Made by a program: the position numbers and the translations under genes. Of a stretch of DNA of 64,000 bases, positions 1-64,000 are shown one piece after another. The stretch lies in contig CAVVLG010000002.1 in NCBI GenBank assembly GCA_963749085.1, positions 370,085-434,084 on the forward strand, in the 5' to 3' direction. The notes beneath the pieces are model-generated. The model made no database searches, was not told the origin of the DNA, and saw only the letters and a program-made list of their open reading frames with translations. This DNA comes from Candidatus Adlerbacteria bacterium (GTDB lineage Bacteria; Patescibacteriota; Minisyncoccia; Phycocordibacterales; SBAW01). Numbering within the stretch: the stretch's first letter is position 1; the number at the start of each line of letters is the position of its first letter.

Positions 1-1841
1 GGATTGTAGGAGACGACACTGGCTCCCGACAGAGAGGTAGAGCCGAGGAGTCCCAAGGAAGTGGTTGAGACACTAAGTGCGCCGCTCAGATCGGTGAGTC
101 CCGTGCCAAGAAGCGAGGTGAAGTAATTGCCGCTTAAGGAGAAGGTCGAGGTGACGAGATTGGTGGTGGTGGCGTTGGTGGTGGTTGAGTTTTGAGCAGT
201 GAAGTTCTGGAGGGTCGTTGAGCCAGTGGTGAGGAGTGTCGAGAGAGTGGAGAGGCCGGAGACTGCCAAGGTACCGGTTGCAGTGAGGTTGGTTGCGGTT
301 ACGTTACCGGTGAAGAAGCCCGAGCCGTTGACCGCGAAAGTGGCGAAGGGAGAGGTAGTGCCGATGCCGACCGCATTTTTGAAGTAGGCAGAGAGAGGAA
401 CAGAGCTGTTAACCTCCAGAGCAGCGAGAGAGGTGGTGGCCGTTGAGCCAATGAGAACTTGATTGGTGGTGGTGGCCAAGTACAGGCCGGAGTTGTTGAA
501 GAACACCCAATTGCCATCACTACCGCCTCCACCTCCGGTGCCGCAGATAACCGAACCTGAGGGATTGGTCTCCAGGGTGCAGTTGCCGAAGCCGCCTGCG
601 GTAAGAGACAGCGTACCGGCAAGTACGAAATTCTCCGCAGAGAGGGTTTTAGTTGAGGTGGCGAAGGAGAAGGAGGAGTCTGCGGCTAAGGTGGTCCCGT
701 TAGTGAATTGGACCAAGCCCGGCGTGCCAGTGGCAACCGCAGTACCGCTGCCACTCCCGATACATACCCCATTGATGCTAAAGCAGCCGCTCCCGAGATT
801 GATACCTGCTGCAAAACTTGATGTTGCAGTATTGGTGCTGGTGAAGGTGCCGGTGAAATCTCCACTGGCATTGTTGAAAGAGGAATTGTTGATGGTACTG
901 GCGGCGATGGTAACGTTGTTCAATTGACCGATGTTTTGTGCCAGCGCGATGTTGTTGGTGTAGCCGCCGGTTGCGGGAAGAGAATTGGGGGTGCTTTGAT
1001 TTTGATAGATGAGCGAAGTTAAGGAATTGGAGAGCGCGGTGAGTTGCTCAGTGAGATCAGCTTGAGTGATACCGACTGGAGGACTACTGCTTTCTACTAG
1101 GGTACGCTCGATGATGGGTTGAGTGATATTTTCGACTATGGTTGGGGTTTGATTTACAGTGGCAGTGGGACTTGAAGTCGATTCTGTTGACGAGGTGAGA
1201 GGTACCGAGGGCTGCGGCGAGGTAGGTTCAGATACTGCAACGTTAATTGAATTGTTGGAAGGGAAAAAATACGCAAATATATTCGAAAAGAAATTGGAGG
1301 TAAATGGATTTGATATCTGAGGTATTGCAAGCAGCGGTGGTTTCGTGACGAAGAACGGCGATTCGATCTGGGCCAAAGCTGCGGTAAGCGTTTGCGAATT
1401 ACTTATACTCTGGGCAGGTATACCAAAAAATCGATTTCCAGTGGGAGACGCGACCGTGCCGGCAAAGACAACCGAGATTAGAAGAAACGTCGTACCAATC
1501 GCGAGGCCCAGAGGTCTGGTTATGGAAAAGGCAGATTTTGTTTTGCCTTTGGGGAGAGAACCCGGTAGACCGTTTAATTTTCGATAGAGTTCGTTCTCTT
1601 TCCGGCGCTCCCCAGCAAGATTCTCGGCACGAAGAGATTTGGATTCCCTGCGATCAGATTGAAATTTAATTATCGAAGCCTCCTGAACAAACCACGCATT
1701 ATCAATCCTTTGCCCTACCAGTTTGCCTTCTCGGCAGAGTTTACCGACATAGTCCGGAGCACAGTTGAGAAGCTTTGCTGCAGCGCGGGCCGAAAGCATA
1801 GGTTCACCAGTATTTGCAAAAATTTTCTTAGGCAATGACAT
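1..1841 (-). CDS. Large membrane-anchored cell-surface repeat protein (partial; C-terminus beyond window start). N-terminal HTH-like domain, one TM helix, then long Thr/Ser/Gly/Asn-rich beta-repeat ectodomain with tail-fibre-like IGSTATTSLAALEV / VGIGTTSPFATFAV motifs.
   Basis: Manual translation of minus strand: open frame from ATG at 1841-1839 (MSLPKKIFANTGEPMLSARAAAKLLNCAPDYVGKLCREGKLVGQRIDNAWFV...) through TM segment GLAIGTTFLLISVVFAGTV and >400 aa of T/S/G/N-rich repeats to position 1 without a stop. The ORF track lists only short antisense ORFs here, presumably because the gene is edge-truncated. Confidence 0.6.
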   Translation of the reverse strand, partial: MSLPKKIFANTGEPMLSARAAAKLLNCAPDYVGKLCREGKLVGQRIDNAWFVQEASIIKFQSDRRESKSLRAENLAGERRKENELYRKLNGLPGSLPKGKTKSAFSITRPLGLAIGTTFLLISVVFAGTVASPTGNRFFGIPAQSISNSQTLTAALAQIESPFFVTKPPLLAIPQISNPFTSNFFSNIFAYFFPSNNSINVAVSEPTSPQPSVPLTSSTESTSSPTATVNQTPTIVENITQPIIERTLVESSSPPVGITQADLTEQLTALSNSLTSLIYQNQSTPNSLPATGGYTNNIALAQNIGQLNNVTIAASTINNSSFNNASGDFTGTFTSTNTATSSFAAGINLGSGCFSINGVCIGSGSGTAVATGTPGLVQFTNGTTLAADSSFSFATSTKTLSAENFVLAGTLSLTAGGFGNCTLETNPSGSVICGTGGGGGSDGNWVFFNNSGLYLATTTNQVLIGSTATTSLAALEVNSSVPLSAYFKNAVGIGTTSPFATFAVNGSGFFTGNVTATNLTATGTLAVSGLSTLSTLLTTGSTTLQNFTAQNSTTTNATTTNLVTSTFSLSGNYFTSLLGTGLTDLSGALSVSTTSLGLLGSTSLSGASVVSYN

Positions 1842-1966
1842 GAACGATAAAACTTTTGTTTACATAGAGAGTTCGGCTTTACCGCTTTTAAGTTTAACTG
1901 GACTTTCATACTATTTGATGTAAATAGAAGTAAATTCTGTGGACAGAATGCGCAGTACAAGGGCAA

Positions 1967-2505
1967 TTTTAACTTTATTTTGAGGGTTAAAATAACAAAA
2001 AAAAGAATATAAAAAATTAAAAATATATATTCAACAAAATCGGATTCTCGTAAAAAATTAAATAGAAAGTGGATATAAATTATAAGCTTTATATTATGGT
2101 TATATCGGCTGTGCCAGGCGATATCTCGTCTAAACTTTGACAGAATCTTGAATAAAAAACGCGCATAAAAATTTGTTACTAACCATAGTTAAATTTGATA
2201 TCATTGAGATCAATTTTTTCCTATTGTAACCTTATTGTTACGTACACACGCTTCTCTTTTACCGATTTTTAATTTGACTCACTCTTATTAATGAGTCCCT
2301 ATAATCAATTTGTTGCATCTGCTGCTTTGACACCAAATATATAATACCCGAGATATCCTTAAATTCGAGGCTTAATTTAAAAATCTCGGATACATTAGAC
2401 CAGTAGTATGAATCTGCGTATATCCTTATTTTTAATTTGGAACCTTCGGAAAATTCCTTAAAAACAGAATATTTGACGGATTAATACAATGATGCCGAAA
2501 CAGCA
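1967..2505. promoter_or_regulatory. Markedly AT-rich non-coding spacer between two minus-strand genes; probable promoter/5' leader region of the large surface-protein gene
   Basis: No ORF >60 aa; long A/T runs and many TATAAT/TTGACA-like hexamers; flanked by gene end at 2506 and gene start at 1841. Confidence 0.3.
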
Positions 2506-3222
2506 CTAAAATGAGTACCTAGCGCTTGCTGGCTGACTTCCCTCCACAGTCGTTACCGAACTCAACTTAGCGGAGAGAAGGGTAACTAACCCAAAGAATA
2601 TGCCGCCGATAACAAGTAAGGTTCCAATCCGTACCGCCATTATACGCCACTTAGCCGGCGAATAATGTTTTTTCTCTATAATGGTGATCGCCTCGGCATC
2701 CCTCTTCCACATAGGAGCAGTGGTTATGGGTACACGTTGTATGGGAGGGAAAAAGGGCGAAGTATCGACCACATAGCGTAAACCCCCATGGCTTTCGTTT
2801 CTTTGTTCAGAAACTTTATTTACCGCGATATGATGCATCTCAGGATCTTTTTCTATCTTTTCTGCAACCAATGCCGCGATTTCCTTTTTTAGCTCTTCAA
2901 CTTTTATTTCAACGCTCTGCTCTTTTTCTTTTTCTTGAATTCTCGAAGCATGCGGTTCTACTACTTCTGGTAAGGATTCTTTGATAGCTGGCATTTTCAA
3001 TACATCCTTCGAGCCGTGTATATGGGGAGAAGCTTCTTTCCCGAGATATTCGGTGAGCGAGTCCTCATTTACATACCATGCCCTGCCGATTTTTTGACCT
3101 TCAACTTTACCAGCGCGTACCAACTGTCCAATATAGTCTGGGTGATATTTATGTGCTTTCCCAGCACGTCGAGACGATATGTACCGCTTGCCCGAGATTT
3201 CTAGCTCATCCATGCCCCCCAA
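2506..3222 (-). CDS. Membrane-tethered HTH protein: N-terminal excisionase/MerR-like HTH, E/K-rich coiled-coil linker, C-terminal TM helix
   Basis: 238-aa ORF; N-terminus YISSRRAGKAHKYHPDYIGQLVRAGKVEGQKIGRAWYVNEDSL is paralogous to the N-terminus of the 1..1841 gene; EKEKEQSVEIKVEELKKEIAALVAEKIEK linker; hydrophobic IMAVRIGTLLVIGGIFFGLVTLL near C-terminus. Confidence 0.5.
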   Translation of the reverse strand: MGGMDELEISGKRYISSRRAGKAHKYHPDYIGQLVRAGKVEGQKIGRAWYVNEDSLTEYLGKEASPHIHGSKDVLKMPAIKESLPEVVEPHASRIQEKEKEQSVEIKVEELKKEIAALVAEKIEKDPEMHHIAVNKVSEQRNESHGGLRYVVDTSPFFPPIQRVPITTAPMWKRDAEAITIIEKKHYSPAKWRIMAVRIGTLLVIGGIFFGLVTLLSAKLSSVTTVEGSQPASARYSF

Positions 3223-3228
3223 GTATAC

Positions 3229-4638
3229 CTAGGAGAGAATTTTTTGTATAGCTGACTGTAATGTCTGAGGATTAGCTGAGCCTCTGGTTTCTTTCATCCC
3301 CTGCCCCACCAGGAACTGGAGGGCCGCTTCTTTACCAGCCTTATAATCGGCGGCGACCTCTGGATGTGCATCAATCACCTTTTGCGCGACTGCCGCGAGT
3401 ATACCTTCATCGCTTTGTTGTATAAGATTTTTCGCGCGCGCGATCACTTCGGGTTCCTCCTCCGACACAATCATCACCTGCAACGTATCCTTCGCCCCAC
3501 GCGAAGAAAGGAGTCCTGTGGATACCAGGTCAATCAAGAGAGCAAATCTTTTGGCATTCTGTGCGGTAAGCCAGGACCGTGTCATCTCGGCCTTTTCTAT
3601 CTTGCCGGCTATGTCGCTTGCAAGGTAATTCGCCAGTAGCGAGGGCACCGTACTATCAGCAGGGGTTGAGAATGCAAGTGCGTTGTCGAAAAAATCTCCA
3701 AGCGCACTATCGCGGACGAACATTTCCACATCATCGGACTTAAGGCCGAGGTCAAGATATCTTTTCCGGCGTTGTCCAGGCAGCTCAGGAACTTGCAACC
3801 GGGTAAACCCTTTCACCTCAGAGACGAGGAGTTTCGGTACGTCTGGATCCGGAAAGTAACGGTAATCATGAGACGATTCTTTCTTGCGCTGTGAAAAGGT
3901 TTCTTCTTTCTGCTCGTCCCAACCGCGCGTTTCTTGCACAACGTCTATGCCCTGCTCCAGCAGTTTCTGCTGCCGCTCCAGTTCATAGGCGATAGCCCGC
4001 TCAAGCGAACGAAAGGAATTGAGATTTTTGACCTCTACCTTGGTACCGAGCATGTCATCGTTGCTCACAGATATATTCGCTTCGACGCGCATTTCACCTT
4101 TCTCCATATTGGCCTCCCCCACCCCGAGATACCGCAGGAGCAATTGCAACTCCCGGGCAAAGGCACCGGCCGCTTCTGTGTCGTGTATCACCGGCTCGGT
4201 GACCAATTCCATCAAGGGTACCCCCGCACGATTGTAATCGACCAAACTTCTCTCCCCTTCATGCTGGGAGCGTGCGGTGTCTTCTTCCAGATGTATACGC
4301 GTCAGCGCAACACCGCGCAGCGACCCACCGACTACTAGTGGATATTGATACTGGCTTATTTGGTAGCCTTTGGGTATATCGGGATAGAAATAATTTTTTC
4401 TATCAAACTCGCTGAAATCAGCAGGCACACTGCCGAGTGCCTCGCCCACGAGTAAGACCTTGTGCACTGCTTCCTTATTTATGACCGGCAGAGTCCCCGG
4501 ATGGGCCGTGCATACCGGACAAATATTCGTATTGGCTTTCTTTTCGTTCGGATCATTGAGGCATGCGCAAAACATCTTGGTTCTGGTTTTGAGCTCCGCA
4601 TGAATCTCAAGGCCTATCGTGGCACGGTAGTCGCTCAT
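3229..4638 (-). CDS. gatB: Asp-tRNA(Asn)/Glu-tRNA(Gln) amidotransferase subunit B
   Basis: 469 aa; MSDYRATIGLEIHAELKTRTKMFCAC...CPVCTAHPGTLPV N-terminal GatB signature, full-length. Confidence 0.95.
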   Translation of the reverse strand: MSDYRATIGLEIHAELKTRTKMFCACLNDPNEKKANTNICPVCTAHPGTLPVINKEAVHKVLLVGEALGSVPADFSEFDRKNYFYPDIPKGYQISQYQYPLVVGGSLRGVALTRIHLEEDTARSQHEGERSLVDYNRAGVPLMELVTEPVIHDTEAAGAFARELQLLLRYLGVGEANMEKGEMRVEANISVSNDDMLGTKVEVKNLNSFRSLERAIAYELERQQKLLEQGIDVVQETRGWDEQKEETFSQRKKESSHDYRYFPDPDVPKLLVSEVKGFTRLQVPELPGQRRKRYLDLGLKSDDVEMFVRDSALGDFFDNALAFSTPADSTVPSLLANYLASDIAGKIEKAEMTRSWLTAQNAKRFALLIDLVSTGLLSSRGAKDTLQVMIVSEEEPEVIARAKNLIQQSDEGILAAVAQKVIDAHPEVAADYKAGKEAALQFLVGQGMKETRGSANPQTLQSAIQKILS

Positions 4639-4685
4639 ACTATATGTAGTATGTAGAGCAATATAGCAGAACTATCACGCCGTAC

Positions 4686-5681
4686 CTAACCTTTTGGTGC
4701 AGACAGTTGGCGTAGGTGTGCAACAATTACCTGTCTGAGTCCCTCCACCAATCCATCGTCAAGGATAGAAACGTAGAAGAACTCCCTATCTTGATGGGAG
4801 AGGACATGCTCCATGAGCTCCTCTATATCCTTCTGTTCTCGGGTATCCGACTTCGTAAAGACGATAATTTCGGGTTTCTCGGCTAAAATACCGCCCTCGA
4901 ACTTCTCAATCTCGTGCCGGACCACCTTGTAATTGGCAAACACATCATCCGCGGATTCAAGTGAGATGCAGTGTATGAGAAGTCCGGTACGGGCTATATG
5001 GCGCAGAAATTTCGATCCTAACCCTTTTCCACCCGAGGCGCCTTCAATAAGGCCGGGGATATCCGCAATAATATAGCCCCATAGCGCCCCGAGATTAGGA
5101 TCAAGCGTGGTGAAGGCGTACGGAGCCACTTTGCCCACGGCGTGGGTGAGCGCGTTAAGGAGCGATGTTTTACCGGCATTCGGCAGGCCGATAAGCCCGG
5201 CGTCGGCGATGAGGCGCAACTCAATATGGAGCGTTGCCGACTCACCTTTCATACCCGGCGTGCTCTTTATAGGAGTCCGGTTTACCGAGGATTTAAACAC
5301 GGCGTTGCCGGCGCCTCCGCGCCCGCCCTTAAGCAGAAGTGTCTTCTCGCCTTCCTTCAGGAGTTCGTGGATCTCTCCCGTGTCGGTATTCTTGATTATC
5401 GAGCCGACCGGCAGATCAATGACCAAATCATCCCCATTGCGACCATATTTATTCGAACTCTCCCCCGGGGCGCCGTCCCGCGCGCTGAAACTTTTCTCCC
5501 CCCGGTAGCGGGAGAGCAAATTGACGTCGCGCACGGCGCACGCACGCACGTCGCCCCCGTTGCCGCCGTTTCCTCCCGCGGGACCGGAAAATTCCTTTCC
5601 TTTCAAGTGAAGCCAGCGCACGACGCCGTCGCCGCCACTTCCGGCACGCGCGAAAATCGTCAACTCGTCGACAAACGCCAT
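4686..5681 (-). CDS. obg: GTPase Obg/CgtA
   Basis: 331 aa; N-terminal Obg fold with glycine-rich GGDGG/GGNGG repeats, G-domain DAGLIGLPNAGKTSLLNAL, DIPGLIEGA. Confidence 0.95.
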   Translation of the reverse strand: MAFVDELTIFARAGSGGDGVVRWLHLKGKEFSGPAGGNGGNGGDVRACAVRDVNLLSRYRGEKSFSARDGAPGESSNKYGRNGDDLVIDLPVGSIIKNTDTGEIHELLKEGEKTLLLKGGRGGAGNAVFKSSVNRTPIKSTPGMKGESATLHIELRLIADAGLIGLPNAGKTSLLNALTHAVGKVAPYAFTTLDPNLGALWGYIIADIPGLIEGASGGKGLGSKFLRHIARTGLLIHCISLESADDVFANYKVVRHEIEKFEGGILAEKPEIIVFTKSDTREQKDIEELMEHVLSHQDREFFYVSILDDGLVEGLRQVIVAHLRQLSAPKG

Positions 5682-5691
5682 GGTACAGATG

Positions 5692-6027
5692 CTAGAGCGC
5701 GAGGTGGAGCACCCATCCCACCAGGGTCAATATGACGGAGCCCTCAAGCGCGGGAATAAAACCGGCGACCGAAAAACCGGCCACAAACGTGGCAATAAAC
5801 CAAAAGAGCAGAGCGTTGATGATGAAGGAGAAGAGGCCGAATGTAATGAGATTGATGGGAAGCGCGAGTAGATTGAGAATAGGGCGCACGGTGAGTCCGA
5901 ATATTCCCCACACGATCGCGACGATGAGCGCCGTATAGAAGCTCTGAACCGCGATGCCCGGCACGTAGTTGGCGATAAGCAAGAGCGCCGCTGCAATGAC
6001 CAGAATCCGTATGAGTATCTTAATCAT
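5692..6027 (-). CDS. Small 4-TM membrane protein of the DUF360 / phage-holin-family-IV-like (YvlD-like) type
   Basis: 111 aa; MIKILIRILVIAAALLLIANYVPGI...RPILNLLALPINLITFGLFSFIINALLF pattern typical of DUF360. Confidence 0.55.
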   Translation of the reverse strand: MIKILIRILVIAAALLLIANYVPGIAVQSFYTALIVAIVWGIFGLTVRPILNLLALPINLITFGLFSFIINALLFWFIATFVAGFSVAGFIPALEGSVILTLVGWVLHLAL

Positions 6028-6044
6028 GGCCTCATCCTACTCTC

Positions 6045-6815
6045 TTACATGTGCTGAAGCAACGGGGTGTAGAACACGTTGAAGAAACTGAGACCCCAGG
6101 AGGTGAGAAGACCCATATCACCGAGAAGCATGAGTATACCCGTAGATAGAAGTCCTATCCCACCGACGATGGAGAGTACTCGGATAAGGAGGGAGAGGTG
6201 TGCGAGCACCATGGACGCTTTTTGAAGAAAGAGTGCCGTAAGAAGAAAGGGTATACCAAGTCCGAGCGAAAATATGGCCAGAAGGAATGCTCCTTGCAAT
6301 ACCGCCGAAGGACTCGCCGCTAAAAGCGATATGGTCAGGACCGCACCGAGTATGGGTCCCACGCATGGACTCCAACCGAACGCAAACAGCGCACCGATGA
6401 GAATAGAGCTCTCCCACCGTCCAAGCGTTATGAAATGTGGGATACGCAACGAGGCGCTTGAGGAAAGCGCTGGTATGCGCACGATGCCGAGCATGGTGAG
6501 ACCAAAAATAATGAGTATCGCCCCCCCCACACGTCCCAGGACGTCGCGCCAGGGTCCTATAACGGCGCCGATAGCCCCGGCAAACGTCCCTAAGAGAATA
6601 AACACGATTGAGAATCCAATAACGAAAGCGAACGCATTCGATACGATCCGTGTGCGCGCGCCGCGAGCTTCAACCGCGCTCTCGGGTACCCCGGCAATAA
6701 ACGCCAGGTAACCGGGCACAATGGGCAAGGTGCAGGGCGCGAGAAACATCAAAATACCGGCAAGGAACGCGGCGGGCGCCAGCGTGAGCGTAGCAAAAGG
6801 GGCCATTACGGTCAT
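6045..6815 (-). CDS. ccdA: Cytochrome c biogenesis / thiol-disulfide interchange membrane protein CcdA (DsbD family)
   Basis: 256 aa polytopic membrane protein with the two conserved Cys motifs FLAPCTLPIVPGY and GWSPCVGPILGAVL. Confidence 0.8.
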   Translation of the reverse strand: MTVMAPFATLTLAPAAFLAGILMFLAPCTLPIVPGYLAFIAGVPESAVEARGARTRIVSNAFAFVIGFSIVFILLGTFAGAIGAVIGPWRDVLGRVGGAILIIFGLTMLGIVRIPALSSSASLRIPHFITLGRWESSILIGALFAFGWSPCVGPILGAVLTISLLAASPSAVLQGAFLLAIFSLGLGIPFLLTALFLQKASMVLAHLSLLIRVLSIVGGIGLLSTGILMLLGDMGLLTSWGLSFFNVFYTPLLQHM

Positions 6816-7243
6816 TGTAGCGCCGATTCTATTTTTTTTCGAACACTTCGCAGAAACTCCTTATCCTTAGGGTGCGTGAGCAGTATCAGCGCCTCATCGA
6901 TCGTTACAAATTTCGCGTCGGTTACTTCACTGTCCCGCGGAGCCAATACAAGTTCTTTAGTCCTAAAAAGAAACAGGGTGCGCTTACGATTCCCCAATTC
7001 AATTTGCTCACTTATACCATCTTTTCCGATTGAGTAGCGCTCGTAGGAGCCAAGTTCTGACAGCAATGTCAAATCTGTGATACCCGTTTCCTCGGCGATC
7101 TCGCGTTTAGCTGCAACAAGCGATGTCTCTCCCTGTTCGATCCCGCCTTTGGGGAACGACCATGAATTGCTGTTTTGCTCGACGAGCACAAGCTTGCTGT
7201 CTGTAGTGAGAATAATTCCTCCAGCTGATGCGCGCGGTTGCAT
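6812..7243 (-). CDS. NUDIX hydrolase
   Basis: 143 aa; Nudix box GGIEQGETSLVAAKREIAEETGI; ATGA overlap with ccdA. Confidence 0.8.
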   Translation of the reverse strand: MQPRASAGGIILTTDSKLVLVEQNSNSWSFPKGGIEQGETSLVAAKREIAEETGITDLTLLSELGSYERYSIGKDGISEQIELGNRKRTLFLFRTKELVLAPRDSEVTDAKFVTIDEALILLTHPKDKEFLRSVRKKIESALQ

Positions 7244-7331
7244 ACTATTTTCTTAGTCCTTTGAGCGTCCGCTTATAGCAACTGAAACAGACGTAGAATT
7301 CTTTTATCATACTAGGTATCCCGCTTTCGCC

Positions 7332-8141
7332 TTATCGCTCGTGAACGGTTTCTGAAGTAGAAATGATGCGCATGAGGAGCGCGTGATCGCCCGTATGTTT
7401 GATAAACCACTCCAGCCACGCATGTTGGTCAAGGCGTAAAGCGTCTTTTTCTGATTTTACTTCAGCAAAAAACCACTCCGCCGTTTTTGAGTCCCATACA
7501 AATAGGTCTGGTACTCCGCCACGTACATTCCTTGGTTCGTTATACGCAGTGATGACTTTTCTTAGATCGGGACCGCTCATTATGATCCTGAGGAAGCTAT
7601 CTATAAACTGCTGCCTGAAGGCTATTTTCTGCCGTTGCCACGCTTCGTCATATACGTCGACTGTCGATTGCGTTGCGTTAAAATGATAGGCATTCCATCG
7701 CAATACCGTATTGTTAAGAAGACTTTCAACCCTATGCCTCCCCGCTAAATACTCTGCGAGTAAAGCCCTCCCTTCCGCCCGCAAAGTAACCAACTCTTTC
7801 CTTCGATATCCATGCGCAGTACCCCAGTTGAGAAACACATCATCAAATAGTGAATTCTCACTACTCATCTTTTTATTAATCATGAAAAAATTAAAAAAGG
7901 TCTGGACATCGTCTCCTCGCACCGGTACAAAGCCATGGGTCGCAAAGAATTCAGCTGCGGCGCCTTCTACCCGCAGATTTTTTCCGTTAATGGAAATAAC
8001 GGCTCTTGGTCTACGTCCTCGCCGCTTTGATGCACTTTTTTTATAGGACAGCCGCACCCGCAAGACCGGCAACGTATAGAAAAAGCTATCGTTGGTTTGT
8101 AACGATGCTCTTGGCGCAAGCGCTGAAAATCCGGTTTGCAT
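7332..8141 (-). CDS. VRR-NUC domain (PD-(D/E)xK) nuclease, FAN1-like C-terminus
   Basis: 269 aa; C-terminal GVPDLFVWDSKTAEWFFAEVKSEKDALRLDQHAWLEWF matches VRR-NUC motif (G.PDL...E.K....L...Q..W). Confidence 0.6.
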   Translation of the reverse strand: MQTGFSALAPRASLQTNDSFFYTLPVLRVRLSYKKSASKRRGRRPRAVISINGKNLRVEGAAAEFFATHGFVPVRGDDVQTFFNFFMINKKMSSENSLFDDVFLNWGTAHGYRRKELVTLRAEGRALLAEYLAGRHRVESLLNNTVLRWNAYHFNATQSTVDVYDEAWQRQKIAFRQQFIDSFLRIIMSGPDLRKVITAYNEPRNVRGGVPDLFVWDSKTAEWFFAEVKSEKDALRLDQHAWLEWFIKHTGDHALLMRIISTSETVHER

Positions 8142-8226
8142 ACTATCTTCTTTGTACCATAAGATGCTGATACTCTTCAGTATTTTTCAAACCACAATTT
8201 TTGATATGCGCCTGAAATGGAAAAAA

Positions 8227-8586
8227 TCATCGATCAATTAGACCTAAGCTTACAAGCAGCGCTGCATCAATGTGTTCCATTGTTTCTTTCTGTACAGCAC
8301 CGAGCTTTTTTAAGAGTCTCTGCTTATCAACTGTGCGTATTTGATTCAGTAGTACCATTGAATCACGTCTCAACCCTTTTTGTCTTTCAAGACTAACTTC
8401 GGTTGGATATAACTTCTGTCTATCAAGTGAAGTAATCGCCGCCACAATGGTCACAGGACTATATTGATTACTGACATCGTTTTGGATAATAAGTGCTGGA
8501 CGCGTCTTCTTTATCTCCGAACCCATTGTTGGATCGAATTTTACCAGATATAAATCACCCCGTCTTGGAGAGACGACTCTTACCAT
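8227..8586 (-). CDS. mazF: Type II toxin, MazF/PemK family mRNA interferase
   Basis: 119 aa; RGDLYLVKFDPTMGSEIKKTRPALIIQNDVSNQYSPVTIVAAITS canonical MazF/PemK N-terminus. Confidence 0.85.
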   Translation of the reverse strand: MVRVVSPRRGDLYLVKFDPTMGSEIKKTRPALIIQNDVSNQYSPVTIVAAITSLDRQKLYPTEVSLERQKGLRRDSMVLLNQIRTVDKQRLLKKLGAVQKETMEHIDAALLVSLGLIDR

Positions 8587-8834
8587 GTATCACCGAGATC
8601 GAACATCTCTTCCGCGATCTCAAGATCACGTTTTGCGTTGACTTGCGCGCCCTCTTTAAGAGCCCTGTGCAGATTTGCCACGCTGCGAGTAGTAAGGTAA
8701 AAGTTTATCGCAGCATCAATCAGACGGCTACGATCGCCCTGCTTAGCAACCCGGTCGATGCGCTTAAGTGTCTTGCCAGGCAAGCTAATATTGACTCGCT
8801 CATGGACATCAGTTTTCATGCCTACAGTATACAC
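8580..8834 (-). CDS. Ribbon-helix-helix (CopG-like) antitoxin, cognate of MazF
   Basis: 84 aa; RVNISLPGKTLKRIDRVAKQGDRSRLIDAAINFYL RHH motif; 7-bp overlap with toxin gene, upstream position. Confidence 0.6.
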   Translation of the reverse strand: MYTVGMKTDVHERVNISLPGKTLKRIDRVAKQGDRSRLIDAAINFYLTTRSVANLHRALKEGAQVNAKRDLEIAEEMFDLGDTW

Positions 8835-8879
8835 ACCATATGTGTGTAAAGCAAGTGTGAAGCGAACCTACTCGTGAAA

Positions 8880-11399
8880 TCAATGTTTGAGTGCTTGAAG
8901 GCTCTGCCCCTGCTGACCTTTTTTACTCATATTTGCTTGATGTTCAGGTGTATTCAAGGCGCCACAACGCTTCCATTTTTTACCGGAACCGCAGGGACAG
9001 GGGTCGTTACGTCCTATTTCGCGCTGACCTCCTTTCGCATCGGGAACCTGCAGCGTGATGACCGGCGTTTGCTGATGTGAGGCTATCGGTGCGTTGGAGA
9101 TTTTCTCCTTAGTGAGGCCTCCAATAAGCTCAAACACCCGCGCTACGAGCAGCATCTCCATCTCTTTGTAGATCCGGGTGCCTTCTTTGCGGTACTCCAC
9201 GAGAGGATCTCGCTGGCCGTAGGCGCGCAGATTAACCGAACCGCGCAAATATTCCATGGACTCCAAATGCTCCACCCACAGCAAGTCGAGTGTTTGAAGT
9301 ACGATGGTACGTGTGACGGCGAGCAACTGTTCCTGCCCGAGTTCTTCTTCTTTTTTGGTGATGAGCTCGCGCGCTTCTTCATTCTCTCCCGCCAAATCAG
9401 CGAGCACCGCCGCCACATCCTCGGGCGTGCCGGTGAGTATGGTATTGCGACGCGCATAAATGGCGCGTCGCTGCTTGTCTAACACGTTATCGTATTCGAG
9501 CACATGCTTGCGCGCGTCGAAATTAAAACCCTCTATTTTCGTCTGCGCGTTTTCAAGGGCGCGCGTGACCATCGAATTTTCAATGGGTTCGTCCTCCGGG
9601 ATGCCGAACCGGCCCATCAGATTCTTGATGGTGTCGGAGGCGAACACCCGCATCAGATTATCTTCAAGCGACACGAAGAAGCGTGTCTCCCCCGCATCTC
9701 CCTGGCGGCCCGAGCGGCCGCGCAGCTGGTTGTCGATGCGCCGCGCCTCGTGGCGCTCGGTGCCGAGCACGTAGAGTCCGCCGAGCGATTTTACTTCTTC
9801 GTATTGTTCAGGAGAGGCCATGGCGCCCCCGAGCTTGATATCAACCCCGCGGCCAGCCATATTGGTCGCGACGGTGACTTTCCCCTTGTGCCCCGCCGAG
9901 GCGACAATTTCGCCCTCACGTTCGTGGTTTTTAGCATTAAGGATCTCGTGTGGAACGCCCTCGCGTTTTAAATACGCGGAGAGCAGTTCATTTTTCTCGA
10001 TGGAGACCGTGCCGATGAGCACCGGCTGTCCTTTGTCGTGCAAGGCTTTGACCGTGCGGGCGATAGCGGCGAACTTGCCGTTCTCGGTTTGAAAGATAAG
10101 GTCGTTGTCGTCCTTGCGGGTGACCTCCCGGTTGGTCGGTATATCGACCACCTCAAGCCCGTAGACCTTGTAGAACTCCTCGGCGGAGGTTTTTGCGGTG
10201 CCGGTCATGCCGGAGAGCTTGTCGTAGAGCCTGAAATAATTCTGATAGGTTATCGAGGCGAATGTGCGCGATTCCTTTTGCACCGCGACTCCCTCCTTGG
10301 CTTCAATAGCCTGATGGAGTCCCTCACTCCAGCGGCGCCCGGGCTGGAGGCGCCCTGTAAATTCATCGACAATGATGACTTCCCCGCCTTTGACCACATA
10401 CTCCTTGTCGCGACGAAAGAGCGCTTTGGCGCGCACCGCGGTCTCCAGGTGGTGAACATATTTTATTCCTTTTTCGGTATAGATATTGTCGATGCCAAGC
10501 AACGTCTCGGCATGTTCGATACCTTGGTCGGTCAGCTGTATCGCTTTCAGCTTTTCATCGACGGTAAAATCCTCTTCAGGTTTGAGCTGCGAGGCGATGC
10601 GCGCGAAGGTACGATAGAGATCTTCGGACTCCTGTGTGGGCGCGGAGATGATAAGCGGGGTACGGGCCTCATCGATGAGGATAGAGTCTATCTCGTCGAC
10701 GATGGCGTAGGCGTGTCCCCGTTGGCGCAGGTCCTCCGGCTTATAGGAAATGTTGTCGCGCAGGTAATCGAAGCCAAATTCCGAGTTGGTGCCGTAGGTG
10801 ATGTCGGCCTCGTACGCTTCTCGCCTCGTTGAGGGCCGCAAAAATTCGTAAAAAATCCTGAAGCTCCCTTCTTCGTCGCGCATGGCGTCCACCTCCTTGT
10901 GCCCTGGGTCGTAACGGTACGACTCGTTGCCGTTGATGACGCCGACCGAGAGACCGAGGGCGGCATATACCTGTCCCATCCATACCGCGTCGCGGCGCGC
11001 AAGATAATCGTTAACCGTGACCACATGCACGCCTCTATTGGTAAGCGCGTTGAGGTAGGCCGGCAGCGTGGCGACGAGTGTTTTGCCCTCGCCGGTCTTC
11101 ATCTCCGCGATGCCGCGGTTGTGGAGCACGTAGCCGCCGATAAGCTGCACGTCAAAAGGCCGAAGCTTCACCGTGCGGGCGGCAACCTCCCGCACCGCCG
11201 CGAACGCCTCAGGGAGTATATCCTCAAGGGTATCGCCCGCGGACAGGCGGTTGCGAAAGTGGTGGGTTTTCTCCCTGAGCGCTTCATCGCTGAGACGGCG
11301 ATATTCCTCCTCAAGCGTATTCACTGCCTCAACCACGGGCGCTGCGGCCTTCAACATAGCAGAGGAGGGGTCCCCGAAGAGGCTTTTGAACGAAAACAT
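8880..11399 (-). CDS. secA: Preprotein translocase ATPase SecA
   Basis: ORF 8880..11459 (859 aa); canonical N-terminus MFSFKSLFGDPSSAMLK begins at ATG 11399; DEAD motor, C-terminal Zn finger CPCGSGKKWKRC. Confidence 0.95.
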   Translation of the reverse strand: MFSFKSLFGDPSSAMLKAAAPVVEAVNTLEEEYRRLSDEALREKTHHFRNRLSAGDTLEDILPEAFAAVREVAARTVKLRPFDVQLIGGYVLHNRGIAEMKTGEGKTLVATLPAYLNALTNRGVHVVTVNDYLARRDAVWMGQVYAALGLSVGVINGNESYRYDPGHKEVDAMRDEEGSFRIFYEFLRPSTRREAYEADITYGTNSEFGFDYLRDNISYKPEDLRQRGHAYAIVDEIDSILIDEARTPLIISAPTQESEDLYRTFARIASQLKPEEDFTVDEKLKAIQLTDQGIEHAETLLGIDNIYTEKGIKYVHHLETAVRAKALFRRDKEYVVKGGEVIIVDEFTGRLQPGRRWSEGLHQAIEAKEGVAVQKESRTFASITYQNYFRLYDKLSGMTGTAKTSAEEFYKVYGLEVVDIPTNREVTRKDDNDLIFQTENGKFAAIARTVKALHDKGQPVLIGTVSIEKNELLSAYLKREGVPHEILNAKNHEREGEIVASAGHKGKVTVATNMAGRGVDIKLGGAMASPEQYEEVKSLGGLYVLGTERHEARRIDNQLRGRSGRQGDAGETRFFVSLEDNLMRVFASDTIKNLMGRFGIPEDEPIENSMVTRALENAQTKIEGFNFDARKHVLEYDNVLDKQRRAIYARRNTILTGTPEDVAAVLADLAGENEEARELITKKEEELGQEQLLAVTRTIVLQTLDLLWVEHLESMEYLRGSVNLRAYGQRDPLVEYRKEGTRIYKEMEMLLVARVFELIGGLTKEKISNAPIASHQQTPVITLQVPDAKGGQREIGRNDPCPCGSGKKWKRCGALNTPEHQANMSKKGQQGQSLQALKH

Positions 11400-11720
11400 G
11401 GTGAGCGCAGAATACCATACCAAAGCGTTATCGTATAGAAAAATCCCCCTGGAGTTCACACCCAGCGGGATTTTTCTTTCGAGAGGATCGCTTCGAGAAA
11501 AAGCTCGAAGCGATGACGCGGTTAGCGTCTCTTCTTCTTTGCTGCTTTCTTTTTCTTTGCCATAATGTTAGCGACTGAAGTCGCAATTGGACTGTGCATC
11601 GTTCGACCGTACTCCTCGCGCGCCCTAGGACGACACGCAAGCACATCTCGATGCCCTATCTACAAGTATCGGATACCAGTTCTGCAATTACAATGAACAT
11701 TCGAGCGCCACTGTGGATAA

Positions 11721-12740
11721 CTAAACAATTCTCACTTCGGGTTCTATGTCGATTCCTATTTTCTCTCGTACTTCCCTTTGTACTCTCTGGGCAAGCTCGC
11801 GCACGTCGCTTGCCGTGCAATTTTTTTGCGCAACAATGACCAAAAATTGTTTTTCGTACATTCTCGCGCCTCCGACCTTGAACGCTCGCGCGTCCATGAC
11901 GCCATGGCGATAATCAAGGAGCCACCCGAGCGGAATTTTTATGTCCGACGACTCAGGCAAGGTGAATATCGGCATCGTAGGAAAGCGCGTCTGGAGCGTA
12001 CGGGCCGCCGCCCTAGGCATAACCGGGTTTTTAAAGAAGGAACCGGCCGTGCCTTCAAGGGCAAGGTCGGGAAATTTATTCGTACGAATGACGAGAACGG
12101 CTTCGCGTATGGCATTGAGATCCAAAGAAGAGTCGCTGAAGAACTCCTTGAGGTCTCGGTACGAGAGATTGGGTTTTGGGGCACGAGAAAGGCTGAGGGC
12201 AGCGCGCAACACGATGTGCCTCCCGCCATCATGCTTGAAAAAACTGTCGCGATACCCCAGTGCACACGCGTGTGCCGATAGTTTTTTAATTTCACCATCC
12301 TCCGAATCCAACACTTCCACCCACGAAAGCACGTCGGAGAGGGCCGCGCCATACGCGCCGATGTTTTGCACCACGGCACCACCAACCGAACCCGGTATGC
12401 CTGAGAGATTTTCGATGCCCCAGAGATTTTCCGCAATGGCACGCTCAGCAACGGTGTCCCACTGCTCGCCTGCTCCGGCGATAAGAGCTGCCGACGTATC
12501 GCTTGCTTCAATCGTAATCCCTTTCAATTCAATTTTAATGACCAGACCTTCGAAGTCTTCGTCCGGCAAGAGTACATTAGAGCCTCCACCGAGCACCAAT
12601 ACCTTTACATCATTCGTACGCACAAACTCGAACGCTTTTTTTAAAGCGAGGAGCGTATTCGCACGGACAAAAAAACGCGCCGATCCACCGATATGAAACG
12701 TCGTCAACGGGGCGAGCGGCACCTGTTCCTGCATCTCCAT
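11721..12740 (-). CDS. murB: UDP-N-acetylenolpyruvoylglucosamine reductase MurB
   Basis: ORF 11721..12794; LAPLTTFHIGGSARFFV FAD-binding N-terminus, GGGSNVLL; likely start at internal Met (MEMQEQ) ~12740. Confidence 0.85.
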   Translation of the reverse strand: MEMQEQVPLAPLTTFHIGGSARFFVRANTLLALKKAFEFVRTNDVKVLVLGGGSNVLLPDEDFEGLVIKIELKGITIEASDTSAALIAGAGEQWDTVAERAIAENLWGIENLSGIPGSVGGAVVQNIGAYGAALSDVLSWVEVLDSEDGEIKKLSAHACALGYRDSFFKHDGGRHIVLRAALSLSRAPKPNLSYRDLKEFFSDSSLDLNAIREAVLVIRTNKFPDLALEGTAGSFFKNPVMPRAAARTLQTRFPTMPIFTLPESSDIKIPLGWLLDYRHGVMDARAFKVGGARMYEKQFLVIVAQKNCTASDVRELAQRVQREVREKIGIDIEPEVRIV

Positions 12741-12944
12741 TTTTCTATTGTACTCACGTTGTGCCCCGAACGGGAAGCGGATGCGAAGCTCCAAAACATT
12801 GTCCTAATGTGAGTGCACCGCTCCCCGCTCGAAGCGCACCACGCCAGTATACCGCACACACAAAGTCTCCTCTTGCGAGGAGACTTTGTACGGACAATGT
12901 CAGCGGAACTTACGCCCTGCTCACATGCCTTTCAGTATATCACC

Positions 12945-15194
12945 TTAAGGCTTGAGCGTCCCGGCGTTTATTTGGCTGACGAAAGATTGTATTTGGGTGG
13001 CGAGGCTTGGGTTGGCGGCGGCTGCCTGATTGAGCTGCGTTATGGCCTGCTGTTTGTTGCCGTTGACGAAATAGGTGGTAATAGCCTGTCCGACCATCGC
13101 CTGCACGTTGGTTGGATCCGTCTGAAGCTCCTGTCCATAAATGGCAGAGAGGCGGGAGTACTGCTTGGTATCGAAGTATGCCTGCATAATTGTCTGATTA
13201 TTCACATCCACTGTGCCGAAGCTCTGCATCAAAATAGCGTCTCCGGCGCTATCCTCCCCGGCGTAGTAGAGCGCTGCGGCATAGTACGCGGCCGCATCGG
13301 AGTAGCTGGTGTCTTCGTTGTAGGCTTGCTCAAACGGGGGCAACGCATCTTTGACGTCACCTTCCGCAAGGTAGGTCGAGCCTATTTCAAAGAGTATTTG
13401 CTGTTTGTTCGGAGAATCTGCGAGCGACTCCTCTAGATACGTCAGCGCCTGCGGATATTGGTCGAATTGATCAAGGAATACGCCGTAGAAAAGCTCCAAT
13501 CGTGCGTCATGCGGGCGCTGCGTTAGAAGCGCGTTGCCCGCCTGCTCCGTGAGTGTGAAAGCCTGTTGTTTGAGATCCGGGCTCACCGACGTGGAAGCCG
13601 CGATGTTGTTTGAGGAGAACTGGAAGAGCTGCTCGACGGTTTCCTGGTACCCGAGGTACGGCCCGTAGGAAAGCGCCTGTTGAAATGCGGCGAGATTGAC
13701 GCTTGGGTCCACTGCCGCTCCCGTGTTGGGATCCTGGGTCGAGAGTGCGGTGATAAGGGTCTGGGCGCGTGCGATACCGGGACCGTTGAGATACCACCCT
13801 CCCCACACTAAGAGCACAAGCAGAATGGGGGCAGCAACAGCGACAGCTTTATCACCCAAGGGTTTCGACATGAACATCCAGCCAGGTGGCCGTTTGTAAG
13901 AGAGTCCGTGTATGAACGCCAGAATCAGATAGAAGTACAGATAACTTCCCAGGTTATCGAACACCGTCATGTTATTGGCGGCGTATGCCGCCAAAAGGCC
14001 TATGAGTATCGCCTGCTCGACGATATCAAGATCGCTTTTCCATACGATCCACACTGCAAACGCAAACGTGGCAACATAGAGAAGAAGCGCGGGCAACCCG
14101 CCGTCTATAGTCCAGTCGATGAATTGGTTGTGTGCGCGGTCAAACCACTGCTCCTGGGCGTACATCGCCGGATTGTAGTATTTATTGAAGACAAAATTGA
14201 AATTCTCCTGACCCCACCCGAGAAGTACGGTCTTGGGACTCTGTTTGAAGCCATCCCACGCCTCGCCCCAGATAATGAGTCGTGCCTGCGCCGTGTCGTC
14301 AGTGAGCGACAAAGAAGCGTAGCGCTGGAGGGTCGGAGAGTTTTGTACGAATGAAGTGTTGCGTACCCCGATAAATATCAGCAGGATGACGACGATGACT
14401 CCGATGCCGCCGAGCGCCCAGTTGCGTATGGTCTTTGCGTGCGATCCTTTGCCCAGGAATGCTATGTATAGGCCTGCAATGATGAGACCGCCGATAACTC
14501 CGAGAAGGGCACCTCTCGTCTCAGTGAACATAAGTGTCGAAAACTGAAGCACGAGCGCGATGCCGTAGAGCCACCAGGCCGTTTTTGATTTGCGCTCATC
14601 ATAGAGGAGATAGAGCGTAATGAATATCTGAAACAGCATGTATACCGCAAGGTAAATGGCGTTGCCGAAGGTCGTGTCGGCACGCGGACCGCTCTGGGAG
14701 CTCGGTTGCAATCCGAAAATATGAAATACCTGCATAAGCCCGTAGATGCCCATGATATAGCTTGCGGCCACCGAAACCTGGAAGAGCTTCTTCCACCAAT
14801 TTTCGGCAGTGAGTACTGCCCCGGCGATAAGAAAGAGAGCATACATGTGAATGAGCGTGATGTAGCCGTCCATGCGCTCGAAGTTGCTCCAAAAACTTTT
14901 GACCGGGTCAACGCTGAAAATAGTGGCGACCGCCATCCACAGCACGAAGAGGCTGAGTGTCCACATCAGAAGCGAGGAGCGCGGACGATACTTCGGCTCA
15001 CGAATAGCCAGGAGCACGTAGAGCGCGAACATGATTTCTATCAGGATGCGCAGCGCGAAATTCTTGCCCGTGATGTAGGGGAAGAACATATTGATACCAA
15101 GAGAATGAATCCCATCGGCCACGATAAAGACAGTAAAGAGGGTGAGGCACAGTCCGGTAATAAGTGCCCATCGAAGCCACTTCGTATATTCCAT
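12945..15194 (-). CDS. O-antigen-ligase-like (Wzy_C-type) polytopic membrane protein with C-terminal TPR-repeat domain
   Basis: 749 aa; ~12 predicted TM helices in N-terminal 450 aa, C-terminal TPR-like repeats (LATQIQSF..., AAYYAAALYYAGED...). Confidence 0.55.
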   Translation of the reverse strand: MEYTKWLRWALITGLCLTLFTVFIVADGIHSLGINMFFPYITGKNFALRILIEIMFALYVLLAIREPKYRPRSSLLMWTLSLFVLWMAVATIFSVDPVKSFWSNFERMDGYITLIHMYALFLIAGAVLTAENWWKKLFQVSVAASYIMGIYGLMQVFHIFGLQPSSQSGPRADTTFGNAIYLAVYMLFQIFITLYLLYDERKSKTAWWLYGIALVLQFSTLMFTETRGALLGVIGGLIIAGLYIAFLGKGSHAKTIRNWALGGIGVIVVILLIFIGVRNTSFVQNSPTLQRYASLSLTDDTAQARLIIWGEAWDGFKQSPKTVLLGWGQENFNFVFNKYYNPAMYAQEQWFDRAHNQFIDWTIDGGLPALLLYVATFAFAVWIVWKSDLDIVEQAILIGLLAAYAANNMTVFDNLGSYLYFYLILAFIHGLSYKRPPGWMFMSKPLGDKAVAVAAPILLVLLVWGGWYLNGPGIARAQTLITALSTQDPNTGAAVDPSVNLAAFQQALSYGPYLGYQETVEQLFQFSSNNIAASTSVSPDLKQQAFTLTEQAGNALLTQRPHDARLELFYGVFLDQFDQYPQALTYLEESLADSPNKQQILFEIGSTYLAEGDVKDALPPFEQAYNEDTSYSDAAAYYAAALYYAGEDSAGDAILMQSFGTVDVNNQTIMQAYFDTKQYSRLSAIYGQELQTDPTNVQAMVGQAITTYFVNGNKQQAITQLNQAAAANPSLATQIQSFVSQINAGTLKP

Positions 15195-15203
15195 ATAAAA
15201 AGA

Positions 15204-16265
15204 CTATACCACAGAGCCTGATTTTTTCGCGCGTGCTGGAAGGTCGGATAACTTCGCCGCAATGGCGGCAAAAATGGTCTCATCCGAAAGGTCATAGACG
15301 CAGCGGCGGTATGGTTTACCGTCTTCAAACACCTCGCACCGCTTCCCCGGCTGGCCGCACACGCAATTTTTTTTCTCCCATATAAGGAGCGCATTCGGAT
15401 TGTAGCTCGGCAGCCACATTGGCTCCTTCTGCTGGGCGAGGATGATACTGGGTGCTTGGAGTACTCCCGCAATATGCGTAGGACCGGTATCAATGCCGAT
15501 ATAGAGCTTCGCGTGCTCAATGAGGCCGGCGACTTGTCGCAGCGGAAGATTGATGGCAAGGAAGATTTCGGGCTTATTCGCCGCTATCTTTTGCGCTTCT
15601 ACCCGGTCAGCTTCCGCTCCGGTGATAACTAAACCGCACGAAGGATAGCGTTGCCGCAACTCCTGCGCGAGATTTCTCCAGCGCCGCAGAGGCAGTGTTT
15701 TGCGTGTGGACATATGAGGGAAGGGATGCACGACGATGTAGAGTTGTCCCGCGAATGGAAATTCAGGAGGCAGTTCAGAAAGAAACTTCATGCACGGTGG
15801 AGAACCAATGGGCTCAGTCGGCACCGACGCGAGGAGTAGCGCGCGGCGGAGATTATCGATGTAGCGCAGGGAGCGGTCGTGCTCAATGAGGCGGTAGGGA
15901 TGCCACAGGGACTCGTCCTTAAAGCCCACCACTATATCGCCACGCAACCGCAATAGGGCAGCTAGCAGTTTTATGACCAACGGACGGTTTCCCCACGCCG
16001 GCGGGGCTATGACTACTGATTGATGCTTGAGGAGCGGCAGAGCCGCCCTGAGAGCTCCCACGAGCGAATACGGGACGGGAATGACGATAATGTTTGGATA
16101 CGCCGCCGTAAGATCGGCGATAAAGGGTGCATTACGTCGCACCAAATACTGTATGTGCATATCCGGCGTACGGCGAAGAACTTCGGAGAAAAGCGAGACG
16201 ATCATGACGGCGTCCCCGATATGTCCTCCGGTGGGAAGCCAGATGAGATGTTTCTTAGTTCTCAT
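15204..16265 (-). CDS. Glycosyltransferase family 9 (heptosyltransferase-like)
   Basis: ORF 15204..16382; GT9 signature LYIGIDTGPTHIAGVLQAPSIIL; probable start MRTKKHLIWLPTGGHIGDAVM at 16265. Confidence 0.75.
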   Translation of the reverse strand: MRTKKHLIWLPTGGHIGDAVMIVSLFSEVLRRTPDMHIQYLVRRNAPFIADLTAAYPNIIVIPVPYSLVGALRAALPLLKHQSVVIAPPAWGNRPLVIKLLAALLRLRGDIVVGFKDESLWHPYRLIEHDRSLRYIDNLRRALLLASVPTEPIGSPPCMKFLSELPPEFPFAGQLYIVVHPFPHMSTRKTLPLRRWRNLAQELRQRYPSCGLVITGAEADRVEAQKIAANKPEIFLAINLPLRQVAGLIEHAKLYIGIDTGPTHIAGVLQAPSIILAQQKEPMWLPSYNPNALLIWEKKNCVCGQPGKRCEVFEDGKPYRRCVYDLSDETIFAAIAAKLSDLPARAKKSGSVV

Positions 16266-16286
16266 GGGTATGCATGATATCGTACT

Positions 16287-17567
16287 ATGGACTATATGGG
16301 AGAGCGACTGAAAAAAGCCGTGGTGCGTGTCTTGCGCTGGAGTGAGCACTACACCAAAACCGACATGGTGTACCTGGCCCAAGTGGGAGTTTGGACAAAC
16401 CTGAACGTCATTATTTCCTCGGTGCTGGCGCTGGTACTCGCTATTATATTCGCCAATCTTCTGCCTAAAGATGTCTATGGCACCTATCAGTATCTACTGT
16501 CACTTTCCGCACTTCTCGCCGCTATATGTCTTGGCGGCATGCAGCAGGCAGTAGCACAATCAGTAGCACGGGGAAACGAAGGCGACATGCGTGCATCGTT
16601 GCGTGCTCAATTGATATGGGGTCTCGTACCAGCAGGCGTCGGGCTTCTCGGAGCACTGTACTATGCATTGCACAGCAACGAAGTAGTTGCCGTAGGCCTT
16701 GCCGTCATTGCGCTGCTCACGCCTCTTGTCAGCGCCTTTAGCATATACGGCGCGTTCCTAGGTGGCACTCGTCAGTTCAAACGCTTTTTTATATATGGAC
16801 TGATCGCAAACATTGCGTACTATGCAGCCATTTCCATTGCAGTGGTATTTTTTAAAAACGCTGCCGTACTCGTTTTTATCAATCTTGCTGCCAATGCGGT
16901 CGTGAACATCTATCTATACGTCCGAACCCTCAGAGTGTGCAAGCCCAGTGACCGCACCGATCCTCACACCGTGTCCTATGGCGCGCATTTAAGCGTCATG
17001 AACGCTTTCGGAACGGTCATCTCGCAACTCGATTCTGTACTTGTATACCATTTTCTAGGGCCGGTACAGCTTGCGGTATACAGCTTTGCCACCCTTATTC
17101 CAGAGCGCGCCGGCGGCCTGTTCGGATTTATCGGCACAGGGGCTTTACCAAAATTTTCCCAGCGCACGCTCAGGGAAATACAACAATCTATCGTGTGGCA
17201 GACTATTCGTGCGGCACTTCTCGGCGCCGTGGCCTCGCTTGCTTATGTTATTTTGGCGCCGCTTCTTTTTCATCTGCTTTTTCCTAAGTACTTGGACGCC
17301 CTCTCCTACACGCAGTGGTATGCGCCGGTCATATTGCTCATGGCAGCAAATCTGGTGTCGTCAGCCCTCGTGGCGCAGCGCCTAAAAACAGAGCTTTATA
17401 TTACCAGTTTCGTCAATCCTATATTGCTGATTACGCTCCAAGTACCGCTGCTTTTGCTGTATGGCATCTGGGGTATGCTTGTGGCACGAATGGTCACTGA
17501 TTTCGTCGGTATCCTATTAGGATTGTTTCTGTTCTTTAGAAAAGGTGAGGCGAACGGAAGCGCGTAA
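16287..17567 (+). CDS. Polysaccharide flippase (Wzx/MOP superfamily)
   Basis: 426 aa, ~12 TM helices, polysaccharide-biosynthesis-protein architecture; divergent from GT9 gene. Confidence 0.7.
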   Translation: MDYMGERLKKAVVRVLRWSEHYTKTDMVYLAQVGVWTNLNVIISSVLALVLAIIFANLLPKDVYGTYQYLLSLSALLAAICLGGMQQAVAQSVARGNEGDMRASLRAQLIWGLVPAGVGLLGALYYALHSNEVVAVGLAVIALLTPLVSAFSIYGAFLGGTRQFKRFFIYGLIANIAYYAAISIAVVFFKNAAVLVFINLAANAVVNIYLYVRTLRVCKPSDRTDPHTVSYGAHLSVMNAFGTVISQLDSVLVYHFLGPVQLAVYSFATLIPERAGGLFGFIGTGALPKFSQRTLREIQQSIVWQTIRAALLGAVASLAYVILAPLLFHLLFPKYLDALSYTQWYAPVILLMAANLVSSALVAQRLKTELYITSFVNPILLITLQVPLLLLYGIWGMLVARMVTDFVGILLGLFLFFRKGEANGSA

Positions 17568-18398
17568 ATATTCGAGGGCAAAATAACTTGCAAGGAGGGG
17601 ATCGAACGCGCGTAGCGCTATTTTAAAGGAATGAAGGGCCCGGTCGCGTGCGACGCGCGGATGCGCGGCAAAAAACGCCGCATGATCGCGAAAGATGCGC
17701 CGATGGGCCCGCGCGAATGAGGCCGGGTTACGTCGCGCCGCCGTATCGCTTAAATGCTCGCCACTGTGTGACCAATCGATCAAGATAATTTGTCCCGGCA
17801 GGTACCGTATGCCGACGTTATCGCGCCCGACTTTGAGCCACCATTCGCCCTCGAAACCGTTAACATCTTCCTCAAAGAGGTATGCCGGGAAGAGCGTCCA
17901 TTTGAAGACTGGCCGGCCCTCGCTTCCCTTGTGCATGCGCAGGCCCTCGCCGGTCATCAAGGCCTTGTACGAAGGCTCATACCATTTCTCCCCTTCGGCA
18001 AAATTATATCCACCAACAAATTCTCCTTCAGCTGTGCGTATGAGAGTATTAAAACTTAAAATTTGTATATTGGGAGGCGTCTCGGCTATCCCCCGCGCCA
18101 CTATTTCAAGCGCACCCGGCAGAAGCAGATCATCGTCATCAAGCGGCACGACCCACTCTCCTTCACGCAAGGTTCTGAACGCCGCGTTGCGCGCGGCATT
18201 GACGCCGCGGCTTTTGTCGTTATGCACAATCGTAAGGCGCGGATGATTGAGCGATTGAAGATGTTCTCGCGTGCCATCAGTAGAACCATCGTTGATGACC
18301 ACAACGCGATAATTCTCATAGGTCTGGGCAAAAACGCTCTCAAGTGCGCGTTGGAGGAGTACACGACGGTCTTTAGTTGGGATGACGATGACGAGCAT
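17517..18398 (-). CDS. Glycosyltransferase family 2
   Basis: 293 aa; MLVIVIPTKDRRVLLQRALESVFAQTYENYRVVVINDGSTDGT GT2 N-terminus with DxD. Confidence 0.8.
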   Translation of the reverse strand: MLVIVIPTKDRRVLLQRALESVFAQTYENYRVVVINDGSTDGTREHLQSLNHPRLTIVHNDKSRGVNAARNAAFRTLREGEWVVPLDDDDLLLPGALEIVARGIAETPPNIQILSFNTLIRTAEGEFVGGYNFAEGEKWYEPSYKALMTGEGLRMHKGSEGRPVFKWTLFPAYLFEEDVNGFEGEWWLKVGRDNVGIRYLPGQIILIDWSHSGEHLSDTAARRNPASFARAHRRIFRDHAAFFAAHPRVARDRALHSFKIALRAFDPLLASYFALEYLRASVRLTFSKEQKQS

Positions 18399-18431
18399 TG
18401 ACCGTACTATACCAGCATTGCGGGTGTTTTT

Positions 18432-19374
18432 TTAAACCAACAAAATATCAGTGAAGCCTCCTTTTTTCTCAAGTGTTTGATACAAGCGATCGAGTGCGGA
18501 ATCGGACATCTTCACAGGAGTGGGTTCTTTCTCTGATAAGTCATAGTACTGGCTATAGACTGAAATAGCCGTCCGCAAAGCGGAATAGGAGTTCGCTCTC
18601 TCCATACCATACGGCCAAAATTCAATGACCATGGGCACTTTCAATGCGAGAGCATTTCGTGCCCCTTGCAAAATGATGCCTTCGTACCCTTGCGTATCCA
18701 TCCAAATCAAATGTGAGTTCCTTCCTATATCTGGAATGACGGAGTCAAGTGACTCAGAGTTTACGATGACGGTTTGTCTTTGTCCTTCAGAACCGGTTCC
18801 CTTTTCGACACTCACTTTAATCCTATGATCGCCACTGTTATTCGGCGACAACTCGAGCGTAAGCGTCTGTTTTCTATCCCCCAACGCAAGATTGAGGGGG
18901 GTGATTTTATCAGCCAGATCGTTTAAATAAATGTTAGAGACAAGCGCGCGATAATTTCGAGGCTCAGGTTCGATAGCAATAGCGTTCACGATGCATATCC
19001 TCGCTTAACTGCGGCCACGCAAATAGTTCCGATATTGGCGCCGATGTCGATCAATGTATCGGGTTAAACGCTCTACCCTCTAGTAAGGATAGTGCTTTCT
19101 CGAATTTCGAGAATTCGTCGTTACCATACACAAATAGGGGCTTTGAAAGGGCTTTGTCCGAGGTGATGACTACAAAGCTCTCGAATCCTCGATCGGCGAG
19201 CAAAAATTCATGGCTTCTGCTTGCACTGTCGAAGCGCGCACGTCGAAACAATGAATAGTCAAATTTATTCGCAAGAGAGAACACTGCGGACAACAAAGTA
19301 TCGGTGATCGTGTAAAAGTAAATTCCGAATCTTGCCCGGATGGTAGCAATCCTGCCTTTGGTAATACTTAACAC
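18432..19374 (-). pseudogene. FkbM-family methyltransferase disrupted by two closely spaced frameshifts
   Basis: Three consecutive frames on minus strand encode N-part (19374..19051, ends ...EGRAFNPIH*), the signature segment DTLIDIGANIGTICVAAVKRGYAS* (19063..18989, +1 frame) and the C-part NAIAIEPEPRNYRAL...(18989..18432, GTG start in track). Confidence 0.55.
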
Positions 19375-19418
19375 GTGCTGTATTATACCTTAACTACCTA
19401 CAGTCGCCGATATTTTAC

Positions 19419-20210
19419 ATGACCCTTTCTTATATAATTGTCACCCGCAATAAGTTGTCGTACCTCAAGGTGTCTCTTCCGAAATTGATCGCTCACAAGA
19501 AAGAAGGGGAGGAGATCGTTGTGGTTGATGGCAATAGTACTGACGGTACTGTTGAATATTTAAGGGAACTTTTCAAACGTGGTGATGTCAATCAGTTTGT
19601 TTCTGGACTGGACAAGAGTTTAGGCCATGCAATCAACAAAGGGATCCTTATGGCGAAGGGAGAATTGATCAAGACCATGAGCGATGATGATATTTATTAT
19701 TATGATGAGATGCAGAAAGTCAAAGAATTCCTGCTTGCGCATCCGGACATAGATGCTCTCGGTACGAATGGGAAACAACACGACGGGAAAGAGTATCATC
19801 GGGAAGAGGACTTTCTTCTATGGAAAAATACTCCGTATCATCCTTTTATGATTTACGAACAGGGACTGTGGCTGAGAAGAAGTTCTCTGGCGATTTTCGG
19901 CCTCGCCGACACCTCGTTTACTTACTTTTGGGATGCGGAATTTACCATACGTCTTACGGCAGGAAGGGCGCGTATCGCTTGGTATACGGGAAAAACGTTC
20001 GAACATATTCTAAATCCTAGCAGCGTCGGCGGAGGGAATCCTGATTTATGGAAAGTCGAATCCGCACGGGTGCGACAAATGTATCCGAATCTATACAGTC
20101 GCTGGAGGCATCTGGTCCCGAAGCCTATACGGACTGGTATCAGGTATCTGTTTCCCAAAAAACATCTGGCGACTGCCGAGCAGTCAAATACTCCGACATT
20201 CTTATTTTAA
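19419..20210 (+). CDS. Glycosyltransferase family 2
   Basis: 263 aa; IIVTRNKLSYLKVSLPKL...VVVDGNSTDGT, ...DDD. Confidence 0.75.
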   Translation: MTLSYIIVTRNKLSYLKVSLPKLIAHKKEGEEIVVVDGNSTDGTVEYLRELFKRGDVNQFVSGLDKSLGHAINKGILMAKGELIKTMSDDDIYYYDEMQKVKEFLLAHPDIDALGTNGKQHDGKEYHREEDFLLWKNTPYHPFMIYEQGLWLRRSSLAIFGLADTSFTYFWDAEFTIRLTAGRARIAWYTGKTFEHILNPSSVGGGNPDLWKVESARVRQMYPNLYSRWRHLVPKPIRTGIRYLFPKKHLATAEQSNTPTFLF

Positions 20211-20603
20211 CGGACCTTCAACAGAGAAAGATCTTTTGTCGTCAATGTAGGGACCGTTTTTGATTTCGATAACTTCCGAATCTTCCAAAAATTCTACTGC
20301 ATGAGGACCAGAGAGTATGACACACGTCTCGCCCTGGGCGATGTCAGCTTGTGTGGATGTTTTTTCATCCTCGTCAAAAAAGAAGACTCGAAGCTTGCCC
20401 CGAATCACAACAAGGCACTCTTGCAGGACGGTAGTCTCCCGCCGATGCGGTGTATGTGTGTGGGGAGCGACGAGTCGGCCTTTCGCATACTTAAGCGTCA
20501 GGACCTGAAGTGCTCCATCGGACTCAGTCACCGGCACAGAGCCATCCGCTATCGAGCTAATTTTTAGCGCGACGAGTCTTCCTTTGTGAACTATTTTTTC
20601 CAT
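20202..20603 (-). CDS. Cupin-fold sugar isomerase/epimerase-like protein (WxcM/FdtA-like)
   Basis: ORF 20202..20681; HxH...E cupin motif ([26 protein letters not shown]); likely start MEKIVHKG at ~20603. Confidence 0.45.
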
Positions 20604-21696
20604 TGATGTGACCGTAGCCCATACTCTTGCGCTGATTGACGATCGTGCTATGCAGGATCGCCTCGCGTTTAGCATATTCAAGATCCTCTTTCGTCATGAG
20701 CGCGGCAAGCTGTTTGAACGTGACGTTTGGTTTCCAATTCAGAACGCGGCGCGCCTTTGACGAATCCCCGAGCAATGTATCGACTTCATTGGGTCGGAAA
20801 TATCGCGGATCGACCTCCACGACCGTCTTCCCAGTTTTGTTGTCGATACCCCGCTCCTTCATGCCTTTTCCTTTCCATTCAAGCGACATATCAAGGTTGC
20901 GCGCAACTTCCTCGACAAATTCGCGCACCGTGTGATTTTCACCGGTTGCGATGAGAAAATCATCTGGCTCATTGTGCTGCAGGATGCGCCACATCGCCTC
21001 CACGTAATCCTTGGAGAATCCCCAGTCGCGCTTCGCCTCAAGGTTGCCGAGGCGAATGAGCGGCTGGAGCCCGAGCTTTACTTGAGCGAGGCCAAGCGTG
21101 ATCTTGCGCGTGACGAAATTGATACCGCGGCGCGGCGATTCGTGATTGAACAAAATGCCGTTTGAAGCGAAGAGTCCGTATCCGGTCCGGTATTGCTTCG
21201 TGACATTGAACGCAAACACTTTTGACGCGCCGTAGGGCGATTGAGGATTGAAAGGGGTTGTTTCTTTTTGTGGCATTTCGAGGACTCTGCCGAACATTTC
21301 AGACGAGCTTGCTTGATAGAAGCGGATTGGAAAGTCGACGTTGCGGATTATTTCAAGGAGTCGCAGAGGCCCGAGCGCGTCGATGTTAGCGGTGTACTCG
21401 GCTTTGTCGAAGCTCACGCCGACGTGGCTCTGCGCACCGAGATTGTAGATCTCATGCGGCTTTACTTTGTTGATGATGCGGAAGAGATTGGAACTATCGG
21501 AGAGATCTCCATAGAGCATCACAAAATTGGGCTTTTCTGTATCGTCGTAGAGATGATCTATTCGCGCGGTATTGGGAAGGCTCGCACGGCGCTGGAGTCC
21601 AAACACGTGATATCCTTTTTGGAGTAGGAGTTCACAGAGATACGAACCATCTTGGCCCGTGGCGCCTGTTATAAAGGCCCTCTTTTTTTCTGGCAT
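20557..21696 (-). CDS. gmd: GDP-mannose 4,6-dehydratase
   Basis: 379 aa; [31 protein letters not shown], full-length SDR-extended with Gmd hallmarks. Confidence 0.9.
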
Positions 21697-21729
21697 AGGG
21701 GTCTATACTACGCTAAGTCATACACGTGT

Positions 21730-22521
21730 TCAAGTAGAGCGCAGGCGTTCGATATCTTCTTTGGATAATTTCCAGCCAAGTGCGCCGGTATTTTCTTCGA
21801 TGTGCGTCGGGTTGCCAGATTTTGGAATTGCAATCATGTCCTGCGAAATAATCCAGTTGAGTGCGATTTGATTAGGAGTCTTGGTATATTTTTTTGCGAG
21901 TTCCTCAAGCAACGCGCTTGTATGTTGTGCGAGCATACCCTTTGAGAGCGGCCGATATGCAATGATGTCGATATCGTGCGCACGACAGTAAGGAATAACG
22001 TCATGCTCAGCCTCTCGTGCCAGTAAATTGTATTCGAATTCATTTGCACTGAGCGTCGTATGTGTCAGATAATGCTGTGCTTCTTCCAAAAGCAACGGGG
22101 GAAAATTACTGACGCCGATTGCACGAACTGTTTTTTCATCCACTAGCTTTTCTATAGCACGCATCGTTTCGGAAAGCAGAATCTCGTGGTTAGGCCAGTG
22201 AATAAGGTAAAGGTCAATATACTTAGCATCAAGCCGTCTGAGGCTGCCGTCAACCGCTCGAAGCACGTCGTCATGGCGAAGGTTGGTTTTCCATACCTTA
22301 CTGATAAGGTAGACATTTTGGCGCTGTCCTGCGATAGCGTGGCCGACGATTTCTTCACTCAATCCGCCCCCGTACAATTCGGCGACGTCAATGATCTTCA
22401 GTCCAAGGGAAAGTCCCGTGCGCAGTGCATTAATTGAGGCGTCAATATTGTCGGGATTACGCTCCCAGGTGCCGCCCATGCCCCACGTACCCATCCCGAG
22501 ATATGGCTCTGGAAGATGCAT
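21730..22521 (-). CDS. Aldo/keto reductase
   Basis: ORF 21730..22674; AKR motifs LGMGTWGMG, IDVAELYGGGLSEEIVG, LISKVW; likely start MHLPEPYLG at 22521. Confidence 0.8.
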   Translation of the reverse strand: MHLPEPYLGMGTWGMGGTWERNPDNIDASINALRTGLSLGLKIIDVAELYGGGLSEEIVGHAIAGQRQNVYLISKVWKTNLRHDDVLRAVDGSLRRLDAKYIDLYLIHWPNHEILLSETMRAIEKLVDEKTVRAIGVSNFPPLLLEEAQHYLTHTTLSANEFEYNLLAREAEHDVIPYCRAHDIDIIAYRPLSKGMLAQHTSALLEELAKKYTKTPNQIALNWIISQDMIAIPKSGNPTHIEENTGALGWKLSKEDIERLRST

Positions 22522-22525
22522 GTCA

Positions 22526-23737
22526 CTAAATACGTCTCGGAACAGGATTGGGAATGATAAAAATACCTTTGTACCCTTTCTGTTGTATCTTCGACACAAG
22601 TTCATCAGCCAAATTCCAAGAAAGCAGGAGCGCCGCTTCGGGTTGTTCATCGAATAGGTATTTCTCATCCACAACCGGAATATGCATACCAGGGGAATAT
22701 AAACCTATTTTCAAGGGACTTTTTTCGGTGAGGTATTCGACCAACATCGTATCGAGTCCGCAGTAGTTAAGGAGAGTATTGCCCTTGGCAGGAGCACCAA
22801 TCCCGGCGATACGTGCATTCTTTTTTTTGAAGTCATATACAATATCGAGTAAAGCAAACTTTGTGGAAATTACATCTGCGGCAAATTTCTTATAGCGCGC
22901 GAGAGAATTAAAACCACGTTCTCTTTCAAGTTCACGAAGTATCTCGATACTCTTTGAAATAGGCCAAGCACCCGCATGTGCCGCATATACCCGTATCGAC
23001 CCACCATGGATTGCAATGCGCTCCACATTAATGATTTCCATATCGTAGCGCGCAAAGAGAGTCTCGAGGGAGGTCACACTGTAGTAGCGCAAATGTTCAT
23101 GGTAGATCGAGTCATATTGCATGCCCTCAACCATATCGACGACATATCCATTCTCCGAAATAAATACACCTTTCTCGTCGAGAAGTTCTTTGATACCACG
23201 CATAAATGAATCGAGTTCCTTAACATGCGCAAAAACATTGGTTGCGGTAATTACTTTGGCCGTAGAATGTTCCTGGCGTATTCGTTCAACTACTTCAAAA
23301 TTGAAGTATTCGACAAGGGTGGGTATGCCTTTTTGAAGTGCGAATGCAGTGGTACTTGAAGGATCAATACCAAGCACTTTGACGCCATGCGAGAGATAAT
23401 TCTCGAGCAGAGTGCCATCATTTGAGCCTATGTCAACGACAAAATCGCCAACCCCGAGTCGATAGTCGCTGATAATGTTTCCGACAAGCGCTTTGAAGTT
23501 CGCTCTAAGACTGTTGTTGGTGCCCGTATTATAGACATACTCACGAAAGAGAATATCGGGTTCAACGACATACCCAAGCTGTACCAGTGTGCATACACTG
23601 CAGAAGAAAAGGTCGAGTGGGTAAGTAATCTCCGGTTTTTGTAAATCTTCTTGCTTGAGAAAGGCGTCGCTTGGCGGTTGATGGCCGAGAGACAAAAATT
23701 TATAGAGTTCTTCTGTTCCACATAGTGCACACCTCAT
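22526..23737 (-). CDS. SAM-dependent sugar C-methyltransferase (TylCIII/NovU-like) with N-terminal Zn-binding CxxC
   Basis: 403 aa; MRCALCGTEELYKFLSLGHQPPSDAFL, VVDIGSNDGTLL class I MTase, C-methyltransferase C-terminal domain. Confidence 0.7.
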   Translation of the reverse strand: MRCALCGTEELYKFLSLGHQPPSDAFLKQEDLQKPEITYPLDLFFCSVCTLVQLGYVVEPDILFREYVYNTGTNNSLRANFKALVGNIISDYRLGVGDFVVDIGSNDGTLLENYLSHGVKVLGIDPSSTTAFALQKGIPTLVEYFNFEVVERIRQEHSTAKVITATNVFAHVKELDSFMRGIKELLDEKGVFISENGYVVDMVEGMQYDSIYHEHLRYYSVTSLETLFARYDMEIINVERIAIHGGSIRVYAAHAGAWPISKSIEILRELERERGFNSLARYKKFAADVISTKFALLDIVYDFKKKNARIAGIGAPAKGNTLLNYCGLDTMLVEYLTEKSPLKIGLYSPGMHIPVVDEKYLFDEQPEAALLLSWNLADELVSKIQQKGYKGIFIIPNPVPRRI

Positions 23738-23807
23738 TCGAGTATTTTAGAACTTTCTGAGCGATGAGCAAGCAGCATACCGGCCTCTCATAAACGCGGC
23801 TCTTTCA

Positions 23808-24752
23808 TTGGCGTGTTATAGTATTACGCGCATGCAAAAAGGCAAGAACGCTGAACTTCTAGAGGCCTTCGCAAGTGAACAATTCAGAAAACGCCTCGAG
23901 AGAGCCCAGCGCTTCGAGCACATAAGTGGTGGTGGAATCATTAAAAAAATTCAACGGCTGTTGGATGCGCCAAGCATCTACATCCCCTATCTACTCTTCA
24001 CGAAAACCGGCCTTTACCATTGGCAACATACCCAAGTAACACTGTTTTGGAGTCGCTTGATCACAATGCCTCTTTCGGACTATGACGCATTGACTCTTTA
24101 TATGTATGGAACACTCCCTGGCTCGGAACTTAAATTAACAAAATTTTTTATTAAAAATCTCTATCCGGATGATGTATTTTATGACATCGGCGCAAATCGC
24201 GGCTTTTATACGTTCCTAGCCTCTGAACTATGCAAAGAAGTGCACGCGTTCGAACCGATGTCTGCACTTGCTGAGGTGATAGAAGAAAATATTCATGTGA
24301 ATGAGCACGTAACCGTCAATGCGGTCGCGCTGTCGGATATTAATGGGTCTATAGACTTCTATACAACGGATTCAACGATGACCAGCACTATCAGTGCTGC
24401 AGTGGCTGGACATAATATAACCAAGAAAAGCAGGGTGCGAAGCGCGACACTCGATGCATATGTTGCGGCGCACACCAAACCGACTATCCTCAAAATAGAT
24501 GCCGAAGGAGCGGAAGATAGAATACTCAAGGGTGGCGTGAATTTCTTTTCTTCGCATGCTCCAGTTATTGCCATGGAAATTTGGGGCAAAGATAACGATT
24601 GGAACCTCTCCATGAGTGCTTCAGAAAGGCTCTGGAGCATGGGATATCAGTCATCGCGTTTGGACGAGGAAGGTAATACCCATGATGCTACGGGTGATCT
24701 CTCTGCAATAGTTCCTGCCCAAGGCACTGAAAACTTTATTTTTAAAAAATAA
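23808..24752 (+). CDS. FkbM-family methyltransferase
   Basis: 314 aa; VFYDIGANRGFYTFLAS, AFEPMSALAEVIEENI, ILKIDAEGAEDRILKG. Confidence 0.75.
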   Translation: MACYSITRMQKGKNAELLEAFASEQFRKRLERAQRFEHISGGGIIKKIQRLLDAPSIYIPYLLFTKTGLYHWQHTQVTLFWSRLITMPLSDYDALTLYMYGTLPGSELKLTKFFIKNLYPDDVFYDIGANRGFYTFLASELCKEVHAFEPMSALAEVIEENIHVNEHVTVNAVALSDINGSIDFYTTDSTMTSTISAAVAGHNITKKSRVRSATLDAYVAAHTKPTILKIDAEGAEDRILKGGVNFFSSHAPVIAMEIWGKDNDWNLSMSASERLWSMGYQSSRLDEEGNTHDATGDLSAIVPAQGTENFIFKK

Positions 24753-24756
24753 GCAG

Positions 24757-25305
24757 CTACGGTTTTCTACCAAGGAGATGATAGAGATGTACACTTTCTC
24801 CACTGTAGAGTGTCTCGGCAACCGAGAGGAACGGGTGAAATACTCTGGGGAAAAATGACTTGCACGCATAAAAGAATCCCCCATCGCTCGATATCTGAAC
24901 GTCAACAAAGTCTCTAAATAAAAACTTGGCACCGTCTTTAGTGAACCGGTAGTAGTCTGGGCAATAAGCCCCCGCATTCATGCCTCCGTGGTACGGGTGG
25001 ATAAAGAGAATAGTAGCGTATACATATCCACCCGAACGCAAGACTCTTTTCACCTCTTCCACGAAGAGATGCGGTGTCTCAAGATGTTCCAGGAGATTAA
25101 AATTGATGACCGCATCAATACTTCCATCAGGAAGCGGCATAGCGTATGCGGAACCGACGATATCGGGTTTGGCGAGGGAATTTATATTGAGCGTTTTATA
25201 GTCTTTACCTTCAAAAAATGAGTTTAATTCTCCATGCAATCCGCCAACATTCAGGATACGGTTACAGTTCTGCCGGATCGTTTCAAGAGATTCTTGTTCT
25301 GTCAT
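24757..25305 (-). CDS. Class I SAM-dependent methyltransferase
   Basis: 182 aa; ILNVGGLHGE..., DAVINFNLLEHLETPHLFVEEVKRVLRSGGYVY. Confidence 0.65.
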   Translation of the reverse strand: MTEQESLETIRQNCNRILNVGGLHGELNSFFEGKDYKTLNINSLAKPDIVGSAYAMPLPDGSIDAVINFNLLEHLETPHLFVEEVKRVLRSGGYVYATILFIHPYHGGMNAGAYCPDYYRFTKDGAKFLFRDFVDVQISSDGGFFYACKSFFPRVFHPFLSVAETLYSGESVHLYHLLGRKP

Positions 25306-25414
25306 AGGTTACATCTCTGGCAACTGTTATCGTACCACGCTCATACAAAGATACCGTTTTTGCACCATACTTGTTATCATTAACAAGTTATTATACACAC
25401 GAGTTATCCTTACT

Positions 25415-26584
25415 ATGTCCGTTTCTATCATCACGTTCGCAAATTTAGGCAGAAAAACAAACCTCAAAACAACGGAGATTGTTCCGATTATTGATGCATT
25501 CGCGAAAGCGGATGAACTCCACCAGGTCATCTGCGAGATAAACAAGGGATTTTATTTCAAGCACACCTCCCCTGCCATCCCAACACTGCTACATTACGCC
25601 ATCCGCATATTTGAAAAAACATCGGGAAAATCATTATCGCGTCGTTCGAGAGAAAAACTGTTTGATTTCTGTGCAGCACTAAGACTGGGGTATGCTGATG
25701 TGTCTATTTTTCATTCTGGATATATGTTGCCGAAGACAGTTTTGAAAGCACGTTCAAAGAACTCTATTACGGCAGACATCACTGTGTATGCCTCATTGGC
25801 GACCAATGTGGCCCTAGAAAAAGCAGAGCTAGCGATGCTTGGACACTCCTCCTACCAAGGAGTGTACACTAACCTCAGCAAGGACACTCCCGACAATACA
25901 TTATTCGACTACATGATCGCCACATCAGATTTTGCAAGAAAGTCTTTCATTGAGGCGGGGTTTCCTGCAGAGCGAACCTTTATTGTGTATCCTGATGTCG
26001 ACCTGAAACGTTTCACTCCCCGATCTACACAAGCGCCCAAAGACAATACCTTCCGATTACTATATCTTGCGTTCACCACTCCACTGAAAGGCTTGCACTA
26101 CCTACTCGACGCGTGGGAGCAGGCAAATTTACCCAACGCTGAACTGTTAATCGTCGGAGGGTTTGCTTCAATGCCCTCAGAACTGCGGGAGTGGTACGAA
26201 AGTCGCATACGAAAAAACCCGAGCATAGTGTTGGCACCGGGTACTGACGAGCCCGAAAAATATTATTGGCAGTCATCCGCTTTTGTGTTCCCGACGCTCA
26301 CCGAAGGTTTTGGAAAGGTCACCCTTGAAGCTATGGCGTGTGGTATACCAGTCATCACAACTGAGCATGCGGCCGGTATTGTTGAGGATGGTGTAAGTGG
26401 TTTTGTGCTTCCCATACGTGACGTACAAGGCTTGCGTGAAAAAATAGAATTGTTGTATCGCAATCCTGAGAAGCGTATTGAAATGGGAAACGCTGCACGC
26501 AAAGCCGCCGAAAACAAGAAACCTTCCGGGGAAGCTACCTTAGAGATATATAAAGAAATCCTTAAACGGGAACACCGAACATAA
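25415..26584 (+). CDS. Glycosyltransferase family 4
   Basis: 389 aa; C-terminal VFPTLTEGFGKVTLEAMACGIPVITT...DGVSGFVL GT4 motifs. Confidence 0.85.
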   Translation: MSVSIITFANLGRKTNLKTTEIVPIIDAFAKADELHQVICEINKGFYFKHTSPAIPTLLHYAIRIFEKTSGKSLSRRSREKLFDFCAALRLGYADVSIFHSGYMLPKTVLKARSKNSITADITVYASLATNVALEKAELAMLGHSSYQGVYTNLSKDTPDNTLFDYMIATSDFARKSFIEAGFPAERTFIVYPDVDLKRFTPRSTQAPKDNTFRLLYLAFTTPLKGLHYLLDAWEQANLPNAELLIVGGFASMPSELREWYESRIRKNPSIVLAPGTDEPEKYYWQSSAFVFPTLTEGFGKVTLEAMACGIPVITTEHAAGIVEDGVSGFVLPIRDVQGLREKIELLYRNPEKRIEMGNAARKAAENKKPSGEATLEIYKEILKREHRT

Positions 26585-26681
26585 CATCATGGCGAGATAC
26601 GGTTATGGGCGAGAGAAGAACACCAAGCTGCAAACACAAGGCTGGGTAGAAAAATCAAGGCGAGTATGGCAAGCGTTTTTT

Positions 26682-27353
26682 TCATGCTGTTATTTTCACG
26701 CGCATCGTACACCAGTCTTCGTGGATGATTTTGACAGTGCCTATTTTCCGAGCCTCTTCTTCCTGTCCGCTCCCCTTGCGGATGTCTACGATGACAGTTC
26801 CTCTGTCGTGCAAGCAACGCTCAAAAATGTTTTGATACGTGCTGAGCGGATAGTGAAAGCCGCACGAAAGCAAGGAGAGGATAAGATTGGGAACGGGGAG
26901 CAAGGACGTTTGTTCTGGGGTCAGAAAATGTATCTGTTCTTCCTTCATGCCGTGTTCGGTCAGGAGTTCTCTGGCTTTTGAGAAGCTGTTGTAGAAACCG
27001 TGGTGGGAGGAGAAGCCCGCAGTCGTGGCGCTGTTCTCGTTTTTGTCCAGCAGAAAAAAGGTGGCAGCGGGATAGTGCCGCGCAAGAAAGATGTCTATGC
27101 CTCCCAGTCCAGCACCTATGTCCACAACCACATCAGAGGCAATCGGCAGTTCACTCGCCATAGCCTCGTACTCCCGTTTCATTGAAGCGACGTAGTTTGC
27201 CTTTATAGCCGTGGCATACAACATCCCCCTCCACCATCCACCGAACCGATAGAGGAAAGGAAACTTGTACTCGAACATCCCAGAGATACGATTGAGTGCC
27301 GTATCGGGACAGCAGTCTGCGCGTTGCCGAACGATGAGAGAAGCAGTGTTCAT
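26682..27353 (-). CDS. Class I SAM-dependent methyltransferase
   Basis: 223 aa; VVDIGAGLGGIDIFLARHYPAATFFLLDKN. Confidence 0.6.
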   Translation of the reverse strand: MNTASLIVRQRADCCPDTALNRISGMFEYKFPFLYRFGGWWRGMLYATAIKANYVASMKREYEAMASELPIASDVVVDIGAGLGGIDIFLARHYPAATFFLLDKNENSATTAGFSSHHGFYNSFSKARELLTEHGMKEEQIHFLTPEQTSLLPVPNLILSLLSCGFHYPLSTYQNIFERCLHDRGTVIVDIRKGSGQEEEARKIGTVKIIHEDWCTMRVKITA

Positions 27354-27374
27354 GTTGTTTGGATGATATTGAGG

Positions 27375-28349
27375 TTACACGGATTGTGCCCTTGCCGTAG
27401 CCATGTTTGACATTTCTGGGGCCTTCCAATCAGGATGGCGGGCTAAATAGCCCTTAAGCTCCCCAATCGCCAATGCGACAGAGCCTTGGGGCGCAAATCC
27501 GGATGCTCCAATAAACTTTGAAAAATCAACGGAGTAGGATCGCGGGTCGTCGAAGCTTTTGCGCTCCTCATAGACTGCATCCGGAATTGCAGTTTTAACC
27601 ATATGACCAATCTCGCTCACCTTATAGTTTTCACCACTTCCCACATTGAATGTTTGGTTACCCACTACTGTAGTGGGTAGTTCTATGCAGCGTCGGACTG
27701 CATCGGCGACATCGCCGACATAGATGAACGGCCTCCAATTTTCACCCGCGATAATGGTTATTTTATTATCCACATAAGCGGTGGCAGTAATAGTGTTAAC
27801 CATTAGATCGAAACGTGGTCTGTGCGATAATCCATATACTGTCGCGAGACGTAAAATAGTCGGCTTAAAATGCTCCCCGGCGAGACTTTTTAGAAACTTC
27901 TCGACCTCAACCTTATATCGCCCATAGTCAGAAACGGGATTGAGCGCCGCCGTTTCCTTTAGCATGCTTTCCGATGAAAAACCGTAAACGCTGCATGAGG
28001 ACGTGTATATAAACTTTTCTATAGTGAGCTTTCGCGCGATAAGGGCAGCTGAGCAAGGTGCGAGATAATTTATCTCAAAAGCGAGATCCGGCCGCGCCGC
28101 ACATACCGGGTCGCCTACCAACTCTGCAAGGTATACGACCGTTTGGCATCCCTGCATTGCCTGATGGAGAACCGACACATCGCGGGTGTCCCCCACGATA
28201 AATTCAAGATTTGATGATTGTGGAACGGAGTCGCGATTCTTATAAATACATTGATCGAGAACTCGAACATCCTCGCCATCTTGCAAGAGCTTGGCCACTA
28301 ACATGGAGCCAATGTATCCCGCACCACCAACCACAAGAATCTTATTCAT
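27375..28349 (-). CDS. NAD-dependent sugar epimerase/dehydratase (SDR extended family)
   Basis: ORF 27375..28463; MNKILVVGGAGYIGSMLVAKLL (start ~28349), YxxxK region YGRYKVEVEKFL. Confidence 0.85.
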   Translation of the reverse strand: MNKILVVGGAGYIGSMLVAKLLQDGEDVRVLDQCIYKNRDSVPQSSNLEFIVGDTRDVSVLHQAMQGCQTVVYLAELVGDPVCAARPDLAFEINYLAPCSAALIARKLTIEKFIYTSSCSVYGFSSESMLKETAALNPVSDYGRYKVEVEKFLKSLAGEHFKPTILRLATVYGLSHRPRFDLMVNTITATAYVDNKITIIAGENWRPFIYVGDVADAVRRCIELPTTVVGNQTFNVGSGENYKVSEIGHMVKTAIPDAVYEERKSFDDPRSYSVDFSKFIGASGFAPQGSVALAIGELKGYLARHPDWKAPEMSNMATARAQSV

Positions 28350-28386
28350 CGGTATTTCAGTATAATAGAGCAGATGCGGAAGCAAA

Positions 28387-29172
28387 TCAAAGGGTTGAGA
28401 GAGGGCTTTCAAGAAGCGCGCTCGGTAAAATAAATTGCGCCCCGAGCCTGCGGGCCTGCTCAATGAGCTTACGCAGGCGCGCTTTCTTTTCGTCGGTATA
28501 AAAATGCAAATGCGTCACCACAACGAACACGCCGTTTTTGTCGTGCGCGTACTGCAAACCGTCAAACACATCCTCATCTTCAAGACGATATGAGCACACT
28601 TCTTTATGCTTGCCAAAATCAAGCACATACGGATAGGCAAAAGGGTTAAATAATTTAAACCAGAGCATCCGCACAAAAATCACCGCATACTGCCACCGCC
28701 ACAACCAATTACGCAGGCCGGCGCCACGCCCGCGGATGATGATGCCGAGGCCCGCCGTCTCAACGGCCTTGATGCCGTCACTCCCCACCCAGTCATGCGG
28801 CGGCACAAAGACGCGCGGCGCGTTGCCAAAGGCGCGCGTGAGCTCCTCCTTCCCGCGCAGCGCCTCGCCGTGCGGCAGCGCGCGTGCATACTCAAATGCG
28901 CCATCTTTCGTTTGGTGTGTCGTGCCGTGCTGTAAAATTTCAATAAGCGGGTTACCCTTCACATAAGCGATAAGCGCCGGATTACCGGTTATGGGGTACT
29001 CTTTGTCTTCTTTCTGCGCGGCTGCCACATACACATCACTGCTGCCGCGTACGAACGGTATGGTTGAAAAGCCGATAGGGATGTTTTGTGCAAATAGATC
29101 GCTATACCATCGCTCGATATCGGCGGGCTGTGAAAAATAATTTAAATCGTCATCACGGATGATAAAAAACAT
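28387..29172 (-). CDS. Polysaccharide-deacetylase-like / DUF2334-like protein
   Basis: 261 aa; MFFIIRDDDLNYFSQPADIERW...; assignment by weak recollection only. Confidence 0.35.
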   Translation of the reverse strand: MFFIIRDDDLNYFSQPADIERWYSDLFAQNIPIGFSTIPFVRGSSDVYVAAAQKEDKEYPITGNPALIAYVKGNPLIEILQHGTTHQTKDGAFEYARALPHGEALRGKEELTRAFGNAPRVFVPPHDWVGSDGIKAVETAGLGIIIRGRGAGLRNWLWRWQYAVIFVRMLWFKLFNPFAYPYVLDFGKHKEVCSYRLEDEDVFDGLQYAHDKNGVFVVVTHLHFYTDEKKARLRKLIEQARRLGAQFILPSALLESPLSTL

Positions 29173-29175
29173 ATA

Positions 29176-30279
29176 TTAACTATTTACACACTCGATTAAC
29201 AGTTTTGCATATTGAGCCACACTTGAGCTTATATCATAGCGTTGCGCAGTCTCTGTAGCATGTGCACGGAGTGCGTGAGAATCGGCTTGGACGAGTTTCT
29301 CTAAAGCCCCTTCAACCGCTTCAGCGCTCCGGTTTGGGATAAAAAAGCCATTCGCGCCGTCTTTGATATATTCATCAGGACCTGCAGTTTTAGTGGTCAC
29401 GACTGGTAACCCGGCTGCCATCGCCTCAATGCACACAAGGGAGAATCCTTCAATGTCGGAGGTAAGTACGAATGCATCACTCGCTTTATAAAATTTTACG
29501 ATATCACGACGTGTGCCAAAAAACGTGACGGAGTTGTTGAGGTCAAGGGCGTTAGTGCGCGTTTCAAGTTTCGGACGCAGCCAGCCCTCGCCCACTATCG
29601 CCAGCTTATACGTGGGAAATTTTTTGTGGAAAAGCGCAAAACCGTCGAGCAAGAGCTTTTGATTTTTTTGAGGCGACAGGCGTCCCACAGTAAGTACTGG
29701 CTTGTTTGCCGGCTTAAACCCAAGTTCGCTCTTGAGTTCTTCTTTTGCAGGCAAGGCCGCGGAGTGTTGTGTAATTTTTGTATGTCAACGCCATTGTGAA
29801 TGACGACGACTTTGCTTTGGGATTCCTCCTGTGCGGCGGTAGATTCGGCTACCGTTTTTGAAACTGCAACAATGCGATACGAGACACGCGCTAACCAACG
29901 ATCAACAATAAGCTGTGTCCGTGTTTTATTAACATAGGTATTATGCTCGCACGGTATTACAGCGTAGCCAGAGAAGGAGTTTAGTGTGCTAATTACGGTA
30001 TTGCTGAAATGTGAGGTTAGAGACGACTATATCCGGCTTAAGGGCTTGGAGCGCCCGGTACAGTCTCCACCATGAGCGGATGTCATGCAGACTTTTAAAA
30101 TCAAAATGGAGCGTGCGTACAGACGAAGGAACTTCTGCTAAGAAGTTTTCTTCTGGGTTCTGTCGCAGGGTTATGAGGTAACAGCCAAAGCGTGTTTGAT
30201 CGATGCGCTGATCTTCTACCGTGAGACGTTCCGCCCCACCGATGCCGAGATCGTTGATCCCAAAAACCACTTTTATCTT
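29176..30279 (-). pseudogene. Glycosyltransferase family 4 gene interrupted by two frameshifts (near 29990 and near 29758); N-terminal segment is in frame with the upstream GT4
   Basis: Frame a: KIKVVFGINDLGIGGAERL...KPDIVVSNLTFQQYRN*; frame b (29988..29760): STLNSFSGYAVIPCEHNTYVNKTRTQLIVDRWLARVSYRIVAVSKTVAESTAAQEESQSKVVVIHNGVDIQKLHNTP; frame c (29754..29176): AKEELKSELGFKPANKPVLTVGRLSPQKNQ...LTSDIEGFSLVCIEAMAAGLPVVTT; concatenation gives a contiguous, full GT4 domain. Confidence 0.6.
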
Positions 30280-31299
30280 TCTTCGTGCGCCAAAAATCTC
30301 CGCGAGTTTTTCCGCCAAAAGCTTAAGTGAATGCTCGCGCTCCACGTACGCTCGACATGATTCCGAGAGTTCGGCGCGCTCTTTGACATTCATCGCGATT
30401 GCCGCTTGGAGGCCGCGTGCCACGGCTGCCGACTCTAGAGAAACTATAAATTCAGAAGGTAGAACGTCCAGCAATCCGCTATTGGCACACACTATTGTGC
30501 ACCCACTCGCCATTGCTTCAAATATTGTCTTGTCAAAGCTCCCCGAAGGGGTGAGGTTGACATAAATTGCATGAGCCCGATACAGATCGGGAGTTTCCAC
30601 ATTCGGCACCCCGGGAAGAAAAGAGGCACCCGAAAACCCCCGATAGCGATATGCAAGGGCTTCAGCATACTCCTCATTGCCGGGCGTTGGATCCCCATAG
30701 ATGTGCGCTTCATAGTTGACGCCGCGGCTTGAAAGTTGCTCGAGCGCCGCACAAAAGAGATCGGGTCTCTTTATCTCATCGAGCCTACCCAAAAAAAGCA
30801 GCGAGCCCGGCGTTGCTGGTGACTGGGGCGGCACAAAAAGTCGCGTATCAATACCCGCCGGCATCTTGACCCCATGGGTGAAACGGGCCGTGTAGGATTC
30901 CGGCGACACGTAACAGAGCGAGTTCGCGAGGCGGCAGGCAAGCGGCGTCATCCACGAGCCCGTCTTGAAATTGCGCCAGAGGACAATTTTTTTTCCGCAC
31001 AGCCGCCACCACCATCCGCCGAGCATGACGTACTCTTCGTTCATATGCACGAATACGGCATTGTAGCGCAGCGACCATATGTAGCGAAAGAAATAAAAAA
31101 CGTATTTAGATCGCGAGCGACCCCGTTCCTTGCCGAGCGAATATACCCGAACGTTTGCAGGCAATGTGTGCCTTCCCTCTTTGAGACAGACCACCGATAT
31201 CTCTGCAAACTGCGGGGCGAATGCTTCAAGCCATCCGTGGAAAAATCCGAGCACCGGATCGTCCACGTCGACCGCCTGTGTAAAGATAAGGAGATTCAT
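30280..31299 (-). CDS. Glycosyltransferase family 4 (CPR-type MNLLIFTQAVDVDDPVLGFFHGWLEAF N-terminus)
   Basis: ORF 29989..31419; probable start MNLLIF at 31299 (ATGA overlap with upstream gene stop); GT4 C-terminal motif FDKTIFEAMASGCTIVCAN; reads through without stop into next GT4. Confidence 0.7.
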
Positions 31300-32144
31300 A
31301 TTTCCTTGCCATAGACGCCACGAAGTAAACCGAGGTCTTTTTTGCTTTGCTTGAGCAATTCGATATTCTTCCGCTCCAGAGCCGCGAGCACCTCTTTGCC
31401 ACGAGCATCGCCCGGACACAGGGTGTCATAAAGTTCGCGAAATGCGGCAAAATCCTTAATGAAGCACCCGCCGCCTGCGCCTCGCCCGCTCTTGTGCACC
31501 GGTTTGCCGTAACGATTGGCCACGTACGGATCGTGATCCAGCGCCCCGCGCACCTGCTCCCAGTCAGCTCCGAGAGCCGCGGCGGCATCATAGAGTACGT
31601 TGGCGAGCAGGATCTGAACATAACCGTTGAGATTGTGCGAATATTTGATAAGTTCAGCTTCGGTGCTCGTGCATACCTGCACAAACGGCGCCTTGGGCAA
31701 TACCTCGCTTACTGTATTCGCGGCCACCCGGTGTATTGCGTCAGAGACGGGGAGTCCGAATATATTGGAGAAAGGATGCGCCGCATCGTGGGCGGCGCTC
31801 GCTTCACTGAGGAACTCGGGGGAGTACAGCAACACAATATTCGGATGTTCCTTCTGAAGTCGTTCAGTCGTACCCGGCAGCATAGTCGACTTCAAGACCG
31901 CAATTTTGCTTCTGCCGATTAATGACAAGACACTCTCCACGATGCCCACATCAAAGCCTCGTAGCGTTGTTGGAGTCGGTACTGCGATGAAGACGATGTC
32001 GCACTCCTTTATTTTTTTCTTATTCGCCACATAAGGCTGCTCGAGCGCGTACCGCACGACTGAAAAACCGCGCCGCTCAAAATCGTCGGCGTAGTTCTTG
32101 CCTATCCAACCCTGTCCGATGAAACCTATACGTTGCATAATCAT
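31296..32144 (-). CDS. Nucleotide-sugar dehydrogenase-like protein (UDP-glucose/GDP-mannose dehydrogenase family), short form lacking C-terminal UDP-binding domain
   Basis: ORF 31296..32264; Rossmann MQRIGFIGQGWIGKNYA, catalytic-Cys motif GGGCFIKD (cf. GGSCFPKD); likely start MIMQRIGF at 32144 (ATGA overlap). Confidence 0.5.
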   Translation of the reverse strand: MIMQRIGFIGQGWIGKNYADDFERRGFSVVRYALEQPYVANKKKIKECDIVFIAVPTPTTLRGFDVGIVESVLSLIGRSKIAVLKSTMLPGTTERLQKEHPNIVLLYSPEFLSEASAAHDAAHPFSNIFGLPVSDAIHRVAANTVSEVLPKAPFVQVCTSTEAELIKYSHNLNGYVQILLANVLYDAAAALGADWEQVRGALDHDPYVANRYGKPVHKSGRGAGGGCFIKDFAAFRELYDTLCPGDARGKEVLAALERKNIELLKQSKKDLGLLRGVYGKEI

Positions 32145-33226
32145 AATAGTGTATTTTGCCCAATGCGCGCGGTATATAATTCTTGTATGTGCTCCATGTA
32201 TTCTCCCTCGTTTACGTAAGACTGCAGCTTCAGAATCCCGGGTTGGCGTGGTCCTTTGAGCCACAAGATAAGCGCTTCTGCATATTTATCTTGATCATCG
32301 CTTGCAATGAACGCGCCCGCCTCCCGCGCTATGCCAACATCGGTGGAAAGCACCGGCACTCGTGCGGCAAGCGCTTCGATGATGACCATGCCGTATCCTT
32401 CGAAAATCGAGGTGACGAGCAAAAGATCCGCCTGAGTATAATAAGGGACAGGATTGGACACGGCGCCCGTAAACTCAACCCATTCCCCAACCCCCTCGCA
32501 ACTGGCCTTCTCCTTGAGTGCTTTGAGAAGGTGCCCTCCGCCAACAAACGTGAGTCCGACCGCATATCCTTCCCGCCGCGCGGCGATGAACGCACCAAGC
32601 GCAAGCTCGGGATTCTTCTCCTTTTCCATGCGTCCCACCCACAGAAGCGAAGTTGTAAATCGCGGATGCTTCCTGTGGGTGATAACGCTAAAGCGCTGCG
32701 TATCAACGTAGATGGGCAGAACGCCAAGCGGCACGGTCAGGCGATAACGTTTCAACACTTTCTCTCTAAGAATATTCGACACAGTATAGCCGCCTTGTGC
32801 GTGGCGCAGCACGAATCCCGCGATAAGCACACGCAGCCGGTTGAGGAGCGAGTGTCGGACGAAAGATGGCGAAAGGAAATCGGTATGCATTTCAATCATG
32901 AGCGGTACCCGCCAGTAGCGGGCAATGAGAAGCGCCACGAGACCCGTCTCGAATGGATCTTGCGCCGAAACTGCGTCGGGGCGCGGCAGATGCCGCACGA
33001 TGCGAAGAGCATCCAAACCGTAGAGAAGTCTTGAGCGGGAATTGGTCGGATAGGCATGGACGCCTGGCGCAAGCTCCTGCGCTCCCGTGGCGCCATATGC
33101 GCGCACCGCAAAGACTATGGAATCAAGCCCTTCGGTATACCCCTGACCAAAGCGCGCGATGCGTGCGCGCACGGCGCTCCCAGGCGTAAAGATAGTCCGG
33201 TCAGTGCCGATAAGCATCAGGCGCAT
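32141..33226 (-). CDS. Glycosyltransferase family 4
   Basis: ORF 32141..33319; MRLMLIGTD...; LLLVTSIFEGYGMVIIEALAARVPVLSTDVG. Confidence 0.8.
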   Translation of the reverse strand: MRLMLIGTDRTIFTPGSAVRARIARFGQGYTEGLDSIVFAVRAYGATGAQELAPGVHAYPTNSRSRLLYGLDALRIVRHLPRPDAVSAQDPFETGLVALLIARYWRVPLMIEMHTDFLSPSFVRHSLLNRLRVLIAGFVLRHAQGGYTVSNILREKVLKRYRLTVPLGVLPIYVDTQRFSVITHRKHPRFTTSLLWVGRMEKEKNPELALGAFIAARREGYAVGLTFVGGGHLLKALKEKASCEGVGEWVEFTGAVSNPVPYYTQADLLLVTSIFEGYGMVIIEALAARVPVLSTDVGIAREAGAFIASDDQDKYAEALILWLKGPRQPGILKLQSYVNEGEYMEHIQELYTARIGQNTLL

Positions 33227-34302
33227 ACTTGTTTGAGGACATCCGCAAAAGCAGACATCGCTACAGCGGTTGAAAATTGTTCTGCCTTGCGTTGTGCAGC
33301 CTGGACTCGCCCGTGCCATAGCTCCGGATCGCTCTGTATGCTTGCTATCGCTTCCCTAAAAGCAGCCTTGTCGTCGGGCGCGCATAATACTCCCTCGACT
33401 CTATTGGTGATAAGTTCCGGGACACTTCCCGCCGTCGTGGCTAGCACGGGCACTCCCGCCATCATGGCCTCAACTATTTGAAATGAGAAACTTTCAAAAG
33501 AGGTGTTGAGCACAAATGCGTCGGCAGCCTTACACCATCCCAGTACCTGTGGGCGCGAAAGAGATCCGGTGAAAAGAACTTTGTTTTGAAGCCCTAATTC
33601 CCGCGCGCGTCGCTCCAGAAATTGCCTCAGCGGCCCATTGCCGATTATGACCAGGCGCCACTCGGGCAACGAAGGGAGGAGTTCGATGAGCATACCGAAG
33701 CCTTTCCAAGGTACGAGCCTTCCGCTAGACACCATGACGTTTCCCTCCGGAATATTCTTTGGTAATTCAATGGAAATTGGCATCTGAATTCCGAGGTAAA
33801 CACAACGTATTCGGGTAGAATCTATACCCCAGTGGCTAGCCACGCTCTCAAAATAATGGCTGGGGACCAACACAAAAGCTGCTGAATGAACAACGAAGCG
33901 CTGCACGCGGCGCAATACTTCGACCTGCCAGGCATAGGTTCGGACTTGGAAATCATCAAGGGAGTCTAAGACACCAAAACGTTGCTTCCCTTGCTCCCAT
34001 GCGTAATCTCCCGGTACCCGAACGATGAGCGGCGTACCACTCAATCTGGCGGCAAACGCAGCGGGCAAACCAACTGATACTGTATCCATGGCGACAATAA
34101 CATCGCAGTGAAATGCATGCACAAAGAGGAGAGAAAAATAACCGAGATGACGAATACCGGGTGGAAAACGACGAACCCTCCTGAAGGGAACAACCTCAAC
34201 CGAGATCCCGAGGGTGGGCAATATCTCCTTCATGCACTCCGCATCCGTTGCTGGGCCGCCGCTCTCCGGAGGATAGAGCCCGGCTGCTATCAGAATCTTC
34301 AT
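33217..34302 (-). CDS. Glycosyltransferase family 4
   Basis: 361 aa; MKILIAAGLYPPESGGPA...; VLNTSFESFSFQIVEAMMAGVPVLAT. Confidence 0.8.
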   Translation of the reverse strand: MKILIAAGLYPPESGGPATDAECMKEILPTLGISVEVVPFRRVRRFPPGIRHLGYFSLLFVHAFHCDVIVAMDTVSVGLPAAFAARLSGTPLIVRVPGDYAWEQGKQRFGVLDSLDDFQVRTYAWQVEVLRRVQRFVVHSAAFVLVPSHYFESVASHWGIDSTRIRCVYLGIQMPISIELPKNIPEGNVMVSSGRLVPWKGFGMLIELLPSLPEWRLVIIGNGPLRQFLERRARELGLQNKVLFTGSLSRPQVLGWCKAADAFVLNTSFESFSFQIVEAMMAGVPVLATTAGSVPELITNRVEGVLCAPDDKAAFREAIASIQSDPELWHGRVQAAQRKAEQFSTAVAMSAFADVLKQVCA

Positions 34303-34311
34303 GGTTGTATT

Positions 34312-35478
34312 TTAGCTTGTTTGGAGGACCGCGCCGAACACTGCGCGGCGCATATTGTGAGCGATAATATTCCAGTCGTATTTTTCAAGCACGAGCCTCC
34401 GGGCATGTTCTATAACCTTTTTTGTCGCTTCGGGGTTTCGGACGATTTCCTCGACTGTCTCGGCAATCTGTGCGGGAGAGTTCTTGTCGACTGCAAAACC
34501 GGTCGGCTCCTTGCCGGAGTTTCTCTTGGCGTCAAAAAGGAAATCAACGATACCTCCCTCCTGAGTGCCTATGACCGGCACGCCGGCAGCCATCGCCTCG
34601 ACGAAGGCATTACCCATACCCTCCGAGCGGCTCGGTCGCACAAAAATATTCGAAATGGCGAGGTACGCAGGCATCTCTTCGTGAGATAGGTGCCCTAAAA
34701 ATTGCACGCGCTGTGCGACTGCACACTCCTTAGCAAGCCTCTTCAATTTCCCTTCTTCAAAACCTACTCCAAGGATGAGAAAATGAACACTCGCCGGCAA
34801 CAAGGGAAGCGCTTGTATCACATCGTCAATGGCGTTCTTGGGTACCAGCCTTGAGGTGGTTATGAGCACTGTCTCGTCTTCGTGAATCTTCAGCCTTTTG
34901 CGAATTGAAGACGAAGCGTCACCGGAAGGCGTAAAAAAACGTTGTATATCAACGCCGTTTGGGATTATCTCAAGCGGCCCTGTAAATCCCTGCTCGCGGG
35001 CCCACCCTCCTAAATACGTTGATATCGCCTGTATGACACTTGCATGTCGAAATCCGGAATGCAGGAGAGGAGAAAACAACCTGATATGCCAGCGTTCAAA
35101 TACGTGTTCGAAGGGATCGCCTTCCTGAAGAGTGAGAATATATGGCACGCGTACCCCTAGGCCTCTCAGCAATACGATAGGCAGCGTCATGTACGACATC
35201 ATTGCCCACAGCGCATCAAAGCGGCGCGCATCGAGCTTGAGCGCCATGCGCACCGCACGGGGAATAAACAATATTTTCGATAGGTAGGAAACGCGGCCGC
35301 CGACGCGATGGACTAGAATATTTCCTATCCTCTCTTCCCGCGGCTCGGAGGGAGAGAACCGCATTGTTATCATATGGAATTCGATATCCGCAATGCGGTC
35401 GGTGATCTCTTTTATGGCAACCTCCGCTCCCCCCACGTGCGGATAATACGCGAGGGAAAAAATAAGTATGCGCTTCAT
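34312..35478 (-). CDS. Glycosyltransferase family 4
   Basis: 388 aa; MKRILIFSLAYYPHVGGAEVAIKEI; IFVRPSRSEGMGNAFVEAMAAGVPVIGT. Confidence 0.8.
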   Translation of the reverse strand: MKRILIFSLAYYPHVGGAEVAIKEITDRIADIEFHMITMRFSPSEPREERIGNILVHRVGGRVSYLSKILFIPRAVRMALKLDARRFDALWAMMSYMTLPIVLLRGLGVRVPYILTLQEGDPFEHVFERWHIRLFSPLLHSGFRHASVIQAISTYLGGWAREQGFTGPLEIIPNGVDIQRFFTPSGDASSSIRKRLKIHEDETVLITTSRLVPKNAIDDVIQALPLLPASVHFLILGVGFEEGKLKRLAKECAVAQRVQFLGHLSHEEMPAYLAISNIFVRPSRSEGMGNAFVEAMAAGVPVIGTQEGGIVDFLFDAKRNSGKEPTGFAVDKNSPAQIAETVEEIVRNPEATKKVIEHARRLVLEKYDWNIIAHNMRRAVFGAVLQTS

Positions 35479-35493
35479 GCGTTTGAAGAGAGA

Positions 35494-37260
35494 TTACGGC
35501 TGCCCAAGGTCATCGACTGCCAGCATAGACCGGACTTCTTCCGGAGGCAACGCATCGCTGTCTGGTCGAGGCTTCGACATCTCGGCCTTTGGTGCCACCG
35601 TATGAAGCGTCTCCTTCAGAGACGGGGATTGTCTGGTGACTTGCGCAAGCGCTTCGCGCAAACTTTTAGCGCCTGAGAGATCTGGGCGCGCGGGAGCGGG
35701 ACGCACCGGAGTCGGTGTGTGCGTAGGACGCGGCTGTGGAGTTGGTTCGTTCTCCGCTTTGCTTGCCGCCATACGGTGTTCATAGGCCACACGCTCACCC
35801 ACTAGCTTGGCTTCCGTGTGGCGGATATCGCTCTGGAGCGGGGTATGCGGCACAGATGCCGACCGTGGCGCGGAGGATTCTAAGCTGCGCACCGGAGAAC
35901 TCTTTGGGTATTCTCCTGTTTTGGGAGGGGTAGGAAAGCGTTTGGGCTTGGACGCCTCCGGCACGGGATCGCTTTCATGCCATTTTTTTATCGCTTCTTC
36001 GACTTCGGAACGCGGTTTACCGTAGGTCGCGCGCGAATCTGCAAGCGTCTTTGCAGTCAAGTTGAGCGGTGGCGGATCAAAGGGCGCCAGCGTCGTTGCC
36101 GAGAACGGAGGCGACCCCACCCCGTCTATCATAAGTGTGAGATATATTTGTTTGAACCCGAGATTGACCAAATCGGTTGCCTCAAAGACTGGACTGAATA
36201 CCGTTTCAAGCACTTCGGCATCAAATGGCCCCACACGGAATGCGATAGTCGTCCCCACGTTGCCAAACACGGCATCGCGCACCTCCTCCTCCATTTGCTC
36301 TATGTACTGATGCGCGATGATGAGGTTCAGTTTGTACTTGCGCGCTTCGGAGAGAATGTCCGCGAAGCTCTGGTTGGCAAAGGTTTGGAATTCGTCCACG
36401 TATAAATAGAAGGAGGGCAGGCCTCTGAGCGCCTGCGCCGATGTGTCGGCGCGCGACATCGCCGCCAAATAAATTTTGGTGACCAGCATGGAACCAAGCA
36501 GGGTTGCATTGACCTCCCCCATCCTTCCCTTGGACAGGTTGATGATGAGTATTTTTCGCTCATCCATCATTTTGCGGATGTCGAACGATGATGTTGGCTG
36601 TCCCACGATGTTGCGGATAAGGGGGTTTGAGGTGAACTGCCCCACCTTGTTTTGGATAGCTGGTGTGGCATCTTGGGTGTAGCGGTCGGTATAGTTAGCG
36701 AACTCGTCGACCCAGAAGCTCTTTACTATGGGGTCGGTGACGTTCTCCACGACTTTCCGGCGGAACGCTTTATTGATAAGCATGCGGTTAATATCGAGCA
36801 TCGTGGCACCCTCGTATTCCAGAAGCGCCAGCAGCGTGTTGGAGAGTATGTACTCCATGCGCGCACTCCATGCGTCCACCCATATCTTGCGGAACGCCGA
36901 GAGAAGCCCCGAGACGACCAGGTGACGTTTGTCGTAGCCGACATCCTCCATGACGTTAAATGCTACGGGGTAGTCCATATCGAACGGCGCAAAATACAGC
37001 ACATCTTTGACGCGGTGTTCGGGCACATATTCCAAAATGCGCTCCGCAGTAGAGCCGTGCGGATCGATGAACGCCATACCTTCGCCATTACGGATATCTT
37101 GAATGGCCATGTTCTCAAGCAGGGTGGACTTACCCATACCGGTCTTGCCGATGATATACATATGACGCTCGCGGTCGCGCCGCTTTATACCAAAGGGCGT
37201 TTGCGTCCCGCGGGAATTGGTATGCGCAAAATACGTTATTTTATTGAGGTCTTCAATCAC
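35494..37260 (-). CDS. VirD4/TraG/TraD-like (type IV secretion coupling protein family) P-loop ATPase with long Pro-rich disordered C-terminal tail
   Basis: 588 aa; Walker A YIIGKTGMGKSTLLENM, FIDPHGS, Walker B/Q region ARKYKLNLIIAHQYIEQM; C-terminal ~170 aa low-complexity P/S/T/A-rich. Confidence 0.5.
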   Translation of the reverse strand: MIEDLNKITYFAHTNSRGTQTPFGIKRRDRERHMYIIGKTGMGKSTLLENMAIQDIRNGEGMAFIDPHGSTAERILEYVPEHRVKDVLYFAPFDMDYPVAFNVMEDVGYDKRHLVVSGLLSAFRKIWVDAWSARMEYILSNTLLALLEYEGATMLDINRMLINKAFRRKVVENVTDPIVKSFWVDEFANYTDRYTQDATPAIQNKVGQFTSNPLIRNIVGQPTSSFDIRKMMDERKILIINLSKGRMGEVNATLLGSMLVTKIYLAAMSRADTSAQALRGLPSFYLYVDEFQTFANQSFADILSEARKYKLNLIIAHQYIEQMEEEVRDAVFGNVGTTIAFRVGPFDAEVLETVFSPVFEATDLVNLGFKQIYLTLMIDGVGSPPFSATTLAPFDPPPLNLTAKTLADSRATYGKPRSEVEEAIKKWHESDPVPEASKPKRFPTPPKTGEYPKSSPVRSLESSAPRSASVPHTPLQSDIRHTEAKLVGERVAYEHRMAASKAENEPTPQPRPTHTPTPVRPAPARPDLSGAKSLREALAQVTRQSPSLKETLHTVAPKAEMSKPRPDSDALPPEEVRSMLAVDDLGQP

Positions 37261-37287
37261 CCCCGTAGTATACCAATTTTCGAGTTC

Positions 37288-37536
37288 CTAATTGAGGGAA
37301 GAGATGCCGTTGTGTTCCGAATGAACCGGTGCTACTGGAGCGGAATTCTCGACGAAGGAGGAATGGCTTGAGCCGCGGCTGAGTACCTCGGCGCGCAAAA
37401 GAAAACCCAGGCCCATGAGCCCCAAACCGCTCGCCACTAAGAGCACATCCCGCCAGCTCCCCGGAACGCCGAGGAGATTGGTGGCGATAACAATATTGAG
37501 AAGCCCTAGAAGTATGACGCCCATCTCTTTTGACAT
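37288..37536 (-). CDS. Small hypothetical membrane protein
   Basis: 82 aa, two hydrophobic helices (VILLGLLNIVIATNLLGV, LLVASGLGLMGLGFLL). Confidence 0.35.
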   Translation of the reverse strand: MSKEMGVILLGLLNIVIATNLLGVPGSWRDVLLVASGLGLMGLGFLLRAEVLSRGSSHSSFVENSAPVAPVHSEHNGISSLN

Positions 37537-37554
37537 GGGCCTATGATAACGCGA

Positions 37555-38235
37555 TCATTCCCTTTCAACAATGACGACGAATTCGCCGCGCCGCTTGTCG
37601 GGATGGTTGCTGAAATAGTCGAGAACTTCGCTGGATGAACCTATAACGGACTCCTCGTGTAGCTTAGTAAGTTCCCTAAAGAGACCCATACGCCGGTCAG
37701 GTGCGGCATTGGAAAGGGCCTCGAGAGCCTTCATGATACGGTGCGGGGATTCATAAAAAATACTTGCTCGTTTATCGTTGGCAATCTGTAAAAAGAGTTT
37801 TTCCCTTCCCTTTTTCTGTGGCGGAAATCCATAAAAGACAAAAGACGGCGCGCGCAAACCGGCGATTGAAATCGCGGCGGCAAGAGCTGAGGGGCCCGGA
37901 ATCGCTTCTGTTTTTACTTTTGGTACTTTTTCTCGAACGACAGACACGAGCTCAAGCCCCGGATCCGAGATGCCCGGCGTACCGGCATCTGAGACAAACG
38001 CGATATGCTTACCTTGTTCAAGCAAGGAAATAATTTTGTCGAAACCTTTCTCACCACTGTTGGCATGAAAAGAAATAGTTGGGGTATGTATGTTGAAATG
38101 CGCCAGCAATTTCTTGGTAACGCGCGTATCTTCGCAAGCAATAACGTCTGCTTCTTTGAGTGTGCGTAGAGCCCGTAAGGTTATGTCTTCAAGATTGCCA
38201 ATGGGCGTGGCGATGATTGAGAGACTGGCTGGCAT
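37555..38235 (-). CDS. rsmI: 16S rRNA (cytidine1402-2'-O)-methyltransferase RsmI
   Basis: ORF 37555..38268; LSIIATPIGNLEDITLRALRTLKEADVIACEDTR, tetrapyrrole-methylase fold; start MPASLSII at 38235. Confidence 0.85.
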   Translation of the reverse strand: MPASLSIIATPIGNLEDITLRALRTLKEADVIACEDTRVTKKLLAHFNIHTPTISFHANSGEKGFDKIISLLEQGKHIAFVSDAGTPGISDPGLELVSVVREKVPKVKTEAIPGPSALAAAISIAGLRAPSFVFYGFPPQKKGREKLFLQIANDKRASIFYESPHRIMKALEALSNAAPDRRMGLFRELTKLHEESVIGSSSEVLDYFSNHPDKRRGEFVVIVERE

Positions 38236-38366
38236 CGCCGCACTGTAGCATATTTTGACACAGAACAAAGAATGGGATACTTTTCACAGCGCTATGGTAA
38301 ACCCGAACCGGGGTCCGCGTAGGACACCGGTTTTTTCTTCTTGCCCACGAGTGTTACATTGAATGG

Positions 38367-39767
38367 ATGCAGTGGAAAAAAGCCCATTTTATAGGCATCG
38401 GTGGCGTTGGTATGTCAGCGACCGCCAAACTGCTCAGAGACAGCGGTGTTGAAGTGAGCGGCTCGGATGAAGCAGTATATCCGCCAATTTCCAATTTTTT
38501 AACTCGAGAACATGTATCCTATGCCACACCTTATAAAGCGACGAATGTTCCCATGGATGCCGATCTTGTGGTTATCGGCAAAAATGCCAAGCTTGTTGCA
38601 GAGACGAATGAAGAGGTCGCTGCCGCATATGCTTCAGGTAAAACAATTCTCAGCTTCCCCGAAGTGCTTGCAGAACTTTCAAAGGGCAAAGAAAACATTG
38701 TGGTTGCGGGCAGCTACGGCAAGTCGACCTCTGCCGCGCTCTTGGCACATTGTCTTGAAGCATCGGGAAATCACCCATCTTACTTTATCGGTGCTTCACC
38801 CCTGCCACCTATGACCAGCGCAAAAATAGGCTCGGGAAATTTATTTGTGCTTGAGGGTGACGAATATCCATCATCCAACACCGATCCGCGAAGTAAATTT
38901 TTGCTGATGCATCCGACCCATGTGCTACTCACACCGCTCGCCCATGATCACGTCAACGCCTTCCCTACACCACAACAGTATATGCAACCATTCGCACAAC
39001 TCGTGTCGCTTCTGTCAGGCACGCTGGTCGCGTGCATTGAAAGCCCCATGAGTAGAGTATTTGTCGACTCTCTCGCACGACCGGTTGTGACCTATGGGGT
39101 GCACGAAGGAGATTTCCATGCCTACAACATCCTCTATGGCGAAACGACGACTTTTTCTTTAATCTCCGATGTGTTAGGAGCAATACCACTTGAGACAACC
39201 CAACTCGGCGAGCATAACGTACAAAACATCGTTGGCGTTGCCGCCATGCTTTTGACACTTAAGTTGAGTGATCCCAAGCAGTTAACAGCGGCGGTAAAAA
39301 ATTTCCGCGGTATCCAACGGCGCCTCGACCGCAAGTCTGAGAGAACCTTGATACCGATTTTTGAGGGTTTCGGCTCAAGCTATGAAAAATTAAGAAGCGC
39401 CATTGTCGCAATGAAACTCCACTTTCCCGACCGACACCTGCTGGTTCTATTTGAACCTAATACCATTGGTTGGAGAAGCCGGGCAGCGCTGTCGCACTAT
39501 GACGATGTATTTGCTGATGTCACAAAAGTGTATATTTTCAATCCGCCACATGACGGCAAGGAAACTCAGCTCTCAACAGACGAGATAGCGGAGCGCGTGA
39601 TACAAAGCGGAATCCCAGCGGTCGCGGTTAAGACCCCCGAACAGGTGCTCGCATTGTTCCGAAACGACCTAGAAGCCTCCAGCAGTGTACTGCTTTCCTC
39701 CTCGGGAGCTATGGGCGGTCTCGTGGAATCAATACCAAAATTAGCAGAGCAAAAATTTCCGAAATAA
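38367..39767 (+). CDS. Mur ligase family protein, MurC/Mpl-type (UDP-N-acetylmuramate:L-Ala or murein-tripeptide ligase)
   Basis: 466 aa; HFIGIGGVGMSATAKLL, SGSDEAVYPPIS (Mpl-like YPPxS), VAGSYGKSTSAALLAH P-loop. Confidence 0.8.
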   Translation: MQWKKAHFIGIGGVGMSATAKLLRDSGVEVSGSDEAVYPPISNFLTREHVSYATPYKATNVPMDADLVVIGKNAKLVAETNEEVAAAYASGKTILSFPEVLAELSKGKENIVVAGSYGKSTSAALLAHCLEASGNHPSYFIGASPLPPMTSAKIGSGNLFVLEGDEYPSSNTDPRSKFLLMHPTHVLLTPLAHDHVNAFPTPQQYMQPFAQLVSLLSGTLVACIESPMSRVFVDSLARPVVTYGVHEGDFHAYNILYGETTTFSLISDVLGAIPLETTQLGEHNVQNIVGVAAMLLTLKLSDPKQLTAAVKNFRGIQRRLDRKSERTLIPIFEGFGSSYEKLRSAIVAMKLHFPDRHLLVLFEPNTIGWRSRAALSHYDDVFADVTKVYIFNPPHDGKETQLSTDEIAERVIQSGIPAVAVKTPEQVLALFRNDLEASSSVLLSSSGAMGGLVESIPKLAEQKFPK

Positions 39768-39773
39768 TAGTGT

Positions 39774-40523
39774 ATGAAAGTATACTCAAGCGAACTTGCT
39801 CACAACTACAACTCATATACGTTCGGATACGCCATCTACGGCGAGCTTGAAAAAGATGATCGGCTGGAGTCTCTGTATAATATGGGCTTTCTTCCTTATA
39901 CCGGCTCTCCTGAGGCTCCCCATACCTTGTACATGGCGCGTAGTATGCGGGTTCCGCTTTCGCTCTTTACGTTGAGCAGTGAAAATCGTCGCATCGCAAA
40001 AAAATTTGACGATCAGTTTACCAAACAACGTGTACCTATGGCGCGCTTCAATCCTGACGAAAATTTTTTTTCGTTCTGTCTCGATTATTTTGCTGGCAAA
40101 CATGGGGCACGCGCAATGCCACGCGAACGTCTCCAATTTATTCTCAAAAGTCCGTTCATCACTGATATGGTGCTATACCGACAGAAAGAGAAGTTGGTCG
40201 CGTGTGTGTTTGAGATACGCGATGGCGGTGCGGGACATTATTGGTTTTCTTTCTATGATCTCTCAATGGCACGGCAATCGTTGGGACTGTGGCTTATGCT
40301 CGATGGCGTGCGGGATGCTCAGACCGCAGGATTCAAACACTATTATCTCGGCACAGTGTATGGAGAAAAAGCCCTTTATAAGACTAATTTTGAGCCCTTA
40401 GAGTGGTGGGATGGTCAAGATTGGCAAAGCGATTCTGATCTCCTTCGTGAACGCGGACGTACTGACAATACTCGTATCGTCGAATTGATGGACGCGTGGA
40501 AACAGAACAAAAGATTATTTTAG
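39774..40523 (+). CDS. ATE_C-like aminoacyl-tRNA-protein transferase-fold protein (Bpt/Ate1-related)
   Basis: 249 aa; HYWFSFYDLSMARQSLGLWLMLDGVRDAQTAGFKHYYLGTVYGEKALYKTNFEPLEWWDGQDW resembles ATE_C core (YxFYDP..SLG...YxYLGY...K..YK..F.P.E). Confidence 0.45.
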   Translation: MKVYSSELAHNYNSYTFGYAIYGELEKDDRLESLYNMGFLPYTGSPEAPHTLYMARSMRVPLSLFTLSSENRRIAKKFDDQFTKQRVPMARFNPDENFFSFCLDYFAGKHGARAMPRERLQFILKSPFITDMVLYRQKEKLVACVFEIRDGGAGHYWFSFYDLSMARQSLGLWLMLDGVRDAQTAGFKHYYLGTVYGEKALYKTNFEPLEWWDGQDWQSDSDLLRERGRTDNTRIVELMDAWKQNKRLF

Positions 40524-40678
40524 TGGACGATTAGTGACACCGGACGAACTTTACAATTTTATAGCGACCCATGCCGAAACGATACAGGTATGGAACGACG
40601 CAGTAAAGGCCTTTCTTGCGGAGGAGCACGCACCGGAGACATTGGCAGTAAAGCTATAAACCAAGTAAAATAAAGGGT

Positions 40679-40969
40679 ATGGAGCTGCGTCGCAAAGACA
40701 ATCTGACCGACCTTGTGGGATCACTGCCAAAAGAGCCAGGAGGAAATGGGGACACGTCTCAAGAGGACCCAAAAAACCAAGAGGTCATCACCGAGGGCGG
40801 TGAGGTTGTTATTTTGGGGCACAAACGACCTCCTGCCCCTCCTATTAACAACAGGAGAAATTCACTTGAACTAACAGAGGGCGAGAGTTTAGCGGGCGCG
40901 GTACGTTCTGGGATGCGCGATGTGCTTGAGCGTTTTTTTGCTAACTACAAGCAAAACAAGGATAAATGA
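40679..40969 (+). CDS. Hypothetical small protein
   Basis: 96-aa ORF, no recognisable domain. Confidence 0.3.
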   Translation: MELRRKDNLTDLVGSLPKEPGGNGDTSQEDPKNQEVITEGGEVVILGHKRPPAPPINNRRNSLELTEGESLAGAVRSGMRDVLERFFANYKQNKDK

Positions 40970-40987
40970 CCTTGAATAAACACGAAT

Positions 40988-41545
40988 ATGAAAAAGCCAC
41001 GAGAGGTAGAGGAAATGATAAAGCGAGCGATACGCGATGAACTTGCCTTGCACCCGCTCAAATCCGTAGCTCAAATCAGGGGTGCGCTGTGCAGGTATGG
41101 CTATCAAGCCGTACACGGGCCGCTCGACTGGCACTACATCAGCAAGCTGGTAAAGAAAGTGCGTCTTGAAAATCTGGCCTCCTTATTCCCGAAGGATAGA
41201 GCTGAACGCTTTGCCATGCTTAAAGAGCGACACCGGGCAATCACTGAAAAACTCATTCCAATAGTCGAGGGCGAGTATATGGCCACCTTCGACAAGATGG
41301 TGTACCCGACTCATGCAGAGCGCATCGCTGCGGCAAACGCGATACTCAAATGGGATCTCGCGCTTTTCTGTGCGGAGGAGCAAGTACAGGTACTCGAGCA
41401 GACGGAGAAGCGACAGAACGAGCCAATCAAGCTACATCCAATTGTGCTGGATCTACAACCTGGCACTCAAGCAGCGCGATATTCCACACTTTCGACACTG
41501 AAAAAAGAAGCTACTACTGTTCCGTTTCCTGCGGTTGCGGCGTAG
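40988..41545 (+). CDS. Hypothetical protein
   Basis: 185-aa ORF, no recognisable domain. Confidence 0.35.
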   Translation: MKKPREVEEMIKRAIRDELALHPLKSVAQIRGALCRYGYQAVHGPLDWHYISKLVKKVRLENLASLFPKDRAERFAMLKERHRAITEKLIPIVEGEYMATFDKMVYPTHAERIAAANAILKWDLALFCAEEQVQVLEQTEKRQNEPIKLHPIVLDLQPGTQAARYSTLSTLKKEATTVPFPAVAA

Positions 41546-42314
41546 CCGCGGCTTTCGCTTTCTTTTGTGGTTTAAGCGAGAGGACTTTCTGAAGCACGGA
41601 GGCTTTCTCCTGGGGCCGCACATACACTTCGGTTAGCACTTCCTTGACAGTTTCAACGAGAAAATGAAACTCTCCTTGGGACCACGGTTCCCAATCGCCC
41701 TCATGTAGTTGTTCACTCGTCATTCCCTGTATATTGGCAAGCGCATCAAAATACTCTGGCGGCACCATCGGGTGTTTGTCCTTGAGCACTTTGACACGGT
41801 CGCCATAGTCAATCGTTTCTCCTTTTTCACCTGTTTTGGATATCTGTTCCAACTCAAGCAGCTCGTAGATAGCTTTTCGCAAACAGCCGGATGCGCCGAC
41901 CAAGTAATTCATTTTCGCACACCCCTCTGCCTCCGACACTAATTTCCGAACCTTCTCATTGATACGATTGTCGAGCGTAAAAAAAGTTGTTGGTTGATGG
42001 TAGAAGAAGAGAGCGTCCAAGTCCAAGTCCTTTACGTATATATGTCCATCATCCTGTGCCGCTGGTATTCTGGTGAATTTGTCGTTGTAAAGACTAATGT
42101 CGTGATCGGACAGATGCAATGAGACTTTTTGACAGGTGTCTCCACCGCACTGAACTTGGTAGCCATAGACCATTCGATCGTTCGACCAATTAAAACGGAG
42201 TTTACCCACCACTGAATAAGTGATGGACTTACGATTGCAAAACGGACAATTGTACTTATCACGGTCAACAAAGTACTTGAGATCGAGATGGGATTGATCG
42301 TAGTTTTCTCTCAT
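41514..42314 (-). CDS. Hypothetical protein with N-terminal Cys4 zinc-ribbon (CPFC...C..C) and helical C-terminal domain
   Basis: 266 aa; YNCPFCNRKS...VQCGGDTCQK; Lys/Ala/Pro-rich tail. Confidence 0.45.
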   Translation of the reverse strand: MRENYDQSHLDLKYFVDRDKYNCPFCNRKSITYSVVGKLRFNWSNDRMVYGYQVQCGGDTCQKVSLHLSDHDISLYNDKFTRIPAAQDDGHIYVKDLDLDALFFYHQPTTFFTLDNRINEKVRKLVSEAEGCAKMNYLVGASGCLRKAIYELLELEQISKTGEKGETIDYGDRVKVLKDKHPMVPPEYFDALANIQGMTSEQLHEGDWEPWSQGEFHFLVETVKEVLTEVYVRPQEKASVLQKVLSLKPQKKAKAAATPQPQETEQ

Positions 42315-42361
42315 TTGCCACTATTCTACGCGCAATCAGCTTGCAGGGAAAGCAACGCGGA

Positions 42362-42646
42362 CTAAGGAGTGTTTATCCAATTCCACGCCTCCCGCGGAAG
42401 CCACCCTTGGCTTTGGGTTGGATCCACTCGTATCACTACGAGGTGTCGGCCCGGAACGCCCGGGAACGTGGCGTTGTAAAGCTGATTTACATTCAATCTC
42501 GATTTTACCAAGTACATACCGCCGGGAAGATGATGCCACCAAGCATAGATGTAATTGGGATACAGAACAGTAGTGATGTAATTGTGAAAAGCCGTAGGGT
42601 TGAACGGCAGACTGGTATTCACCGCGATAAGGTAGATATTATCCAT
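42362..42646 (-). CDS. Hypothetical protein
   Basis: 94-aa ORF, 8-bp overlap with upstream membrane-protein gene. Confidence 0.35.
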   Translation of the reverse strand: MDNIYLIAVNTSLPFNPTAFHNYITTVLYPNYIYAWWHHLPGGMYLVKSRLNVNQLYNATFPGVPGRHLVVIRVDPTQSQGWLPREAWNWINTP

Positions 42647-43076
42647 GGTCTTCTATTTGCCCCAGTGCGGTATCTGCTTCAGGTATTGGCGGGGGGTCAA
42701 CGCGGTCTTGTTCTTGAATTGGGTTATCCGGGTTCAAAACAGAGACGAGATCCCGTGGCGATGCCCGAAAGCCATGCGCTTGATCACCGAGCAACGTGAG
42801 CACTTGTTGTTGGATAACATGCTTCTCTGAGCGGAGCATATGAGGGCTTGTGAACATGAAAAACAAAAACGCACCAATCAGCGTTACAAGGACCAAACCA
42901 AACAAACAGATGACCAGTATCTGTGCGGTAGCGGATGAGACAAAAGCAATAACGGCTCCTCCGAAAAAAGCGGTTACAACAAGAGCAACGAGTAGAGGAT
43001 ACAGGGCGTTTGTCCTGCTAATTTGCGCAATAGCACCTTCGACATGTTGCCACAATTCACCCATCGCGATGCCCAT
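42639..43076 (-). CDS. Hypothetical membrane protein (2 TM)
   Basis: 145 aa; LYPLLVALVVTAFFGGAVIAFVSSATAQILVICLFGLVLVTLIGAFLFFMF. Confidence 0.45.
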   Translation of the reverse strand: MGIAMGELWQHVEGAIAQISRTNALYPLLVALVVTAFFGGAVIAFVSSATAQILVICLFGLVLVTLIGAFLFFMFTSPHMLRSEKHVIQQQVLTLLGDQAHGFRASPRDLVSVLNPDNPIQEQDRVDPPPIPEADTALGQIEDHG

Positions 43077-43163
43077 TGTACGCTGGCTATTTTAAAAGAA
43101 AAGAGCGCCCGCCGATCGAAACCGTGGGCGCCCGTAGTGTGTAGACAAACGCCGAAGCGTTGC

Positions 43164-44678
43164 TTACTTGATGTAGTAGTCGATGGTGAACCGCACCTGA
43201 TCCTTGTCTTCGTAGAGCACATTCATGCGAGCCGCGATACCCATCGTGGCACCCAGTTCAATGGTGCCGTAATAGGTGCCGGGAGCGCTTTCCGAAGCAA
43301 AGAAGGTGAAGTAATTGCCTCGCTGTGTCCCCTCTTGATTGGGGAACATTTTCCACGAGGTCGTGATGTCGGTCGCGAACGCCATCTGCGAGTTATTGGT
43401 GTTCTGGCCGAGATAGTAGAGAGTCTCGCCGTGGGGCAGCGTGACGGACTTCGACTTGGTGATCGTGAAGACCTCCTTGCCGGTGGTAGTTTCCGTAACG
43501 TAAGTCTGATAGGCCGCCGCGGCCGAGACATTCCATGAGTGCATCCAGTACCAGATACCGCCCACCGCGAGGCCGATAGCAAGGACGATCATGCCGCATA
43601 TGCGCAGAGCACGATTGCCTTCCTTCTTTGCTTCGCCGGTGTATACCTTTTGTCCACGGAAGAAGCCCGTTTCCTCGCTGCGGAGGTCATCGGAACTCCA
43701 TCCGTTCAGTGCATAAGCACCGAGGGCGACCGCAGGCGAGCCCTTGTAGGTGCTTGTCACGCGCTCAGTGTACTGCTCACTCTCCCGAACGACACGACGT
43801 CGGACGACTTCCTTCGTGATGTCGCCGGAGACGACGCGCAGTTCAGACCGGATCCATTCCGGCACGGTGCCGAGAAACTCGACAATCCGGCTGGGTATGC
43901 GTCCGGTGTAGTCACTGAGGCCATCGACTTTGGCACGCACAATATGATGATCGTGGCGCTCGACCGCTTCGGTGATTTTCACACGGCGACCTTCGACGGT
44001 CGAATACGTGGTCTGCTCGCCGAACGGAACGGTCAGGTCGACCGTGGTCTCGTTGCGGTTGGTCATCTCCACTTTCTCCGTCGCGTAAGGACGGAAATAG
44101 TAGTAGTGGCCAACCGTCGAGCCGGTGAAATGCACGATGCCAACGTATTCCTTTGCCACCAGCAAATCGAGCCAGAGACAGAAACGTTTCATCATGCTGT
44201 CGATGCCGGTGTCGACCTCCTGCTTAAGCTCCGCAAGGAGCTGGTCAGCGGGAAGTGCGGCACGTTCGGCGGGCAGATCAATGAGCGGAGCATCGGCGAG
44301 CGGCGGGATGTGCTCTTGTACGAAGCTCCACTGCTTCTTAACGTCTTCGTCCACCGAATAGCTGCCATTGTTCGTGCGTTTGATTGAGGCACGGACTGCG
44401 CCCTTCACCAGCCGCTGGAGATCATCCAGTCGGCCTTGAAAGAAAGCGACATCGATCCGGTAAGCGTCGAAGATAGTGTCGTGCTCGGCCCCGGACTTGA
44501 GTTCGAGAATAGCCGAAGCACTTCGCAAATAACCGACGAGGGGTTGGAACGTTTCCGGCACTTCCTGCACGAAACGCTCCTCGTCCTTCATGGTTGCGCC
44601 GAAGCTACGACCAAAAAGGGACAGCATCAGTTGGTTGGTGGTCATTGCACCACGTTCCGCCAGTCGCTGATTGCTCAC
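43164..44678 (-). CDS. Large hypothetical protein, ~365-aa N-terminal cytoplasmic region, single TM helix, ~120-aa C-terminal ectodomain
   Basis: 504 aa; TM ICGMIVLAIGLAVGGIWYWMH; no recognisable catalytic motif. Confidence 0.5.
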   Translation of the reverse strand: MSNQRLAERGAMTTNQLMLSLFGRSFGATMKDEERFVQEVPETFQPLVGYLRSASAILELKSGAEHDTIFDAYRIDVAFFQGRLDDLQRLVKGAVRASIKRTNNGSYSVDEDVKKQWSFVQEHIPPLADAPLIDLPAERAALPADQLLAELKQEVDTGIDSMMKRFCLWLDLLVAKEYVGIVHFTGSTVGHYYYFRPYATEKVEMTNRNETTVDLTVPFGEQTTYSTVEGRRVKITEAVERHDHHIVRAKVDGLSDYTGRIPSRIVEFLGTVPEWIRSELRVVSGDITKEVVRRRVVRESEQYTERVTSTYKGSPAVALGAYALNGWSSDDLRSEETGFFRGQKVYTGEAKKEGNRALRICGMIVLAIGLAVGGIWYWMHSWNVSAAAAYQTYVTETTTGKEVFTITKSKSVTLPHGETLYYLGQNTNNSQMAFATDITTSWKMFPNQEGTQRGNYFTFFASESAPGTYYGTIELGATMGIAARMNVLYEDKDQVRFTIDYYIK

Positions 44679-44794
44679 GTGAGATCTCCTTTGTTGTAGT
44701 TACACCATTGACGTCAATGTACAGTACCAAGTCGTCCATGGCTGGTCTTGGTACAGTGGCAAGACGATAGCATAAAGTAAATAAACTGTAAAGG

Positions 44795-45460
44795 TCAGTA
44801 GTAATCCTCAACACTCACGGTCCATTGGTTGCCGGTGTTGATGGTGAGATAAAACTCACCGCTTTCGTAGCAGTACGAGGTCTCCGATCCATCACCGATA
44901 ATATTCGCCATCACGGTGCACGATGATGATTGATCATCAGTACGGCCCGGGAAAATCTGGAAGTTGTACTGGCCTGTTGTCTGCCAGTTTACCCGCCACT
45001 GCGTGCCTTGTATCGTGAACGGTGCGGTGGTTTCAGTACCAGTGCCATTGAGCGTAGCAACGGTATGCCATGACGCTGTTGGAGTAGGCGCGGGTGTTGG
45101 AGCAGGAGCCGGAGTCGGCGCAGGAGTTGCGGCAGTTGTAGCCGGTTTTTGAACTGGTGCTGCTGTTGTCTGCGCTTGTGGCGCACTGGGTGCCACGGGA
45201 GCCGGAGTTGCTGATGTATTCGAGGTATTCAGCGCTTGAGACGTTGTGGCCACTGGGGACGCCGATGTTACCACAGGTTGCAACGTTGGAGGCATAGTGA
45301 TGCCAAATAAAATAAAGGAAACTATTGCTGCGCCACCAAATACCCAAGCGGCCATTTTGCGTGAGCGCATTTTCAGCAACTGTGGATTAGCGAGACCAGC
45401 TATAAGACCCGCGAGCGAGAGGAGAAAGAGAACAATAAAAAAGTCACTCATAATTTCCAC
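44795..45460 (-). CDS. Membrane-anchored protein with Pro/Thr/Ala-rich linker and ~100-aa C-terminal globular domain
   Basis: 221 aa; N-terminal 2 TM, linker TPAPTPAPAPTPAPTPT, C-terminal W/Y-rich domain. Confidence 0.5.
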   Translation of the reverse strand: MEIMSDFFIVLFLLSLAGLIAGLANPQLLKMRSRKMAAWVFGGAAIVSFILFGITMPPTLQPVVTSASPVATTSQALNTSNTSATPAPVAPSAPQAQTTAAPVQKPATTAATPAPTPAPAPTPAPTPTASWHTVATLNGTGTETTAPFTIQGTQWRVNWQTTGQYNFQIFPGRTDDQSSSCTVMANIIGDGSETSYCYESGEFYLTINTGNQWTVSVEDYY

Positions 45461-45850
45461 GCTTAGTTGTTAATCAACTGGAGCGGGCACTTTTGTACCA
45501 AAAAGCCCACCACGTGAGTGAGGGCTTGCGCCCTCCGTATCGGTTTCCCGATACGGCCGGTAAAGACAAATCCCACGCGATGGGGTTTTTGGTCTTTACC
45601 GGTCCACCGACCATATCGTCCGGCAGTATGCCAAACGGGTTAGGTCGTTGCCCTCGCGGGCTATTCAGTTGTGGCTTCATGATATAGCAGGTCGCCATAT
45701 CCGCATAGGGTCAGGCGGAGCAAGTGCCCAGTAGCTTTTAGGGACCAATTCGCGCCACAGAGGACCCCAACAAGCCACAAGGGGTGCAAAACATGGGCGG
45801 GGTGTGGGTAGCTCCACTTCCCCGCCAGTATCCGATATAGTCATGTCTGT

Positions 45851-46450
45851 ATGGCTATGCCAGAGACACGAACGGAGTTGCTCGAGGTGTTAATCAAAAG
45901 CCTCCAGCCGGAGGAGAAAATTGAGGAGCAAAAAAGCTACCGTTACGTTATCTATGCCCGCAAATCAACCGATGATAAAGAAAAACAAGTACGCTCACTA
46001 TCCGACCAGATCGCCGAGTGCAGAGAATATGCCGAAAGAAATGGACTTAGGGTCGGGAAAGACGATGTAATTCAGGAGTCGGAAAGCGCAAAACAGGCTG
46101 ATACGCGCCCGAAATTCCGCATGATGCTCGAGACACTAAAGGCGGGCAAGTACGACGGCATCCTCGCATGGCACCCCGACCGCCTCGCGCGCAACATGAA
46201 AGACGCTGGAGAAATTATAGATCTGCTCGACAAACACATCATCAAAGCGCTCAGGTTCGTGAGTTTTTCCTTCGAAAATACGCCGAGTGGCAAGATGCTC
46301 CTCGGGATTACCTTCGTGTTGTCAAAACAATATAGCGATCAACTAAGTGAGAATGTGAGCCGTGGCAACAAGCGCAGTATCGAGGAGGGCAAATACGTCG
46401 GTCGGGCGAAACATGGTTATTATAAAGACCCCAGTGGCTATCTCCGCCAG
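45851..46450 (+). pseudogene. Large serine recombinase, N-terminal fragment (resolvase catalytic domain + start of recombinase domain) truncated at tRNA-Leu
   Basis: YVIYARKSTDDKEKQVRSLSDQ (catalytic Ser), WHPDRLARN; ...GKYVGRAKHGYYKDPSGYL begins recombinase domain; ORF track extends to 46558 only by reading through the antisense of tRNA-Leu. Confidence 0.65.
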
Positions 46451-46532
46451 TGGGCATGGGGAGACTCGAACTCCCAAGTCTTGCGACATACGCTTCTGAG
46501 ACGTACGCGTATACCAATTCCGCCACATGCCC
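46451..46532 (-). tRNA. tRNA-Leu: tRNA-Leu (anticodon CAG), class II with 13-nt variable arm
   Basis: Hand-folded cloverleaf: GGGCATG/CATGCCC acceptor, anticodon stem TACGT/GCGTA with loop CTCAGAA, T-arm GGGAG-TTCGAGT-CTCCC; no encoded CCA. Confidence 0.75.
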
Positions 46533-46929
46533 GTGATCTTTACCTTACACCAAAATAGGTGATGCAGGACGAATGCCTTTAGCCGGTAGTTTCGGCATTG
46601 ACAGGTTTGACTAACTGCCCTGCATGTGGACAAGCTGTGGAAAAACTGGTGATAAAAGCTCGTTCACAGACTTTACATAAGACGTGTATATTATGGCGGT
46701 GTACACCCGGTAGGTTCTGAGAAGCTGCGTTCTTCCTGCAGTTTCTGAAGTCGCGGGAGAGGAAGGGGCAGTCGGGTCCGTGACTGCATCTGGCGTATTG
46801 AGCCTACTCTGTTACGGGTGTACCTCGGCTGTCCCTTCCATTCAAACAGAGGGTTCCCGTTTGTACCGGCATCGTGTACACCTGTGCCGGTACTGCCAGG
46901 AGCCCGGATAGTCGGCATAGCGTACACCT

Positions 46930-48898
46930 ATGTCCCCTTCCCTGGAACCCCAAGGTTACACGCTGCCGGTAGGCACCAACTTATACGTATCTTTTATGCG
47001 CACGATACGTCAACAGGATATCGTTTCTTTTCTTGCCGTCTTTATTTCCATACTGGTCGCGATCAAATTAAACCAGTACATCTTTTTTCATTTCAATACC
47101 AGCCCGGCGATCATTTTTCTGCCGACAGGTATCGCGCTGGCGGCGGTCTATCTGGGAGGCTATCGCATGTGGGTACCTATAGCCGCTGCATGGTTTCTTG
47201 GCTCGGTGACCAGTTTCTCGCACCCTACTCTCGTAGTGGATGCCGCGGCCACGGTCGGCTACACGCTTGAAGCGGTCATCGGCGGGTATGCACTTGCACG
47301 CCTGAAATTTGTAGGTGATCTGGCACGCACCCGTGACGCCTTTATACTCATCGCCGCTTCCTTGTTGCTTCCCGTCATCGCGCCAAGCATCACCGCGAGT
47401 GTACAGTGGCTGACCCATGCGCTCCCCAGCTCAGTGTGGGTGACGTGGAGCCGCGCGTGGGCCGGAGGCGCACTGAACATACTCGTGTTATTGCCGCTCA
47501 TCACCACCTGGTATAGAGATCGTACAACAAAAACTTTTAGAAAACTGCTTGAAATTACTCTGGCTCTCCTCGCCCTCGCGTTCGTTACCTATCTGGTCTT
47601 TTGGAGCCCGCTTGTGCAGGCTAATGGATTCATTGTGTTGTATGCGCTCTTTGCTATCTTGTTTTGGATAGGATTACGGATGCACCCCAGAATTATTACG
47701 ACTGCCGTGTTCCTAGTCATGCTGCTCAGCTTCGCCGGTAGCCTCATTGCCCGCCCCACCACAACAACGAAGCTTGATCAACAGCTGCTTTCCGATGAAT
47801 TGTTTATCGTTCTCATCGTCCCCATATTTTTAATTCTCGCCGCATTGGTGGAAGAGCGTCGGGTGAAAGAGCGGGAACTTGAAGAAGCGATCGATAAGCT
47901 TTCGCAGGAAGACCAGGCAAAAAATGAATTCCTGGCGACGCTTGCGCATGAGTTGCGCAACCCCCTGGCCCCGATAGTGAGTTCGCTTGAACTCATGAGA
48001 CTGGAGGCTCGGCAGTTGGCTCGACCTAATCTTATGCAGCTCATTGACGTCACCGACCGGTATAATGCGATGATTGTTCATTTACTTGATGATCTTTTGG
48101 ATATTTCCCGCATATCACACAGGAAGTTCAAGCTCCAAAAGGAAAGCTTGGAGTTGCGCCCAGTTGTCGAACACGCGGTACGGACGGTCGATGCTATGTA
48201 CAAAGCCAACAACCACACGCTCTCCGTATCAATGCCGGAGGAGACATTATGGATCGAGGCGGACCCCCTGCGGCTAAGGCAGATCCTTATCAATCTCCTC
48301 AACAATGCCGCAAAATATACCAACCCAGGAGGGAATATTGTATTAAGCGTCGTGTTTGACCCGGATCGTGGCTTGCGCATCAGTGTGAGAGATAACGGGG
48401 TGGGGATCGAACCGCACATGCTGAAGAAAATCTTCGAGCCGTTCGTGCAGTCGGATGAGAGCAGGTCGGGGCTCGGCATTGGACTTTCACTGACTAATCA
48501 TCTGGTGAACCTTCACGATGGCGTAGTGTGGGCGGAGAGCGAAGGATTGGGCAGAGGAAGCGATTTCATCGTAGTCTTGCCCGGCGCTGACAGAGTGCGG
48601 TTGCCACTTCGGGTAGCAACCCCAAAACGCCGCCGAAGAGAATTTCCTTTCATCGGAAAAAGGAGCCAACGAAAACGCTCTATTCTCATTGTTGATGACA
48701 ACAAAGCCGCGGCAGAGAGCCTCGGCAAACTGCTGGAGCACGGCAGTCATACCGTCGCGTTTGCCTATGACGGGTCGAGTGCGATTGCAAAAATGAAGAA
48801 TGCCGAAGCGGACGCGGTACTGCTCGACATTGAACTTCCTGATATGGACGGATATGAGGTCGCACGAAGTTTGCGGCAAGAACATGGTTACAATTCTC
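46930..48898 (+). CDS. Hybrid sensor histidine kinase (MASE1-like membrane sensor, HisKA, HATPase_c, C-terminal receiver) - receiver domain interrupted by IS insertion
   Basis: ORF 46930..48927; EFLATLAHELRNPLAPI (H-box), GLGIGLSL, receiver start RSILIVDDNKAAAESL...LDIELPDMDGYEVARSLRQEHGYNSL then IS; more likely start MRTIRQQ at 46996. Confidence 0.8.
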
Positions 48899-48965
48899 TA
48901 GAACCAATCTCAAAAATACCGTTGTAGACTAAAGGCACAGGGCGTTACCCGTAATTTGCCTGCCC

Positions 48966-49508
48966 ATGCCTCTCACCAACGAGCAGTGGAGCGTCATCGC
49001 TCCGTTTGTCACACCCCTCAAGCGTTTGGAAACCCGCGGCCGTCCCCGGCAGGACGACCGCAAGATACTGGAAGGTATCCTCTGGGCACTGAAGACCGGC
49101 GCCCAGTGGAAGCACCTGCCGAAAGACTACCCGCCCTACCAGACCTGCCATCGCAGGTTCCAGCAGTGGGTGGAGAGCGGCGCCTTTGACCGCATCGTCG
49201 AAGCCCTGGCCATGGACATGGAATACCGGGGGCGCATCAAGCTCAGGAGCTGCTTTCTCGATGCCACCTTCGCGGGGGCAAAAAAGGGGGTCTTGGCGTG
49301 GGACCCACGAAGCGTGGGAAAGGCACCAAGATCATGGCGATTGCGGACGAAGGCTCTCTTCCAGTCGCCGTCTATGTGGCCTCTGCTTCTCCGAGCGAAG
49401 TCCGGTTGGTTGAAGACACGCTTGCCCGGCGATTTACCCGACAGAATCCGCTTCGCCTCACGGCTGACCGAGCATATGATTCCGATCCGCTGGATGGAAC
49501 GCTCCTGA
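48966..49508 (+). CDS. IS5-family transposase OrfA (N-terminal DUF4096-like part)
   Basis: 180-aa ORF; slippery heptamer A AAA AAG at 49280..49286 allows -1 shift into OrfB. Confidence 0.75.
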   Translation: MPLTNEQWSVIAPFVTPLKRLETRGRPRQDDRKILEGILWALKTGAQWKHLPKDYPPYQTCHRRFQQWVESGAFDRIVEALAMDMEYRGRIKLRSCFLDATFAGAKKGVLAWDPRSVGKAPRSWRLRTKALFQSPSMWPLLLRAKSGWLKTRLPGDLPDRIRFASRLTEHMIPIRWMERS

Positions 49509-49738
49509 ACAAATACCGCATCAAACTCATTTCACCGCATCGCAGAGGCCGGGTGCGCAGAGCAACACAGGACGGCAGGGCGCTGCGCTCCTACAAGCGC
49601 CGGTGGAAGATTGAGCGGCTGTTCGCGTGGATGCACAACTGGAGAAAGCTCGTGACTCGCTACGAATACAAACTGCAGAACTTTGCCGCCTTCGTGAAGC
49701 TCGCGTGCATCATGCTATTACTCAAACATTATTTTTGA
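49298..49738 (+). CDS. IS5-family transposase OrfB (DDE domain), expressed as OrfAB fusion by -1 frameshift
   Basis: 146-aa ORF in -1 frame relative to OrfA; predicted fusion ...DATFAGAKKGGLGVGPTKRGKGTKIMAIADEG... Confidence 0.75.
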   Translation: MGPTKRGKGTKIMAIADEGSLPVAVYVASASPSEVRLVEDTLARRFTRQNPLRLTADRAYDSDPLDGTLLNKYRIKLISPHRRGRVRRATQDGRALRSYKRRWKIERLFAWMHNWRKLVTRYEYKLQNFAAFVKLACIMLLLKHYF

Positions 49739-49749
49739 GACTGGTTCTA

Positions 49750-49923
49750 GTACTTGTTGCGCTCACGGGCTACGGACAGGAAGAGGATAAAATAAAAGCG
49801 CAAGAGGCCGGATTCAATCATCACCTGACCAAGCCTGTTAGTATTGCAGATGTCGAAGCTATCCTCGCGAAGGATACATCCAACCCCCCCCGGCACGCGG
49901 ACGACAATTCTTTAACTAAGTAG
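49750..49923 (+). pseudogene. 3' fragment of the interrupted histidine-kinase receiver domain
   Basis: Removing IS plus one TA restores ...LRQEHGYNSLVLVALTGYGQEEDKIKAQEAGFNHHLTKPVSIADVEAIL... in the kinase frame. Confidence 0.8.
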
Positions 49924-50080
49924 GTCACTCTGTTCGCCCAATCCATCAATCTTTATGCCTCTCATGGGCTGCGCAGATACACGCCATACACAAAATACTA
50001 CGCTCCACTACGGGCAGCTTTTCTGATTATTGAAATAGCCTCCCCAGCCCAAACACCCAATAAGGTATACTAGTCTGCAT

Positions 50081-50575
50081 ATGCTAGAGCAATATGCATC
50101 GTTCTTCGCAGCGAGTTCGCAGGCATCGGCCGCTTTGGTCGGGCTTCTTTTTGTTGCACTTTCTATTGACGTCGACCTCGAGCGGGGATTTCGGTTCAAG
50201 CAATTTGCATTTTCTGAAACCGCGTTCATATCGCTTGGGGGTATCTTTATCATCTCACTTTTGGCGCTATTGCCCTCTGGCCTGTTGCTGATGACGGGTG
50301 CCAGTATCGTCCTTTCTGTCATCGGCATTTGGGGCTTGCTGCGGCGCACACACCCCCAGATCAAGCTGGTGCTGCTGCCAGTGGATTTTTGGCAGGTCTT
50401 TGTGACCGTCGGCGTCTATATATGGCTCGCGGGCACAAGCCTATGGTTATTGACGGTGGAAGAGTCAGTAACTTTGTTAAATATATTCTGCATGTTGCTG
50501 GGGATACTATATGTGCTTTCTCTCATACGTGCATGGCGCTCACTTCTTATCATCAAACATTATATGTCTAATTAG
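50081..50575 (+). CDS. Hypothetical membrane protein (4-5 TM)
   Basis: 164-aa hydrophobic ORF. Confidence 0.45.
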   Translation: MLEQYASFFAASSQASAALVGLLFVALSIDVDLERGFRFKQFAFSETAFISLGGIFIISLLALLPSGLLLMTGASIVLSVIGIWGLLRRTHPQIKLVLLPVDFWQVFVTVGVYIWLAGTSLWLLTVEESVTLLNIFCMLLGILYVLSLIRAWRSLLIIKHYMSN

Positions 50576-50646
50576 GGGGAGATTTACCGCTTCATATTCG
50601 CTACAGCACCCCCATAAGGATTTCTTGGGCGATTTCAATGTACCAG

Positions 50647-50772
50647 ACTTAGGCGTCCCGGTCGGGGGCACTGGCATGCGCGGATATTTGAATGACGTTC
50701 GAACCGTCATTCTATAGGGGAAGACTGAGTTTAGCTATAAGCCGCTTACGCTGATGGCAAAGGTGACACAGC
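50647..50772 (+). repeat. ~125-bp repeat element, copy A (direct repeat of 54659..54784, ~80% identity), contains hairpin GAATGACG-TTCGAAC-CGTCATTC
   Basis: By-eye alignment cccggtcgggggcacYggcRtgYgcggatatttgaatgacgtYcgaaccRtcattcta...ctgagttt...cttacg...atggcRaagg. Confidence 0.6.
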
Positions 50773-50834
50773 TTCGTTAAACTGTCCCGCACAGTCCAAA
50801 TAGATACTTTCGCCAGTCGTGATATACTTAAAGT

Positions 50835-51014
50835 ATGAATAAGACTCGCAAGAAAAATGTCTCTTTGAGTGACCTCTACCAGGAAGTCCGGGCCTTGCGC
50901 CGGGACGTGTCGGTGTTCATACCCACCGAGTCCCTAGACGATTACAAAAACAAAACGGAAATAGTTGCCGCACATCGCGATGCGCGAAAACAAGCTCGAG
51001 CCAGAGAGGTATAG
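50835..51014 (+). CDS. Putative antitoxin (59 aa), partner of RelE/ParE toxin
   Basis: Hand-translated MNKTRKKNVSLSDLYQEVRALRRDVSVFIPTESLDDYKNKTEIVAAHRDARKQARARGV; below ORF-track length cutoff; stop 2 bp before toxin ATG. Confidence 0.45.
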   Translation: MNKTRKKNVSLSDLYQEVRALRRDVSVFIPTESLDDYKNKTEIVAAHRDARKQARAREV

Positions 51015-51016
51015 CT

Positions 51017-51271
51017 ATGCGGATTATCCGCACACTGAAGTTTGAAAAGATGCCCGAACGGCTGCCCGCATCCGTACAAAAGGCGTACGTCGAGCAAGAA
51101 ACGATTTTGCAGGGGAATCCCAAAGATCCTCGCCTCCATTTGAAGAAATTGCAAGGGATTTATGACACCTATTCCTTCCGCATAACCCGCTCTTACCGAG
51201 CACTTTTCATTTGGGAAGTTAATACCGTCTGGCTGTTCGCCATCGGTGATCGAAAAGACATTTATCGATAG
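51017..51271 (+). CDS. relE: Type II toxin, RelE/ParE superfamily
   Basis: 84 aa; KDPRLHLKKLQGIYDTYSFRITRSYRALFIWEVNTVWLFAIGDRKDIY. Confidence 0.7.
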   Translation: MRIIRTLKFEKMPERLPASVQKAYVEQETILQGNPKDPRLHLKKLQGIYDTYSFRITRSYRALFIWEVNTVWLFAIGDRKDIYR

Positions 51272-51301
51272 AGGTTTCGATCTCACTAGAGCCGTTGATG
51301 A

Positions 51302-53167
51302 CTACTGACCCAAAACCCCTCTCGTCAATGGGCCCACATAGCCCGCTACAGGAGATATATTGTTGAGCATTTGGTACTGCATGACCGCGTTTCGCGTCAG
51401 CGGCCCGAAATAGCCGGTCACCAATGCCTCAGGATAGTAGCCATTGTTTGCCAGGTGGGTCTGAAGCGCAATCACGTCAGGGCCTTGCACCCCTTGATAT
51501 AAGTCGCGGGAAAGCATGAGGGGCGTGGTCACTGCGGCTTCCGCGGCAGGGATATCAACCTGTTCTTCGCCGGCTTGCGGGGTGACGTTAAACCGCGAGG
51601 CAGTGGTGAATCTGCCGTATTGGTCATAGGAGTAAAGCGCATAGTGATATTCGACGCCGTTTTCAACGTCAGTATCCGTAAAAGTCGTTGAGGGGCCGTC
51701 GTAAATGATATCGCCATCAATGCGCGAGAGTACTGCGTCGCTGCCTTCTTTTTTGACGATAACCGTATGGATAGTTCCGTTTTGGATGCCGGTGTCTTTG
51801 AGCCAGTCGAAGGAGACCTCCCCGTCGAGTGGCGTAACGTTGAGAAGCAGCGGATGTGAATGCACCACCGGCAGGCCGCCACCTCCCTGGGCCGCTGCCG
51901 CTTGTGCTCCTTGCTCGGCAATAGTTGCCAGGACTTCTGCACTGCTTGAAGCAGTGGGTTCGGAAGATACGGGTTCAGTCGGCGTCGAAGTACCGGAAGA
52001 CAACAATGATTCGGTGGTAAATGTCCTGTCCTTGCCGAATGCTGTGTTTCCGTCGCTGTCGGCAGCGACGATACGGAAGTGATACAAGGTCGAGGGAGTG
52101 AGAGTATTGATAGTTCGACTGTGCGACGTCTGCAACGTTTGGTCGTTTCCAAGAGATGAGCCATAGGACGTGCTCGTCCCGTATTGAATATCGGATGTCG
52201 CCGGTTCAGAAGTTGTCCACGAAATGGTTATCGTCGAGGTTGAAAGAGAACTCGTCGCCACGTTCGAGATGATCGGATATATAGGCGCAGCTTGCACTTT
52301 GAGCGTTGTGAAAGTTTCGGCGAGACTGTACGCCGTTTCGCCGGAAGAGGTTTTTGAGATGGCGCGATAATAATATTTAGTGTTCGGTGTTAATGATGAG
52401 AGAGACGCCGAATGAGATTGGGATATAGGTCCTAAGGCGGTGAGTGAGCCGTAGGTATTGGTTGGGCCGTATTCGACTTGCGAGTCGGCATCCTGGTTAG
52501 TTTGCCATGTGATAGTGGCTGTCGAGGAACTTACTTGTGACGTCTCGGTATTGGAGATTGCCAGAGCGGGCGCCGGGGGAGTCGATGAAGCAGACTCCAT
52601 GTTCTCTGTCGTTGTCGCTGCGGAAGTTGCTTCGGTTTGTGTTGTCTCGTTATTCTCCGGAGTAGAGGTTGCAGCTGTTGAAGTCGATGTCTCTTCAGCT
52701 GGCGGCTCAACTGGCTCCGATACAGGAGTCGCGAGCGTCGTGAATGTCTCATCACCTGTTATGGCCGCCGTCCCCGCGCTGTCTACGACCACGACGCGAT
52801 AGTGGTAGAGGGTCTCCGGTGTGAGATTCTCAAGGACAAATGATGGCGAGGTAGTGAACTCGCTCGTGAGCGGGGTTGAAGCGCCGTACTCCTCAGTGGT
52901 GCCATACTCGACATACCCTTGCACCATCTCATCTGAATTCACATCTATTTCTGCGCTTGTGTCGGTGATATTGGTAACAGAAATGCTTGAAATTGAGGGG
53001 CCGACCGGAGCGGGAGGGGCCATTTCTTCGGTCGGCGGCGGAGTCATTTCCTCTACAGGAGGAGCAGTATCATTGGTAGTATCCGCTGGGAGCGTTTGGG
53101 CAAGAACTGACGCGATTGGGGTAAAGAGAATGGAACAAGAGAGTACTGCGGAGAATATTTTGATCAT
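51302..53167 (-). CDS. Secreted protein: signal peptide, three fibronectin-type-III-like repeats, C-terminal peptidoglycan-binding (PG_binding_1-like) domain
   Basis: 621 aa; MIKIFSAVLSCSILFTPIASVLA; repeated YHYRVVVVDSAGTAAITGDETFTT / YYYRAISKTSSGETAYSLAETFTT / YHFRIVAADSDGNTAFGKDRTFTT; C-terminal DVIALQTHLANNGYY...GYFGPLTRNAVMQYQ. Confidence 0.65.
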   Translation of the reverse strand: MIKIFSAVLSCSILFTPIASVLAQTLPADTTNDTAPPVEEMTPPPTEEMAPPAPVGPSISSISVTNITDTSAEIDVNSDEMVQGYVEYGTTEEYGASTPLTSEFTTSPSFVLENLTPETLYHYRVVVVDSAGTAAITGDETFTTLATPVSEPVEPPAEETSTSTAATSTPENNETTQTEATSAATTTENMESASSTPPAPALAISNTETSQVSSSTATITWQTNQDADSQVEYGPTNTYGSLTALGPISQSHSASLSSLTPNTKYYYRAISKTSSGETAYSLAETFTTLKVQAAPIYPIISNVATSSLSTSTITISWTTSEPATSDIQYGTSTSYGSSLGNDQTLQTSHSRTINTLTPSTLYHFRIVAADSDGNTAFGKDRTFTTESLLSSGTSTPTEPVSSEPTASSSAEVLATIAEQGAQAAAAQGGGGLPVVHSHPLLLNVTPLDGEVSFDWLKDTGIQNGTIHTVIVKKEGSDAVLSRIDGDIIYDGPSTTFTDTDVENGVEYHYALYSYDQYGRFTTASRFNVTPQAGEEQVDIPAAEAAVTTPLMLSRDLYQGVQGPDVIALQTHLANNGYYPEALVTGYFGPLTRNAVMQYQMLNNISPVAGYVGPLTRGVLGQ

Positions 53168-53358
53168 AATTTTGAAATCTCTTTTAAGTCTTTGTCCGGC
53201 AGGTAGAGAATAAGTAAACCGATAATAATTCCGCCAATAGCTGTCCAGATATGGCTACCGCCAAAGAGATACACATCCATTTTGTCGAGCAGATACCAAA
53301 TGCCACGCCATACCAGCACTATCCCGACCACTATTGCTATAATCCGTACAGTCTTCAT
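53164..53358 (-). CDS. Small membrane protein (2 TM)
   Basis: 64-aa hydrophobic ORF, ATGA overlap with downstream gene. Confidence 0.4.
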   Translation of the reverse strand: MKTVRIIAIVVGIVLVWRGIWYLLDKMDVYLFGGSHIWTAIGGIIIGLLILYLPDKDLKEISKL

Positions 53359-53399
53359 AGCCGTAAGTGTAGCACTCTAATGTCTGCTACACTGCAGGT

Positions 53400-53699
53400 A
53401 TGTTGCTGAAGGAGTTTATACATTTTTTGAAAGAGTATAAGGTCGTGTCCCTAGCAGTGGCTTTTATCATGGGTACGGCAGCTACTAACTTGGTTGACTC
53501 TTTGGTAAAGAATATATTCCTTCCTTTGCTGGCACCACTCCAAGCGGCGGAGACTTGGGATAAAGCGGTGCTCTCTATAGGACCGGTCACACTAACCTAT
53601 GGAGCGTTCCTCGACGAGCTTATTAATTTTATTATCCTCGGCTTCCTGGTGTTCCTGTTGGCGCGAAAGCTGCTCACCATGGAAAAGGAAGGAAAATAA
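53400..53699 (+). CDS. mscL: Large-conductance mechanosensitive channel MscL
   Basis: 99 aa; LKEFIHFLKEYKVVSLAVAFIMGTAATNLVDSLVKNIFLPLL ... TYGAFLDELINFIILGFLVFLL. Confidence 0.85.
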   Translation: MLLKEFIHFLKEYKVVSLAVAFIMGTAATNLVDSLVKNIFLPLLAPLQAAETWDKAVLSIGPVTLTYGAFLDELINFIILGFLVFLLARKLLTMEKEGK

Positions 53700-53702
53700 T
53701 CT

Positions 53703-54347
53703 ATGACATTTCTTTTTGAAACGAGGCCTTTCAGTGAGGAGAGCAAGCGCGCAGCGGTGGACAAGCTGCTTGAAGCGGCCTTGCCTGATAGAGACTTTTA
53801 TTTATTGGTCATCGGCGCGGCGCTCTTTGCGCTTGGCGGCATCGCTTTGGACAGTATTCCGGTCCTTATCGGTGCCATGATAGTGGCTCCACTTGCCGCA
53901 CCCATCTTGGCGCTGGGACTTGGCATTGCGACGGGCGATTGGTATCTTGCTGTGCGTTCGGTCATAACCTTGATAGCGGCATCGCTTGCCGCGGCGATCG
54001 TGGCAGCGATAGCGGCACACCTGCTTCCGCCGTTTAGCATAGATGGTACCTTTATATCCTTTGTGGCACACCCTCTGTATGACGCTGCTATCGCCTTTAT
54101 AGCCGGTGCCATAGCTGCATATGGCTATGTGCGGGCAAAAGCAGGCGGAGCATTGACTGGAATCGGCGTTGCGGTATCACTTATGCCACCTTTGGTTGCC
54201 AGTGCGCTTGCGTTTGGCACGCTTGATGTGCCGCTCCTGAAGGAATCATCGCTTATCTTTATATTGAACGTAGTGGGTATACTCGTAGGTTCTATACTCG
54301 TCTTTTCCCTATTCGGGATGCACGCGTATTACGAAAGGAAATCCTAG
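53703..54347 (+). CDS. DUF389-like hydrophobic membrane protein
   Basis: 214 aa, Ala/Gly-rich TM helices; family assignment tentative. Confidence 0.45.
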   Translation: MTFLFETRPFSEESKRAAVDKLLEAALPDRDFYLLVIGAALFALGGIALDSIPVLIGAMIVAPLAAPILALGLGIATGDWYLAVRSVITLIAASLAAAIVAAIAAHLLPPFSIDGTFISFVAHPLYDAAIAFIAGAIAAYGYVRAKAGGALTGIGVAVSLMPPLVASALAFGTLDVPLLKESSLIFILNVVGILVGSILVFSLFGMHAYYERKS

Positions 54348-54550
54348 CCGCTTTTATTTAAAAAGAAAAAGATAGAGGGACAGGAGCACCAGCACAATAA
54401 GTGAGGTTTGCATCACGAGTGCAGAATCCCACAGCGATACACCGAACACGATTACTGCGCCGATAAGCGGGAGCACTCCTGTGGTGATGTTTTTCATACA
54501 GCTAAGTATATCAGGTTATTTTTAGAGCTCGTACTCATCTTCTTCTATCT

Positions 54551-54566
54551 TATGACGGCGCTAGGG
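54551..54566. repeat. 16-nt copy of the tRNA-Ile 3' end (gcgctagggatcgaac): att-site-like remnant
   Basis: Identical to 57957..57972 within the intact tRNA-Ile gene. Confidence 0.45.
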
Positions 54567-54658
54567 ATCGAACTAAGAAAACGCTTTCGTTGAGCCATAA
54601 AAAATTTTGAGCAAAAAAGGGCGAACTGGACATGTCCAAAAAATGGCTCTGTTGAGCC

Positions 54659-54784
54659 ATCCCGGTCGGGGGCACCGGCGTGTGCGGATATTTGAATGAC
54701 GTCCGAACCATCATTCTACGGGGAAAAACTGAGTTTGGGTATAAACCACTTACGTTAATGGCGAAGGCAGTGCAGGGTGATTGA
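54659..54784 (+). repeat. ~125-bp repeat element, copy B (see 50647..50772)
   Basis: Same as copy A. Confidence 0.6.
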
Positions 54785-54810
54785 GTCTACCCAGCCAGAT
54801 TTTGTTGAAA

Positions 54811-55041
54811 TCAACTTAACCACTCTCCTTCAGGTATGCCTGACTGTTTGATTATCGAGCTTAATGTCTTAGGGTGGATGGTATCAGATCCATGATATTG
54901 CACATGGGTCATGCGTAGCTGTCCATCCTTGAATCCCCGAAAATAATGGTGGCTTCCCCGAATGTGATGGGGAACGAAACTATTCGCCTTTAGAAATTTC
55001 TCTACATCCTTGAAGGTCCAGTTTGATTTACCTCTAGGCAT
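54811..55041 (-). CDS. hicA: Type II toxin HicA (mRNA interferase)
   Basis: 76 aa; KDVEKFLKANSFVPHHIRGSHHYF...IHPKTLSSIIKQSGIPEGE. Confidence 0.8.
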   Translation of the reverse strand: MPRGKSNWTFKDVEKFLKANSFVPHHIRGSHHYFRGFKDGQLRMTHVQYHGSDTIHPKTLSSIIKQSGIPEGEWLS

Positions 55042-55386
55042 TTACACAGTGGCAAGACTTGCAACACCCGCTTTGTAGATGCCCGAAAGCGGGGATAGAA
55101 CGTTCCCCTTGTCTTTTACTGCTTGTGTTTGTGTGGCGGATGCCCACTTTGATTCATATTCCTCCTCCACGTCCTGATTGAGAATTGAATTGACCTGTTG
55201 CGGACGAAAACCTTTCAATTCCCTTGCTGACTCAAGGTATCCCTGCACAGCCTCCTGCAGTTCAAATTCAACTATTTTCGGGTCAATCCCCGTGACCACG
55301 ATGTTGAATTCAAGCGCCACGCCCACCCAGGAGTCGCCATCCTTAAAGATCATCCAACGGTATACACCACTTTTTGCCGTATTCAT
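55042..55386 (-). CDS. hicB: HicB antitoxin (UPF0150/RNase H-like fold)
   Basis: 114 aa; YRWMIFKDGDSWVGVALEFNIVVTGIDPKIVEFELQEAVQGYLESAREL; immediately upstream of hicA. Confidence 0.65.
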   Translation of the reverse strand: MNTAKSGVYRWMIFKDGDSWVGVALEFNIVVTGIDPKIVEFELQEAVQGYLESARELKGFRPQQVNSILNQDVEEEYESKWASATQTQAVKDKGNVLSPLSGIYKAGVASLATV

Positions 55387-55603
55387 GGGATCAGTCTACC
55401 ACAAACGAGCCCCTCCCGTGAAGGAGGGGCTCTCGGAGGCCGAAGCCACTTGTAGTCAGACGGTACACCTTGGCAGATGAAAAGCAAGTGTATCCAGGGT
55501 TGCCACAATCGAGAGAGAAAGCCGGTCGTCTGCGAGATGAATCTCACAAATCGACCGGTCTTTTTGCCGTGCGTCTCAACTCTATCATTTCCCCCAATGA
55601 GGC

Positions 55604-55816
55604 TTAGATGCGGATCATTCTTCCGGGACGGCGGATGGCGTACGCAGGTGGCTTGGGGTGTCGGTGTAGCGGATAGCGAAGCATTTTGTAGACGTCAAAA
55701 ATTCTTTTGAATTCTTTTTTCACGCCAGTGAAGGTCTTTGCCTGCACGGCGATATCGCGTTCGATGCATTGACCGACCCACCATCTGGATTCGCGAAAGA
55801 CGATTGCGCGCATATC
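55604..55816 (-). CDS. HicB-like antitoxin-domain protein (short)
   Basis: ORF 55604..55927; MRAIVFRESRWWVGQCIERDIAVQAKTFTGVKKEFKRIF resembles HicB core. Confidence 0.35.
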   Translation of the reverse strand, partial: DMRAIVFRESRWWVGQCIERDIAVQAKTFTGVKKEFKRIFDVYKMLRYPLHRHPKPPAYAIRRPGRMIRI

Positions 55817-56051
55817 ACGACCCATTTTCGATAGAGTTGACGATGTTATAACCAGGCCAATTGGATTTGCCGTCCTCTTTAAACCACCACACTGAGGACA
55901 TAAGGCCTCCTTGCGTTGACGTGTCAACGCCGATTCTTCGGATGATCCGCGTGCAGTCTGGAAAGTTCGGTGTGCCTTTTGGGTGTGCCTCTACTAGTTC
56001 ACATGGTTCCCCGTTTTCAAACTGGATTGACTTTGTCCAATCGAGTGGCAT
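55815..56051 (-). CDS. Hypothetical small protein (possible toxin partner)
   Basis: 78-aa ORF overlapping start of HicB-like gene. Confidence 0.3.
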   Translation of the reverse strand: MPLDWTKSIQFENGEPCELVEAHPKGTPNFPDCTRIIRRIGVDTSTQGGLMSSVWWFKEDGKSNWPGYNIVNSIENGS

Positions 56052-56198
56052 GGTTCTCCTCCAAAGTGTTGGTTGCTTCTAAAGAAAATATACCATGGTC
56101 AGATTAAATTCTTGTCCCCTGGTTGCACAGGGTCGCGGGAAAATCCCGAATGTAGTTCCAGTATAGCATTAAGGATTTAACCATCAAAAAACACCACG

Positions 56199-56384
56199 AT
56201 GAGATACGCTCACTTAGCCCCCTCAACGCTTCGAGCCGCCATCAACCAGTTGAACCCGAAAGCAATGATTTCTGGAAGTTTTGGGCAACCGGTGGTCAAC
56301 CGATGGATTGAGACAGTGCAACAAGAAACAAAAAATCCTTTACCTGCAACGCAAAATTTACAAAAAAATTTGTGCGGGCGCTAG
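56199..56384 (+). pseudogene. Tyrosine-integrase 3'-terminal fragment (~50 aa, contains catalytic-Tyr region MRYAHLAPSTLRAAI)
   Basis: Near-identical to the C-terminus of the 57238..57921 integrase remnant; followed at 56380..56410 by a degraded copy of the tRNA-Ile 3' end. Confidence 0.6.
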
Positions 56385-56410
56385 GATCGAACCCAGTCGC
56401 AACAATTCTG
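56380..56410 (-). repeat. Degraded copy of tRNA-Ile 3' end (T-arm + acceptor; ggttcgatcc-tagcgcccgcac): att-site remnant
   Basis: Compare with 57952..57980. Confidence 0.55.
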
Positions 56411-56736
56411 AAGAAGCGCCAATCGAGCAAGAGAAATAAGGATTAATGGCTTAAACTAAAGGATTACTGACAAAATGTAAGATTACCAATCGTACTCACT
56501 AACTACCAAGTTTAACCAACTTTTATCACTTTTTGGGCAACCCGTGGGCAACCGCGGAATTATCAAAAAGGAACAGTACAGGGGGAAAAGTGATAAAGAT
56601 TGTGTGGAAAACACTGCTAGGCGGTGGTTTTTATGCTGTGTGTTTTTTACCGGCTTTGGTGGGTGACTAAGTGAACACTCTCTCAAGGGAAATCCGCCGT
56701 TCTGCTACGTTAAAGAGAGTTTCGGCCACAACCGAA

Positions 56737-57006
56737 TCAAAACTTCAATTTATATATCCAGTCGTGCGGACCGATGGTGAGAAAGAGCGCCGTATTGCCG
56801 TCGATAAAGCGTAGCGCGATGCGGTAGCTCCTGTCGACACGGATACTCCAAATCTCCTTGCTCTTGGGTTCAAGCTTCTCGGTGTGGAGCGACGGATAAA
56901 AGGGATTTGTGCGGAACAAAGCTTCCTGCTTCTCGGCCTTCTTTTGAACAGCTGTAGGTAGTTTGAGATACCGCTTTCGGAACTCATCCGTTACCACCAC
57001 GTCCAT
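56737..57006 (-). CDS. Type II toxin, RelE/ParE superfamily
   Basis: 89 aa; HTEKLEPKSKEIWSIRVDRSYRIALRFIDGNTALFLTIGPHDWIYK. Confidence 0.6.
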   Translation of the reverse strand: MDVVVTDEFRKRYLKLPTAVQKKAEKQEALFRTNPFYPSLHTEKLEPKSKEIWSIRVDRSYRIALRFIDGNTALFLTIGPHDWIYKLKF

Positions 57007-57015
57007 AAACAGCGA

Positions 57016-57222
57016 CTATTTTCGCCTAAGCTCGCGCAGCGAGGTGACTGTATATACCCGCCCGGCGCGGTAGTCCCGCTCGGCCCGCTCGATACTGCGC
57101 AGAAAATCAGGATTGTAGAACCCGAGGTTGGAGGCAAGACGCTCCAGCCGATCGGCGTCGAGCTCCACTAGCACCTTCTTCCCCTTCGATCCAGGGCGGA
57201 TAGTTATCATCGTCTTGCTCAT
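57016..57222 (-). CDS. Putative antitoxin partner
   Basis: 68-aa ORF directly upstream of toxin. Confidence 0.4.
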   Translation of the reverse strand: MSKTMITIRPGSKGKKVLVELDADRLERLASNLGFYNPDFLRSIERAERDYRAGRVYTVTSLRELRRK

Positions 57223-57237
57223 AGAGCTAGTATAGCA

Positions 57238-57921
57238 TAGTCCCCTTGTACGGTCATTTTTACGCGTACCTGGCTCAAATGTCCTCCACCGAAAACCGAT
57301 TATCTGTCGAAAGACGAATGCGGATTACTGCTATCTCATGCACGCGGCGTCGTATACGAGATGCTACTACTCGCCCTCCGCACGGGCATGAGGCGCGGTG
57401 AAATTATCGGCCTGCAGTGGTCATCCGTTGATTGGCAGACCCAGAACATCACGGTGCGGCATTCATATTGCGAGTACACGAAAGAGTTAGGCTCAACGAA
57501 AAGCAACCGCGAACGGCATATCCCTATGGACGCGGACGTATACGCAGTCCTCTTCAACAGAAAGCGCGACACGGGCTATGTATTCGTGGACGCAGATAAT
57601 AAGCACTTCAATGGCAGATATCTTGAGCGTCGACTAAAAGAACTCTGTAACCAAGTTGGATTGCGCAATATCGGATGGCATACGCTGCGACACACGTTTG
57701 CTTCGCACTTAGCGATGAGTGGAGTACCGCTCAACGCCGTGCAAGCACTCCTAGGTCACTCCGCCATCACTACCACGATGCGATACGCGCACTTAGCACC
57801 CTCAACGCTTCGAGCCGCTATCGACCAGCTGAACCCAAAATCAATGATTACTGACAGTTTTGGGCAACCGGTGGGCAACCAGTGGGTTGAGACATTGCAG
57901 CAAAAAACAAAAAATCCATAA
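57238..57921 (+). pseudogene. Tyrosine recombinase/integrase, 5'-truncated (catalytic domain only; no N-terminal arm/core-binding domain or start codon)
   Basis: In-frame ...YLSKDECGLLLSHARGVVYEMLLLALRTGMRRGEIIGLQW...WHTLRHTFASHLAMSGVPLNAVQALLGHSAITTTMRYAHLAP (R..HxxR..Y); frame opens right after a stop at 57235. Confidence 0.7.
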
Positions 57922-57951
57922 CGTGCAACACAAAATCGACAAAAAAATTTG

Positions 57952-58024
57952 TGCGGGCGCTAGGGATCGAACCTAGGACCTTTCGAGTATCAGTCGAATG
58001 CTCTACCAACTGAGCTACACCCGC
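57952..58024 (-). tRNA. tRNA-Ile: tRNA-Ile (anticodon GAU)
   Basis: Hand-folded: GCGGGTG/CGCCCGC acceptor, D-arm GCTC-AGTTGGTA-GAGC, anticodon stem TTCGA/TCGAA loop CTGATAC, T-arm CTAGG-TTCGATC-CCTAG. Confidence 0.85.
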
Positions 58025-58187
58025 AGTTTCGAAACTATATCAAAGGAAAAGTGCCTTTACCAGTTATCCACACATTTCTCAAATTCGGCTAAAAAACCCT
58101 TGCACTCTGAGCTGAGGGGGGTATAGTAAAAAAGTTTTCTGAGGATTGTCCTCAAATTTTGTCAGTAACTAACAATGCACATCAGAG

Positions 58188-58631
58188 ATGCAAACAACAA
58201 GTGCGCTCCGGGAAATAGTCCCGAGTAGCGCGGTAATCGGGCTTGATGACGAAGCAATTCGTCGCGATTATGAGGAGCAGGGCGCGTGGGGTCTTCTCAC
58301 GTCTATCGACCTGCATGAGTGCGATAGAGAGACAGTGCGCGATGCCGAGGCTATAAAACGCTTCGTGGTTGAGTTATGCGAGCGTATCGACATGAAGCGT
58401 TTTGGAGAGTGCACGGTCGTCAATTTCGGCGAAGATGAGCGCGTGGCGGGCTTTTCGATGTTTCAACTCATCGAAACCTCCTGCATCTCGGCACACTTTG
58501 CCAACCAGACGAACACAACCTATCTCGATATTTTCTCGTGTAAATACTATACGCCAGTCGAGGCGGCTGAGTTCGCCAAGGAATTCTTTGGTGCCTCAGA
58601 GTATAACCTGACGTATACGCTCAGGAAGTAG
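58188..58631 (+). CDS. speH: S-adenosylmethionine decarboxylase proenzyme (pyruvoyl-dependent, class 1B)
   Basis: 147 aa; WGLLTSIDLHECD, FSMFQLIETSCISAHF (E-S/S processing site), YLDIFSC. Confidence 0.85.
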   Translation: MQTTSALREIVPSSAVIGLDDEAIRRDYEEQGAWGLLTSIDLHECDRETVRDAEAIKRFVVELCERIDMKRFGECTVVNFGEDERVAGFSMFQLIETSCISAHFANQTNTTYLDIFSCKYYTPVEAAEFAKEFFGASEYNLTYTLRK

Positions 58632-58644
58632 AGGGGAAGTAAGA

Positions 58645-58680
58645 GCCCCGGCAAGCAAATGCCGGGGCCTTTTGGTGTTT
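58645..58680 (+). terminator. Rho-independent terminator after speH
   Basis: GCCCCGGCAagcaaaTGCCGGGGC followed by cttttggtgttt. Confidence 0.6.
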
Positions 58681-58732
58681 GGGGTTGCTCACCCCTTACA
58701 GATCGAGTTTTTCCTTTTTGTCAGATAAGTTT

Positions 58733-59583
58733 TAGAACCAGTCTCAAAAATAATGTTTGAGTAATAGCATGATGCACGCGAGCTTCACGAAGGCGGCAAA
58801 GTTCTGCAGTTTGTATTCGTAGCGAGTCACGAGCTTTCTCCAGTTGTGCATCCACGCGAACAGCCGCTCAATCTTCCACCGGCGCTTGTAGGAGCGCAGC
58901 GCCCTGCCGTCCTGTGTTGCTCTGCGCACCCGGCCTCTGCGATGCGGTGAAATGAGTTTGATGCGGTATTTGTTCAGGAGCGTTCCATCCAGCGGATCGG
59001 AATCATATGCTCGGTCAGCCGTGAGGCGAAGCGGATTCTGTCGGGTAAATCGCCGGGCAAGCGTGTCTTCAACCAACCGGACTTCGCTCGGAGAAGCAGA
59101 GGCCACATAGACGGCGACTGGAAGAGAGCCTTCGTCCGCAATCGCCATGATCTTGGTGCCTTTCCCACGCTTCGTGGGTCCCACGCCAAGACCCCCTTTT
59201 TTGCCCCCGCGAAGGTGGCATCGAGAAAGCAGCTCCTGAGCTTGATGCGCCCCCGGTATTCCATGTCCATGGCCAGGGCTTCGACGATGCGGTCAAAGGC
59301 GCCGCTCTCCACCCACTGCTGGAACCTGCGATGGCAGGTCTGGTAGGGCGGGTAGTCTTTCGGCAGGTGCTTCCACTGGGCGCCGGTCTTCAGTGCCCAG
59401 AGGATACCTTCCAGTATCTTGCGGTCGTCCTGCCGGGGACGGCCGCGGGTTTCCAAACGCTTGAGGGGTGTGACAAACGGAGCGATGACGCTCCACTGCT
59501 CGTTGGTGAGAGGCATGGGCAGGCAAATTACGGGTAACGCCCTGTGCCTTTAGTCTACAACGGTATTTTTGAGATTGGTTCTA
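58733..59583 (-). mobile_element. IS5-family insertion sequence, copy 2 (inverted relative to copy 1), flanked tTA...TAg
   Basis: OrfA 58974..59516 and OrfB 58744..59184 identical to copy 1. Confidence 0.85.
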
Positions 59584-59742
59584 GGAGCTTTAACCGCCAT
59601 TGGTCTTCGACGAGCTTGTGATGCCGGTCATGGCAGTTCATTCGCTACTCCTCGGTTGCCGCGGGACCACCCCACGAAAAACTATCCTACTGAGCTGAAT
59701 CTACCACGTTCCTTATTTTAAACAATGACTACAGTGGATAAC

Positions 59743-59773
59743 AAAAATCACCCCACATGGGGTAATTTTTGTT
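59743..59773. terminator. Bidirectional hairpin terminator (ACCCCACATGGGGT flanked by A-run and T-run), ~250 nt downstream of 16S 3' end
   Basis: acaaaaatcACCCCAcaTGGGGTaatttttgtt. Confidence 0.5.
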
Positions 59774-60019
59774 AAAAACTGAATACGTAATTGAGTCCAC
59801 ACCTAAGCAAACACCTTTCTCTTGTTCCGCTCTTTATCTATTTTCCGTTCTGTACTCCAAAACGTACTCTGTAGATATCAAGTAGCCATACGTCTCTGTA
59901 TTTACATACAGTGGCCAATAACGAATGCGATTTAGAGTTAGCATCATCACTCTACTTTCCTTGCGGAAAATAATCGCCGATTGAGTTGCACCCTCGTACG
60001 AGAGGCACAACACCATTTC

Positions 60020-61478
<1,459 letters not shown>

Positions 61479-61653
61479 GAATATAAGATTCAGTTACGAA
61501 TCTAGACTCGATGAACGGAACAAGAGAAAAGTGTCTTCTCTTGTTTTTCTTGCTTGCTGCCTTTGCCAGTTGAATGGCAAAGGACTTATTTTTTGATCGG
61601 TGTGATCAATTCTTACAATTTTCTCAATTACGTATTCAGTTTTCAACGAACAA

Positions 61654-61672
61654 GCCCCGCCAGTAGCGGGGC
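61654..61672 (-). terminator. Hairpin GCCCCGC-cagta-GCGGGGC downstream of the 61755..62342 gene and upstream of the 16S promoter region
   Basis: Perfect 7-bp stem; T-content after stem on minus strand only moderate. Confidence 0.35.
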
Positions 61673-61754
61673 TTCTCAAGGAGAGATTACCTACTATCAG
61701 CGAGTCATGAGACCAGTATACTCAGCTCAAAAAAGAAGTCAAGTAACCTTATTT

Positions 61755-62342
61755 CTAGGCCTTTTTTAGATGTTGACGAACCAAGATAAGAATCCACAAG
61801 CTGCAATTGGCAATGAAAAAATAGACTGGGAAGGCTGTACTCGCAAAATCGAAAACACTCGCCGCACCAAGTCCTGTCAATCCGGATAGACCAAAAAGTA
61901 GCCACGCAACAGGTGTTTCAGAAAAAGGCTCCCGATACGATTTAATAAATGTCGGGAGAAATGCAAATCCATCCGCTATAATCGCAAAGCCAAGAGCAAT
62001 TAAAGGATCCCCACTCAGCCACCAGAGTGCTAGCGCCGCAAGAGATAGCGTCAAACATAGCCCATCCCACCACTCAAACTTTGAATATCCGTAGCCGAAG
62101 AGTGCGAACACGAGCACGGTCGAATCCATAAAAAATGTAGTACCTACTAATACGACTGACCAGCTCGGCTCGGCAGTAAATTGAGCAGTGGCGGAAATGC
62201 CGACCGCAAAAGCCCAAATAGACCACGAAACCATATTAGGTCTTGTCTCACCCCGCAGCATATCGCGAATATACGGGACAGTTCCTACAATCATGAACAC
62301 TGCCGCGCCAATCCCAGCCAGTGCGTGCCAATCAAAAATCAT
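61755..62342 (-). CDS. Hypothetical polytopic membrane protein
   Basis: 195 aa, ~6 TM helices. Confidence 0.45.
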   Translation of the reverse strand: MIFDWHALAGIGAAVFMIVGTVPYIRDMLRGETRPNMVSWSIWAFAVGISATAQFTAEPSWSVVLVGTTFFMDSTVLVFALFGYGYSKFEWWDGLCLTLSLAALALWWLSGDPLIALGFAIIADGFAFLPTFIKSYREPFSETPVAWLLFGLSGLTGLGAASVFDFASTAFPVYFFIANCSLWILILVRQHLKKA

Positions 62343-62887
62343 TTTATTTTATTGAGTGCTTCCTCAACTTGTGCAAAAAGTCCCTCCGGGGTGCCGTTGT
62401 TATAGAAAATCTTGTCGGTCATTTGCATAACACCGAGAATATTCATATCGAATTTCTCCTTTTGAGCCAGTTCCCTATCTTCCTGAGCGCAAAATTCCTC
62501 AAATGAAACTTTGTCCGTGCCGCTTCCACGCAAAATGCTCCGCTCATGACGGATCTTTCTATCTGCATCAACTCCCCATAGGAGTGCGCCGTGCGACTTC
62601 AAATATTCAGCTTCACCAATCGAGCGGATGGATTCAATGACCGCGTTACTTTTATCACTGAGTGCCTTGCCTAATAATTGCTCCGCAATATAGCCGGGTC
62701 CGTATGTCTTACGGAAATCATTGCCGACGATATTAGTGCTGTTTCTATTAAGCGGCATGCCGCGACGTTTTATTTCCTCATATAAAAATTCACGCACCGA
62801 ATAGTGAAGAAAATGTCTTTCTTTAACTAAATAATCGACTACCGTACCTTTACCTGCCCCGTTAGTACCCGTGAGACCGATTACCAT
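62339..62887 (-). CDS. P-loop nucleoside/nucleotide kinase-like protein (paralog 1)
   Basis: 182 aa; MVIGLTGTNGAGKGTVVDYL Walker A at N-terminus; paralogous to next gene. Confidence 0.55.
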   Translation of the reverse strand: MVIGLTGTNGAGKGTVVDYLVKERHFLHYSVREFLYEEIKRRGMPLNRNSTNIVGNDFRKTYGPGYIAEQLLGKALSDKSNAVIESIRSIGEAEYLKSHGALLWGVDADRKIRHERSILRGSGTDKVSFEEFCAQEDRELAQKEKFDMNILGVMQMTDKIFYNNGTPEGLFAQVEEALNKIK

Positions 62888-63453
62888 AGTTTTTGATTTT
62901 GAAATACAGTCTGCAGATGCATAAGCGCGGCATCTATCTGGTTTTCAAGGTCGGCAATAGTGCCATTGTTAAGTATCTGGTAATCCGCCCGCAACATCAC
63001 CGCGGCGATGTTTTGCTTGGTAGGATCGGATGAAAACATTTCTCGTTCTTCTTGCGCAATAAACTCATCCATGGATTGCGGCACGGTAGCGCTGCTCAAA
63101 AGTAATGCGCGCTCATAACGCAACTTTGGGTTGGCATTCACAGCAAGAAGGAATCCTCCTTCTTTTTTAAGTTCAGTGGCTTCCCCAACCGCGCGAATAG
63201 ATTCTATTACCGCATCTCCATTTTCTTTCTGGGCCTGCTTGCTGAGAGAGACTACGATATATTCTGGTCCGTGTTCCGAGCGCAATTGGTTACCGATATC
63301 AACCAACGTATCGCGATTTATCGGTAGCCCGTGTTTGCGCACTTCCTCGGCAATAAATTCCCGGACTGAATAATGCTTGAATCCTCTGGATTTTAAATAA
63401 TTTGCAGTCGTCGTTTTGCCTGCACCGAGTGTTCCGGTGACCCCTATTATCAT
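62881..63453 (-). CDS. P-loop nucleoside/nucleotide kinase-like protein (paralog 2)
   Basis: 190 aa; MIIGVTGTLGAGKTTTANYL; shared motifs HYSVREF, AVIESIR, NNGT with paralog 1. Confidence 0.55.
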   Translation of the reverse strand: MIIGVTGTLGAGKTTTANYLKSRGFKHYSVREFIAEEVRKHGLPINRDTLVDIGNQLRSEHGPEYIVVSLSKQAQKENGDAVIESIRAVGEATELKKEGGFLLAVNANPKLRYERALLLSSATVPQSMDEFIAQEEREMFSSDPTKQNIAAVMLRADYQILNNGTIADLENQIDAALMHLQTVFQNQKLW

Positions 63454-63472
63454 TCAGCTATTTTAGCAGACA

Positions 63473-64000
63473 CTACGCCTTGCGGTGAGACCATCTATCC
63501 CACGCAACAAGCAGTGGTGAAGCAAAGAATATAGAAGAATAGGTACCCACTATCATGCCCACCGTGAGTGTAAGCGCGAATACTTGCGTCGAGGCGGGCC
63601 CCAGAAAATAAAGGGCCAGGAGCATGATAACGACCGTGAGCGACGTGTTTATTGATCTCGCAAGCGTCTGTCGGATGCTTTTGCTCACTATCTCGTCAAA
63701 AGGTTCTCGTTTACGCGACTCCTCGCTGAGACGCAGGTTCTCGCGGATTCGGTCAAAGACGACTATCTTGTCGTTTATGGAAATACCCAAGATAGTAAGA
63801 AGCGCTACGATAAAGAGAGAGTCAACTTGAGCGCCCCTAAAGCGCCCCAGGGTCGCAAAGACGCCTACTGGGATAAGTACATCGAAGAGAAGCGTCAGGA
63901 TAGCGATGATACCGTACTTCCACGAAGCCACGGGCTTTGAAACTTTGCGGAAGGCGAAAGCGATAAAAAGGATAATACAGACTACTACGACGCCAAGGGC
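63473..64000 (-). CDS. secF: Protein-export membrane protein SecF (or SecDF C-terminal part), partial - N-terminus beyond window end
   Basis: Frame stays open to 64000; ...ALGVVVVCIILFIAFAFRKVSKPVASWKYGIIAILTLLFDVLIPVGVFATLG...SINDKIVVFDRIRENLR. Confidence 0.8.
   Translation of the reverse strand, partial: ALGVVVVCIILFIAFAFRKVSKPVASWKYGIIAILTLLFDVLIPVGVFATLGRFRGAQVDSLFIVALLTILGISINDKIVVFDRIRENLRLSEESRKREPFDEIVSKSIRQTLARSINTSLTVVIMLLALYFLGPASTQVFALTLTVGMIVGTYSSIFFASPLLVAWDRWSHRKA

Follow-up and report, generated by a model that had tools for sequence, protein, structure and literature searches.

The gene for a MASE1-containing hybrid histidine kinase in a Patescibacteria genome resembling those of Parcubacteria/Paceibacteria is interrupted by an insertion sequence (IS), and it is very probable that an 847-bp element of the IS5 family transposed into a CTAG tetranucleotide in codons 657 and 658 of an otherwise intact kinase gene. 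The insertion is exact at the single-base level. When the IS and one copy of a duplicated TA dinucleotide (849 bp) are excised in silico, a single open reading frame of 714 amino acids is obtained, extending from position 46930 to position 49923 of the window, the entire 64-kb stretch of DNA that was analysed. The original prediction for this locus, that the receiver domain of a hybrid kinase is split by an IS, is borne out by the inverted repeats, the TA duplication and the transposase domains of the element. The element adds a member to an already known IS family, and the disruption that it has caused is real but ordinary.

Reconstruction of the interrupted kinase gene

The kinase gene starts with an ATG at 46930, and its 5' part, comprising codons 1-657, occupies 46930..48900 on the plus strand, as delimited by ORF calling, Pfam and alignment with homologues. 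Codon 657 (CTA, Leu) holds the left TA of the duplication. The orphaned 3' end of the gene, codons 658-714 and the stop codon (TAG, 49921-49923), lies on the same strand at 49750..49923 and encodes β4-α5 of the receiver, including the invariant Thr663 and Lys685. Excision had been expected to restore the reading frame, and this expectation held for the IS together with one TA; the interval proposed for it, 48899-49749 (851 bp), was, however, off by two nucleotides, and its removal takes out both TAs, creating a frameshift and a stop after 12 codons. The correct excision is 48901-49749 or, equivalently, 48899-49747. The restored peptide reads ...LRQEHGYNSLVLVALTGYGQEEDK...SLTK*, the same as the peptide originally quoted.

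The domain order of the restored protein is MASE1-HisKA-HATPase_c-Response_reg, with all four Pfam domains scoring above their cut-offs. MASE1 (PF05231), an integral-membrane domain at the N-terminus, spans residues 35-311 and scores 48.3 bits (cut-off 29.8) over profile positions 4-299 of 299; HisKA (PF00512, 46.8 bits) spans residues 330-397 and includes His340; and HATPase_c (PF02518, 91.9 bits) spans residues 445-551. The receiver begins at residue 585, and approximately the first 60% of it, bearing Asp589/590 and Asp633, is encoded on the plus strand within 46930..48900, as judged by Pfam and alignment. The Response_reg score is 57.2 bits for the truncated ORF (profile positions 1-68 of 111) and 84.6 bits for the reconstruction (positions 1-109 of 111), so that the excised protein does match the receiver profile, as had been anticipated. 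In an alignment with 16 homologues (42-62% identity) the reconstruction possesses all invariant residues of the family, those of the kinase core being His340, Asn455, Asp488/Gly490/Gly492 and Gly514-Gly518. The restored junction is gap-free against these same homologues, and tblastn matches of homologues break exactly at 48900 and 49765, both of which confirm that the insertion was precise.

As it stands, the locus is read by ORF calling as a 665-aa ORF and a 98-aa ORF, a division that had rightly been called misleading. The 98-aa ORF (49627..49923, plus strand) begins within the IS, at a GTG, and continues into the detached 3' part of the kinase gene. Because 41 codons at its start belong to the IS but not to the transposase frame, we regard this ORF as an artefact of ORF calling.

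An allele free of the IS had been suggested as a further check, and here the search was unsuccessful: the exact 29 nt of the restored junction have no match in the genome and metagenome contig collections, and we therefore infer the empty site rather than observe it. The nearest intact homologue of the kinase is only 62% identical. Likewise, a degenerate 23-nt pattern of the inverted repeat has no match in the genome, metagenome and viral contig collections, from which the source genome is absent. In a protein-cluster look-up the truncated kinase is a singleton on a contig of 518,058 bp, and orfB of the transposase is recorded on two contigs.

The insertion sequence, its transposase and a second copy

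The IS itself occupies 48901..49747 on the plus strand, and its ends, domains and TA duplication identify it as a member of the IS5 family resembling the IS427 group. Its left terminal inverted repeat, GAACCAATCTCAAAAATA, comprises 18 nt (48901..48918, plus strand), and its right terminal inverted repeat, which on the minus strand reads GAACCAGTCTCAAAAATA, also comprises 18 nt (49730..49747). The two match each other at 17 of 18 positions. The repeat sequence occurs four times in the 64-kb window, at both ends of two copies of the element, where 0.07 occurrences are expected. The TA duplication is found at 48899..48900 on the left and at 49748..49749 on the right, and the original target was CTAG. 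The duplication presumably arose when the DDE transposase cut the target TA with a 2-nt stagger and joined the IS ends to it, with repair of the staggered cuts then duplicating the TA. The window contains few CTAG sites (57, versus approximately 250 expected), and the restored kinase gene has only two, one of which is occupied by the IS.

Two overlapping reading frames make up the predicted transposase. The first, orfA, extends over 48966..49286 on the plus strand as far as a slippery site; it contains a DUF4096 domain (PF13340, 96.9 bits) and, by inspection, the first Asp of the DDE triad, in the motif FLDATF. The second, orfB, lies in the -1 frame at 49286..49738 on the plus strand and contains a DDE_Tnp_1 domain (PF01609, 56.5 bits), in which the triad's second Asp and its Glu are located. 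An A_AAA_AAG heptamer at 49280..49286 on the plus strand, in frame 0 of orfA, is predicted to join the two by programmed -1 frameshifting into a DDE transposase of 257 amino acids. A predicted hairpin that begins 2 nt past the heptamer (49289..49333, plus strand; -23.9 kcal/mol, z = -3.58) is likely to act as the frameshift stimulator. Against the NCBIfam model NF033580 (IS5 family), orfA corresponds to positions 5-104 and orfB to positions 119-258, and the modelled -1 fusion scores 222 bits (cut-off 110) over positions 5-258 of 258. Most of the top tblastn matches, which lie on plasmids of Leptospira and Deinococcus, are in two pieces, which suggests that the split reading frame is conserved in these relatives. 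Judged by these features, the IS is apparently intact.

Members of the IS427 group are 832-865 bp in length with inverted repeats of 13-21 bp and a direct repeat of 2 bp, and they carry two overlapping ORFs and a frameshift motif, the DDE triad being complete only in the fusion; examples are IS1248, ISPaes1 and ISPpa6 of Paracoccus (PMC3281130). The element described here shares with them its length, short inverted repeats (18 nt), 2-bp repeat, overlapping ORFs with a frameshift motif and a DDE triad complete only in the predicted fusion, although its host is a Patescibacteria-like genome rather than Paracoccus, and its assignment to the group is based on the length of the element, the size of its duplication and the layout of its ORFs, not on phylogeny. 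No protein in a collection of 5.8 billion clusters is more than 59% identical to its transposase, and the best relatives on plasmids, from Leptospira and Deinococcus, reach approximately 55%. Under the usual naming practice, the element would be a new IS.

A second copy of the element, 847 bp in length and inverted, is present on the minus strand at 58735..59581, and it differs from the first at none of the 847 bases. This copy has a separate duplicated TA, at 58733-58734 and 59582-59583 (target CTAA), and is intergenic, lying 438 bp downstream of the 3' end of the 16S rRNA in the spacer that separates the 16S gene from tRNA-Ile. An identical second copy with a TA duplication of its own suggests that the element has moved recently in this genome. 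Additionally, the G+C content of the IS is 58%, compared with 50.6% for the window, and the third-position G+C of orfA is 0.81, a composition that fits a recently acquired element. The claim that the insertion into the kinase gene is recent is thus supported, by the identical second copy and by a host ORF that is otherwise intact with all its invariant residues, although the event would not be datable from this evidence.

Predicted consequences for the kinase

The kinase ORF now encodes 665 amino acids and ends 8 codons into the IS, which contributes the tail EPISKIPL and a TAG stop codon (48901..48927, plus strand). The original prediction held that the kinase has lost its receiver, which is correct for β4-α5 with Thr663 and Lys685 but not for the remaining 60% or so of the domain: the 665-aa product retains the MASE1 sensor, HisKA, HATPase_c and receiver β1-α3, with the phospho-acceptor Asp633. 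It does not contain a complete receiver. With β4-α5, Thr663 and Lys685 gone, this partial domain is most likely unable to fold or be phosphorylated, and the receiver of the truncated kinase is almost certainly non-functional. Signalling through the intramolecular receiver would consequently be lost, leaving a protein that is at best a kinase without a receiver.

For at least one member of the family, P0035 (548 aa), no receiver domain is recorded, which suggests that loss of the receiver need not abolish all kinase function. A second candidate for a natural receiver-less variant, P0045, was rejected, its kinase and receiver being split by a frameshift. The MASE1 hybrid kinases of Parcubacteria/Paceibacteria, such as P0022, otherwise resemble the restored protein in domain order and in length (approximately 700 aa), with 42-62% identity; in contrast to theirs, the gene described here is interrupted after codon 657. 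P0022 is named 'Multi-sensor hybrid histidine kinase [Parcubacteria group bacterium]'.

The surroundings of the gene also differ from those of its homologues. Beyond the kinase itself there is no synteny with three homologous loci (L001-L003), so that a partner cannot be guessed from the neighbouring genes. Neither an Hpt domain nor a partner regulator adjoins the kinase here or in these three loci; an OmpR-type regulator lies 3 kb from the kinase in L003, and none is adjacent in L001 or L002. No other receiver or kinase core was found in the 64-kb window, and a promoter and terminator scan of the region returned nothing above shuffled expectation.

Inactivation of two-component sensors by insertion sequences is familiar from the spontaneous gacS mutants of Pseudomonas and from IS insertions in mgrB/phoQ circuits. 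In these cases, as here, a mobile element in a signalling gene yields a truncated product. The host in the present case, however, is an uncultivated bacterium whose genome is apparently small.

Alternative readings and significance

An interrupted gene next to a repeated element may also be produced by assembly, or may represent part of a population in which most cells still carry an intact kinase. The sequence appears to stem from a metagenome-type assembly, and the two IS copies are perfectly identical, so that consensus polishing or a mixed population is conceivable. Furthermore, a separate contig of 12.5 kb carries a 114-aa fragment (P0122) that is identical to residues 1-114 of orfB and may be cut at the contig end, as happens where assemblers break at repeats. 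A misjoin through a repeat, however, would generate no TA duplication, and such a duplication is present at both junctions of the insertion; the flanks fit together with single-base precision as a conserved ORF, and the second copy has a separate duplication at another site. An artefact is therefore very unlikely. A rearrangement involving both copies has still less in its favour. Identical inverted copies bracket 49750..58734, as they would in a composite transposon or if the segment of approximately 9 kb between them had been inverted and the kinase gene disrupted in the process. The sequence to the right of the first copy is nonetheless the exact in-frame continuation of the kinase, indicating that the segment is native and in its original orientation, and each copy has its own TA duplication. 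As excision of the first copy alone restores the ORF, we rejected a composite transposon or inversion for the present configuration and give it almost no weight.

It is also conceivable that the insertion was selected, or tolerated, as a functional change that turned the hybrid kinase into a plain kinase, for example one acting constitutively on a separate response regulator, and that the receiver had served as a gate or as a sink for phosphate within the protein. Upstream of the insertion the kinase core, with His340 and the N and G boxes, is whole, P0035 provides a receiver-less natural homologue, and the lack of an adjoining Hpt domain or partner regulator here and in the three homologous loci agrees with such a change. 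On the other hand, the first copy lies in the rare CTAG and the second in CTAA, and this target preference accounts for the site without selection on the kinase; the receiver is conserved in nearly all of the approximately 120 listed members of the family; half a receiver with a foreign tail of 8 residues is likelier to make the protein unstable than to adjust its activity; and this is a single known instance. We consider a functional insertion highly improbable. Only marginally better are the prospects of a broader proposal in which the IS is actively multiplying in a small genome, the region's only sensor kinase has been functionally rewired by losing its receiver, and the inverted copies form a recombination switch able to invert the approximately 9 kb between them, by the 16S rRNA gene. 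If that proposal were true, the locus would capture a moment of change, both regulatory and structural, driven by an IS in a minimal-genome episymbiont.

Transposition of an IS5-family element into an otherwise intact kinase gene, the reading that we favour, is of practical use mainly to annotators: the ORFs of 665 and 98 aa belong together in a single entry, flagged as a kinase pseudogene that an IS has disrupted, and the two ORFs of the IS should be recorded as one frameshifted transposase of the IS5 family. Specialists would find nothing surprising at this locus. It records a seemingly intact, recently mobile IS5-family element in a Patescibacteria-like genome, in a lineage where a MASE1 hybrid kinase conserved across Parcubacteria-like genomes appears to have been deprived of its receiver only recently.

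A receiver domain interrupted by an insertion sequence

The hybrid histidine kinase ORF begins at an ATG at 46930 (+), reads ...LRQEHGYNSL and then EPISKIPL*, and ends at 48927 after 665 aa, its stop now lying 8 codons into an 847-bp insertion sequence (IS copy 1, 48901..49747, +). The element carries inverted repeats at both ends, the left, GAACCAATCTCAAAAATA, at 48901-48918 and the right, which on the opposite strand matches the left at 17/18 positions, at 49730-49747. A TA lies directly outside each end (48899-48900 and 49748-49749), giving CTAG as the original site. Excision of 849 bp, that is, the IS and one TA (48901-49749 or, equivalently, 48899-49747), yields a single 714-codon ORF at 46930..49923 that reads ...GYNSLVLVALTGYGQEEDKIKAQEAGFNHHLTKPVSIADVEAIL..., exactly the peptide with which the original prediction had argued that the frame could be restored in this way. 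That prediction placed the deletion at 48899-49749; its result was right, but its coordinates were 2 nt off, as this 851-bp interval takes both TAs, shifts the frame and brings a stop 12 codons on. It also correctly regarded the 98-aa ORF at 49627..49923 as mislabeling part of the IS as coding sequence: the first 41 codons lie inside the IS, outside the transposase frame, and only the last 57 truly belong to the kinase (Response_reg profile positions 73-109).

The reconstruction contains four Pfam domains, each above its curated cut-off: MASE1 (residues 35-311, 48.3 bits), HisKA (330-397, 46.8 bits), HATPase_c (445-551, 91.9 bits) and Response_reg (585-695, 84.6 bits). The proposed excision and Response_reg scan thus extend the receiver match to profile positions 1-109 of 111, versus positions 1-68 and 57.2 bits for the truncated ORF. 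A database search returned thousands of homologues, and nearly all of the best 120 share the same four-domain order at ~700 aa; where a source is named, it is for the most part a Parcubacteria, Paceibacterota, Kaiserbacteria or "Patescibacteria group" genome. Aligned to 16 homologues, the reconstruction shows no gap at the restored junction GYNSL|VLVALTGYGQ and satisfies all family-invariant columns, including His340, Asn455, the G boxes, Asp589/590, Asp633, Thr663 and Lys685. Homologues from three loci, compared by tblastn, match 46951-48900 and resume at 49765, splitting exactly at the IS. The truncated 665-aa form, a singleton on a 518,058-bp contig, is the sole 100% database match, and the next best has 62% identity. 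No uninterrupted allele was found in the genome and metagenome contig collections searched, and the empty site is therefore the reconstruction. The insertion into the receiver domain is real and precise, and as an event it is an ordinary phenomenon.

The two closest kinase homologues (62% identity; loci L001 and L002, positions 1-3500) lie near a heme-copper oxidase cluster, COX1, COX2, COX3 and COX4_pro, a synteny absent from the window; this neighborhood would deserve attention provided those contigs do come from Patescibacteria-like organisms.

Identity, target and age of the element

The IS encodes two overlapping transposase ORFs, orfA from 48966 (DUF4096; positions 5-104 of the NCBIfam model NF033580, "IS5 family transposase") and orfB to 49738 (DDE_Tnp_1; positions 119-258), the latter in the -1 frame relative to the former. 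Within their overlap, in the correct phase, lies A_AAA_AAG (49280-49286), followed 2 nt later by a predicted hairpin of -23.9 kcal/mol (z = -3.58 versus shuffles). The modeled -1 fusion of 257 aa covers positions 5-258 of 258 in NF033580 at 222 bits (cut-off 110 bits). The element agrees with what has been published for the IS427 group (IS5 family; PMC3281130) in its length, in that of its inverted repeats, in duplicating 2 bp, in its two overlapping ORFs with a frameshift motif and in a DDE triad that only the fusion completes; these features point to an IS427-like member of the IS5 family. The closest transposases, spread over many phyla, share at most 59% identity, and the best plasmid-borne relatives, in Leptospira and Deinococcus, ~55%. 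The majority of the plasmid matches fall in two pieces, a pattern consistent with a conserved frameshift. The family is known and the IS a new member of it; the contig collections searched (genome, metagenome and viral) gave no further copies.

The window has far fewer CTAG sites than base composition predicts (57 observed versus ~250 expected), and the IS sits in one of the only two in the restored kinase gene. Its landing site can be explained by target preference alone. A second copy (58735..59581, -) is identical at 847/847 positions and has its own TA duplication at a CTAA target, which supports, as probable, the original view that the insertion is recent. The G+C content of the IS (58% versus 50.6% in its surroundings; 0.81 at orfA third positions) is as expected for a newcomer. 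The host ORF bears no secondary damage; with only 57 codons orphaned, that is a poor guide to age.

The two copies stand in opposite orientation around ~9 kb. We could rule out that this segment is composite-transposon cargo or is currently inverted, because the kinase continues in frame in the DNA directly right of copy 1. By homologous recombination, the pair could serve as a substrate for a future inversion.

Probable mobile-element traces around the tRNA genes

In the spacer from the 16S rRNA gene (60020..61485, -) to tRNA-Ile(GAT) (57952..58024), copy 2 sits 438 bp downstream of the 3' end of 16S. The inverted repeats on either side of that gene (59768-59832 and 61513-61650), which are probably processing stems, do not enclose it. 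The window has no 23S gene after tRNA-Ile. Between 16S and tRNA-Ile, on the opposite strand, a 147-aa ORF (58188..58631, +) matches AdoMet_dc (S-adenosylmethionine decarboxylase, 81.8 bits), which is unusual to find in an rRNA spacer. A C-terminal-only tyrosine integrase fragment (57361..57921, +; Phage_integrase, 111.8 bits) abuts the tRNA-Ile 3' end. The integrase and tRNA 3' ends recur 1.6 kb to the left as a 193-nt copy (88% identical; 56193-56385 / 57772-57964), and a 24-nt fragment resembling the tRNA-Ile 3' end lies 3.4 kb to the left (54550-54573 / 57949-57972), an arrangement that suggests tandem, decayed integrative elements.

Directly upstream of the kinase, an ORF at 45851..46558 (+) carries the Resolvase N-terminal domain in full and is similar to large serine recombinases (best NCBIfam matches, CcrB and XisF). 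It lacks Recombinase and zinc-ribbon domains, runs into tRNA-Leu(CAG) (46451..46532, -), where it ends, and appears to be the remnant of a truncated integrase adjoining a tRNA gene. A full-length match to LOOT RNA (RF03000; 45520..45646, -; 82.8 bits against an Rfam gathering score of 46.4) is found a short way upstream of it. A 113-nt direct repeat (84% identical; 50651-50763 and 54655-54767) brackets ~4 kb encoding a 621-aa protein with FN3-like repeats and PG_binding_1 (51302..53167, -) and a DUF389 protein (53703..54347), and may mark another island boundary.

Consequences for the kinase and its annotation

Comparison with solved receivers (PleD, CheY, PhoB and others) and the alignment place the break after helix α3. 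The original prediction that the kinase lacks its receiver holds for β4-α5, which carry the conserved Thr and Lys and are gone, but profile positions 1-68, with the acidic pocket and the phospho-acceptor Asp633, are still there. Receiver Thr/Ser and Lys have established roles, and the receiver fold is (β/α)5; on these grounds, the half receiver would be non-functional and may destabilize the protein. Within the 64-kb window there is neither an Hpt protein nor another receiver or kinase, and no conserved neighbor of these kinds stands beside the homologues in the loci examined. One homologue, P0035, has no receiver domain. Another, P0045 (locus L004, 575..2699), consists of a 536-aa kinase followed by a receiver-domain ORF whose start overlaps the kinase ORF by 23 nt; here a frameshift (or a sequencing error) has split a hybrid kinase, so that it does not represent a naturally receiver-less form. 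With P0035 lacking the domain and P0045 split, a receiver-less kinase is conceivable in this family; that the loss is adaptive has no positive support. The host of the IS is a Patescibacteria-like genome, and the main use of the finding is to correct its annotation: a single kinase gene that is disrupted, a single transposase with a frameshift, and a 98-aa ORF that is spurious.

Follow-up and report, generated by a model that had tools for sequence, protein, structure and literature searches.

Two identical copies of an insertion sequence (IS), in opposite orientation, bracket about 9 kb of other genes in a Patescibacteria contig of 518 kb, of which a stretch of 64 kb was analyzed (hereafter, the window). 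A repeat search found one 858-nt inverted repeat pair (48898-49755 and 58727-59584). The upstream copy interrupts a histidine kinase gene, and the downstream copy lies close to a 16S rRNA gene. The features of the locus are listed below in window coordinates, with the genes of the bracketed segment placed after the entry for the segment itself.

46930..48900, + strand: 5′ part of a hybrid histidine kinase gene, encoding MASE1-HisKA-HATPase plus the N-terminal half of the receiver domain and truncated by IS copy 1
48901..49747, + strand: IS copy 1, body of 847 bp (GAACC...GGTTC), with TA at 48899-48900 and 49748-49749
48901..48923, + strand: left terminal inverted repeat (IRL) of copy 1, matching the right one (IRR, 49725-49747) at 20/23 positions
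48966..49508, + strand: OrfA, 180 aa, with DUF4096 and the first catalytic Asp (D99)
49280..49286, + strand: slippery heptamer A AAA AAG in the zero frame of OrfA, predicted −1 ribosomal frameshift site
49289..49333, + strand: stem-loop predicted 2 nt past the heptamer; by its position and fold, a candidate stimulator of the frameshift
49298..49738, + strand: OrfB, 146 aa as an ORF, entered by frameshift at 49286, with D168 and E217 of the DDE triad
49750..49923, + strand: 3′ remnant (174 bp) of the same kinase gene, C-terminal part of the receiver domain, inside the bracketed segment
49924..58732, no strand: remainder of the bracketed segment, read as resident chromosomal island DNA, with the following genes
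within 49924..58732: membrane ORF
50835-51271: ParE-like pair, weak
51302-53167: FN3/peptidoglycan-binding protein (FN3/PG_binding_1)
53400-53699: MscL
53703-54347: DUF389 protein
54811-55386: HicA with partner, the HicA assignment being solid
56737-57222: HigB/ParE-like pair, the toxin assignment being borderline
57361-57921: truncated tyrosine integrase, a C-terminal fragment of Xer/phage type that abuts tRNA-Ile
57951-58024: tRNA-Ile(GAT)
58188-58631: speH-like gene (AdoMet_dc)
58735..59581, − strand: IS copy 2, identical body in opposite orientation, with TA at 58733-58734 and 59582-59583
60020..61485, − strand: 16S rRNA gene; copy 2 follows its 3′ end at a distance of 436 nt

A preliminary description of this DNA, made from its letters, had reported two identical inverted IS copies, and the base-by-base comparison confirms this: all 852 bases of 48898-49749 recur in the reverse complement of 58733-59584, divergence starts immediately beyond this stretch, and OrfA and OrfB are the same in both copies. 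The terminal inverted repeats of about 20 bp that it had noted are also present, GAACCAATCTCAAAAATACCGTT (IRL) and GAACCAGTCTCAAAAATAATGTT (IRR) agreeing at 20/23 nt at each copy, as are the TA duplications within cTAg and tTAg, the + strand flanks reading c-TA[IS]TA-g at copy 1 and t-TA[IS]TA-g at copy 2. When the terminal motif GAACCARTCTCAAAAATA was searched with up to three mismatches, the four IS termini were the only matches in the 64-kb window (those of copy 1 at 48901-48918 and 49730-49747) against 0.09 expected, which excludes chance. The count of two IS copies refers to this window of the 518-kb contig. Removal of the IS together with one TA regains the kinase frame and the conserved sequence, which fits a target-site duplication of 2 bp; the predicted empty sites are then ...AATTCTCTAGTACTTGTT... 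for copy 1 and ...GATAAGTTTTAGGAGCTTTAACC... for copy 2, and the sequences searched contained no empty-site allele for either insertion. A 4-bp duplication (CTAG) was rejected since copy 2 fails it (CTAG versus CTAA), and a 3-bp duplication (CTA) was rejected since the IS ends would turn asymmetric and the left outer base of relatives is T or G. Copy 2 has a non-coding target, flanked by the 16S rRNA gene and the speH-like gene.

Of the three catalytic residues, all invariant in a 20-sequence alignment, D99 is encoded in OrfA and D168 and E217 in OrfB, so that the triad requires a frameshift. The −1 fusion product of 257 aa covers positions 5-258 of 258 of the NCBIfam model NF033580 (‘IS5 family transposase’) with 222 bits against a cut-off of 110, in agreement with the family given in the preliminary description, and it also matches Pfam DUF4096 (PF13340) and DDE_Tnp_1 (PF01609) above their cut-offs. 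The heptamer A AAA AAG, previously pointed out as a programmed −1 frameshift site, lies in frame, and of 41 distinct related loci, which come from many phyla, 39 have a −1 shift at the identical place in the alignment, where the motif is AAAAAAG or GAAAAAG GGGG. The stem-loop that follows it has a folding energy of −24.8 kcal/mol (z = −3.2), and 1 of 200 shuffled sequences folds as well. The transposase is therefore predicted to be made only via programmed −1 ribosomal frameshifting at this heptamer.

Judged by its sequence, the element is a previously uncatalogued member of the IS5 family with a length of 847 bp, and it would merit a new IS name. The nearest transposases overall are just 59-62% identical: the top matches in 5.8 billion proteins reach 59%, and the best match in GTDB representative genomes reaches 62% in one scan. 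The IS itself was absent from the GTDB representative genomes in a scan of their contigs (best 62%), OrfA and OrfB were absent from the protein and gene-position collections searched, and exact-protein look-ups of OrfA, OrfB, an alternative OrfB start, and the truncated kinase returned no record. Relatives are 830-870 bp long and have ends in which TA abuts GAAGCYATCTCAWAAAT; TA is present on both sides, in a Y-TA-R context, in 9 of the 10 relatives with regex-defined ends, and about 40 relatives across phyla have size, ends, TA flanks, and frameshift site in common. Two overlapping ORFs, a −1 frameshift, and TA duplication are traits of the IS427 subgroup in the ISfinder classification, and we presume on this basis that the element is IS427-like. 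It resembles that subgroup in its length of about 850 bp, in short imperfect inverted repeats starting with GA, in an N-terminal DUF4096 joined to DDE_Tnp_1, in having two ORFs with a −1 shift at A AAA AAG, and in targeting CTAG-like sites (YTAR) with duplication of the 2-bp TA, but no catalogued element is close to it, and the host here is a Patescibacteria genome. Among the relatives found, one alone has a name, ISDds9 from Deinococcus deserti (about 51% identity); its subgroup is unstated in PMC2669436. The boundary between the IS427 and IS1031 subgroups appears blurred in the literature found.

The DNA on the two sides of copy 1 belongs to one gene. Deletion in silico of 48901-49749 (849 bp) produced an in-frame protein of 714 aa with the architecture MASE1-HisKA-HATPase_c-Response_reg, in which the Response_reg match spans positions 1-109 of 111. 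The junction of the rebuilt kinase (..EHGYNS followed by LVLVALTGYGQEEDK..) aligns gap-free with ten intact homologues at 47-63% identity, and neither fragment contains frameshifts or stops. Copy 1 is thus best read as having landed in the receiver domain and inactivated the kinase gene, the short kinase gene being an IS-disrupted pseudogene; the preliminary description had treated the kinase as a landmark outside the bracketed unit, when it is actually the target of copy 1. As the 3′ end of the gene lies inside the segment in the right orientation and frame, the enclosed DNA predates the landing of the IS, and the assembled orientation of the segment is the ancestral, un-inverted one. The kinase gene thereby shows what the ancestral orientation was; that the segment presently has this orientation in every cell does not follow.

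The 9 kb between the copies would be resident chromosome, a decayed tRNA-Ile-linked island with toxin-antitoxin modules, rather than transposon cargo. It contains 3′ remnants of tRNA-Ile together with integrase remnants, a pattern typical of a tRNA gene that has served repeatedly as an integration site, and a search of the segment with Rfam in permissive mode detected no RNA besides tRNA-Ile. The mscL, FN3/peptidoglycan-binding protein, tRNA-Ile, and speH assignments made earlier hold. Three toxin-antitoxin pairs had also been counted, of which the one with HicA stands, the HigB/ParE-like one is borderline, and the ParE-like one is weak. GC skew across the window is noisy and gives no usable orientation signal.

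We consider it highly probable that the 847-bp element inserted twice, independently, within 10 kb, and that the 9 kb between the insertions is pre-existing chromosome. One copy would have inserted in the receiver domain of the MASE1 hybrid histidine kinase, inactivating the kinase, and the other would have inserted separately in the non-coding interval between the 16S rRNA gene and the speH-like gene; the dispensable, decayed, tRNA-Ile-associated island would have been in place already and would not have been brought by the IS pair. We infer that the element is still active, that it inserted recently, and that regional tolerance of insertions or local hopping explains why the insertions cluster here. 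Inversion of the segment or its composite mobilization is possible with such a pair, and neither has left a trace; the TA duplications are alike at both copies and palindromic, so that past inversions leave no record in them.

An independent short-read assembly contains the same locus. Contig L001 (9040 bp) of the Logan assembly of ERR12036785 corresponds to window positions 49722-58761 with 2 mismatches and reaches 28-29 nt into the IS at either end. A separate assembly thus has both inner junctions, and duplication during assembly, a possibility that the preliminary description had raised, does not account for the second copy. Perfect identity of the copies and the MAG origin of the 518-kb contig (NCBI/ENA) speak for one copy being a duplicated or misplaced repeat, but the four junctions are distinct, each with a unique flank and a proper TA, those of copy 1 split a conserved gene precisely, and the inner segment in ERR12036785 ends in IRR on both sides, which requires two IS copies; we find an artefact of this kind scarcely credible. 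Arrival of the whole 10.7-kb unit in one piece, as a Tn903-type composite transposon of two inverted IS copies and their cargo, is very improbable. The two copies are identical and inverted, their ends are intact, the genes between them are of accessory type, and TA is found at both outermost flanks, although this TA is uninformative because every single insertion of the IS makes one. Insertion of a whole unit would put the kinase halves at its two outer ends, whereas both halves flank copy 1 alone: the first DNA inside the segment (49750-49923) is the kinase 3′ end, and the inner flank of copy 1 continues in frame the gene of the outer flank, so that the earlier description of the cargo as composite-transposon-like finds no support. 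The unit was also not found in plasmids, phages, JGI metagenome contigs, or IMG/VR. Scans of the JGI metagenome contigs with IRL and with the left junction, which would match filled or empty sites, gave zero matches, and neither the IS, the junction, nor the 10.7-kb unit was detected in IMG/VR or in PLSDB and phage records; we found the unit only once more, at this same locus in ERR12036785. [quoted passage not shown]

The preliminary description had also proposed that the 9-kb segment is invertible, and if it were actively inverting by homologous recombination between the IS copies, both orientations would coexist. With 852 bp of perfect inverted homology, the copies are an adequate substrate for RecA-dependent inversion, which is physically plausible for any such inverted repeat pair. 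The short-read assembly breaks at both IS copies, leaving orientation unconstrained there, and if short reads underlie the source contig, its assembly graph cannot fix how a segment between 852-bp inverted repeats is oriented. We nevertheless judge active inversion unlikely, given that the assembled orientation is the ancestral one and the only one seen, and that the segment encodes no intact invertase, its sole recombinase being an N-terminally truncated tyrosine integrase that scores 27 bits against invertase models with a cut-off of 222. Breakpoints would lie inside the IS copies, so no promoter or gene is switched, and inversion of the segment would be functionally near-neutral, with no regulatory switch; for the proposed invertible unit, neither a site-specific invertase, a switchable promoter, nor a second orientation was found.

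Recent transposition, which had been deduced from the identity of the copies, is its simplest reading, yet gene conversion or consensus polishing could homogenize the copies equally well. In favour of old insertions held identical by gene conversion, ERR12036785, which differs by 2 SNPs in the 9 kb and by a 1022-nt indel near the locus, already has both inner junctions, so that the insertions predate at least that small divergence. The kinase halves have undergone no further decay, which argues for a young disruption, and we regard old insertions as rather improbable. There is a similarly small chance that the IS pair is functionally live, with the island occurring in both orientations or the 10.7-kb unit movable as a new composite transposon; if so, this would be one of the rare instances where IS-driven plasticity of a streamlined Patescibacteria (CPR) genome is observed directly. 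Both orientations in long reads, if they exist, would make a tidy IS-mediated structural polymorphism in a reduced genome, within known biology.

Tn903 is a composite of two inverted copies of IS903, an IS5-family element, that moves as a unit, is bounded on the outside by a 9-bp duplication, and includes a selectable resistance gene. The present locus is like it in having identical, inverted IS5-family copies around a few kb of other genes, but here the disrupted host gene continues into the inner DNA, as would result from two separate insertions in place. Inversions between IS481 copies in Bordetella and between IS copies in Yersinia pestis have been documented in their alternative orientations by genome comparison or long reads; there, as here, inverted identical IS copies offer homology for RecA-dependent inversion, whereas here one orientation is seen, the ancestral one. 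The Hin/Gin and FimB/E switches rely on a dedicated invertase and inverted repeats of 14-30 bp, and they alter expression through a promoter or alternative gene ends. The likeness to these switches is limited to a segment bounded by inverted repeats, the short repeats, the invertase, and the switched promoter or gene ends all being absent here.

The locus presents no new mechanism, as its element falls in a large cross-phylum clade of TA-duplicating, frameshifting IS5 elements of about 850 bp. A new IS5-family element defined with its exact ends, target, and frameshift site is of modest value for annotation, and the locus marks a place where short-read assemblers cannot fix orientation. The closest intact homologues of the kinase (62% identity; L084, L085, and L086) are in loci with synteny unrelated to that of the kinase locus here, and they may be paralogues.

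A repeat search of positions 47000-61500 returned a single long inverted pair (48898-49755 and 58727-59584), and in a base-by-base comparison 48898-49749 was the same as the reverse complement of 58733-59584 at 852/852 bases, with no substantial difference between the copies and with divergence setting in at once on either side. The preliminary description had therefore placed the two inverted IS5-family copies correctly, and the identical ORFs that it assigned to them are encoded by both:

48901-49747, plus strand: copy 1, an IS body of 847 bp (GAACC...GGTTC)
58735-59581, minus strand: copy 2

The terminal inverted repeats agree at 20 of 23 positions. A scan of the 64-kb window for the terminal motif GAACCARTCTCAAAAATA, allowing up to three mismatches, hit only the four predicted ends, against a chance expectation of 0.09. 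TA borders both copies on both sides, and the plus-strand context is c-TA/TA-g for copy 1 and t-TA/TA-g for copy 2, as first reported.

Copy 1 contains the overlapping ORFs OrfA (48966-49508) and OrfB (49298-49738); the frameshift heptamer was correctly located at 49280-49286 and sits in the OrfA zero frame. The fusion product was built in silico by following OrfA to the heptamer, stepping one base back, and continuing in the OrfB frame. The predicted -1 fusion protein of 257 aa matches NCBIfam NF033580, "IS5 family transposase" (222 bits, cut-off 110, model positions 5-258 of 258), and also Pfam DUF4096 and DDE_Tnp_1. In an alignment with 19 homologs (51-59% identity), D99, D168, and E217 were invariant; the frameshift site separates D99, upstream, from D168 and E217, downstream, so the catalytic triad is complete in neither ORF alone. 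A -1 frame change at the same alignment position was found in 39 of 41 distinct related loci from GTDB representative genomes (Acidobacteriota, Desulfobacterales, Chloroflexota, Bacteroidota, Verrucomicrobiota, and others), with a shift motif of AAAAAAG or GAAAAAG followed by GGGG. Judged from these loci, the frameshift is common to the relatives and not a private mutation. A predicted stem-loop two bases after the heptamer (49289-49333; -24.8 kcal/mol, z = -3.2, equaled by 1 of 200 shuffles) is a candidate frameshift stimulator.

The relatives are 830-870 bp long with termini reading TA followed by GAAGCYATCTCAWAAAT; of the ten with pattern-definable ends, nine are flanked by TA left and right and carry C or T one base further out, which corresponds to a Y-TA-R target. 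This set of traits presumably places the element in the IS427-type subgroup of the IS5 family in the ISfinder scheme. The boundary between IS427 and IS1031 is blurred in the literature. The closest match was 59% identical among 5.8 billion proteins, 62% among GTDB representatives, and 55% in PLSDB (Leptospira weilii), with no close relative in any of the three, and the sole named element found was ISDds9 (~51% identity). The IS is thus a new element within a large, already-known clade of IS5-family elements. The host is a Patescibacteria (CPR) bacterium; the SecA encoded in the window shares 78-81% identity with proteins carrying the names Candidatus Paceibacterota, Minisyncoccia, and Adlerbacteria. 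The G+C content of the IS (57.7% for 48898-49749, vs. 50.6% for the window and 49.7% for the bracketed segment) and its nearest relatives in non-CPR phyla are compatible with, and suggestive of, horizontal acquisition.

Copy 1 interrupts a gene, a point absent from the preliminary description. An ORF ending at 48927 encodes a MASE1-HisKA-HATPase_c kinase that enters the IS midway through its receiver domain, and a short ORF emerging on the far side continues with LVLVALTGYGQEEDK...HLTKP. When 48901-49749 (849 bp, comprising the IS and one TA) is removed, an unbroken reading frame for a 714-aa protein results. This protein matches the full Response_reg model (positions 1-109 of 111) and aligns without a gap across the junction EHGYNS/LVLVALTGYGQEEDK with ten intact homologs (47-63% identity, 683-730 aa), and this reconstruction confirms the 2-bp duplication. 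The source annotation, on a 518,058-bp contig, lists only a 665-aa truncated product. The kinase halves show no further decay. Copy 1 therefore reflects true transposition into a gene that had been functional, and it has inactivated the hybrid histidine kinase. One 62%-identical intact homolog (P0007), on JGI 3300079509 contig L084, lies beside a COX1-COX4/UbiA cytochrome oxidase cluster (3014-7504), unusual neighbors if that organism is also a member of the Patescibacteria.

While the anatomy given initially for the IS stands, the interpretation of the bracketed ~9 kb as cargo does not: the kinase's own 3′ end forms the first 174 bp of the segment, so this DNA was already in place. Continuity of the kinase across copy 1 refutes arrival of the 10.7-kb IS-segment-IS unit as a composite transposon; moreover, searches of JGI metagenome contigs, IMG/VR, PLSDB, and phage records turned up no other instance of the unit, the IS, or the junction, and close IS pairs in genomes are generally not enriched over chance (PMC1676026). 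Later mobilization of the unit is possible in principle, the outer IRL-IRL ends being available. That the second copy is an assembly duplication, a concern raised at the outset, is very unlikely. An exact-protein look-up with the speH-like protein found a 9040-bp short-read contig (L001; Logan, ERR12036785) equal to 49722-58761 except at two positions, 51361 and 53362. Both of its ends fall 28-29 nt within the IS, so it carries both inner junctions; given how de Bruijn assemblers behave at repeats, two IS junctions are needed. In the window, all four junctions differ in their flanking sequence. Two independent insertions are the best-supported account, in which one active IS5-family element would have inserted twice by cut-and-paste or copy-out; no cooperative behavior of the two copies is demonstrated.

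Inverted repeats of 852 bp could potentially invert the segment by homologous recombination, a generic property of such pairs, and were the source contig built from short reads, the assembly graph would leave the segment's orientation unset. Breakpoints would lie inside the IS copies, and gene orientation alone would change. Against this, neither an invertase nor a switchable promoter or gene was found at the segment, no second orientation was found, and kinase continuity places the segment in its ancestral orientation now, so that inversions since copy 1 inserted number either none or an even number. The population may be mixed, with a flipped form beside the ancestral one. In concrete terms, besides the loss of the kinase, the repeat pair leaves the locus assembly-ambiguous and potentially invertible. 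Recent transposition, as originally proposed, is suggested by the perfect identity of the copies and agrees with the undecayed kinase halves; however, the population sampled in ERR12036785, set apart by two SNPs and, 2.4 kb away, an indel of 1022 nt, already has both inner junctions, making the insertions older than that small divergence.

Copy 2 inserted into non-coding DNA. It is located 436 nt downstream of the 16S rRNA 3′ end and ~100 nt past the stop codon of the speH-like gene, just beyond that gene's terminator-like hairpin (58645-58668):

58188-58631, strand opposite to 16S rRNA and tRNA-Ile(GAT): speH-like gene
60020-61485, minus strand: 16S rRNA gene

tRNA-Ile(GAT) lies 2 kb downstream of the 16S gene on the same strand, with the speH-like gene and the IS copy intervening (57951-61485). 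No 23S gene was found in the ~60 kb downstream of the 16S gene covered by the window, and the rRNA genes appear unlinked. The bracketed segment contains:

a membrane ORF
a weak ParE-like pair (E = 0.0055, below cut-off)
an FN3/PG_binding_1 protein of 621 aa
MscL
a DUF389 protein
a well-supported HicA and a neighboring partner
a HigB/ParE-like toxin (borderline match) and its small partner
a tyrosine integrase, present only as its C-terminal half
the speH-like gene
tRNA-Ile(GAT)

Remnants of the tRNA-Ile 3′ end occur at 56361-56393 and 54557-54573 (17 nt), the former adjoining a direct repeat of the integrase 3′ end (56193-56396 vs. 57772-57976, 87% identity over 205 nt), and each tRNA-Ile/integrase repeat block holds a toxin-antitoxin pair. 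From these remnants, decayed integrative islands appear to be stacked here, with the repeats as likely scars of one integration after another at tRNA-Ile; IS insertions are presumably tolerated here since island DNA would be dispensable within a dense genome. A 108-nt direct repeat (50656-50763 and 54660-54767, 85% identity) without Rfam or ARAGORN matches brackets the FN3 protein-MscL-DUF389 block and includes a T-arm-like hairpin (GACG TTCGAAC CGTC).

Outside the pair, the ORF at 45851 (region 45851-46558) encodes a large serine recombinase cut down to its N-terminal 199 aa and joined directly at 46448/46449 to the tRNA-Leu 3′ end (46450-46532, minus strand). ERR12036785 contig L082 shows 100% identity as far as 46448. 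An additional 1022 nt follow there, completing a recombinase of 549 aa or more, before the same tRNA-Leu is reached; either the window genome has lost these 1022 nt from within the integrase, or the sample is polymorphic for the deletion. A LOOT RNA (45520-45646, minus strand; Rfam RF03000, 82.8 bits, gathering score 46.4) lies ~200 nt upstream of the recombinase gene. A 588-aa ORF (35494-37260, minus strand) has weak TraD/VirD4-like coupling-protein matches, all far under cut-offs; this ORF and the serine recombinase at tRNA-Leu are hints of an integrated element of conjugative type at ~35-46 kb.

Follow-up and report, generated by a model that had tools for sequence, protein, structure and literature searches.

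The window analysed here, a stretch of 64 kb, carries two direct repeats with a core of about 115 nt, copy A at 50657–50771 and copy B at 54661–54775, which lie at an offset of 4004 nt. The two copies are 81–85% identical overall (about 17% divergence) and align at 84% identity across 113 nt or at 85% across 108 nt with E = 4e-31, far beyond chance; the longest blocks identical between them measure 19 and 15 nt. The edges of the repeat are sharp, with alignments of the flanks scoring like shuffled sequence (P = 0.72 and 0.88), and a covariance model matches copy A with 148.7 bits and copy B with 144.1 bits; blastn, nhmmer, and the covariance model revealed no third copy in the 64-kb window. 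The two-copy direct repeat reported in a preliminary description of this DNA is thus real, while its register needed correction: the offset is 4004 rather than 4012 nt, and the coordinates first given for copy B are off by 8 nt.

The copies occupy different settings. Copy A is intergenic, between a gene for a 164-aa membrane protein (50081–50575, with its stop at 50575) and a plus-strand relB-like / ParE-RelE-like toxin-antitoxin (TA) cassette (50820–51271), in a gap bounded on its far side by a convergent minus-strand gene for an FN3 (fibronectin type III domain) protein (51302–53167) with its operon; the relBE-type cassette also landed in this gap, 48 nt from copy A. Because homology to the same mobile cassette in other genomes begins at 50820, copy A does not form part of it. 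Copy B lies within a decayed integrase island (E2) and within the 3' untranslated region of a minus-strand hicA/hicB-like pair of open reading frames (54811–55386; hicA 54811–55041, Pfam HicA_toxin E = 1.5e-12; hicB-like partner 55042–55386), between the hicA stop codon at 54811 and a minus-strand intrinsic terminator at 54634–54663, whose stem GGGAUGGCUC/GAGCCAUUUU is followed by a U run (-15.5 kcal/mol, z = -3.2).

The genes lying between the copies agree with the first description: a ParE/RelE-like pair, an FN3 + PG_binding_1 protein, a small membrane protein, MscL, and DUF389; a Pfam search of all ORFs in 50835–54347 returned ParE-like, FN3/PG_binding, MscL, and DUF389 domains only. No recombinase, integrase, or transposase was detected in this 4-kb interval by Pfam on its ORFs, nor integrase fragments by self-comparison. 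The GC content has no break at the boundaries of the interval.

Right of the interval, a tRNA-Ile gene has two decayed integrase islands in tandem beside it, and a 3' fragment of this tRNA closes each of them. The intact tRNA-Ile (GAT) that served as the integration target lies on the minus strand at 57951–58024; ARAGORN (tRNA/tmRNA) returned tRNA-Leu and tRNA-Ile only. The 3' fragment sequence of this tRNA recurs at 57952–57976, 56373–56396, and 54553–54573. The decayed island E1 (56397–57950) comprises an arm with GGGCAACC direct repeats, a ParE-like toxin with its antitoxin (56737–57222), and an N-terminally truncated tyrosine integrase (57289–57921; Pfam Phage_integrase E = 4e-32). The middle tRNA-Ile fragment (56373–56396, minus strand) is part of a 205-nt repeat (56193–56396 / 57772–57976, 87% identical), beyond which the older, decayed island E2 (54574–56372) contains copy B, hicAB, two small minus-strand ORFs, and an integrase 3' fragment (56193–56372). 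The leftmost fragment (54553–54573, minus strand), at the far end of the island array, is identical to 57956–57972 over 17 of 17 nt and has no adjoining integrase 3' end; it ends 87 nt before copy B and is the tRNA-Ile remnant that had been noted near this copy. Homology (37% identity) also connects the ParE-like toxins next to copy A and in E1. The array adjoins the 16S gene, and the window further contains an IS5-type element. The mobile DNA of the region is the decayed pair of tRNA-Ile islands and not the 4-kb segment. This arrangement resembles tandem tRNA islands of the tyrosine-integrase kind, in that the integrase converges on tRNA-Ile, 3' fragments recur, and TA genes form the cargo, and the same integrase-tRNA/tmRNA arrangement is found in related loci; however, the 115-nt repeat is not a tRNA-derived att repeat, and one copy only lies inside an island.

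The hairpin that had been attributed to each copy is exact in copy A (50690–50712), where GAATGACG-TTCGAAC-CGTCATTC forms a perfect 8-bp stem around a 7-nt loop, whereas copy B (54694–54716; GAATGACG-TCCGAAC-CATCATTC) departs from it by one change in the loop and one in the stem. The stem change reads as G-U in a minus-strand RNA and as C-A in a plus-strand RNA; accordingly, the folding energies of copies A and B are -11.5 and -9.7 kcal/mol on the minus strand vs -9.7 and -3.9 kcal/mol on the plus strand, and the hairpin is stable in both copies alike only as minus-strand RNA. The further comparison with a T-loop is not supported, as neither ARAGORN nor Rfam gives a tRNA-like match and the loop of copy B is devoid of UUC: against the conserved T-loop pattern (G-UUCRANY-C), copy A reads G-TTCGAAC-C, but copy B reads G-TCCGAAC-C and adds the C-A stem mismatch of the plus strand.

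Comparison of the two sequences by consensus folding also leans, short of significance, to the minus strand. Its consensus fold has z = -1.5 to -1.8 and a structure conservation index of 0.83–0.90, exceeded by about 4% of column shuffles of the two sequences, and it is the sole two-sequence fold near significance, the plus-strand value being z = +0.58. All variable stem positions of the minus-strand consensus still pair, with three G-U-type changes and one compensatory change. The substitutions themselves are mostly transitions, as had been asserted, since the 22 differences in 116 nt comprise 20 transitions and 2 transversions; in the neighbouring 205-nt repeat, of similar divergence, 13 transitions stand against 15 transversions (Fisher p = 0.001). 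Taken together, the transition excess and the stability of the hairpin on the minus strand alone hint at constraint on the module.

The best explanation for copies A and B makes them paralogues of one non-coding module of 115 nt that is specific to the lineage. As to its nature, the tentatively preferred reading is an RNA element, likewise non-coding and lineage-specific, that sits at the 3' ends of mRNAs and acts on the minus strand. The module would be transcribed as part of mRNA 3' ends and would constitute a 3'-UTR element, or a small RNA derived from a 3' UTR, built around the stable 8-bp hairpin; the almost exclusive transitions would reflect purifying selection, the role might be mRNA 3'-end protection or that of a small regulatory RNA, and one copy would have been carried or captured by the island. 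In favour of such an element count the discreteness of the repeat, the hairpin energies and pairing changes on the minus strand, the near-significant minus-strand fold, the contrast in substitutions with the 205-nt repeat, and the minus-strand terminator, which abuts the 3' end of copy B, 150 nt past the hicA stop. Moreover, a small CPR (Candidate Phyla Radiation) genome has kept the two intergenic blocks, which have diverged by about 17%, while the sequences flanking them are dissimilar.

Several results weigh against this RNA element. Neither the consensus-fold energy nor the counts of consistent and compensatory changes exceed column shuffles of the two sequences, and G-U-compatible changes are as many on the plus strand as on the minus strand; because most of the transitions fall outside the proposed minus-strand stems, the transition excess is not explained by structure. 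No conserved promoter was found for copy A or B and no convincing minus-strand terminator for copy A, and the plus-strand TA cassette now sits between copy A and the nearest upstream minus-strand gene. The idea of a small-RNA family also finds no counterpart among known RNAs: Rfam 15 yielded no match at gathering score and none at E ≤ 10 over 50500–54900 on both strands, and searches of about 1.4 Mb of related loci and of accessible public collections found no homologue of the module. The more ambitious proposal, that of a new small-RNA/3'-UTR RNA family of Kaiserbacteria-like CPR, with two paralogues under purifying selection of which the island-borne one in the hicBA 3' UTR links cargo to host RNA regulation, is regarded as unlikely.

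Enterobacterial examples of related arrangements exist in the form of 3'-UTR elements, small RNAs derived from 3' UTRs, and REP-type stabilisers of mRNA 3' ends. The module resembles them in that copy B is enclosed by a stop codon and an intrinsic terminator, that its hairpins are stable, and that both copies are positioned at gene 3' ends; however, it occurs in two copies rather than in tens to hundreds, has no REP-like sequence, and is not followed by a clear terminator in copy A. A paralogous small-RNA pair with one chromosomal and one island-borne member is represented by RyhB / IsrE-RyhB2 in Salmonella. In common with such pairs, the module has two discrete copies, about 80–85% identical, in unrelated flanks and with one in horizontally acquired DNA, whereas it differs in lacking a promoter, terminator, or target recognised in both, and its conserved structure is a putative one.

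A further reading, of low confidence but nearly as likely as the RNA element, takes the module for an inert relic of mobile DNA: two related TA-bearing islands or cassette flanks would have shared this homologous piece, which would have stayed behind when the remainder was deleted and would now be functionless. The surroundings agree with this, since the region is full of decayed islands (a truncated integrase, an integrase 3' fragment, three tRNA-Ile fragments, and the 87%-identical 205-nt repeat), copy B lies within E2 and copy A close to the mobile relBE-type cassette, and the homologous ParE-like toxins join the side of copy A to E1; likewise, homologues were not found, and the structure and coding signals of the two sequences are not significant. 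However, the adjacent relic repeat does not share the 20:2 ratio of transitions to transversions, no tRNA or integrase fragment lies next to copy A, the islands with related integrases and E1 have a different far-end arm (the GGGCAACC repeats) without the module, and the module is absent from close relatives of the relBE cassette.

The preliminary description rightly brought in mobile DNA and a tRNA-Ile remnant, whereas its attL/attR reading, with the repeats as the ends of an inserted 4-kb segment, is not supported. This reading supposes that relBE, the FN3 protein, MscL, and DUF389 entered a module-like target together by site-specific recombination, the crossover core being the 8-7-8 palindrome, and it draws on direct repeats that bracket a discrete interval, on an 8-bp inverted repeat around a 7-nt spacer (the core-site geometry of tyrosine recombinases), on a palindrome loop resembling the T-loop targeted by the local integrase family, and on identical blocks of up to 19 and 15 nt. 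Against it, the interval has neither an integrase nor a transposase, and the true att scars are the tRNA-Ile 3' fragments; because the leftmost of these lies inside the supposed segment, at its right end, with no integrase 3' end adjoining, the 4 kb most plausibly form chromosomal DNA flanking the island array, the only reading that accounts simply for that terminal scar. Relatives keep PG-binding/FN3-type and MscL genes near a homologue of the 164-aa protein (50081–50575), which argues weakly for native DNA, the relatives compared being distant only (49–64% identity for this protein). Furthermore, the homology reaches beyond the palindrome by 33 nt on its left and 60 nt on its right, the putative 7-nt overlap in the hairpin loop is not identical between the copies, the repeat resembles neither tRNA-Ile nor the end of any gene, and the boundaries lack a GC break. 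Insertion through attL/attR is consequently considered very unlikely.

Of comparably slight probability is the reading that the module belongs to a dispersed intergenic repeat of low copy number, resembling either MITEs or REP/ERIC elements, with insertions close to the 3' ends of genes. The sharp edges in two unrelated contexts, the gene 3' ends at both sites, and the apparent wedging of copy B between the hicA stop and the terminator would fit, and the module is small, sharp-edged, and intergenic like MITEs. In contrast to these, the module has two copies only in 64 kb, both within 4 kb, and on inspection neither terminal inverted repeats nor target-site duplications: the ends TCCCGGTCGG... 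and ...CACAG / ...TGCAG are not mutual inverted copies, and the flanks share no duplication. It does not match the insertion sequence of the window, being dissimilar to the ends of the IS5-type element, and the 17% divergence indicates old copies and speaks against recent activity; the MITE-like origin entertained in the preliminary description is therefore not upheld.

Length (about 120–130 nt in the Vibrio cholerae repeats, VCR), inter-copy identity (about 80–90%), and TA cassettes nearby recall integron attC sites; however, the module has no complementary pair of RYYYAAC/GTTRRRY end boxes, no overall imperfect palindrome, and no integron integrase, and the seven genes of the 4-kb interval differ in orientation. 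Inspection showed GTTAAAC at the right of copy A only and GTTGAGC at the left of copy B only, without complementary partners, and the integrases at the locus are of the tRNA-island type only. A diversity-generating retroelement (TR/VR) was likewise rejected, as the differences hit all four bases in both directions and no RT domain is encoded in the neighbouring ORFs.

Coding on the plus strand, as a small ORF or as the 3'-terminal remnant of a gene since lost (..PVGGTG(V/M)(C/R)GYLNDVRT(I/V)IL(R/stop)GKTEF(G/S)YKPLTLMAK...), is highly improbable. The frame is open across copy B, a start codon (ATG/GTG) occurs at the same site in both copies, the similarity stops 2–3 codons ahead of the stop in both, and the differences number 11, 8, and 3 at codon positions 3, 1, and 2, with 11 of 21 synonymous vs 7.3 expected (P = 0.055). 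However, copy A has an in-frame TAG, the P value fails correction for six frames, Pfam and NCBIfam gave no match, no homologue of the frame was found in 5.8 billion clustered proteins, 1.84 billion representatives, or viral contigs, and an independent assembly has no gene call at the module. Equally improbable is a protein-binding DNA site on the 23-bp palindrome (an operator of a dimeric regulator or an accessory recombination site), for although the palindrome is near-perfect in copy A, about 110 nt upstream of the relB promoter, and arm-type repeats do occur in the islands of this integrase family, copy B has one half-site mutated and lies downstream rather than upstream of a gene, the 115 conserved nt far exceed the need of an operator, and perfect 8-bp hairpins are common in the window (about 17 loci vs about 7 positions in shuffles).

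There is little space for DNA without function in the small genomes of CPR bacteria. Should the module prove a relic only, the gain is a corrected map, in which tandem, decaying, TA-carrying integrase islands stand at tRNA-Ile and no repeat-bounded 4-kb mobile segment exists. If it is a functional RNA, it would be among the very few candidate regulatory RNAs in CPR bacteria and would also provide an example of a chromosomal element with an island-borne paralogue.

The two copies of the repeat were recovered in two ways: the repeat search of the window aligned 50651-50763 with 54655-54767 at 84% identity and an offset of 4004 nt, and blastn matched copy A to copy B at 85% over 108 nt (E = 4e-31), with no third copy found by blastn in the 64-kb window. 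Their alignment defines a conserved core at 50657-50771 (copy A) and 54661-54775 (copy B), whose edges are sharp: beyond them, alignment scores do not exceed those of shuffles (P = 0.72 and 0.88). By-eye alignments that would carry the repeat hidden into its flanks, or put a degraded piece of tRNA next to copy A, remained at chance level, as did, for the search space concerned, a faint tblastx/blastn similarity at 41.9 kb, antisense to a gene. Whole-window self-comparison yielded three repeat families only (an IS element, the integrase/tRNA fragment, and the copy A/B pair), and both copies are reproduced in an independent Logan contig covering 49722-58761, in which two SNPs are located elsewhere. 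The preliminary description of two direct copies, about 80% identical and differing mostly by transitions, is borne out (20 of the 22 differences in 116 nt are transitions), except that its coordinates for copy B were 8 nt out of register. The hairpin with a TTCGAAC loop that it assigned to each copy is exact in copy A, but copy B has a TCCGAAC loop and one stem change; perfect 8-bp hairpins are frequent in the window, at about 17 loci.

Several known classes of element were rejected for the pair. Rfam gives no match at the repeat at gathering score, nor at E ≤ 10, on either strand, which excludes known RNAs (5S, SRP, tmRNA, and ribozymes); ARAGORN likewise sees no tRNA-like gene at the repeat, and the supposed T-psi-C-like loop is not kept in copy B. 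A MITE-like element, as had been suggested, is set aside because terminal inverted repeats and target duplications are absent. Similarly, an integron attC site lacks its complementary RYYYAAC/GTTRRRY boxes; a DGR template/variable pair is dismissed for lack of adenine specificity in the mismatches and of a reverse transcriptase in the vicinity; and a dif/Xer site at the replication terminus finds only a flat, noisy GC skew without a terminus signal.

On the minus strand, copy B begins 35 nt past the hicA stop and is directly followed by a strong intrinsic terminator (54634-54663, minus strand; -15.5 kcal/mol, z = -3.2), which places it within the predicted 3' UTR of hicBA. A 10-mer, GTTGAGCCAT (reading ATGGCTCAAC on the minus strand), is present in two copies spaced 62 nt apart (54578-54598 and 54640-54660), between the nearby tRNA-Ile fragment and copy B; the second supplies one side of the stem of the minus-strand terminator and abuts the edge of copy B. 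Copy A, for which neither a clear terminator nor a clear promoter was seen, occupies the gap between the convergent 164-aa membrane-protein gene (50081-50575) and the FN3 (fibronectin type III domain) gene (51302-53167, minus strand) with its operon, a gap that now also holds the relBE-type cassette. One and the same extended -10 element, TGATATACTTA, recurs at 50818-50837 (plus strand) and 54494-54515 (minus strand), 8-10 nt ahead of the start codons (ATG) of the relB-like gene and a 47-aa membrane ORF, which suggests that both mRNAs are leaderless or near-leaderless.

A sign of constraint is the skewed divergence of the two copies, with transitions to transversions at 20:2 versus 13:15 in the neighbouring, equally diverged 205-nt relic repeat (Fisher p = 0.001). 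When folding and covariation were compared between the copies, the plus-strand consensus was no stabler than column shuffles (z = +0.58); the two-sequence minus-strand consensus reached z = -1.5 to -1.8, with a structure conservation index of 0.83-0.90 that about 4% of shuffles exceed. The proposed minus-strand helices are a GNRA-capped hairpin, the 8-bp hairpin, and two short GC hairpins. Consistent and compensatory changes are as numerous as in shuffles for either strand, since any fold will appear G-U tolerant when the divergence consists of transitions only. The central hairpin is predicted at -11.5 (copy A) and -9.7 (copy B) kcal/mol in minus-strand RNA versus -9.7 and -3.9 kcal/mol in plus-strand RNA, and by these models would be stable in both copies on the minus strand only. 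The best-supported reading, held tentatively, is a lineage-specific non-coding module, probably a minus-strand RNA that would act at mRNA 3' ends, with one of its two paralogues residing in an island (E2, below). Almost as likely, though itself doubtful, is a reading of the module as an inert remnant of DNA from an island or a cassette.

It had also been proposed that the repeats are the attL and attR of an old 4-kb insertion, which now seems improbable. The interval between the copies shows neither a recombinase nor a compositional break, and at its right end it contains a terminal island scar, a tRNA-Ile fragment (54553-54573). In distant relatives, a peptidoglycan-binding or FN3-type secreted-protein gene is likewise kept close to their counterpart of the 164-aa gene, with MscL present too in one case. 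The relBE-type cassette beside copy A recurs in unrelated contexts at 62-83% protein identity and is itself mobile; its homology starts only at 50820, 48 nt right of copy A, so that the repeat is not part of it, and the module accompanies the cassette in none of those other contexts. Taken together, these observations argue that the repeats are not the boundaries of an insertion: copy A appears to be chromosomal and intergenic, and copy B lies inside island E2.

The mobile DNA of the region lies instead to the right of copy B. There, a tyrosine integrase lacking its N-terminal domain (57289-57921; Pfam E = 4e-32) is convergent with tRNA-Ile(GAT) (57951-58024), and a 205-nt block comprising the integrase 3' end and the 3' part of the tRNA-Ile recurs at 87% identity (56193-56396 and 57772-57976), its left copy including a middle tRNA-Ile 3' fragment (56373-56396). 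With the third fragment at 54553-54573 (17/17 nt identical), which confirms the tRNA-Ile 3'-end remnant noted near copy B, the arrangement points to two tandem decayed islands: E1 (56397-57950), with a ParE-like toxin-antitoxin pair, and E2 (54574-56372), with hicAB and copy B. The leftmost fragment has no adjoining integrase 3' end, suggesting that the array ends there and that the DNA to its left is chromosomal flank. Cargo across the array (54553-58024) is almost wholly toxin-antitoxin: hicAB, the ParE-like pair, and HicB-like small ORFs. Related integrases in other genomes of the CPR (Candidate Phyla Radiation) show the same convergent layout at tRNA-Ser, tRNA-Ile, tRNA-Gly, or tmRNA, and the far ends of their loci carry tRNA fragments. 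A direct repeat, GGGCAACC-N3-GGGCAACC, lies in the 3' end of the integrase coding sequence and once more in E1, about 140 nt inward from its far end; sites of this type, among them 56535-56553, 57862-57880, and 56283-56290, number six in the window versus 1.85 expected. A similar motif, TTTTATCAC...GGGCAAC...GGTCAAC, stands at about 430-470 of a locus from another Patescibacteria MAG (L024), where it marks the far end of an island at tRNA-Gly. These repeats are candidate arm-type integrase binding sites; both copies of the module lack the GGGCAACC repeats, and an arm-type identity for the module was rejected. Contigs binned as Syntrophobacteraceae, Bradyrhizobium, Devosia, and other Alphaproteobacteria (L012-L020) also encode integrases that share 59-70% identity with that of the CPR island; the island family may have spread across phyla, or the contigs may be mis-binned.

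Searches for relatives of the module were uniformly negative. A named homologue of the 164-aa protein points to a Kaiserbacteria-like CPR bacterium as the host. The exact 19-mer common to both copies had no match in 185,579 GTDB species-representative genomes and four in JGI metagenome contigs, chance matches covering just 19-24 nt; viral contigs gave nothing for two degenerate patterns or a peptide-based scan, and plasmid and phage collections gave no blastn match. The copy-number check in related genomes, run on some 1.4 Mb of DNA that may be related, found no homologue by nhmmer or covariance model in 80 loci around integrase homologues, in loci around 164-aa-protein homologues, or around the closest relBE-type cassettes. 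The pair is therefore an orphan within reach of these search tools. A low-copy dispersed repeat is about as improbable as the att pair. Slightly less credible still is a small ORF or a fragment of a gene: in the plus frame (..PVGGTG..GYLNDVRT..GKTEF.YKPLTLMAK..), 11 of 21 differences are synonymous versus 7.3 expected (P = 0.055), but this is non-significant across six frames, copy A interrupts the frame with TAG, and searches of billions of proteins gave no homologue of the peptide; the RNA-structure and coding tests of constraint are both weak. A protein-binding DNA site is equally unlikely.

Two 99.8%-identical, inverted copies of an 858-bp IS4/IS5-type element (DUF4096 and DDE_Tnp_1; 48898-49755, plus strand, and 58727-59584, minus strand), which probably carries a frameshift, together bracket the whole region studied. 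One interrupts a MASE1-HisKA-HATPase-receiver hybrid kinase gene (46930-48927 and 49627-49923), and the other sits between the tRNA-Ile and the 16S rRNA gene (60020-61485, minus strand). This rRNA locus (57951-61485) is unusual in its spacer of about 2 kb between 16S and tRNA-Ile, which also holds an AdoMet decarboxylase-like gene (58188-58631); the 16S is not followed by a 23S gene within the window, and a 28-nt inverted repeat flanking the 16S gene (59768-59795 and 61623-61650) is probably a processing stem. Further left, Rfam places a LOOT RNA at 45520-45646 on the minus strand (82.8 bits against a gathering score of 46.4; E = 4e-14), a candidate structured RNA that in this CPR genome adjoins tRNA-Leu(CAG). 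The finding is real but modest; its chief value lies in correcting the map of an island array in decay at tRNA-Ile, and in adding a candidate CPR RNA element.

Follow-up and report, generated by a model that had tools for sequence, protein, structure and literature searches.

What process leaves fragments of integrase genes, copies of a tRNA 3' end and small operons interleaved beside a single intact tRNA gene? We addressed this question for the tRNA-Ile(GAU) locus of a Candidatus Adlerbacteria bacterium (Patescibacteria), which lies in a window of 64,000 nt, the whole stretch of DNA that was analyzed. A sequence-only reading had proposed repeated site-specific integration at this tRNA, followed by deletion of everything except the toxin-antitoxin (TA) modules. 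Our reading, with a probability of roughly 0.8, is that positions 54550-57973 are a tandem series of decayed integrative elements stacked on the 3' end of tRNA-Ile(GAU). For the two remnants nearest the tRNA, there is good support for site-specific integration in tandem and later loss of internal DNA.

Integrase remnants beside tRNA-Ile

The integration target is an intact tRNA-Ile(GAU) gene on the minus strand at 57952-58024, placed at the same coordinates by ARAGORN and Rfam (RF00005, 74.5 bits) as in the sequence-only reading. Its final 22 nt (57952-57973) constitute the att core of the tRNA-proximal end (attL). The tRNA is adjoined by a 5'-truncated tyrosine integrase gene (integrase 1, plus strand), as had been claimed, but its open frame runs from 57241, not 57238, to 57921. 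Integrase 1 represents residues 159-373 of a 373-aa integrase, with homology beginning at nt 57274; the first 158 of the 373 residues are missing and a catalytic domain of 215 codons is kept, with the R, HxxR and Y catalytic motifs, no internal stops and a strong match to Pfam Phage_integrase (PF00589, 1e-32, 113.6 bits).

Sequence comparison places the 3' fragment of a second integrase and its P-arm spacer at 56193-56372 (plus strand). The coding part (integrase 2, 56193-56339) corresponds to residues 325-373; residues 1-324 and the stop codon are lost. A fragment at 56199-56384 with about 90% identity over 50 aa had been described; the fragment is real, but its position is different and its identity to integrase 1 is 82% over 49 aa. 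The two fragments are also related at the nucleotide level, since 56193-56396 and 57772-57976, each comprising an integrase 3' end and a tRNA 3' end, are 87.3% identical over 205 nt (E = 1e-67), forming direct repeats 1.58 kb apart. The P-arm motif GGGCAACCGGTGGGCAAC, two GGGCAACC units spaced 11 nt, lies in the 3' coding end of integrase 1 (FGQPVGN; 57862-57879, plus strand) and is conserved in all aligned loci, and integrase 2 contains the copy GGGCAACCGGTGGTCAAC at 56283-56300. Neither remnant encodes a complete integrase with N-terminal arm-binding and core-binding domains, and the array has no HTH_17 excisionase gene, though relatives carry one. The units of the array are remnants, nonfunctional as elements.

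The middle junction and its P' arm

Between the two units, at 56373-56396, lies a second att core, a copy of the tRNA-Ile 3' end that lacks one G and has one mismatch, which had been recognized as a degraded tRNA end but assigned to 56380-56410. It joins remnant 2 on its left to remnant 1 on its right, and the whole is a complete attP-like junction of integrase 3' end, core and 250-nt right arm, colinear with what follows full-length integrases in some 20 public loci. The P' arm of remnant 1 (56397-56650, plus strand; nhmmer 1.6e-49; covariance model R1, 103 bits) was detected in 17-21 loci by nhmmer and the covariance model. In particular, 56193-56555 is colinear with the integrase-downstream DNA of locus L083, in whose attP the tRNA-Ile 3' end is identical to that of the window, and 56434-56632 has matches at the corresponding place in L003, L004, L006, L007, L008 and L013.

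These arms bear on whether the 205-nt repeat is simply a local segmental duplication of the integrase and tRNA 3' ends, produced with no second integration. The copies are indeed direct and merely 1.58 kb apart, as such a duplication would leave them. However, the middle copy continues on its right into a full P' arm known from the independent loci above, not into tRNA or host DNA, and the 13% divergence between copies, with the integrase-1 frame and the P' element otherwise intact, points to two distinct parents. We regard the duplication as extremely improbable. As expected under the tandem model, the P' motif at the middle junction is of the integrase-1 type (GGGCAAC) and differs from that of integrase 2 (GGTCAAC).

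The P' arm contains a structured element at 56520-56633. Helix P1 pairs 56521-56533 with 56586-56598, and helix P2 pairs 56542-56547 with 56552-56557, closing on a GCAA loop; the motif GGGCAACCCGTGGGCAAC occupies 56535-56552, and a terminator scan found a hairpin resembling a terminator at 56612-56626, with a T run after it. RNAalifold predicted almost no structure from the unedited MAFFT alignment of P' arms because indels were misplaced, and the structure was derived instead by combining single-sequence folds and a manually set structure with a covariance model and with pair counts. Covariation is pronounced: 88% of cells were paired vs. 39-50% when the structure was slid along the alignment, with double changes at 26 of 28 pairs. 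Searches of Rfam 15 in gathering and E-value modes, with the window and L004 as queries, found no family for the element; the sole match was a chance mir-184 hairpin in the window (E = 2.8), and L004 gave none.

The element is conserved in Alphaproteobacteria, Patescibacteria and other metagenome-assembled genomes. It is contiguous with the integrase gene in most of the 21 model-matching loci, and apart from it in the window, L005 and L014. Its unpaired motifs are strongly conserved, and a 20-mer is also repeated inside the integrase gene. This element is the only mildly novel item at the locus. One tentative interpretation, to which we give rather low credence, is that it is a cis-acting RNA of the integrase clade that has yet to be described, serving as a state sensor or sib-like 3' UTR and joined to the integrase only when excised, that the 20-mers are paired arm sites, and that remnant 1 is a minimal and still mobilizable TA cassette.

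The distal copy

A further copy of the tRNA-Ile 3' end lies at 54550-54573, where 21 of 24 positions match and 17 of 17 are exact (54557-54573); a 16-nt copy at 54551-54566 had been reported, so that its existence stood and its limits were extended. Chance is a poor explanation of such repeats, as 0.02 occurrences of the 17-mer with up to two mismatches are expected per window, and the 205-nt repeat is far beyond chance by its E-value. Its end in the T-loop coincides with that of the other cores. The distal copy is most likely the outer boundary of the array, but the boundary is not proven because three of the seven acceptor-stem positions are mismatched and no P' arm was recognizable to the right of 54573, either by nhmmer or by the covariance model with filters off.

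These two features, together with a 108-nt repeat (54660-54767 and 50656-50763) whose first copy lies in the flank of the distal copy, could instead mean that the distal copy and hicAB (see below) came from a third, unrelated element targeting tRNA-Ile, in which case remnant 2 would be only the 200-nt stub at 56193-56396. The shared T-loop end-point argues for the same clade, however, and deletion of the P' arm would be an equally simple account of its absence; we hold a third element to be possible but doubtful, and favor the distal copy as the outermost att remnant. Both its reading frame and its pattern of substitutions mark the 108-nt repeat as a coding relic, with no Pfam match. As a candidate RNA it was rejected, its fold z-scores being no better than those of shuffled sequences.

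Small operons between the repeats

Remnant 1 carries, on the minus strand, an 89-aa RelE/ParE-like toxin gene at 56737-57006 (Pfam ParE_like, 25.6 bits, cut-off 24.4; HigB-like, 26.7 bits; PHROG 1213 RelE-like, 4e-8). Directly upstream is a candidate antitoxin ORF of 68 aa (57016-57222, minus strand), ending 9 nt before the toxin start codon. Of the relE-like pair claimed at 56737-57222, the toxin was therefore verified, whereas the partner has only a subthreshold match to DUF2683. The claimed hicAB is present in the distal segment: a 76-aa HicA toxin (54811-55041, minus strand; Pfam HicA_toxin PF07927, 47.9 bits, cut-off 27) is abutted by a 114-aa antitoxin candidate (55042-55386, minus strand) for which the HicB fold was confirmed.

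The same segment contains two coupled small ORFs on the minus strand (55604-56051), of 78 aa (55815-56051) and 69 aa (55604-55813), separated by a stop, 1 nt and a start. They are the two halves of one 137-aa protein in one relative, and the N-terminal part has an SH3/Tudor-like fold. These ORFs had been taken for a HicB-like pair, but no toxin or antitoxin family or fold was recognized in either, and that assignment was not upheld. Pfam, NCBIfam, PHROGs and PDB sequences gave no family match for the antitoxin candidates or for this second ORF pair.

Might the small operons be mobile TA cassettes that were inserted into the integrase genes and truncated them? One promoter-like motif, TAGnnCnAGTATAGCAT, recurs 2-24 nt from the two truncation points, and hicAB homologues in relatives occur in nonmobile contexts. 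But the N-terminal parts of the integrases are absent from the other side of the operons, neither target duplications nor cassette ends were seen, and a single deletion accounts for all of remnant 1. Insertion of cassettes is thus highly unlikely, and we retain internal deletion of integrated elements as the source of the truncations.

Intact relatives and chromosomal context

The integrase family comprises >4,700 proteins, and full-length homologues (about 373 aa), which the sequence-only reading had suggested looking for, were found in public loci. The same clade adjoins tRNA-Gly, tRNA-Ser or tmRNA in Patescibacteria loci and tRNA-Thr in a Rhizomicrobium locus (L021). The integrated form is intact in L014, a Patescibacteria relative, where an element of 10.4 kb is bounded by perfect 24-nt direct repeats (306-329 and 10711-10734, inside tRNA-Gly), with the P' element at the far end (434-533) and the integrase ending beside the tRNA. 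Similarly, the P' element of L005 is 8.3 kb from an integrase adjoining tRNA-Ile. In intact relatives, which span 8-10 kb, genes for Rep and an HTH_17 excisionase are accompanied by cargo such as restriction-modification; no conjugation or mobilization genes were seen in them, only Rep, Xis and Int. Rep, Xis and cargo of this sort are all missing from the array, whose two units retain 1.6 kb and at most 1.8 kb, and the claim of internal deletion is supported by these differences.

In at least 14 loci outside Patescibacteria, some on Mb-size contigs, integrase, core and P' arm are contiguous, which counts against a tandem explanation. No direct repeats occur within 10 kb of the contiguous loci (Alphaproteobacteria and others), and no tRNAs near them match the cores. 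The contiguous arrangement may represent unintegrated attP, although this is not proven for every such locus.

The synteny of tRNA-Ile with an AdoMet-decarboxylase gene is kept in >50 relatives, all of which lack the integrase and the TA genes of the array; among relatives the spacer between tRNA-Ile and tRNA-Leu varies and usually contains housekeeping genes. A comparison with relatives had been proposed, and it succeeded in part: island-free loci are numerous but distant, and the search turned up no close relative whose site is empty, the nearest having 70-81% aa identity in the neighboring AdoMet-decarboxylase gene. The polarity of insertion consequently rests on these more distant relatives (up to 81% aa identity in that gene). 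A phage or plasmid origin of the integrase clade was rejected, with a best viral-contig identity of 37%, barring short C-terminal matches, and identities <30% in PLSDB; an inversion between two identical inverted IS copies was dismissed, the halves of the interrupted kinase gene being colinear.

A proposed history of the array

The attP of the clade would consist of the integrase 3' end (P arm), a core of about 24 nt identical to a tRNA 3' end from discriminator to T-loop, and a P' arm of about 250 nt. With strand exchange in the core, the integrase would end up adjoining a tRNA whose 3' end is rebuilt by the element, and the P' arm would come to lie at the opposite end, preceded by a tRNA-end copy, as is seen in L014. 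Two related elements, diverged by 13% over the shared 205 nt, would have entered the same site in either order and left the hybrid junction of integrase-2 P arm, core and remnant-1 P' arm at 56193-56650. The middle of each element was then presumably lost. Remnant 1 (56373-57973, 1.6 kb) could have arisen by one deletion, from integrase codon 158 to the promoter of the relBE-like operon; remnant 2 would have kept the last 49 integrase codons, the two-ORF unit and hicAB. The deletion end-points appear to lie at the promoters of the leftward small operons, possibly through selection against antitoxin loss. The distal copy would most likely be the outer att remnant, with its P' arm either deleted or of another type.

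The locus has the geometry of a tRNA-targeting element, with an integrase beside an intact tRNA and tRNA-end repeats farther away. Repeated integration at the tRNA, as first proposed, is strongly supported for the two proximal units, given the hybrid junction and the arrangement in L014, but is less secure for the distal copy, which has no P' arm. The proposal that only TA modules were kept goes too far, since complete att arms, the 215-codon integrase domain and the two-ORF unit also remain. Remnant 1 extends from a core with a complete P' arm (56373-56650) to a P arm with its core (57772-57973); it is flanked by att sites and has no integration or transfer genes of its own, as a CIME does, and with both arms complete it may be excisable by a related integrase.

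A different history would be the acquisition, in one step, of a composite element, already a tandem of decayed and newer units, which integrated here once. Other integrative elements are known to be transferred as entire accreted tandems (PMC5704250), and the structure alone is compatible with both this and stacking in place. Nevertheless, composite acquisition still presupposes that tandem integration had taken place earlier at a tRNA-Ile sharing this core, and the divergence of the two integrase ends would still require two parents, so that it changes the place of the events and not the structure. We consider it unlikely, and prefer stacking at the present site.

The array provides a base-level record of element accretion and decay at a tRNA gene in a genome of the candidate phyla radiation (Patescibacteria), a group whose mobile elements have received little description. 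It also defines the attP architecture of a very large, uncharacterized environmental integrase clade, in which a tRNA 3'-end core bounded in the T-loop lies between two arms with paired 20-mers and the P' arm holds a structured element, and offers a concrete case in which deletion end-points seem to halt at TA operon promoters, as the addiction model predicts. Current understanding is not overturned; the P' structured element alone could raise a new question.

Comparison with known systems

In phage lambda, int is followed, just past the attP core, by sib, a structured element with a terminator. Only excised DNA has sib contiguous with int; integration carries sib to the other end. The P' element likewise lies beyond the attP core and is split from the integrase by integration, and by this analogy it may be a sib-type retroregulator of int, a class in which RNase III destabilizes read-through int mRNA. 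Unlike sib, to which it has no sequence relation, it has conserved unpaired motifs and a 20-mer repeated in the integrase gene.

Type II TA operons are reported to stabilize integrated elements in the cases of mosAT of SXT (PMC2654960) and HipAB of a Shewanella composite island (PMC8978831). There too TA operons are element cargo whose loss is counter-selected; here, in contrast, the elements are gone and the predicted TA operons remain.

Tandem islands downstream of one small-RNA gene are known from the ssrA arrays of Dehalococcoides (PMC3146451), which share repeats of about 20 nt from the gene's 3' end, an insertion point in the T-loop and some islands without integration genes. The Dehalococcoides islands use a serine recombinase and tmRNA, whereas the present locus involves a tyrosine integrase and tRNA-Ile, and its remnants are far more reduced. 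A parallel in mode of formation is tandem accretion and decay in arrays of ICEs, IMEs and CIMEs, such as those related to ICESt1 in Streptococcus thermophilus (PMC5704250). In both systems, integration is at a tRNA 3' end, a resident element receives a second one at one of its att sites, giving a chimeric internal att, and deletions remove recombination and transfer genes and leave att sites. The differences are the Patescibacteria host, intact relatives with Rep, Xis and Int only, and a remnant 1 of just 1.6 kb. The locus is a further example of this known accretion-and-decay (CIME-like) genome scar.

Copies of the tRNA-Ile end and of the integrase

We compared the window with itself and found a direct repeat of 205 nt (56193-56396 vs 57772-57976, 87.3% identity, E = 1e-67) that contains the last 49 integrase codons, a 28-nt spacer, and the last 22 nt of tRNA-Ile(GAU) (57952-58024, minus strand). 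The open frame of integrase 1 (57241-57921; Pfam Phage_integrase, 1e-32) converges on the 3′ end of this tRNA and corresponds, at 80% identity, to residues 159-373 of its full-length relatives (373 aa); its N-terminal 158 residues are absent, and homology starts at nt 57274. In the second copy of the repeat (56193-56396), the integrase stop codon is lost and one G is deleted from the tRNA end. A further, distal tRNA-end copy lies at 54550-54573 (21/24 match, 17/17 exact, where chance would give about 0.02 such matches). The tRNA-end copies and integrase fragments proposed in the sequence-only reading are thus present, the tRNA-end similarity exceeds chance, and the fragments are related at the nucleotide level; the coordinates given for the two short tRNA copies were a few bases off, and the claimed protein identity of about 90% between the fragments was measured at 82% over 49 codons.

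Attachment-site architecture and the middle copy

The integrase belongs to a clade of >4,700 homologues, for which we compared 80 genomic loci and several metagenomic loci carrying a clade integrase. In one of these, L083, window positions 56193-56555 are matched by one colinear block comprising the integrase 3′ end and the DNA after it, and window positions 56434-56632 match the same integrase-downstream position in L003, L004, L006 (Bradyrhizobium), L007 (Devosia), L008, and L013. Searches with a nucleotide HMM, followed by a covariance model, recovered this DNA (the P′ arm, 56397-56650 in the window) downstream of the integrase in 17-21 loci. Each locus has, between the integrase stop codon and the P′ arm, about 24 nt resembling some tRNA 3′ end, and this core always ends in the T-loop (...TCGAA); the core of L083 is exactly the tRNA-Ile end of the window. 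The contiguous order of integrase 3′ end (P arm), core, and P′ arm is, as read from the sequence, the structure of an attP. It occurs in L003, L004, L006-L010, L012, L013, L016, L020, L025, L083, L084, and L001, mostly non-Patescibacteria, and some of these loci lie within contigs as long as 0.2-2.4 Mb. Puzzlingly, direct repeats flanking the contiguous arrangement were sought within 10 kb and not found in at least 14 non-Patescibacteria loci, and no neighboring tRNA matching the core was found at the contiguous loci. The phage and plasmid collections searched contained no member of the clade.

The split, integrated form is represented by three Patescibacteria cases: L014, L005, and the window. 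The intact element of L014 (10.4 kb) has perfect 24-nt repeats at 306-329 and 10711-10734, the second within a tRNA-Gly(GCC) that adjoins the integrase end, with the P′ arm at 434-533. In L005, tRNA-Ile is abutted by the integrase, and the P′ arm is 8.3 kb off. Given these contiguous and split arrangements, the middle copy of the core (56373-56396) is more than a decayed tRNA end: it is the hybrid junction required of a tandem array, made up of P of element 2, core, and P′ of element 1. In agreement with this, an 18-nt motif in the P′ arm of the window has the integrase-1 variant (GGGCAAC) and not the integrase-2 variant (GGTCAAC). The earlier proposal of repeated integration at the tRNA is strongly supported by this junction for the two tRNA-proximal units.

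That the distal copy and the other cores share their end point in the T-loop speaks for a genuine att remnant. Its assignment to remnant 2 is counted against by its acceptor-stem part, which differs at 3/7 positions, and by its surroundings, in which no P′ arm of the clade was found even by the covariance model without filters. Either the P′ arm of remnant 2 would have been removed by deletion, or the distal copy, perhaps together with hicAB, would stem from a third, different element; we consider the latter source rather unlikely.

Beside the distal copy lies one copy of a 108-nt repeat (54660-54767 and 50656-50763, 85% identical) that reads as the C-terminal ~36 codons of a protein (…PVGGTG.CGYLNDVRT.IL.GKTEF.YKPLTLMAK), with most substitutions at third positions, an in-frame stop in one copy, and no Pfam match; it is a relic of an uncharacterized gene. 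The other copy is upstream of an orphan RelE-like ORF (51017-51271, plus strand; PHROG 1213) that shares 38% identity with the toxin at 56737-57006.

A structured element in the P′ arm

Nearly every P′ sequence folds alike on its own, with a long A/U-rich stem (P1) around a stem P2, followed by a hairpin and a T run. P2 encloses a further hairpin (P3) in most loci and is closed by a GCAA loop in the window. In 21 sequences, with the alignment fitted to the model, 88% of cells were paired vs 39-50% in slid controls, both-sided changes occurred at 26/28 pairs, and 0/500 shuffles reached the observed pairing values. The many U-G pairs indicate that the folding strand is the sense of int, and almost no variation is seen in the unpaired motifs UGGGCAAC, AAUUAUCA, and CAGUACAGG. 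Rfam 15 returned no match for the element.

A 20-mer of the P′ arm (TTGGGCAACCnGTGGkCAAC) recurs ~252 or 297 nt upstream in the coding end of the integrase (FGQPVGN), and where one copy has a rare variant, the other copy of that locus shares it (22/22 identical in L012, and 23-24 nt for both L003 and L004). We infer that the 20-mers form pairs of arm-type sites for the integrase. On the same reading, the int transcript would end in the fold and its terminator in the excised state alone, by a logic resembling lambda sib; a role in single-stranded DNA is possible. It is doubtful that the element is a new cis-regulatory RNA and remnant 1 a still-mobilizable toxin-antitoxin (TA) cassette.

What the remnants lost and kept

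Intact relatives encode, besides the integrase, a replication protein, which is a rolling-circle Rep in L014 and an AAA_25 helicase-like protein in L005. They also carry cargo genes (for example, for type III restriction-modification, QatABCD/GmrSD, or metal resistance), and an HTH_17 excisionase is present in L014, L002, L083, L084, and L085. Remnant 1 (1.6 kb, 56373-57973) is reduced to the two arms, P′ and P, the integrase catalytic domain, and an operon of two genes, a 68-aa ORF and a RelE/ParE-like toxin (above the Pfam ParE_like cut-off; RelE-like in PHROG). Its present form would follow from one deletion that extended from integrase codon 158 to the promoter of this operon. Of remnant 2, the last 49 integrase codons survive together with two small operons that run leftward. 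One consists of 78-aa and 69-aa ORFs separated as stop, 1 nt, start; in the other, HicA (Pfam, 47.9 bits) comes immediately after a 114-aa protein. Of the TA modules expected between the repeats, the RelE/ParE-like toxin and HicA are recognized, and the 78-aa/69-aa ORFs, which had been taken for a HicB-like pair, are not a verified TA. This pair has nine homologues, no family match, and a single 137-aa counterpart in one relative; the N-terminal, confident part of its predicted structure is an SH3/Tudor-like barrel.

A 17-nt promoter-like motif with an extended -10, ATGCTATACT, is found on the minus strand at 56153-56169 and 57222-57238, upstream of both small leftward operons, exactly where the adjacent integrase fragment is truncated; both integrase truncation points are 2-24 nt from this motif. 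Truncation at this point would be expected if deletions entering an antitoxin operon are lethal.

The host locus and its neighbors

The neighboring AdoMet decarboxylase gene was found at 57-81% identity in 80 metagenomic loci, with tRNA-Ile(GAU) beside it in >50 of the 80. In many relatives, tRNA-Leu(CAG) comes directly after tRNA-Ile(GAU), often just 1 nt away; the gap can reach 5 kb and then contains housekeeping genes (murA, purN, purT, or NUDIX). The distance between the two tRNAs in the window is 11.4 kb. None of these loci carries this integrase or these TA genes, so that among the genomes sampled the island is confined to this one; the sample included no truly close relative with an empty site. 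A Patescibacteria (Paceibacteria-like) host is suggested by the groundwater origin of the relatives, as read from contig names, by the 518-kb contig, and by the presence of Candidatus Taylorbacteria and Adlerbacteria among the closest named matches.

Several other features were observed around the array. The tRNA-Leu(CAG) gene (46451-46532, minus strand) is abutted by a fragment of a large serine recombinase (45851-46558, plus strand; CcrB/XisF-like, NCBIfam) whose first 200 codons run to the tRNA 3′ end. This neighboring tRNA has a truncated integrative remnant of its own, different from those at tRNA-Ile(GAU); no repeat of the tRNA-Leu(CAG) end was found within the window. The fragment adjoins a LOOT RNA (RF03000, 82.8 bits; 45520-45646, minus strand). 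Two inverted, 100% identical IS copies of 852 bp (48898-49749 and 58733-59584), each with an IS5-like two-ORF transposase and 25-nt terminal inverted repeats, are located in a hybrid histidine-kinase/receiver gene, which is interrupted, and between the AdoMet decarboxylase and 16S rRNA genes, respectively; their identity and the split gene indicate recent IS activity. The 16S rRNA gene (60020-61485, minus strand) shares its strand with tRNA-Ile(GAU) and is 2 kb upstream of it, with one IS copy and the opposite-strand AdoMet decarboxylase gene between them. Within the window, the 16S gene is followed by neither tRNA-Ala nor 23S, which points to an rRNA operon that is either unlinked or disrupted.

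Comparison with known systems

TA-mediated retention of integrated elements is well described (PMC2654960, PMC8978831). Tandem accretion at tRNA/tmRNA genes, followed by decay to att-flanked remnants (cis-mobilizable elements, CIMEs), is well described (PMC5704250), the Dehalococcoides ssrA islands being an example of such accretion (PMC3146451). The array in the window is of the same kind, accretion and then decay, and differs in its host, which is an unusual one; as a new example of both processes it is clear and fairly complete.
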